This document shows, piece after piece, positions 1-26,386 of a stretch of DNA of 26,386 bases. The translations under genes were made by a program, and so were the position numbers. The first letter of the stretch is position 1. Each line of letters opens with the position of its first letter. The notes beneath the pieces were generated by a model. The model saw only the letters and a list, made by a program, of their open reading frames with translations, ran no database searches and was not told where the DNA came from. Origin of the DNA: Folioceros fuciformis (Eukaryota); assembly GCA_049999805.1 (NCBI GenBank), contig JBNGIO010005925.1:99673-126058 (forward strand), given 5' to 3'.

Positions 1-77
1 GCTACTTACTCCCGTGCGGCAGCTTTCGTCGAAAATTTGCTGCAATACCAAAACCACCTATCCTCACAGCCGGCCAA

Positions 78-3000
78 CTACCTGGACAGCACGCCGTTGG
101 CAGAGTGGTCGAAGACCGAATTTCTCGTCACTTCCCCCACGGGGAACTGCCGATTGGCTTGACCACTTGTGACTTCCGGATTCCGCTGCCCGTTGAAGTA
201 GACGGAGTAAGGAAAATACTCCGAGCACCGCTGCCTCCACCCTGAACATATGTACGTAGGTTGTGCGCATTTCAGCTATACAAGGAAACAAGGAGATGGG
301 TGAAAAAGGATGTCAGTAGTGCGAAAAGGCTTACGAGAGCCTGCGTCGACATCGTTGAATGTGTTGCCCAGAATTTTGTGGGTCTCTATAGCATCTTCCA
401 ACTCCCATTCGCCCACCCCCTCCGCAACTGCTCCACCCCTGCTTTAGCATGACGACAAGAGAGCAGTGAACTGCTGTGCGTCCACTGAGGGAATGGAAGG
501 ATATGTGGAGATGACAAGCACTACAACATCGCGACACATACCTGGGAGTTGGCTTATTGACCGAAGATTCAATGATCTCCACTGCCTTCTCTTTCGAATC
601 TGGAGACAAGAGGAGGACAACTTTCGCTGCTGACACCCTATGCCGCAATGATTCTGCATGCCAACAATTTACCATTACTCTAGACAGCACAAAAGAATGA
701 TAGGCCTGGATGCAGTTGACAAAACTCGATTCCCACGGACCAGAATGAGCCTCGAGAAACGCGTCATTAGCATCCTTCAGGGATTTCCCAGCCAAGCTCC
801 TGTGACAGGTGCCCCAAGAAAGGTTCTCTAAGAATGAGCGTTGAATGAAGTCCGCCATGGAAACTCCTCTCACAAGCCAAACCGAAGCAAGATGCAGTCC
901 AAGTTGAATTGCAAAGGCTTAAACGTACGATAAAGTCTCTCTTTCCAATTTCAGCACACTTCGCACAAGGTTTTCCGAATCTGTTTGCGCAGCAGGAAGG
1001 CCATCCACAGCATGAAACAGCCGTATCTGCAAAATGAAACAACTGCATCAGTCACAGCACCATGCATACAACTTCCCGCTGTGATAGCATCAAGGCCGAC
1101 AAAGTGACCCATATTTTCAGTTCCCAGCTTGACGAACAGACCAGCACTTACCAAACACTCATGAACATCTGGGTCCTCCGCATTTATTCTCAACTGTCGC
1201 TTCACCGCCTGCAAGGTCAATTAAAACGGTTTCAATGAGTAACACCGAGGTCAGATGTGATCAAGAACACACAATCCTCGACAGCACCAACATTGCACCT
1301 CAAAGTTTGGGACAATTCACAAGCAATTTTAACGACACCATTCATCAAGAGCTGGGTGTACGTCACACCATACCTTACCTTTATGAACTCCACTGTCTGT
1401 TGGACATAGAAAAATCACCCAGAAAAAATCTAAAAACATATCCCTATGATCCGGTATTCTCAGCCCATATTTGTAATCACTAAAGCTTCAGAAGTAGCTG
1501 ATTATCATGACATCACAGAATATCGGATACCATTTGCATTTAGGCATTCCCAGAACACATCATGGACCAAAAAAGATTCATATCAAAGCGGTAACATCAC
1601 ATTCCCTTCGTTCTTGAGCACTGTGCATAGGCACTCTTGCTTCTAACTGATGGAAAACAGCATCCGATTTTCTTGACAAGAGAAAGGAGGATATGACCAG
1701 CAGTTTTGACTTATGCAGCAGTGATCAATCAAACACGGACGGCACCAAACGACCACTCTCAAGTGCAATAAAATGCAGCTCCATCCACACGATGCATACA
1801 GATGTCCCAAAATGGCTACATACCTGTAAAGCAAGGAGGGTCTTGCCCCTACGAAAGTAAACTTCAAACGCCAGCAAATGTGTCTCAAGTGAAAGGGAAG
1901 AATGATCTTGCAAGAGCTTCAAATATTTCAGACTCTCTTGAAGAGGATGTTCAACCTGCTCACCAAAGTAGTTTCGGGTTGGACTTACAATTGAGCAAAT
2001 ACAGCTAGCTCTCATCCCACAGCCCAGCAAACGGGGGTCTAACGAGCAATCAAGTTCGTATGGAAGTACATGTTTAAGCTTCTCCCCATCTGGATCACTG
2101 TCAACAGCTTTAGGTGCCTGCACACCCCTCTTTCCACCTTTGTTTGCAGCCAATGCCGCGGCTTCTTCCTCTTTAGCTTTACCTTCTGCTTCCTGCCAAG
2201 AGGAATGCTGGATCACATGACCTTGCTGTTATGCTGAAAGCCCATACCACAACTGTATTGCCAGCCACCATACCTTTTTCGCACGTGCTTCAAGTTTCCG
2301 TGCCTTAAATTTCATCCTCTTGCGCTCAGCTGGTGGAAGCCCTGCAGCTGCAGCCTCTTCTGCCTCCACAGCTGCCTTGGGCGGTGAATCATGTAACAAT
2401 AAATAGCACCTGCTTCACGTGAAATTTGTTAATCCACACAGGTAGAAGGACATAGACAATACGAAGCTGAGTTCACCATCTTCAGACAGACCTTATGGCT
2501 GCTGAAGCAGCTCGGCAGAAGAAGCGATGTGAATGCAATTGGTCCTGAAACCTTAGCATTCGGATGTAGGCACGGAGAGTCATCTTCCGTAGGCAATACG
2601 TATGAAAATCAAATTGGTCCTCGACCATGTCGTTGTAGTGCTTCTCCACTGACAAATACTTCTTCAATGCTTTTCCCAAAGACCCTTGACGAAAATGACT
2701 ATCGCCAGACGCTAATTCGTACCTACATGGAAAAATGCCACAAGAAGCTCAGAAAGAGGTGCCTGGAAACCATCCTGTGAGCTTACTCTCAAACTTCATG
2801 CAGCACATACCACATGCATTGCATGTCAAAAAGATTGTTGTGCTGATCACCATCTTTAGTGAACAGAACTGCTGTCTTTTCTGCTAATTCGACCTGCAAC
2901 ATGTGGGAAAGGTAAGAGAACAAGACAAAAAAAACAACAAAGTGGAACAGGTGCCACTATAGAGTGAGGGTGAGCAACAGAAACCACAAAGAATTTTCAA

Positions 3001-6000
3001 TGCTTCAAGCTGAGACCATTGCTAATGTGCTAACCAGATGCGGTAACGAACAACTCAACACCAAATCTAAAACAATGACCTTGTCCTGCAAGGTTCGAAA
3101 AATGTGTACCAAGGTACAAGTCCCGAATCTGTAAACGCGTGTGGCTTACTTGATCTGCTTGCAGCATCCTCTTGACGCACTCACTATTCAAAAACCTATC
3201 CGCAAGGTCCATTGTCCGAGCTTCATCTGCTAGATTTGCTGCAGTAAGGGGATCACCTGCATGCTTCAATATCCTTCCCTGAAAGATGGAAACAGTTCAG
3301 TACCCAACCCCACCTGGAGCTTCAATAGAGGCCTACCTTTCACTGCAATTAGGCATTTGAAGGAAACGACTGAAGAGGACATTGGAACTTTACTTTGACA
3401 AGATACAGGTCAATAGCCGTGGGAGTATGTGCAAGGGCTGTGTCAATATTTTCCAAAGCTTTGCTATGCAGCCGCCTTTTGTCATAATGCTGCAAATCAC
3501 CATCCCTTTGGACATTAACAAGCTGGATCGCAAACAATAAACCTAGAGAATACAGGAAAGAAAAGAACTGCCTCCACTTCATCCACACCTGGGCAATGAG
3601 AAACAAGGTCCACATAAGAGTTGATGGAGGCTCCTTGTCAGTGCTGTAGATCAACCCAGCCATCAGGAAACAGCACGTCCAAACCGATTCTGGTCCATGT
3701 CCCCAGGACTACATGAACATAGCTCAACCACAAATACCTGGAGGGAAAGCACCCTGTGCTCTGTAGTGCAGACTCCACTCCCAGAAAGACACGTTCCATG
3801 ATATCTGCCTGTACTGAGCGTACAGTTGGGATAATCAAACTATTGGGGCAGAGGGCATAGAACAGCTGCTTAAGCAACAAAACCGAGTTCTCACCTTTCC
3901 AGGATGATGATACAGAGGTCGCAGATCAGAAAAAAGGGACGGGACACCCTGTGACCACAGAAGTTCAAATGAGCATACGAACAAAGCTCTAAAGTACACA
4001 AGAAAGAACACCAGAGAGCTCCATTGTGGAGAAACTTCAACACCAGCTCCAGTTTCAACAACGATCTAGTGGAGGGCAGCTGATGAAGGAGAGTCGAGAA
4101 AATCCACCTTTGCAAGAAAAGGCCTGACATACGTCTCTAGAGCTCTCTCGAAAGCCTCACCCTCCAAAAAGTCAAAAGGTATGCGCTGAAGACAAGAGAA
4201 AAGATTTCCAGCACAACCAACCAACCTGTCATTAAGGGCATGCCTTAGATAGGTAAAGAGATGCCGATCGGCACCTAAATGATCAATAGGACCACAACTA
4301 ATACTTCAACGTTGAGTCATTCGTGGTGTCAAAAGTATGCAAAATTGAGCAGAGGGACTTTGTACCTTTGCAGCTGCAGAGTGCGGATATTTTGTACGAA
4401 GTCCATCATAGAGCACAACAAGCTTTTCCACCTGTTCAGTGGTATAGCCTTGTCCATTTTGTGGCCACAATCCCAGGCATTTCTGCAGTCCTTCATAGTA
4501 GCTGCCACCACATACAGCTGATTTCAGGGCACAAATCTATGACAGTTACAGCTATCCACAGTAGTAACAAGCAGCAGCTTTGCACTTGCCTATAGTTGTC
4601 CGGGTTAACAGTGAGGAGCTGTTTGTAAGCATCTTCTGCCTCCTGCAGACGCTTTGTTTGTAAAAGTAAGCTTGCACGATGTTCGCGCAGACCTAACTTG
4701 TCAACCTGCCACATGGAAGGCATTTGTTAGATCACAAGAGAAGCAGAAACAGTGGGTATGAGACAGGACATCGAGAAGGACGGTGTAGGAGAGAGAGAGA
4801 GATACGTTAGTAAACCAAATTGGAGAAGACACTAAGCCTACCAAATGAGGTCAGCTTACAGAACCATACAATTTTGATATCCTTTCTCGAAAGCTCTTCG
4901 AGCGCTCTTTCTGGAGCGCCTGCTTCCTCGAGCAAAGAGGCCTGCACAGGTCATGAGCAAAAGGTACTTGAAGACAGACGGCACAAGTTACGGAGACGGA
5001 TGGACGGAGACGGATGGGGAGAGGAGGTACGACGATTCGGGCAACACACCTTGTAGAGCAACATCTCACTGTGCTCATAACGCTCATTGTCTGGCGGGAA
5101 GTCTTCCTCCAATGTGCCTTCATATGCTTCGAGGATTTGAACAGCCATACCAGGACTGTGGCAAAACATCATGTAGTGATCAGTGACCCGCCATATATTT
5201 CCAGCGAACGTACAAGACGAACATATCTGTCAAGACGTGCAAGAAGGGGAGGGGGGAGCTGAGACAAAGCAGGCAACCAAGTAATACTCACTCAAAGTTC
5301 ATATGGTGCGAAATTGCAAACCCAATCCAATTGTTCCGGTGGCTAGGCTTTATAGTCAAGAGCTGCCTGCGCGTCTCAACAAAGCCTGCCAAATCTCGCA
5401 TTTGTGCCTGCGGCACACCACAGTGTCAAGCACATCCAGGAGCGTCATCTCAGATTTGACCTGGAGCCGGACACATTATTCACCTGCAGGAGTGACAGGT
5501 CCCGAAGAATCTGAATGTTTTCTGGGTCAATCCGCAGCGCATTCCTGTAGCATTTGATAGCCTCCCGGTACTCACGGTCCGATCGATAGAGCAGCCCGTA
5601 GACGTGCCAACAGACATGGCTCTTGAGGTCATTCTGGCAGGACAGAGGTGTGGCGTCAACACCCGCGGGGCAAGCGAACACAGATGCATTCAAGCTGCCT
5701 TGACTCACCTTGAGCCCTTTCCGAACGAGCTCATACGCCTCAGCCTTGCGCTCCATGCAGTTGAGGGTGAGTCCCTTCATCGCCAAAGTCTCTGCGACAA
5801 GCAGCGTGGCACCCGCACGGAGGACGTTGGATTGAGCGTTGCAACCGGGCAGCGCAGCGCAGCACGGCAGAACGGTGGGATTGGAAGATGCCTACCTCCA
5901 TGCTCGGGAAATTTCTTCAAAACCTGGTCCGACGCCTTGAGTCCCTTCTTGTACTGCTTGGTCTCGTAGGATCGCTGCAAGAGCGGAGGGTGGGAATCAG

Positions 6001-6115
6001 AGAGAGCAGGAGGGATGGAAGGCAGCACCAAATTCCAGCAACACGGGCGACATGAAACACAAACCACGATGAATTTGAAGAGGTTAGCCTCCTTGGGCGG
6101 GAGAGACGAGCCCAT
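78..6115 (-). CDS. NAA15: NatA N-terminal acetyltransferase auxiliary subunit (TPR/NARP1), ~26 exons
   Basis: The spliced minus-strand translation runs [30 protein letters not shown]...[25 protein letters not shown]...[16 protein letters not shown]...[18 protein letters not shown]...[10 protein letters not shown]...[16 protein letters not shown]...LSR*. These are hallmark NAA15 motifs. ATG is at 6113-6115 and TAG at 78-80. Introns are phase-compatible GT-AG except one GC-AG (4502-4589). Confidence 0.95.
1379..1396 (-). other. Candidate 18-nt in-frame cassette micro-exon (TVEFIK) in NAA15 intron 1209-1823
   Basis: The minus strand reads ...gatttttctatgtccaacAG|ACAGTGGAGTTCATAAAG|GTAAGG. It has a T-rich tract, an AG acceptor and a strong donor, and matches the phase-0 host intron. 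No transcript evidence. Confidence 0.35.
1449..1528 (-). ncRNA. Intronic box C/D snoRNA, candidate LSU rRNA 2'-O-methylation guide
   Basis: Sense to NAA15: box C GTGATGT (1516-1510), D' CTGA (1491-1488), C' GTGATTA (1480-1474), D CTGA (1463-1460). The boxes are closed by the terminal stem ATCCGATATTC/GAATACCGGAT (10/11 bp). The D' guide AATCAGCTACT is complementary to the conserved LSU segment AGUAGCUGGUU with one G-U pair. Confidence 0.75.
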
Positions 6116-7337
6116 GACTCCAATCTTTGGCAGCGCAGGAGGAGGCGGGCCTCCACTCCCTCAAAATACTCTTCCACTGCGGCTGAATTGAGCCGCCAGG
6201 CAGTGGGGTTCCTGTCCGTCTTCACAAGCTTTCATAGCTTTTGTTTTTCCGAGGGCCTGGCCCCCCTTTTTACTGCCTCCCAGCTCCAAACAAAGATTAT
6301 ATTACGGCTGACTTGACGCACTCATCACAGCACACCTCTCTCGCAACACGGTTAGTTAACCTAACCACACGGCATATTATCGTAAACCTTCCTTCCACCT
6401 CGAGTGCAGTTTCTCCACATCCATTTGCTTCTGGCAGCATATGCACCTCCCTACTGGGAACTTTCCAATTTGCCAGGCGTGGGCCGATGGGTCCGTATCT
6501 GCATCTACATCATACATCCTTGGCTTGTTTCCCCTCGGTTTTGCCATCCTCCAAGGTTAAAAGATTTTTTTTTTTTTGGGGTTTCTATTAAGTTAAGCAG
6601 CAGATGTTTGTTCTTAAATATATTAATTATTTAAAATAAAGTCCCTGTGTAGTTGTAGACCTTTCCTCCTACAATACAAGACCATTAAGATCATTAAGGT
6701 TTAGGTTGCCAAGAGGTTGATGATTTTTCATCTTTTTTTCTAAAATTAAAAAAAAACTACTTCATGAAAATATGGGAAAGAACATTAGATAAAGGCCCAT
6801 CTTCAAATGACTCGGCTTAGGAAAAGAACAAGACTCAATAACTCAATTGACATAGTTGCTCATGGCCCTCCTTGGATTGGTTCTACTCGGACTTAGGGCA
6901 AAATAAAATTTTCCGAACTCTTCTTTTATTGAAGTCTACACGTCTATTCAACAATGTACATGTCACACATCCGTGTACGCAAACCCGTTGAAAGGGTTTA
7001 CTTGCTTGGCCTCGAAGCCGGTACAACGCCTTTCTTTCGTCCAGGCCAAGGCTGTGCTGATCAGAGCCAGCAGGCCATGAAATATGGAAGATATCGTCCC
7101 GGTCCAGACGGCTCTCGCGGCAATCATCGCCACGGCCCAGCCACATCTGCCTCTAGGCCTCTAAAGGACAAGACACCATGGCGCCCAGGACCACGAATTC
7201 AGAGCGGACGGCGCTACTGACAAGGATTCCAATCGCTCCATGTGCTCAGATCGGGGGACAAAGCCTTGAAGGAACTTCCCTTCGCTTCCCTTCCTTTCCT
7301 TCGTTTCATATACGCCAGGTTACCGCACCTCAAATCA

Positions 7338-7351
7338 CCCTAAACCCTAAA
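7338..7351 (+). repeat. Two plant telomeric units / telo-box (CCCTAAACCCTAAA)
   Basis: Exact AAACCCTAA at 7342-7350. It lies just past the stop codon of the minus-strand gene, so a regulatory role is uncertain. Confidence 0.4.
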
Positions 7352-7356
7352 TCGCG

Positions 7357-8054
7357 TCACTGAGGAGACGTAGAGCCAAGGACTGGCGATGGAGGACTCT
7401 CCGCTTCCTGCTGTAGAGAGCGGAGCTTGAACCTGGGTCTGGGAGCTTCATCCACGGAGGCTGTGACAGTGTCGTCTGGAAACAGCGGGTTCTTGGGACT
7501 TGCTTCCGGCTTGAACACGAAATTGAACACCAGGTTGTTGACGATGGTGAGCAAGACGAGGAATGCGGCACTGTAAGCCAGGAAGCTGTCCGTGAGCTCA
7601 GGGAATTCGAATTTGGCATCCTCTTTCCGGACCTCGGATCCTGCATTGCGTTGCGTTCCATTCCATTCCCTCAGCACACAGCGGAACCAACGCTGAGAGT
7701 CGCAGAGATGAGTTGCATCCATTCCGCCGCAGCCGATGCGGAAGCAGCAGTGACATCGATAGCAGACGCAGTGGAGAACTCACCTGGTAGCACCCGCAAG
7801 GGCTGGGGCTGGGGCTTGGGCTTGGTGACATTGGGACCGGACCGGCCGTTGGGGCTGGAGAGCTGGCTGAGCTGCTGGTCCAGCTCCTTGAGAGCCCGCT
7901 TCGCCTGCTCCTCCTCCTCCCTGCCTGCGCTGCCGTTGTCTCCGCCCGCGCGCACACCCAGAGAGGGCCCAGCCTGGCGCCGCCGCCGGGGCTGCTGGGC
8001 CACGAGGCTCGCAGCTGCGGGAGGACAACAGGAAAGATGCAGGAGCGTGCCCAT
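7357..8054 (-). CDS. Uncharacterised small single-pass membrane protein, probably chloroplast-targeted (2 exons)
   Basis: Exon 1 (8054-7784) has a transit-like N-terminus ending ...GVRAG, then AKRALKELDQQLSQLS. A GT-AG intron spans 7783-7641. Exon 2 (7640-7357) carries the hydrophobic helix SFLAYSAAFLVLLTIVNNLVFNFVFKP and TGA. Confidence 0.75.
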
Positions 8055-8385
8055 TTGATTCTCCCCACTGCCGAGTGGTCAGTCTGGACGGCAAGAGCTT
8101 TCCAGGGCGCCTGCAAGTAGCGCAGGTCCCGAAGAAGCTTCCTGCTCTCCTCAGCCCTCCAGTTGGCGGGGCCCAACGCCCTATAAAAACCCTCTGGCTC
8201 GTCAACCCGACCGGAACTCGAGCCTCCTGCAAGCAATCTAAGGAGTCAGATCTCTTCTGTGTGTGAGTAAGGCAAGGCTCGAGAGTGAAGGCGCGAGGCA
8301 CAACGCTGGTACTTCGCGCTTGGATCTGGGATTTCAATTTGCGACTGGCATTGCTGTGTGGGTTGCTTTGGACAAGAGGGAGGGG
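8055..8385. promoter_or_regulatory. Short divergent promoter region with TATA box and site II motif
   Basis: About 330 bp separate head-to-head start codons. GGCCCA lies at 8170-8175 and TATAAAA at 8182-8188 on the plus strand. Confidence 0.55.
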
Positions 8386-10043
8386 ATGACCTCTTTGCTG
8401 CCTGCAGAGATGACACATCTCATGTTGGGGCTTGGGGCTCGCATGGTTCCCCGGACAGTCTCCTCATCCTGCGTCTCCTCCTCTCTGTCTGCTGTTGGTT
8501 CCAGCTTTGGTGTCGCTCCGCATAGCGTCCAACCACCTGCCAGGGCTTGGGCTGTGAGAGCAAGCATCGCGAGGGAGTCTTCTGTCAGCAGCTCCGGCAC
8601 CGCCGGAAACATGTGAGCTTCCTGTTGCTGTTCTTGAGAGGATAATACTGGGGGTTGTCTTCGCATTTCGACACTATCTCACTGTGATTCCGTCGTTCTC
8701 TTGTTGTTATCTTGCAGGTCTCTCACCCACATTCCGAACGAGAACCTTCATGTCTCTACCCCGACGTGGTGGCTGGAGAGCAGGTTCCACTTCAGGTGAG
8801 ATGCTGTTTGCCGGCATCAGATCCTTTGTTTTGTTTCTCGCTCGGTAATGTGTTTCCCAACCTGAAAGATATCTGCTGGGTGGGTGGCTGCAGCTTTGCA
8901 GAGTACTACAATCCCAAGAACCTGGACTTTGGAGTGTTACGTGTTCTGAACGATGATCTGGTGAAGGTGAGTCTTGCTTGCCCAATCATTTCCTGTCGGT
9001 CAGGCGTCCACTACGAATGACTCGCTGATCAGACTGCCCGTCTATGGATTAGCCCCGAGCTGGATTTGGGACTCATCCTCATCGAGATGCGGAAATATTT
9101 ACTTACGTCGTGGATGGAAAGCTCACCCACAAAGACAGGTAGGCTCTCTGGTGTGCTTGTGTGCGGATGAGGACGGCACTGTTCATGACTGCACTTTACT
9201 GTACACGTAGCTCTGCGGTTGGCTTTGCAGTATGGGGACGGCGGAAACGCTGGGACGAGGAGCGGTTCAGTACATGAGTGCCGGCCGTGGTGTTACCCAC
9301 TCAGAGATGAACGACTCGGACGAATCGTCAGTGTGGACATCCCCCTGTTTCCTTCTGCTTTAAGTGAGGACCCTTCTTGTTACGATCGTGATTCATTCAT
9401 TATGCTCTGACATGAGGCTCCCGCTTCAGGTTGAGGTTCCTGCAGATCTGGATAAAACCTGATCAAAAAGGCTACCCGCCGAACTACGGCTCCAGGACTT
9501 TCAGGTACGCAAAAGCCGGTCATACGCCTTCCACAGGCCTCCTGCCTGACTCGAGGACTCCGACGTCTCACTTCCTGCCTGTCAATGCAGCAAGAGTGAG
9601 AGATATAACAAGCTCCAACACGTGGTCACAAGCTACGAGAGGTATGGACGAAAGGAAGACACCCACGAAGGTGTGATCCCCGTCCACCAGGACGTGAACA
9701 TCTACGTGTCAGAAGCCGATGCAGGCCTGGAGCAAGACTTTGTACTGAGCAAAACACGGCAGGCATACCTGGTGTGCATCGAAGGTTCCCTGGCAGTGAA
9801 CGAAAGCACGAAACTCGGTGCTCGTGACGCTCTCGAGGCACGCCCTCCTTCCTTCCCAGTGTGCTGAACTTGCATTTGCCTGATCACTCGTGCAAAGCTT
9901 TCTGAAAACTCTGCCGTGCTCCTCCCCTCCCTGTGCTGCTGCAGATCCGAGCTGAGAAAACTGCAGAGCTGCCCTTGAAGCTGGTGGCATACGCAAACCT
10001 TGGAGCCCACTTCATGTTGATCGAGATGGCCCTGTCCCCTTGA
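8386..10043 (+). CDS. Pirin-like bicupin of the bacterial YhhW/quercetinase type, with putative plastid transit peptide (8 exons)
   Basis: Exons: ~8386-8612, 8718-8795, 8894-8966, 9053-9138, 9231-9326, 9430-9504, 9591-9837, 9945-10043. They give WWLESRFHFSFAEYY...FGVLRVLNDD...GFGTHPHRDAEIFTYV...VQYMSAGRGVTHSEMN...FLQIWIKP...VHQDVNIYV. The metal-ligand motifs HxH and HxE are intact. The start ATG is uncertain (8386, 8410, 8422, 8443, or the split ATG at 8611). Confidence 0.9.
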
Positions 10044-11327
10044 TCCGTTACCTGCCTATGTAGCACGTCCTTCTGGAGGACTTGCGGAGTGTAGACTATG
10101 TTTGTACGTACGTGTGTGTGTGAGACTAAATTTTTGTGAGAGGTGCGCCCAAATGGGCTTTGCCACTTGTACATGGATGGATTGCTAGCAGTTTTGTAAG
10201 AAATTATAGCGTTCAGTGTTTGTTTTCTGTACAAGTCCAAGGATGCAAGACCTCGGTATCTATGGCTGTGAGCGCACAGTTAAGTTGCAGACGACTGAAA
10301 ATCTCCTTTGACAGCACTTTAGGAGCAAACTGCATCAGAGGTAAAACGCCGGATTGGCAACGACTGGAGACAGAAATACATAGCTCCGGTATCGTTGATC
10401 TTAAAAACTTGCTCCATGGCTTGAATCTCGTCAGCCCTCATGAACAGCATACGAAGCGATGGATCCGCAGCTCACGATGATAGTGCAAGGCACGCTTCGC
10501 TTCCTCAACCTGTCGCATAAAATTGCAAGGGATTGAATCACAAGTAAAGCCAGCTTGACACAAACGCAGTTTTCCTGACACTCTACTCCACCCAGACCCA
10601 GGCCAGATTCTGGGCTATATTGTACTTTACATATTTGCAAGGGCACTGTACATGTCCAGTTCAACCACGTGCCACGTAGGATTGTGGCGGGGTTGGAATG
10701 AATGAATTCGGCGTCGGTTCGGTGCCGAGTCGCAGCTGCACTCCGTTCCCAACGACTCTACCTAACCCCAACCGCCCCATTTCAAATGGCATAGATATAT
10801 CTATCTGGATGGATGGACAGTACAGTCCAGTCCAGTACTCTTTGTAGAGGCAAACTGGCAGTAGGAGGTGGGCGATGGGAGTTGGCCCTCTTTGAAGTGA
10901 CGATGCCAGCCAGGGCCAGGGAAGGCGCCAGCAGATGAGCGAGTAGTCTTCACGTTCCAGGTCGTTCTCCTTCTAGAAGCCAAAGCTAGGTCCGTGTCGC
11001 TGACGGGGCCAGGACTGGAACGGGGTCCAACATGGTGTGGAACCTTCCGTGCAAGCACACGGCTTCTGCACGTCGACTGCCTGTCTCAGCATCCGGGCCA
11101 GACACCAAGACGCTGGATGATCCAGGAAGCTCGGGACCATCCTGGCTCCTGCCTCCGCTGCTTGGCCTTTAAATCCCGCCTGTTGCCCTTGGTCCCGGCC
11201 ACCGCAGACAAGAGATTTCATGCTTGGGACAGCGTATAGAGCCACAATCTCGCGTACCGGTGCAGCAGCAGCAGCAGCTCGCCGCTTCGCCAATCCCGTA
11301 CCTAATTCTGCTTCAGTACAGGCCGCG

Positions 11328-13076
11328 ATGCCGGCTGGAGTGTTAAAGCACATCATGGGCACCGCAGGGTCCAGCGGGTTCGGGTCCAGGTCCACGGCTG
11401 AGCAGGTCTCGGAGGGCGTCTCGTTGCAGGACCGCACTGCGATTGTCACAGGTGGGCTTTTGGCGGATGTGGAAGCAGTGGGGCGTCTTTCGTGTCTCAT
11501 TTCGCTTATCTGTGTGGGGTGGGAGAATTGCAGGAGCTACGGCTGGTATCGGCGTGGAGACGGCACGCGTGCTGGCTCTGAGAGGAGCTACTGTCGTCGT
11601 TGCGGCTCGGAATCTTGCCAAGGCGGAGGGTGTGAAAGCCGAGATAGTGAAGAAGAATCCCAACGCCAAGGTGGAGGTTAGAGAATTGGATCTTGGCTCG
11701 TTTGCGTCTGTAAGGAAGTTCGCTGCTGCGTTCAAGGCAGAAAACCGGCCTTTGAATTTGCTCGTGTATGTCTCTCGCCACCTTTGCTTCGCTGTCTTTA
11801 TGTGACCAGGGTGGTTTTGGTAACCTCTCTCTTGCTCCTCCTGTCTTGTGTCGCCTGACTTTTGTGGTACTGCTTCCTGTGTGAAGCAACAACGCAGGAT
11901 ACGCGACATCTGAGTTCCGGCTGACTGAAAATGGCTATGAATCCGTCTTTGCGACTAACCACTTAGGTCAGCGGCCTTTCCCCGTTTCGAGGTCAAGACC
12001 AGCGTGAGTGGCAACTGACCTATGTTTTGCTGCTTAGGTCATTTTCTTCTCACCGATCTTCTGCTGGACAACCTGGTGGCCACTGCAAAGGACACGGGAG
12101 TGGAGGGGAGGATTGTGATTGTTGCATCCGATGCGCATGGAAACTTCAGGAACAGCAGAATACCCCTTAGTGACATCAATAACCCCAATAGGTGAGGGAA
12201 GGAAGGAAGGAAGGATATGCTTTCTCAATCTTTATTCAGCCCTACCGGGTCCTGCGATTCTGTTTCTTCGTAGTGACCCGGAGGTCCTTCCTCAAGATTT
12301 TGTTTGTACTCTTCTCTTATGCTGTCATGGTTGTTGAAACGCCAGGTTCGAACCAATGAACGCATATGCTCAATCCAAGGTTGCAAACATTCTACATGGC
12401 AAGGAGCTAGCTCGTCGCCTGAAGGTGTGTTTTTCTTCAGAAGTCGAGCTTCAGAAGTCACAAATGCAGCAAGTGCATATTGTGAACCCTCTCATGCTGG
12501 CGTCGTGGTTTAAAGATGCCAATGTGGCGGTTGGTTTTTCTTCTGAATGCAGGAGCAAGGAGCAAATGTGACAGTTAACAGCCTCCATCCGGGGTACATA
12601 GCGACCAACATCATGGACGAAATCTTCTCACCAGCTGCCAAAGGTAATGGGAAATGACGTGATTTCTCGTCTGGTTGTCTGACAGTGGGGTGACGGGGAA
12701 CACCCTTGGGTTGTGTTTAGCTAACCGATATGCTCCTCCCGTCCGTGGCGATTGCAGCTGCTTTCCAGATTGCAGGAGCAGCTATGATGAAGTCAGTGAA
12801 ACAGGTACACTTCAGGGTTCCACCTGAGCCGGTTTTGTCCTCTGCTGGTTCAAGATACTAGGCAGTCGAGCACTGCAGACTTGCGAATTGAGACGTTCGT
12901 GATTTGTGCAGGGGGCTGCTACAACTGTCTACGTCGCAACATCCCCCTCTCTTCGAGGAGTGTCGGGCAAGTATTTTGATAATTGCAATGAATCGGACAC
13001 TGCTCCAGGAGTGACGAGGGACTCGGGAGCAGCTGCTGAATTATGGGAATTCAGTAAGAAGGTTACCAAAGAATAA
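11328..13076 (+). CDS. Short-chain dehydrogenase/reductase, TIC32/retinol-dehydrogenase-like (8 exons)
   Basis: Motifs include [15 protein letters not shown], the Rossmann motif IVTGATAGIG, NNAG, FATNHLGHFLLT, catalytic YAQSK, NSLHPG and [10 protein letters not shown]...VSGKYF...LWEFS. TAA is at 13074-13076, and all introns are GT-AG. Confidence 0.93.
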
Positions 13077-13724
13077 GTGTACGCCCTTCTGGGTTTTCGC
13101 ATTCTGTATCCGTTCCCAGAGATCATGGTCCACTCTTTTCCATATGAGTACATTCTTGTATGGACCCTGGCTACAGATGGGCGATATCTCTTGCGCAGCT
13201 GCCAGAAACCAAGGAGTTTTTAGTACAGAAAGTAAATGGCCCTCCCTTGTGTCGAAGCCCATAGAGAAACCTGCATTTTAGGGTCACATGTAAGGTGGCC
13301 TCTGGTTTCCGACAATCCTGTCTCGCCATGGATGAATCAGACTTTGTTCCGGCGGCCTGGGCACGGCACGTAGTACGGGAGAGAAAGCTCATGTTGGAAA
13401 GAAGAATTTTCTGGTCGCTTACTGCAGTTTGAACAGATTATTTTCGATTATAAATAATATAAAGAATATTACTATATATAGTAATAGTTCCCCGGATCCG
13501 TGGAAGCAGAGCAGGACCAACACGGGGGCTCCAAGTAGCTTGTCTCAATCTGCAAGGAGGACAGGTAATTAGCCCCCTTCGAAACAGCCTTCATCTTTGG
13601 ACTGGATTTCTTGTCATCATCCTACACTCCACCAAGATTTCGTGGGAGTCACTTAATGACTCTAAACTAAAGGAGACTCTCACAGGCATGCTCTCTTACT
13701 TAGTTCACACATAGTTTACATGGA

Positions 13725-13799
13725 GGCATGCATTGGCAAGCATGAAGTGTGCGCATGGAGGTATGCATGCTTGCATGCCTGCCCATGCATGCAAGCATG
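13725..13799. repeat. GCATG-rich (RY-like) tract with 13-bp inverted repeat
   Basis: Multiple GCATG/CATGCA copies. CATGCTTGCATGC (13766-13778) pairs with GCATGCAAGCATG (13787-13799). Confidence 0.6.
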
Positions 13800-14170
13800 A
13801 CATCACCCATTCAAGCTAAGCAGCGGTAGAGAGATCCATGCGCAAGGCATTCAATGAGGGACAAGTTGTTTTAGGAGGGCTCCAGCTTTGCCTCCAAAAT
13901 GTGTTGAACACCCTTTGATATGGGGAGTGGAAGGAATTGTTTTGCCATGACTTGTTTTGTTTCCCATAGGATAAGATTCTTAAGAGGGAGGATAGCGGAC
14001 TTTCCACGAAAGAGACAAAGGGAATGCAGAAGAATGCAGAAGGGGCCCAGTCCAGCCACCCTGCTTTGGGGAGCTCTGCTGCGAGTGCTGTGCTGTGCTG
14101 TGGTAGTGTGACAGATTCAATGTACTTGCCCCATACATGGCGGGCTGGACGAAGTGTGTGGAAGAGCTGT

Positions 14171-14264
14171 GGCAAAAGGCAAAAGGCAAAAGGAAAAGGA
14201 TGTAGACTGAAGCGAAGGAAACAAAACCAAATTGGCATGGCATGGCATGGCTTGGCTTGGCTTG
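14171..14264 (+). repeat. Short tandem repeats (GGCAAAA)3 and (TGGCA)3(TGGCT)3
   Basis: Read directly at 14171-14191 and ~14233-14264. Confidence 0.8.
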
Positions 14265-14559
14265 TAAGCCCAACAACGTCTGGCTCATGCGCTCCCGACC
14301 CGACATGGTTCCGGATAAACTGAATGTGGTTCCGACGCAGGTGCATGAACCATACACGCTGGCACGGCCTTCGCCAGCCTAGCCCACCCTCGTGCTTGCT
14401 TGGCCTCCGGCGGGGCCCGGGTATCCGACGTGGGGCCGCCTCGTGTTGCCACCTCACCAGGCGGGGTCTTCACGATCAGGTGCATTGAACCTTGCCCTAC
14501 CCTTCCCGTAGGGCTGCTCGCCGGCCTTCGCCAACGGACCAGCCCTGCCCAAGGGACCC

Positions 14560-14681
14560 AGCCCAAGAATTCCCTTATGCTATAAGAGCCTGCCCTCAAA
14601 AACCTAACCTTCAAATTTCCCTTACACTCCAGCGTCCGCTCTGCTTCCCTCCCTTCTCCTCCTCCTCCTCCTCCTCCTCCT
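14560..14681 (+). promoter_or_regulatory. Putative core promoter (site II-like, TATA, pyrimidine patch, (TCC)n) upstream of the transposase-derived gene
   Basis: AGCCCA at ~14560, TATAAGA at 14581-14587, a CT-rich patch, and (TCC)8 at 14657-14680. Confidence 0.4.
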
Positions 14682-15102
14682 GGTTGGGCCGGCTCCGGTC
14701 GCCCTACTGATCAAGCGTTGTGCTGCGATTCCGCGGAAGCCTACGCGCTGCCAGAATTCTTGCTGCCGGGCTGCCGCGCATTCGGGGGATGTGCGGCGAG
14801 CTCGGGGACGCTGTTGGACGCGGGGCTTGAGCGGCAGGTGGTGCGCGCTTGGCTGGCTGCTGCTGTGGATCTCTGCAGAAGAGACCCACCATGCGCTGCC
14901 CGCTGCCGTGACCTGGTGTTTCAAACGGTGGACACCGTGGTGGTCAGGATGAGGGAGCGGAGGAAGGTGTAGAGTGGGAGAGGAAGGAAGGGAGCATGCA
15001 GCTGCGTGGCCTGGCCTGGGCACACCTAGCTTTCCAAGGGCCACGGGGCTGGAAGATGCTTGTGGTGAGGAGGGGAGGGAGGCTCCGTGATCGCATTCCG
15101 AG

Positions 15103-15202
15103 NNNNNNNNNNNNNNNNNNNNNNNNNNNNNNNNNNNNNNNNNNNNNNNNNNNNNNNNNNNNNNNNNNNNNNNNNNNNNNNNNNNNNNNNNNNNNNNNNN
15201 NN
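15103..15202. other. Assembly gap (100 N)
   Basis: Run of N. The true length is unknown. Confidence 0.99.
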
Positions 15203-16907
15203 CCAGCATGCGGAAATGCAGATGGAGAGCTACGAGCATGTGGTGCACGGGCACTCGGACGTGCAAGCGTACAAGGACCACCTCCACCATGAGCATGACC
15301 ACCGGACGGTGGCCTTGGATGCCTATGAGGAGCGGCAAGACGTTCTTGACGCAGAGAGAGACCGGGACGTGGATATCGAGTCCCCGCAGCAGATCGAGAG
15401 ACCGGGCGTGGATATCACGTTTCACACCATGGACAGGCCCCGCGAGACGGAGCTCACTTTTCAGCAGCTGCTGGAGAGGCCCGATATTTCCTTCGCGCCA
15501 CCGCAGCAGCTTCTGGAGCAGCAGTTCTGGCCGCCTATCTCCCTCACCCTGCACACCAATGGAGCGGATTGTACGCAACAGCAGTCCATCAAGCCCAACA
15601 AGAGAGTGCGGCAGACGGGGAAGACGCAGACTCATTACCAGAAGGAGAGGCAAAAGAGTCTAGAGATGGTGCTCAAGTTGCCCATCAAGACGAGACAACT
15701 TTTCTGCGTCTCCGAGTTCTACAAGTACATGGCCTCCAGTCGCCCCAAGTCCCCATCCTTGAAGGTGCCTATCTGCTTGCAACTGTTACTTCGGTTTTCG
15801 TGTGCCGTTGCTCTGCGGATGGCTTGCATCGGCAGTCATGTGCCGCCTCTTCACACTTTAATTTTTTTCCCTGCCATGGATCGCAAAACCTTTTCCCCAA
15901 CGTGCAGCATTGATGCTGCCCTGTTTCTGTCTGAAGGTTGTGGAGGATTCTGCGAACCTTGGAGGAAGTCAGCTTGAGGGAAAGGCATTGTGCTGGCTCT
16001 CTTATCTAATTGCTTAGATGATAGAATCTTGGGTGGAAGATGTGTAGTACGTGTAGAGGACTTGCATCTGTGTCGTCTTCATCTTGGATGATGCACTTGT
16101 TTCTCTGTTGTGATCGGACGTTTGGTGAGTCTGGATTGCTTGTCTGCTCGTCCGACATTGAATGCTCGCTCCCTTTCTACTTTCTTGCATGCACTTGCCA
16201 TTTTTTTCCTTTGTTTTTTGGAGAATATTTGGACATTTCACTATGCCGGGCCTGAAATACTGGTGTAGCTGGGATGCTTGGTGTAGGTCACAGATGCTTA
16301 TGAGAAGGCAGGTGAATCTGTGGGTGTGACTGTGAAAACAGCGCGCAAGTGGGTTGAGGACTGGGAAAGTCGCGGAGACGGAACTTTCTCCGACTCTAGG
16401 CAGGTATGTCTCGGCTGCCTTGTGATTGCTGCTATTCAACGTTTGATGGTGGAGCTACCTCCTTGGATCTTAACATGGTAAACGTCTTCTTTCAGGGCAA
16501 GCATGCTAAGGTTGAGTGGATTCTTCAACCAGAACATCTGCAAGCCCGCGCTCGGCAATGGATAGAACACAACTGCCCGAAGAAGGGTGACCCTCCACGC
16601 AAGGAGTCGATCATCAATCAGTTCCGAGATTTTTGCAACACTGACCTTCTGTTAGAAGTACAGGTGAGTGGTGGTTGAGTTTCCTGCACGGGAATCGGAT
16701 GGGAAGCGCCTACCTCTTACGGAAGGGGTTCTCATCCAATGTTCTTGTTTGTGTCAGCAGGCCCCTAAGCAGACAGAGGGTGGGATGGACATGGCGTTGC
16801 CCTCTCATCGAAAAATTTCCAGTGAGACCGCCAGGTCCTGGCTTCACAGACTTGGATTTCATAATTTTAAGGATTTCAGAGGTTCCTCTGTAAAATCTCA
16901 TCAGTAG
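15203..16907 (+). CDS. Transposase-derived DNA-binding protein: low-complexity N-terminus plus two IS630/Tc1/mariner-like HTH domains, no DDE domain (5' end in or near the gap)
   Basis: Exons <15203-15764, 16287-16403, 16496-16663 and 16758/16761-16907 are joined by phase-0 GT-AG introns with no internal stops. They give ...PSLK|VTDAYEKAGESVGVTVKTARKWVEDWESRGDGTFSDSRQ|GKHAKVEWIL...ARQWIEHNCPKKG...QFRDFCNTDLL...|...KISSETARSWLHRLGF...HQ*. Confidence 0.75.
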
Positions 16908-17930
16908 CCTGTCTACATTCATTGTTCCTTCCTTTATTTTTAGACTGTAAAGATACGTTCTGAGATACCCATGCGATGGTCGTGACCCGGAGAGTTGGAG
17001 CTCATAAATGGCATTGTTTACGTTCTCCGGTGAGGGAATAGATGCCACTATACAAATGATATAGCGTCCACTTGGGGATCGTTGTTTGCGAAGAGTGACC
17101 CAGTTGTAGACCCCTGTTACGGCAAGGTATGTTGAAACAAAAGTAATCCATAAGACAAGAAAATACATTAGACGAAGGTACGGTAGGTTTGGACTGTAGC
17201 ACAAGCAAGTGAGAACATTCGAGGCACGTTCTTTCATGTCATATGCCTGAGATTATGTCTACAGTGTCCATAGCAGCGACCATCGAACGGTATCTGAAAA
17301 GCCCATCCATCCCTACCTAGAGACAACACTGTATTACGGTAAACATCCACGTCTGCCATTGATCCAGCAAATGTGGGAGCATGGTGGATGTGCTTCAGTT
17401 GTCTGAAGAAGAGTAGCAGCGGTCCTTCAGCCGGCTGACAGACGAGTAGCTCTCAAACAACAGCCGTACATTCACCTGCTCCACACCTGCCAGAACTATG
17501 ACGAACATGTTTCGTTGTCCACCCCAACTGCTTGAGAAGAGAACCAAGCTTTTGGTTGGGTTCTGATCTTCAAAACACAGTGCACCTTCTGCCACGCGCT
17601 CGCTCCTGGAGGTTACAAGGAAAGGAAGGTTATGATGGGGAACACTCGCCAAGCCTGGCATACACGAATTCAACCAATCCAAAGAAGGAGAAGAAATATG
17701 TATTACGAAGTAAACGAGGTTGTCAAGGGGATCATTACCTGTCAAGCTTGGTTTGCCTCTAACCCTAACTGGAGAAAGGTCCCTCCATCGAAGTTGCGGT
17801 GCCAAGGGAGACCTGAGTGTTACAACAATTAGGGACCAGAAAACTCGGAGCTCAGAGCAGAATCTCATGTGTCAACTACCTGGACGTGGGTCCTGAGGAA
17901 ATATGCAAATTACATTAGGGCACGCTGCAA

Positions 17931-18641
17931 CTATGCTTGCACTGCAATCGCGTTACAAGGGCTCAGCTCATCAATGCTGTCCCACTCTTGCCAAATGTCC
18001 GGCACAGCTTCCCGCACATTGTGCAAGCTTGCCACAGCATAGCAAGCCCCTTCCGACCGCTCGAAGCTGCCCACCAAAACAGTGTTAAGGCCTGCAAACC
18101 TCGCAGCAGCAATGTTTCGAACGCTGTCGTCTAGAAAGAGAGTTGTAGCAGCATCCACCTGCGCCATCTCCACGGCCCGTCGGAACGCCTCCTGTGCAGG
18201 CTTGCAGACTATGCCACTATCCTCCGCCTGCTGGATGGATTCCAAAGAGATTACGCCCTCAAAGCAGTCCTCCAGCCCCAGCCTGCGCAAAACCTCGAAG
18301 GCATGCACTCTGTCCGCGTTGGTAAAGATCAGCTTGCGCTGCGGCATACTGAGCAGCAGCCTCCGCAGCACCGGATCCGGATGCAACGCATCGTAGGGAA
18401 GAGCCCCGTGCACGAAAGCGTGGAATTCATCCAAATCCACTCGGAACCCTTCTGCGATCAGCCCTGCCAGTGTCGTGCCGTGCTTATGGTACAAACGCAG
18501 GCAATCATCCGGCACTGTGGAAGCTTCCATTCCCAGCCTCTCCACCATGAACTGCTGGATGCGCTGCCTGCACACGGCAGCGAGGCCCGAGCTGAGGGGG
18601 TACAACGTATCATCCAGATCGAAGAGCAGACAATCATATCT
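17931..18641 (-). CDS. HAD-superfamily hydrolase, pyrimidine 5'-nucleotidase (SDT1/PHM8-like); start lies in the gap
   Basis: Uninterrupted ORF with motif I CLLFDLDDTLYP, HGTTLAGL, motif II IFTNAD, motif III CKP and motif IV LFLDDSVRNI. TAG is at 17931-17933. Confidence 0.92.
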   Translation of the reverse strand, partial: RYDCLLFDLDDTLYPLSSGLAAVCRQRIQQFMVERLGMEASTVPDDCLRLYHKHGTTLAGLIAEGFRVDLDEFHAFVHGALPYDALHPDPVLRRLLLSMPQRKLIFTNADRVHAFEVLRRLGLEDCFEGVISLESIQQAEDSGIVCKPAQEAFRRAVEMAQVDAATTLFLDDSVRNIAAARFAGLNTVLVGSFERSEGACYAVASLHNVREAVPDIWQEWDSIDELSPCNAIAVQA

Positions 18642-18741
18642 NNNNNNNNNNNNNNNNNNNNNNNNNNNNNNNNNNNNNNNNNNNNNNNNNNNNNNNNNNN
18701 NNNNNNNNNNNNNNNNNNNNNNNNNNNNNNNNNNNNNNNNN
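18642..18741. other. Assembly gap (100 N)
   Basis: Run of N. Confidence 0.99.
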
Positions 18742-19049
18742 GACACCGAATAGCATGCTGCAGTGATCTGCCGACTGATGCCGGAAGAGACTCCTGACAA
18801 GCGGAACCAAGACCTCCAACACTCTGAGCAACGTTTAAACGAACGGGCCTTGCCTATAATTAGGGAACAATGCGACACGACGTGCACGACCTGCAATGAA
18901 CTAACTTGCCTCTTGTCACAGCGATATTTCTGTCCCGTGGATCACAAATCTCAAGGGATCCGGAAGCTCAGCTGCGAAGATGAACGGCCCACGAACCTGC
19001 GAACTAACACTAACTATGAGGTCGAAATCGACAGGTGGTAGGTCATGAT

Positions 19050-19980
19050 TAGTATTGTGGTTTTACATCTTACCTATTTTACATTACCAGCATAAATTAC
19101 GGTATAAATTACCGAACCCCTTGATAAGGGTCAGTAACTGTGTTTTTTATTACACTTAAATTATAAAAAAATAGAAGATTATACCTGTAAAGGGTTGTAA
19201 AATTACATGGCATGTGTAAATTTACACACTTTCTGTAATTTATAGTGTATACCTAATATAACTTTAAAATATGTAAATATATGTAAAAAAAGTAAATATA
19301 TATAATATTTACTTATAATATAATATAATAAAGATCCAAGAAAATTAACTTATAAGCTCAAAATGGAGACACCTTCTTCATTCTTTTCACTCTCTTCCCG
19401 ATCTCTAGATTCTATTTCTTCATTCTCCTCCATTTCACCATGGCAGATGTCTTCTATACCACTTTTTACAACCACATTGGTTCAAGACTTTCTAAGTACA
19501 CGCCATCCAATCCTCCCAATCTCTTGCTTCAATAGTAGCATTATGTCCTTTTAACACTCTACTATTATAGTAAACATAGACAAGCATATCAATCAACCCT
19601 GTCCACCATGGTTCTAGCTCTATTACTACGCTAAACATGTTTCTTTCTCTATTATTACGCTAAACATGTTTCTTTCCCCTTCTATTGCAATTGGAGGAAT
19701 GCTCAACAACTTTTTTGCTACATCTCCAAGTTGCGGACATTCCTCTCCACATGCTTCCCAGCACTCCACATTGTTATATATCAACCCTTCTTGAAAATGT
19801 AGTTCTTTGTCAATACATAACTTACCAAGTCTAAGGCAATAACGATTGAACTGCAACAAAACACAATGAGCTTCACTAGTATTAGATGCCAATGCCTTTA
19901 TGATATGCTCACCTTTCAACCTATCAGCTACAAAAAAATGTCAGGCAATCTATCAACAAGAGAAATGCCAATCATGACTC
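19050..19980 (-). mobile_element. Degenerate, 5'-truncated hAT DNA transposon
   Basis: The minus-strand translation has the hAT C-terminal dimerisation motif CWEACGEECPQLGDVAKKLLSIPPIAIEGERNMFS and, in a shifted frame, DMLVYVYYNSRVL, then an acidic tail. The AT-rich 3' region carries AATTAC/GTAAAT subterminal repeats and ends at a candidate TIR TAGTATTGTGG at 19050. No partner TIR was seen. Confidence 0.8.
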
Positions 19981-20543
19981 ATAATCCTGGTAGCTTGCGA
20001 TAAGTAGGCCATTTAGGATTAGTGGTGGGCACGGTGCTGTCCTATCAAGCACCTACCCCAGTCGAATTCCAGCAAACGTTCCCCTCGACAGTTTGGGAAG
20101 GAATCCCTACTCGTTTCTAAGGCAAATGCACTAGAGAAAAGCATGTCGTTTTCTATCAAACTCCTGTGATGAGAACGAGTGGGGTTCCTGAGCTATGGGC
20201 TGATCGATTGTTGTTCAGGATGACGATATTCTTGTGATGAGTCCCGTGCCCGCTTGACATCTTTTATACCTACTCCTACCCAATCTCCCATGCTAAGGAG
20301 GTGGACCCTTTTGCATGGGCAAGACAGTAGAAGTGGGCAAACATGCAACACAGACCGTGTTGCCAATTTGGACATTAAGCTTGATCTTAGTGTTTTTGGC
20401 TTACAATAAGTTTGGTTGCTAATCCCGCAGGTTATGTACGATGTGGGTGTGAGATGTACAAATTTTAATTTGTTTGAATGTGAATTTTTCAAAGCAAGTA
20501 GGTGCATGTAATCCACATGGCTCCTTAAAGACTAAAAAAGCAT

Positions 20544-20625
20544 TTATGCCCCATAATCTAATGTTCATGTACCTTTCAAGAATGTTATGCCCCATAATCA
20601 AATGTTCATATACCTTTAAAGAATC
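20544..20625 (+). repeat. 41-bp tandem duplication
   Basis: TTATGCCCCATAATCTAATGTTCATGTACCTTTCAAGAATG is followed by TTATGCCCCATAATCAAATGTTCATATACCTTTAAAGAATC. Confidence 0.85.
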
Positions 20626-21414
20626 TACTCGTTAGAGCAGACATTGTTGTCTTTGCTAGTGCCATTTTGTTCTAATCCACTTTGGTTTTTGCTATGTCTT
20701 CACTATCCAAAGGTTGACACAAGTTGTTGATTAGTTACTAGCCTTTTTTTCTATGGTGTCTCTAATTTTTGTCTTCATCCTCCTAATACTCAAAGATACC
20801 ACTTGAGCTTTGAGACAAATTTTCTCAATTATAGATATATCTCCTTCACTCAAAGTTGGATTGCACCTCCTTATGGAGGGTTGAAGGAGAGCTCTTCCAA
20901 TGCATTTAGTGAAAACCTTAAATTCATGTATGATTCGCATTAGGGACTAGCAATGCGTATTGGGAAGTTAGCATGAATGTCAATAAAATTTCGAGCACAC
21001 AGGAAAGCAGCCAAGGTCACTATACAACTCCCAAACAACAATCCAACTCCTAATCTCCCTCTTTGAAAAATGTTTTTCAAGAATATTCTAGAAAATGCAC
21101 TATAACTATTGCATGTACTGTACTGTAACGAGGATAACAATGATTGGTACACTCGGTTTTGAAATAAAACTCTACCCTGAAAAGGTGAATTTGGTGACGC
21201 AACGAAAAATATTCCATGGACTTCACATTCGAATAGAAATCTCGGGTGAGCTCTTCAGTCGTGGTGTGTCTCGTCGGAGGTCCTGTCGGGCGAGCTCCTG
21301 CGGAGCAATGGCTGTCTGGAGGCTGGCTGGTGTTCTCGGAAGAGCTGGCGCTGGGTTGAGTTTAACGACCCTGCTGTTGGAAGACCAGAAAGGCGTCAGA
21401 GCTCTTGTGATAGC

Positions 21415-24400
21415 ATGGCTGCCTGGAGACAGATCTCGCAGCGAGGTCGTCACCAGGAGCTATTTGGGCGACAAGGTTTTCGGGACTCGGCAGCTTGGCA
21501 ACTTCATAACAGCCTCCGTTCATCTGGTGCCCCGCAGGTCGAGGTGGATTGTCACACCTCCCGTTGGCACTGGAGCTTGCCGGATGATGCTGCGCCTGGC
21601 AGGTGTGAAGGATACGAAGGGAGCGTAGGCGCTGGCACCGTGAGCGAGCTATGTTGTCAGGGGCATCTCTATGAGGCTGTTGAGGCTTTGGGAGTTTTGG
21701 TGCAGAGGGGGGATTTCGTTTCCAAGTCTCTTTTTTACACTGTGCTCAAGAGATGTACGGTGGACAAGAACCTTGTTCTCGGTCGTCGGGTCCATGCTTT
21801 TACTGTTAAAATGGGGCACCAGTCAGACACGTTCCTGTGCAACCACATTCTGCGAATGTACACTTCTCATGGCAGGTTGCAAGACGCCATGGATGTGCTT
21901 GCTCTGGTTGGCAAGCCAGATGCGTACACTTGGTCTGCCATTATCTCTGCGCATGTTAAAGAAGGAGAGGGCGAAGGGGCCATAGAGCTATATCGGCTGA
22001 TGCGTAGGTCAAGTGTGAGGCCGGATGGCCATGTTTTCGTGGCGGCTCTTCAGGCCTGTACAAGGGGAGCAGACTTGACTACTGGGCGGCATCTGCATGC
22101 AGATGTGTTGGCTAGTGGGGTAGAGCATGACTTGTTTGTTTGCAATTGCTTGGTCGACATGTATGGAAGGTGTGGCAGCTTGGAAGACGCCCGACGAGTG
22201 TTTGATGGCCTGGGTCTGAAAGACGTGGTGACGTGGAATTCCATGATATCTGCGTATTCCCACCATGGAATGGGGCATGAAGCATTCCTTTTGTATAGTG
22301 CCATGCAGAACGATGGTGCCGCCGTACCCGATTGTGTGACATTTGTGTGCCTCTTGCAGGCATGTGCAAGTGTGGGCGATTTGGGTTTGGTGACGGGCAG
22401 GCAGCTTCATGCAGAGATTAGAGAAGCAGGTCATCAAGCTGATGCATTTGTTGCAAACAGTTTGGTATCCATGTATGCTAAGTGTGGCAGCTTGGAGGAC
22501 GCACGCGAATTATTCCACGGTCTCAGGAAGAAAGATGTGGTGACATGGAATGCAATGATAGCAGGGTGTTCCAAGCAGGGCATGGGCCAGGAAGCCCTTC
22601 GTCTTTACAACGAAGCGCAAGAATGTGGCGTGGCTGCGCCTGATCGGGTGACATTTCTGTGCCTCCTGCAAGCATGTGCAAATGTTGGCAACTCGGCTCT
22701 GGAGAAGGGGAAACAGCTGCATGCCCAGGTTGAAGAACGGGCATATGGAGCTGATGTGTTTGTTGCCAACAGTTTGGTTAACATGTATGCAAAGTGTGGC
22801 AGCTTGGAAGATGCTAAGAGATTGTTTGACGGACTTGTTCAAAGAGATGCAGTGACATGGAATGCCATGATAGCAGGTTTTTCTCGCCAGGGCATGGGCC
22901 AGGAAGCTCTTTACCTCTACAGTGAAATGCAAGAACAGGGCTTGGCTGAACCTGATAATGTGACATTTCTTTGCCTCCTTCAAGCATGTGCAAGTGTGGG
23001 CACCACTGCTTTGGAGCTGGGGAGACGATTTCACGAGCAGATTAGAGAACAAGAGTACCATGATAATTCATCTGTTGCCAGCAGTTTGGTGAACATGTAC
23101 GCAAAGTGTGGCAGCGTGGAAGATGCACGGAGAGTTTTTGAGGGACTTGGTCCCAAAAATGTGGTAACGTGGACGGCTCTCATTTCAGGATATTCTCAGC
23201 ATGGAATGGTCCAGGAGATGCATGATTTGTACAACGCTATGCTACACGAAGGCATTGTCGTGGTGGATTCCGTGTCATTTGTGTGCCTCCTGCAGGCATG
23301 TTCACGTATCGGTAGTCCAGGTCTCGAGATGGGCAAGCAGCTTCATGCTCAAATTAGGGATCGAGGACTTCAAGCTGATGTCTCTGTAGCCAGCGCTTTG
23401 CTGAACATGTATGCTAAGTGTGGCAGCTTAGAAGACGCAGAGGAAGTGTTCAACGGTTTTGGTGAGAAAAATGCCATGATGTGCAATGTTATGATAGCAG
23501 GGTATTGCCAGGAGGGCATGGGCCAGCAAGCCCTTAGTCTTTACATTGCAATGCAAGAAGAAGATGTGGCTTTACTTGATGCCATGACGTTTGTGTGCCT
23601 CCTGCAGGCGTGTGCTGTTGTGGGCAACTCCTCTCTGGAAATAGGAGTTCGGCTGCATATGCAAATCAGAGAACGAGGGTATCAAGCTGATGTGTTTGTA
23701 TCGAGCAGTTTGGTGAACATGTATGCCAAGTGTGGCAGTGTGGAAAACGCACAGAAAGTGTTTGAAGAACTTGGTCAGAAAAATGTGGTAACATATAATG
23801 CTATGATAGCAGGCTTTGTCCACGAGGGTATGGTCCAGGAAGCCCTTCGTGTCTACTCTGCTATGCTAGAAGAAGGAATTAGTTATCCGGACTCCGTCAC
23901 ATTCGTGTGCCTCTTGCAGGCAATTGCAAGTTTGGGCAGCCCGGCTTTGGAGATGGGGAAGTCTCTTCATGCGGAAATCAGAAAAAGAGGAGATGAGGCT
24001 GACGTTTTTGTGGCAGGCAGTTTGATAAGCATGTATACAAAGTGTGGCAAATTGGAGGACGCACGCACAATATTTGATGGGCTTGGTAAGAAGGATGTAG
24101 GTACATGGAATGCCATGATAGCTGGGTTTTCCCAGCAGGGTATGGGCCATGAAGCCCTTGGTCTTTACGGTGCTATGCTAGATGAAGGCTTGGCTGGACC
24201 TGATTCTGTGACATTTGCATGCCTGTTGCAAGCCTGTGCAAGTGTAGGCAGGCCAGCATTGGAGGCGGGCAAGAAGCTTCACGCACGGATCAGAGCACAA
24301 GGACATGAAGGTGATGAATTTGTAGTTAGCAGTTTGGTGAACATGTATGCAAAGTGTGGCAGCTTGGAGGACTCTCGGAGAGTGTTTGACACACTGAGTA

Positions 24401-25359
24401 AGAAAGACGCAGTGACCTGGACAGCTATGATAGGGGGGTATTCACAGCAGGGTATGGGCCAAGAGGCCCTTATTCTCTTCCATGTTATGCAAGAGGAAGG
24501 CATTGCAGTAGCAGATCACGTGACATTTGTATGCCTACTGCGAGCATGTGCAAATTTGGCAGCTTTGCATCTGGGAAGGCAGTTACATGCTCAGATTGAA
24601 GAACAGTGGCTGCAAACTGATTTATCTGTCGCAGGCAGTTTGATAAACATGTACGCAAAGTCTGGAAGTATAATGGAGGCACAACAGGTCTTTGATGCCT
24701 TGCCGGAAAGAGATGTTATTTCCTGGAGTGCATTGATTGCAGGCTACACCTGTCAAGGAGACAGTGACATGGTCTTTGAGTTGGTACAAAGAATGATAGA
24801 GGATGGCATACAGCCAGTCAACGTCACATTTCTCAGTGTACTAACAGTGTGCAGTCATGCGGGTCTTGTCAACAAGGGGAGAGTGTACTTTGATGTTATG
24901 AGCAGGCACTATTACATCTCTCCCAGTGTCGAGCACTACACTTGCATGGTGGATCTCCTGGGCCGTGCAGGGTTACTGGATGATGCCCTGGGTCTAGTAA
25001 GTACGATGGCTGTAGTCCCCAACGCTGCAGTCTGGCACACACTGATGGGTGCTTGTCGTATATGGAGCAATGTCGAGGTGGGTCGCCTTGCTTTTGATGA
25101 AGCCGTGAAGTTAGATAAGCGAGATGCTTCAGCACATGTACTTATGTCCAACATATACAGCGGTGCTCAGATGTGGGAGCAGGCACAGGAGATTCAGGCC
25201 AGGAGATTAAGGAACAGGGCGTGGAAGCTACCGGGTCAGAGCTGGTGGACTGACATGGACGGACTTGTGCATAGTTTTTGGGTTGGCCGTGACCAGCATC
25301 TATCGACTGACAACGACACCGTGGAGCATTCTAGAAAGGTGTCCGCCATCACCTCTTAA
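21415..25359 (+). CDS. PLS-class pentatricopeptide repeat protein (organellar RNA-editing factor) with E1-E2 and a WW-type PG box; DYW domain truncated
   Basis: Single 1314-aa ORF with ~32 P/L/S motifs (VVTWNAMIAG / VTFVCLLQAC / LVNMYAKCGSLEDA), P2-L2-S2 (CSHAGLV, EHYTCMVDLLGRAG), E1 and E2. It ends PGQSWWTDMDGLVHSFWVG, with no intact HxE/CxxC. Confidence 0.96.
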   Translation: MAAWRQISQRGRHQELFGRQGFRDSAAWQLHNSLRSSGAPQVEVDCHTSRWHWSLPDDAAPGRCEGYEGSVGAGTVSELCCQGHLYEAVEALGVLVQRGDFVSKSLFYTVLKRCTVDKNLVLGRRVHAFTVKMGHQSDTFLCNHILRMYTSHGRLQDAMDVLALVGKPDAYTWSAIISAHVKEGEGEGAIELYRLMRRSSVRPDGHVFVAALQACTRGADLTTGRHLHADVLASGVEHDLFVCNCLVDMYGRCGSLEDARRVFDGLGLKDVVTWNSMISAYSHHGMGHEAFLLYSAMQNDGAAVPDCVTFVCLLQACASVGDLGLVTGRQLHAEIREAGHQADAFVANSLVSMYAKCGSLEDARELFHGLRKKDVVTWNAMIAGCSKQGMGQEALRLYNEAQECGVAAPDRVTFLCLLQACANVGNSALEKGKQLHAQVEERAYGADVFVANSLVNMYAKCGSLEDAKRLFDGLVQRDAVTWNAMIAGFSRQGMGQEALYLYSEMQEQGLAEPDNVTFLCLLQACASVGTTALELGRRFHEQIREQEYHDNSSVASSLVNMYAKCGSVEDARRVFEGLGPKNVVTWTALISGYSQHGMVQEMHDLYNAMLHEGIVVVDSVSFVCLLQACSRIGSPGLEMGKQLHAQIRDRGLQADVSVASALLNMYAKCGSLEDAEEVFNGFGEKNAMMCNVMIAGYCQEGMGQQALSLYIAMQEEDVALLDAMTFVCLLQACAVVGNSSLEIGVRLHMQIRERGYQADVFVSSSLVNMYAKCGSVENAQKVFEELGQKNVVTYNAMIAGFVHEGMVQEALRVYSAMLEEGISYPDSVTFVCLLQAIASLGSPALEMGKSLHAEIRKRGDEADVFVAGSLISMYTKCGKLEDARTIFDGLGKKDVGTWNAMIAGFSQQGMGHEALGLYGAMLDEGLAGPDSVTFACLLQACASVGRPALEAGKKLHARIRAQGHEGDEFVVSSLVNMYAKCGSLEDSRRVFDTLSKKDAVTWTAMIGGYSQQGMGQEALILFHVMQEEGIAVADHVTFVCLLRACANLAALHLGRQLHAQIEEQWLQTDLSVAGSLINMYAKSGSIMEAQQVFDALPERDVISWSALIAGYTCQGDSDMVFELVQRMIEDGIQPVNVTFLSVLTVCSHAGLVNKGRVYFDVMSRHYYISPSVEHYTCMVDLLGRAGLLDDALGLVSTMAVVPNAAVWHTLMGACRIWSNVEVGRLAFDEAVKLDKRDASAHVLMSNIYSGAQMWEQAQEIQARRLRNRAWKLPGQSWWTDMDGLVHSFWVGRDQHLSTDNDTVEHSRKVSAITS

Positions 25360-25429
25360 GTTTGTGGAATGTCCTCTGTAACGGGTGTCCCTTCTGCCGA
25401 CATAAGCAAGGATTGGTGCTCCAGGGCTA

Positions 25430-26224
25430 GAGATCGACAATGAGCATTATGCAGAAGTTAAGGAAAAAGGATTTTGTTGTAGCCAGCGTTGTTTGAACAC
25501 GTTTGCACGCTTTGGAAGGTATAGAGAACGAGGTACTGGGTCGAAAAGACTTGGGAATATGGAATGCCATGACGCCAGGGTGTGCGCCTAGGCCGGGTTG
25601 GGGGTCAAGAATTGCCGTCCCCAGATAACAGTATCGTCGGATTCATTCTTGGTTTTAGCCTCGGAGTTTACGATGCCCTGTTTTAACAGGTCATGAAAGG
25701 TACATGGGACGTTGATGCCTCGAGGTCTGACAATTGTTTTCCCCAGATGAAAAGCAAGGCCGCACAGCCTGTGCAGTAATGAGCACATCAGGTATTTGTT
25801 GAGCCCATTGCCTTCGCCCACTTCCACTGGTTATCAGGCTGCAGTCAGTTAAATGGTGGTGGTGCGGTTCGTTAACAGGTGCACGCCCTGCGGTCTACGA
25901 CGCCCACATTTGCTTCTGGGTCGAAGTTTTGTAGAGCATAGCATTGCAATCAGCTTACCTGGTAAAGAAAGGGTGGAAGGACTCTAAAGACATGGTACAG
26001 GAACTTGAACAGATCTTGAATTCCATTCGACATGGTAAGGTTATGCGTAGGTGTCGACTGGTTTTTGTGAACTGAGCAGGGAATTCCGTAGCATTACACA
26101 TTGCACACTGGGCTCAAGATGATTACACAAAATGCTGCAGCACATGTACTTTTGTCCAACATATACAGCGGTGCTCAGATGTGGGAGCAGTCACAGGAGA
26201 TGCAGGCCAGGAGATTAAAGAACA
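25430..26224 (+). pseudogene. Fragmented PPR paralog remnants downstream of the intact PPR gene
   Basis: There is a frameshifted L-S-P-like piece at ~25440-25585 (..LGRKDLGIWNAMTPG) and a DMVQEL-like piece at ~25990. Bases 26132-26224 are an ~95% identical copy of 25124-25216 (E2 motif). Confidence 0.65.
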
Positions 26225-26386
26225 CGCCATGATGCATGTGCATGAGCAGCACCTTCCAATGCTTTCTTGTTCAATTCCTAAACCCTAACCCCTTTCTAAT
26301 TTCTTATCCTTCTTCTATCAACTTCCGTGCTTAAATACAAATGAGACGGTTATTTGCTTGCCGTCAGCATTTGCAAGTACAAGCAT

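Follow-up and report, generated by a model that had tools for sequence, protein, structure and literature searches.

A predicted box C/D snoRNA gene in the longest intron of NAA15, with a guide for the counterpart of Arabidopsis 25S rRNA A945

The longest intron of a plant NAA15 gene contains an element of about 80 nt that we predict to be a genuine intron-encoded box C/D snoRNA gene; the probability of this reading is put at roughly 0.7. The element lies on the minus strand at positions 1449–1528 of the window, which is the whole stretch of 26,386 bases that was analysed. It is predicted to guide 2′-O-methylation at the counterpart of A945 of the Arabidopsis 25S rRNA. It would be a gene of an ordinary kind in a new place: the target is a known one, and what is new is the host intron and the position of the guide at box D′.

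The host gene is NAA15, the auxiliary subunit of NatA, with an approximate extent of 114–6112 on the minus strand. Reading frames of this strand match the Pfam family NatA_aux_su (PF12569) with up to 122.7 bits, the closest database relatives of these frames bear the name NAA15, and the extent was also traced by tblastn with moss NAA15. The host intron occupies 1209–1823 (minus strand, 615 nt, GT..AG). A 2795-nt transcript contig from run X4 contains four CT..AC joints, skipping 125, 615, 114 and 81 nt; the 615-nt skip coincides with 1209–1823 and confirms both the intron and its GT..AG ends. Since the other introns of the gene measure about 55–256 nt, as estimated from the spacing of the tblastn blocks, the 615-nt intron is the longest in NAA15, as the preliminary description of this DNA had stated. 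The element is separated from the 5′ splice site by 295 nt and from the 3′ splice site by 240 nt, and a repeat search of the window returned no second copy of the intron. On record, the sequencing runs that contain this stretch are two DNA runs, which may themselves be the source of the window. Among the contigs of runs X4, X6, X5 and X1 there is no RNA contig across 1449–1528, and contigs of this kind cannot show the ends of small RNAs. A low-depth contig of run X4 spans 1610–1783 within the same intron and has no bearing on snoRNA expression. A literature search gave eight papers that contain both terms, and their titles and abstracts revealed no link between NAA15 and a role as snoRNA host; the suggestion that its function makes NAA15 a fitting host is speculative.

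Followed from 1528 to 1449 on the minus strand, the element shows its four boxes in the order C–D′–C′–D that is characteristic of the class. The 5′ arm of the terminal stem (11 nt, 1518–1528) is followed by box C (GUGAUGU, 1510–1516), which is overlapped by the 3-nt bulge UGU (1517–1515) of the K-turn. A spacer of 18 nt leads from box C to box D′ (CUGA, 1488–1491), and its last 12 nt (1503–1492) constitute the D′ guide. A 7-nt linker then connects box D′ with box C′ (GUGAUUA, 1474–1480). The 10-nt spacer between box C′ and box D (1464–1473) is a possible second guide, with no known target, and may perhaps be inactive. Box D (CUGA, 1460–1463) is followed directly by the 3′ arm of the stem (11 nt, 1449–1459). 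The outer limits of the element are given by the terminal inverted repeat and coincide with the span of its best sub-threshold match in Rfam (see below).

The two arms of the terminal stem pair at 10 of their 11 positions, the single mismatch being A1523 opposite C1454. The same pairing was recovered by the repeat search as a 12-nt inverted repeat (1449–1460/1517–1528; 92% complementary), and the stem is present in the MFE fold of the element. The stem ends at the pair C1518–G1459, beyond which U1517, G1516 and U1515 form the bulge, while G1514 and A1513 lie opposite A1460 and G1461 in box D. A 3-nt bulge with tandem G·A pairs after it is the established register of the K-turn in C/D RNAs. Box C has a U at its last position, where the consensus has A; this residue, U1510, is positioned opposite G1464, where a U–G pair is possible. 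The U is no defect, since UGAUGU is also carried by the Rfam consensus lines of accepted families (SNORD121A, SNORD72 and SNORD24). The overall fold energy of the element is unremarkable (z = 0.30), as expected for a C/D RNA of this type, because the terminal stem is its sole helix. The box order, the 10/11-bp stem and the K-turn with its UGU bulge and potential U–G pair had all been proposed earlier, and each can be assigned to definite residues here. The sequence features by which membership of the box C/D class was judged, namely boxes C and D, a K-turn stem, internal D′ and C′ boxes and a guide of at least 10 nt, are all present.

In the D′ guide (1492–1503), positions 2–12 upstream of box D′ (1493–1503) pair with AGUAGCUGGUU of the 25S rRNA. 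The duplex comprises 11 bp, ten Watson–Crick pairs and one G·U, and corresponds to Arabidopsis 25S 942–952. Guide position 5 (U1496) falls opposite the second A of AGUAGCUG, which is A945 in the Arabidopsis numbering. The target letters were taken from an Arabidopsis RiboMeth-seq table, and their conservation in the 25S rRNA of the present organism is assumed. In this table, positions 940–955 read C U A G U A G C U G G U U C C C, and the row for A945 is marked ‘Nm’, with a MethScore of about 0.94 and the guides SnoR12;Z44;SnoR12-1a;SnoR12-1b;SnoR12-2;SnoR30 (Wu et al. 2021, PMC8053127). Am945 was mapped independently by Azevedo-Favory et al. 2021 (PMC8583080), who enter AtsnoR12-1a/1b with Am2127 and Am945, in a row that gives no human or yeast counterpart. 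The results of Wu et al. (PMC8053127) include T-DNA lines disrupting the U24.2 cluster in which SnoR12.2 and the methylation of A945 are both reduced. The earlier proposals on the guide, that it forms 11 bp including one G·U with an LSU segment and that the fifth-nucleotide rule selects the A in AGU[A]GCUG, stand, and the equivalent guide that was suspected in angiosperms does exist, as snoR12/Z44. Because A945 is a mapped Nm with known guides in Arabidopsis, the target is known rather than new, and most of the novelty of the guide is removed. The U51/snR39 site (Arabidopsis A816) was also considered as a target and was rejected; in the rows of the PMC8053127 table that cover it, G814, A816 and A826 belong to a different segment.

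Comparison with Rfam supports the class of the element rather than its membership of any one family. The whole window gave no matches at gathering scores and none at E≤1, and neither SNORD24 nor any other Rfam match was found near the element in these 26 kb. When the region 1380–1620 was searched at E≤10, all 16 matches were to C/D snoRNA families, every one on the minus strand, while the adjacent 241 nt of the intron, searched as a control, gave a single match, to a non-snoRNA family. The best of the sub-threshold matches is SNORD121A (RF01191), with 26.5 bits and an E value of 0.0053, and it spans exactly 1449–1528. An Rfam search had been suggested as a check in the preliminary description; its outcome, C/D families only, all below threshold and with the best of them on the exact span of the element, agrees with the class proposed there. 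The element resembles SNORD121A from end to end in its length as a whole, in the spacing of its boxes and in its terminal stem, but the similarity is restricted to the boxes and the stem, and the guides are unrelated. With 26.5 bits against a gathering score of 44, this is a likeness of shape and not membership.

Further copies of the guide were sought in metagenome contigs, which were scanned for a GTGAT box followed, after 3–12 bases, by the guide and CTGA. This gave 17 loci, in which the guide occurs 18 times. Eight of these occurrences, in seven loci (among them L004, L005, L010 twice, L012, L016 and L017), are of the snoR12 type, with a C box at a distance of 66–98 nt upstream and a terminal box D following the guide; the other 10 lack a C/D architecture. 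The arrangement of the present element, in which an internal D′ box follows the guide, was seen in none of the 18, and tblastn detected no NAA15 in the 17 loci. Rfam was applied to five of the loci (L004, L009, L010, L012 and L014). Three of them, L004, L010 (two copies) and L012, served as positive controls, with snoR12 at 67.9–88.9 bits, each adjoining SNORD24/U24; L009 and L014 gave no Rfam match. One of the true snoR12 copies (L010:1528–1612, 88.9 bits) carries the identical U-variant of the guide, which indicates that the G·U pair is tolerated in an accepted member of the family.

In the most serious alternative, 1449–1528 would be a decayed or never-functional snoRNA-like copy, a pseudogene or recent relic, that forms no stable snoRNP and has no part in methylation; any methylation of the site would then depend on a different guide encoded elsewhere in the genome. 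Such a copy could have the non-consensus last base of box C and the short second spacer without a target, and it would fit with the failure of the element to reach the gathering score of any Rfam family and with the lack of an orthologue among the metagenome loci. The box C variant loses its force when the UGAUGU boxes of accepted families, where they are normal, are considered. Neutral decay would also be expected to break the four boxes, the K-turn register, the 11-position stem or the uninterrupted 11-bp guide, and all of these are intact. We therefore regard a non-functional copy as unlikely, although it is the alternative that survives best.

The relationship to snoR12/Z44 (Rfam RF00204) requires closer comparison. 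This snoRNA is the guide for Am945 and Am2127 of the Arabidopsis 25S rRNA, and the present element selects the counterpart of the first of these. The two share the RNP class, the chemistry and the 12-nt guide, except that the wobble position is C in the Rfam consensus and U in the element. The guide letters in common do not show common descent, because the same target demands them. The 3′ end of the Rfam snoR12 consensus consists of a C′ box (UGUGAU) and, a few bases further on, the guide, with the terminal box D (CUGA) directly after it; the A945 guide is thus at the terminal box D in snoR12, whereas in the element, in the register supported by the stem, it is at D′. The D′ guide of snoR12 for A2127 has no counterpart in 1449–1528. 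The genomic setting is also different: the element is intronic in a protein-coding gene, while the fetched copies of snoR12 lie beside U24/SNORD24 in snoRNA clusters, about 60–80 nt from SNORD24. Clustering of snoR12 with U24 is described in PMC5122169 as well, and the survey reported there (Patra Bhattacharya et al. 2016) dates snoR12 to the flowering plants. On its sequence, the element is not a member of the Rfam snoR12 family, all four membership tests having given a negative result. It would rather be a functional equivalent of the box-D guide of snoR12, carried by another backbone and expressed in another way.

It is conceivable, but quite improbable, that the element has been read in the wrong register and is a divergent homologue of snoR12 of 85 nt. 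Its box C would then be AUGAUGU at 1563–1557 and its terminal box D the CUGA at 1491–1488, with GUGAUGU at 1516–1510 serving as C′ and the guide lying upstream of the terminal D, where a true snoR12 has its guide for A945. The Rfam models of snoR12 (14.5 bits, 1483–1556) and snoR122 (21.9 bits, 1484–1568) do align in this manner, and the snoR12 model aligns to the element in no other, but these scores are far under the respective cut-offs of 39 and 36. This shifted register has no usable terminal stem, its five flanking positions offering one Watson–Crick and two G·U pairs, and here, too, the snoR12 guide for A2127 is absent. The register of 1449–1528, by contrast, has the 10/11-bp stem and the higher best score of 26.5 bits.

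The remaining concern is that short motifs may come together by accident, as the boxes are just 4–7 nt each. A scanner was used that looks for [AG]TGATG, a CTGA 50–115 nt downstream and flanks pairing with at most one mismatch. With a stem of at least 8 pairs, a single candidate was found in the window, which is the element at 1449–1528 with its 10 pairs and internal D′/C′ boxes. The same arrangement was looked for in 1000 dinucleotide-preserving shuffles of the window from which Ns had been removed. Boxes C and D with a stem of at least 10 pairs occurred in 46 of them; when internal D′/C′ boxes were required in addition, none of the 1000 had the full architecture, and relaxing the stem to at least 8 pairs with internal boxes gave one. 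On the two strands of the 26,386 bases, a single copy of the guide 11-mer is present, against an expectation of 0.03, and any match to it was found in 3 of 100 shuffles. The energy of the duplex between element and target (−15.0 kcal/mol) is not discriminating: among 1000 shuffled versions, 22 attain it, and many tiles of the window surpass it. A chance constellation in a long intron, giving no RNA product, is accordingly very improbable: the energy would allow it, but the absence of the full architecture from the shuffles, the rarity of the guide and the exactness of its register relative to a CUGA box and to a nucleotide known to be methylated speak against it.

The lineage of the source plant was assessed from NAA15. 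For a conserved exon, identity is 92–94% with mosses, 91% with the lycophyte Diphasiastrum, 84–88% with ferns, 81–87% with liverworts and 73–78% with angiosperms. Ungapped tblastn blocks give 76–79% for mosses, 68–73% for liverworts, lycophytes and ferns, and 63–71% for angiosperms. In a FastTree phylogeny of 41 homologues (526 columns covered by the window, rooted with Klebsormidium), the protein of the window is on a long branch within the bryophytes, where the sampled mosses are its sister group; none of the fetched proteins is a close relative of it. The source therefore appears to be a bryophyte-grade plant. An intronic guide for the A945 counterpart in a bryophyte is mildly unexpected, given the flowering-plant date of snoR12. 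Short, fast-evolving snoRNAs are prone to losing their distant members from homology searches, and the published date may for this reason be a mere detection limit.

If the predicted snoRNA behaves as is established for intronic C/D snoRNAs, it would be transcribed within the NAA15 pre-mRNA, and after splicing or endonucleolytic release the intron would be trimmed as far as the terminal stem. Snu13, Nop56/Nop58 and fibrillarin would then be recruited by the K-turn of boxes C and D and by the internal C′/D′ motif. Upon pairing of the D′ guide with its 25S segment, fibrillarin would 2′-O-methylate the nucleotide opposite guide position 5.

The element is similar to intron-encoded C/D snoRNAs in general in being one snoRNA in one intron, with a host linked to translation, a terminal stem with a K-turn and, as predicted here, a single active guide. 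Intron-encoded box C/D snoRNAs are the usual arrangement in vertebrates. Plants, as surveyed in PMC5122169, have few intronic snoRNAs, most being in polycistronic clusters.

A more tentative proposal, which we rate at somewhat less than an even chance, is that Am945 did not originate in angiosperms but is an older modification of land plants, and that its guide is carried here at D′ of a snoRNA unrelated to snoR12, whose one gene is encoded within an intron of NAA15, the ribosome-associated anchor of NatA. If this is true, the guide function for A945 has either passed from one snoRNA backbone to another or originated on two occasions, and expression has switched between the intronic and the clustered mode during land-plant evolution. 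No new mechanism is revealed by the element. It would mean one more snoRNA gene, not annotated so far, and one more predicted rRNA methylation in a lineage for which no snoRNA annotation was found (a search gave none for mosses), and it provides a concrete test case for whether the Am945 site of Arabidopsis predates the flowering plants. One guide specificity would be found on different snoRNA backbones and in different modes of expression, which is relevant to how modification maps may stay stable despite the turnover of guides.

The 615-nt NAA15 intron (1209-1823, minus strand) that hosts the predicted box C/D snoRNA (1449-1528) contains, on the same strand, two more TGATGT motifs upstream of the snoRNA, at 1600-1594 and 1563-1557. 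The motif at 1563-1557, the nearer to the snoRNA, supports an alternative register resembling the plant C/D families snoR12 and snoR122, from which a terminal stem is absent. An inverted repeat (1517-1535 and 1655-1673; 19 nt, 79% complementary) also gives the 5′ stem arm of the snoRNA (1518-1528) a pairing partner in the intron, 120 nt upstream. In the pre-mRNA this pairing may give rise to an external helix or a competing one, or the complementarity may be due to chance. One contig of 174 nt from sequencing run X4, with a low depth of 2.6, lies entirely within the intron, upstream of the snoRNA (1610-1783); it may derive from unspliced RNA, from DNA carry-over or from something else.

Three metagenome contigs that carry the guide before CTGA contain plant clusters of snoR12 (RF00204) and U24 (SNORD24), at L010:1348-1612, L004:1955-2189 and L012:1829-2073. 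In the L010 cluster snoR12 is present twice in tandem, and the two copies differ at the guide wobble position (U versus C). The presence of these clusters therefore identifies plant nuclear DNA within those metagenomes.

NAA15 is separated from a probable PPR gene by the stretch 7400-20500. Two assembly gaps, each a run of 100 N, are located at 15103-15202 and 18642-18741. Twelve more open frames (146-227 aa each), spread from 7417 to 23067, lack any Pfam match at E≤0.001. The probable PPR gene is an unbroken open frame of 1369 aa on the plus strand (21250-25359), with PPR repeats throughout and, at its C-terminus, an E motif (PF20431, 46.9 bits). It looks like an intronless gene of the PLS class, the kind of PPR gene tied to organellar RNA editing.

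Follow-up and report, generated by a model that had tools for sequence, protein, structure and literature searches.

A conserved two-HTH gene of Folioceros fuciformis, shared with mosses and lycophytes and of plausible transposon origin

In a 26,386-nucleotide stretch of Folioceros fuciformis DNA (GenBank assembly GCA_049999805.1, contig JBNGIO010005925.1, positions 99,673 to 126,058 of the forward strand; hereafter the window, in which all positions below are counted), we found a real four-exon gene whose predicted product is a probable DNA-binding protein with two HTH modules and without a transposase catalytic domain. Judging by its conservation, the two-HTH gene is an old and constrained host gene, low-copy where visible. 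A transposon origin is plausible, and we hold with moderate confidence that this low-copy host gene carries a DNA-binding HTH pair descending most likely from a transposase of the IS630/Tc1/mariner type. The gene, its parts and its surroundings are the following.

15103-15202: run of 100 N, an assembly gap concealing the promoter and 5' end of the two-HTH gene
15204-15764, forward: exon 1, of which 187 codons are readable; ATGs in frame at 15216 and 15222
First ~140 codons of exon 1, forward: variable His/Gln/acidic region (N-terminal identity to relatives only 21-26%)
15591-15614, forward: basic patch KPNKRVRQ, possibly a nuclear localisation signal (relatives' alignments)
15633-15764, forward: predicted start of the conserved C-terminal domain, its leading helices including the LKLP.K.R.LFCV.EFY block (invariant columns, tblastn piece 15531-15755, helices of the models)
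15765-16286, forward: intron 1, 522 nt, AAG-GTGCCT...TGTAG-G (relatives continuous over the junction)
16287-16403, forward: exon 2, 39 codons (117 nt), putative helices 2-3 of the first HTH (HTH_23-type matches, tblastn)
16335-16364, forward: putative recognition helix KTARKWVEDW, in exon 2
16404-16495, forward: intron 2, 92 nt, CAG-GTATGT...TTCAG-G, interrupting the conserved linker SRQ-GKH
16496-16663, forward: exon 3, 56 codons, the basic linker GKH.K and the first two predicted helices of the second module (relatives' identity, models)
16664-16757, forward: intron 3, 94 nt, CAG-GTGAGT...GTCAG-C
16758-16904, forward: exon 4, a variable loop, then the predicted third helix of the second module and 15 residues more (splicing, alignment, tblastn)
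16815-16859, forward: predicted third helix of the second module, ISSETARSWLHRLGF
16905-16907, forward: stop codon TAG
16908-17930: spacer of ~1 kb from the stop of the two-HTH gene to the HAD gene, in which no catalytic relic was found
11347-11802, forward: SDR gene (adh_short), flanking the two-HTH gene
17934-18641, reverse: HAD hydrolase gene, flanking the two-HTH gene and convergent with it
18642-18741: second run of 100 N
Elsewhere in the window: TPR gene piece (family matches)
Elsewhere in the window: pirin-like piece (family matches)
Elsewhere in the window: PPR open reading frame of 1369 codons with an E motif

Spliced by their coordinates, the four exons join at junctions that are all of phase 0, and all introns are of the GT-AG type. 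The preliminary description, made from the letters and their open reading frames, had proposed just this structure, including the 117-nt exon at 16287-16403, and both the splicing and the tblastn pieces recovered by the relatives bear it out. Exon 4 has a NAGNAG acceptor and may start at 16758 or 16761. Some of the boundaries drawn earlier have to be moved: the start at 15203 merely marks where sequence resumes after the 100-N gap, which hides the true 5' end, and exon 1 is readable from 15204 to 15764; the stop, placed 14 residues after RLGF, lies 15 residues after it by our count; and the low-complexity region, given as longer than 180 aa, comes to ~140 aa, the last ~45 residues of exon 1 being conserved domain. 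Exon 1 matched no family in Pfam or NCBIfam. In this GC-rich exon three of the forward frames and one on the reverse strand are free of stops, which makes openness by itself a weak argument; the reality of the predicted frame is settled by homology. The SDR and HAD neighbours named in the preliminary description were both found where the list above places them. The window as a whole has the look of plant-like, gene-dense sequence, and scans of it for Rfam families and tRNAs returned nothing.

The weight of the argument rests on the relatives. For the database searches, single exons or the relatives' stored proteins served as queries, and the spliced product was aligned by script only. An exhaustive phmmer search with exon 3 returned seven proteins at E<=0.001 among 1,835,955,588 representatives, three of them true relatives: P0001, an 83-aa fragment 95% identical to exon 3, P0002 (317 aa, 79% identical) and P0003 (388 aa, 70% identical). 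The remaining four (P0004-P0007), tandem-repeat proteins in which 5-9 short stretches matched, were set aside. A word-indexed search with exon 3 ('longer' lengths) yielded three candidates, none at E<=1; with P0003 as the query, such a search gave four proteins at E<=1 among 69 candidates, namely hypothetical proteins of Sphagnum magellanicum, S. troendelagicum, Selaginella moellendorffii and Diphasiastrum complanatum. The S. troendelagicum protein carries the name 'Transposase' in one source.

Aligned with these four annotated relatives, the spliced product is colinear across all three junctions, and its C-terminal core of ~170 residues is 71.6, 71.8, 65.9 and 67.1% identical to theirs, as against 21-26% at the N-terminus. 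Searched by tblastn against the window, the four relatives recover the gene in pieces at 15531-15755, 16287-16403, 16493-16663 and 16758/16791-16898, with E-values down to 7e-54, which is far beyond chance. All of them end 16 to 43 residues past RLGF, with no further domain and no DDE. Pairwise identity is 82% between the two lycophytes and 63-65% between moss and lycophyte; the identities track taxonomy and are therefore consistent with vertical descent. Conservation of the core between moss and lycophyte, together with the same end point, makes this a host gene under constraint that dates back at least to the moss/lycophyte split. The gene had been called lineage-specific; spanning mosses and lycophytes, it is not. 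The same truncated architecture and a conserved core in distant species, a criterion of domestication, were thus found in mosses and lycophytes.

Copy number is low wherever it could be seen. The check by tblastn that the preliminary description had suggested gave, within the window, one copy, the four relatives finding no second one there; each 90% protein cluster of the relatives was seen on one contig, and no multiple dispersed copies emerged from the 1,835,955,588 representatives, which hold three true clusters. A relative bearing a DDE domain was likewise absent, both among the proteins of 213-679 aa in the word-indexed search with P0003 and among those of 378-2000 aa, where two matches at E<=10 among 8000 scored were both Sphagnum relatives. 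In prokaryote genomes the profile of the family had 81 pattern matches, of which none could be confirmed, and the conserved core searched by tblastn against plasmids gave six records at E 2-5 with no transposase among them.

Do the two modules then resemble those of transposases? The preliminary description held that its motifs match an IS630/Tc1/mariner-like family, and this proved too strong: exon 2 alone has matches, all of them below the cut-offs, and exons 1, 3 and 4 have none. Exon 2 reaches HTH_23 (PF13384) at E 0.0057 and 16.9 bits, below the gathering cut-off of 24.6, HTH_28 at E 0.039 and HTH_29 at E 0.066, both again below cut-off, the NCBIfam IS630 profile NF033545 at E 0.051 (13 bits, cut-off 100) and, also below cut-off, the NCBIfam IS481 profile. 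No family was matched by exons 3 and 4, which hold the second module. Among the four relatives the pattern is much the same. HTH_23 matches all four (best E 0.054, 10.8-13.8 bits, below the cut-off of 24.6), the IS630 profile three (best E 0.022, 12-14 bits where the cut-off is 100), HTH_29 and LZ_Tnp_IS481 two each at sub-threshold level, and the NCBIfam IS481 profile one, sub-threshold as well. The IS630 match covers positions 14-73 of that profile, running colinearly from the first HTH through the linker into the next helix. IS630 is the only NCBIfam profile to match recurrently.

A direct comparison with IS630 was made from the copy on plasmid pCP301 and 80 related loci, of which 50 had 1029 bp without a stop; together with the pCP301 copy these 51 were reduced to 15 transposases at less than 90% identity. 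Compared by hhalign with these 15 bacterial transposases, the family profile obtained probabilities of 0.3-0.7%, and when columns were shuffled, 82 of 300 shuffles scored at least as high as the real comparison, which is the chance level. Three local sub-alignments (the helix of the first HTH, RAR.W.E..C and T.R.WL) happened to be colinear, each of them insignificant, and three others were not colinear; none of the six was counted as evidence. A language-model Atlas, queried with the P0002 core, gave look-alike scores of 0.94-0.95 and 185-199 features in common. Closest were two clusters of basidiomycete proteins named 'hypothetical' and a rotifer cluster of 180 members named 'Transposase (Fragment)', none of them with a Pfam family; only at 0.82 did a cluster appear in which 12% of the members carry DDE_3. 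Exon 3 alone retrieved nothing from the Atlas but hypothetical phage clusters at low recognition, and this result was discarded. Taken together, the evidence for the transposase link is consistent but weak. As to domestication, which the preliminary description had put forward, the part that stands is a DDE-less HTH gene kept by its host, with truncated, colinear relatives in two lycophytes and two Sphagnum species; descent from IS630/Tc1/mariner is left unproven by sub-threshold profiles and a chance-level hhalign comparison.

At the locus itself no anatomy of a mobile element was found, in agreement with the earlier statement that neither a catalytic relic nor TIRs could be seen downstream. 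No DDE/D catalytic (RNase H-like) domain is present in the product, which ends 15 residues past RLGF. Downstream, none of 14 open reading frames on both strands at 16871-17896 matched a transposase family. One of these 14 showed a chance match to SSXT at E 0.03. The 15 IS630 transposases, searched by tblastn against the window, had a best E-value of 0.08, with no match at the two-HTH locus or in 16908-17930. The motif KEGYDGEH in the open reading frame at 17502-17759, superficially like a G.Y.DGHE linker, belongs to a frame without a family match and was treated as chance; a family in which such a linker and a DDE core follow the HTHs would presumably be that of certain fungal and rotifer elements. 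Convincing TIRs were absent between 13500 and 18000, where the inverted pairs, 10 in all, are short (14-24 nt) and imperfect (79-94% complementarity); by our own arithmetic, chance alone would supply some 39 exact 9-mer inverted seeds in 4.5 kb. The pair that brackets the gene (I1, 13553-13576 and 17727-17750; 24 nt, 79%) is imperfect and of a size expected by chance, and it was rejected.

Two AlphaFold models, of low confidence (mean pLDDT 60.7 and 60.3), show a helix pattern that fits two three-helix modules. The second module would have an unusually long variable loop, of ~20 aa, ahead of its last helix. In the alignment, both putative recognition helices are rich in conserved residues of basic or aromatic character (Arg, Lys and Trp), and a basic linker joins the two modules. 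Foldseek searches of the PDB with both models gave no match at E<=0.001 and TM-scores of at most 0.28. For model 1 the best match was a TnsB transposase chain (E 0.44, not significant); for model 2 TnsB chains took ranks 1-5 and 7 (E 0.14-0.6, not significant), and the best ten also included the paired domains of Pax6 (6pax_A, E 0.75) and Pax5 (1k78_A, E 1.4), neither significant, which were absent among the model 1 matches listed. Similarly weak fold matches were TetR, MarR and LysR regulators. Sequence-profile searches of the PDB returned only chance matches (4nhx at E 0.87 and 9z7q at E 1.1). The structural check proposed in the preliminary description thus put TnsB first with both models and Pax among the best ten of model 2, none of them significant.

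Other explanations have to be weighed against this body of evidence. Every transposase-related match is sub-threshold, the IS630 comparison stays at the chance level, the sequence searches found no DDE-bearing relative, and the equally weak fold matches include TetR, MarR and LysR regulators; all of this favours the alternative that the gene belongs to an old plant HTH-domain family that was never borne by a transposon, its likeness being a generic three-helix DNA-binding resemblance. We regard this explanation as serious, though unlikely, since IS630 is the sole recurrent NCBIfam match (three of four relatives and exon 2) and runs colinearly from the first HTH into the linker, 'Transposase (Fragment)' stands among the top Atlas clusters, and the bipartite domains of TnsB and Pax lead the fold searches, Pax with model 2 only. 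It is more improbable still that the protein is a conserved helical adaptor for protein or RNA, its HTH-like helices serving an interaction other than with DNA. The low confidence of the models, the lack of a significant structural match and the unusually long variable loop before the last helix of the second module would suit such an adaptor; nevertheless, HTH_23-type matches occur in four of four relatives, both putative recognition helices keep conserved basic and aromatic residues next to a basic linker, and the best fold matches are DNA-binding domains.

The possibility that the locus is a decayed or non-autonomous transposon fragment, or a pseudogene with a chance open frame, is already largely refuted, and we consider it very improbable. 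A core 66-72% identical to moss and lycophyte proteins, with intact junctions and a shared end point, is hard to reconcile with decay, as are the single copy in the window, the one contig per cluster, the mere three true representative clusters among 1.84 billion proteins and the failure to find TIRs between 13500 and 18000, even though the catalytic domain is absent, one source calls a relative 'Transposase' and four frames of exon 1, three forward and one reverse, are open.

Returning to the reading that we prefer, a low-copy nuclear host gene of non-seed land plants with an HTH pair of transposase descent, we envisage the product as follows. The N-terminal His/Gln/acidic region, fast-evolving and probably disordered, may have an effector or interaction role and recruit partners. 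The short basic patch ahead of the HTH modules might serve as a nuclear localisation signal, and a basic, Gly-rich patch stands at the same position in the alignment of the lycophyte and Sphagnum relatives; the product would accordingly be presumed nuclear. The strongly constrained helical domain of ~170 aa would consist of two three-helix HTH-like modules and the conserved basic linker GKH.K, which is invariant as Q-G-K-H-V-K in the relatives. We infer that the product acts as a sequence-specific DNA-binding factor, each module putting its recognition helix (K-T-A-R-K-W... in the first, E-T-A-R-S-W-L... in the second) into the major groove, while the linker may touch DNA between the modules in the manner of paired-type bipartite domains. 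Having no catalytic domain, the product cannot transpose. The most likely source of the domain itself would be a transposase of the IS630/Tc1/mariner type, whose N-terminal DNA-binding domain was captured before the moss and lycophyte lineages parted. The roles raised in the preliminary description, an anti-transposon factor and a binder of TIR- or MITE-derived sites, are purely speculative.

A literature search, outside which lay subscription journals and supplements, found nothing on the two-HTH family or on its three locus tags. Strongly conserved, common to mosses and lycophytes and without a seed-plant match in our searches, the HTH-pair gene is a candidate regulator, as yet uncharacterised, in early-diverging land plants. 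Regulators are known to have arisen from DNA-binding proteins of transposons, and the known examples in plants stem from Mutator, hAT and Harbinger elements and belong mostly to seed-plant families. If the transposase ancestry is true, a domestication event could be dated to the base of land plants, and the gene would be well suited to finding out what is bound by a factor of this kind. More tentatively, and with rather less confidence than we give to transposase descent as such, it may be supposed that the land-plant ancestor, over 400 million years ago, captured a Tc1/IS630-type DNA-binding domain, which mosses, lycophytes and the Folioceros lineage have retained as a paired-like, single-copy transcription factor and which in seed plants was lost or has diverged beyond recognition. 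Tc1-like elements are reported for moss in one published source (PMC4054914).

Among known systems, the N-terminal domain of IS630/Tc1/mariner transposases (HTH_23/HTH_28/HTH_29, NF033545) shares the same order of parts, namely an HTH, a short basic linker containing Gly and a second HTH ending in a helix of the T..R.WL...G type. Unlike these transposases, the two-HTH gene has neither a DDE/D core nor TIRs and is low-copy, and the similarity is not significant; a further difference from their HTH pair is the variable loop of ~20 aa inside the second module. The DNA-binding domains of the TnsB/MuA type likewise have two successive HTHs, and TnsB was the best Foldseek match of both models; however, these are prokaryotic transposases of RNase-H fold, the matches have E-values of 0.14-0.6 and TM-scores of at most 0.27, and no sequence relation was found.

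FHY3/FAR1, MUSTANG and DAYSLEEPER are domesticated transposases of plants, derived from Mutator or hAT, mostly of seed plants or angiosperms and usually retaining most of the transposase. The two-HTH gene would resemble them in keeping a transposon-derived DNA-binding part as a conserved host gene, an origin that in its case is plausible only, whereas it retains an HTH pair alone and was found only in mosses, lycophytes and Folioceros. The Pax paired domain belongs to animal transcription factors and is commonly held to derive from a Tc1/mariner-type transposase. It occurs in another kingdom and has no sequence similarity to the two-HTH protein, which lacks a homeodomain and an octapeptide, and the fold matches stand at E 0.75 and 1.4 with TM <=0.28; nevertheless, both would be catalysis-free bipartite HTH DNA-binding domains kept as host genes, binding by the two HTHs being predicted here, and it is such paired-type bipartite domains that the product would most resemble in the way it works. 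Should the capture of a Tc1/IS630-type domain in the land-plant ancestor prove true, the gene would count as the plant equivalent of the Pax paired domain and as the first regulator of IS630/Tc1 descent to be described in plants.

Two exon-sized ORFs, encoding TPR repeats and a pirin/quercetinase C-terminal cupin, add to the gene content of the window and show it to be gene-dense. The features lying around the four-exon, two-HTH gene are as follows:

5445-5888, minus strand, exon-sized TPR-repeat ORF (TPR, E 3e-8)
9550-9864, plus strand, exon-sized pirin/quercetinase C-terminal cupin ORF (E 3e-11)
14586-15100, GC-rich stretch directly upstream of the gap at 15103-15202
17931-18941, minus strand, HAD hydrolase ORF, its frame interrupted by a 100-N gap
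18642-18741, second 100-N gap, breaking the HAD hydrolase reading frame
19000-20700, AT-rich island (GC 0.34-0.40) between the HAD and PPR genes
21250-25359, plus strand, PPR ORF, single and unbroken, 1369 codons

Past its gap, the HAD hydrolase ORF still matches the Pfam family Hydrolase (E 6.7e-15). The adjoining AT-rich island carries several tandem repeats, including those at 19607-19676 (period 29) and 20537-20624 (period 41). Tandem periodicity is also found within the PPR ORF, where a unit of 312 bp (104 codons) recurs in 6.8 copies with 69% matches between 22336 and 24471. An E motif is located close to the end of this ORF, and the 18 families listed include no DYW family.

On the other side of the two-HTH gene, the GC-rich stretch contains a (CCT)10 run (14652-14681), each of its strands has long open frames, and no Pfam family was found for it; it may represent a promoter or 5' UTR, or else the end of the SDR gene. 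A near-perfect palindrome of CATGCA-type units is situated at 13766-13799 (arms of 16+16 nt, 94% complementary, 2-nt spacer).

As for the two-HTH gene itself, the phmmer search with exon 3 (16496-16663) recovered P0001, a protein of 83 aa, and this match indicates that the gene is also carried by an organism closely related to that of the window. P0001 spans exon 3 only, with 3 differences in 56 residues, and its flanks, which are unrelated, resemble read-through into introns; the record is an ORF-type fragment. One of the three differences falls at a position variable among the relatives, and at the other two (E-Q-N-C and K-M-F-R contexts) P0001 agrees with both lycophyte proteins, the two-HTH relatives from Selaginella moellendorffii and Diphasiastrum complanatum.
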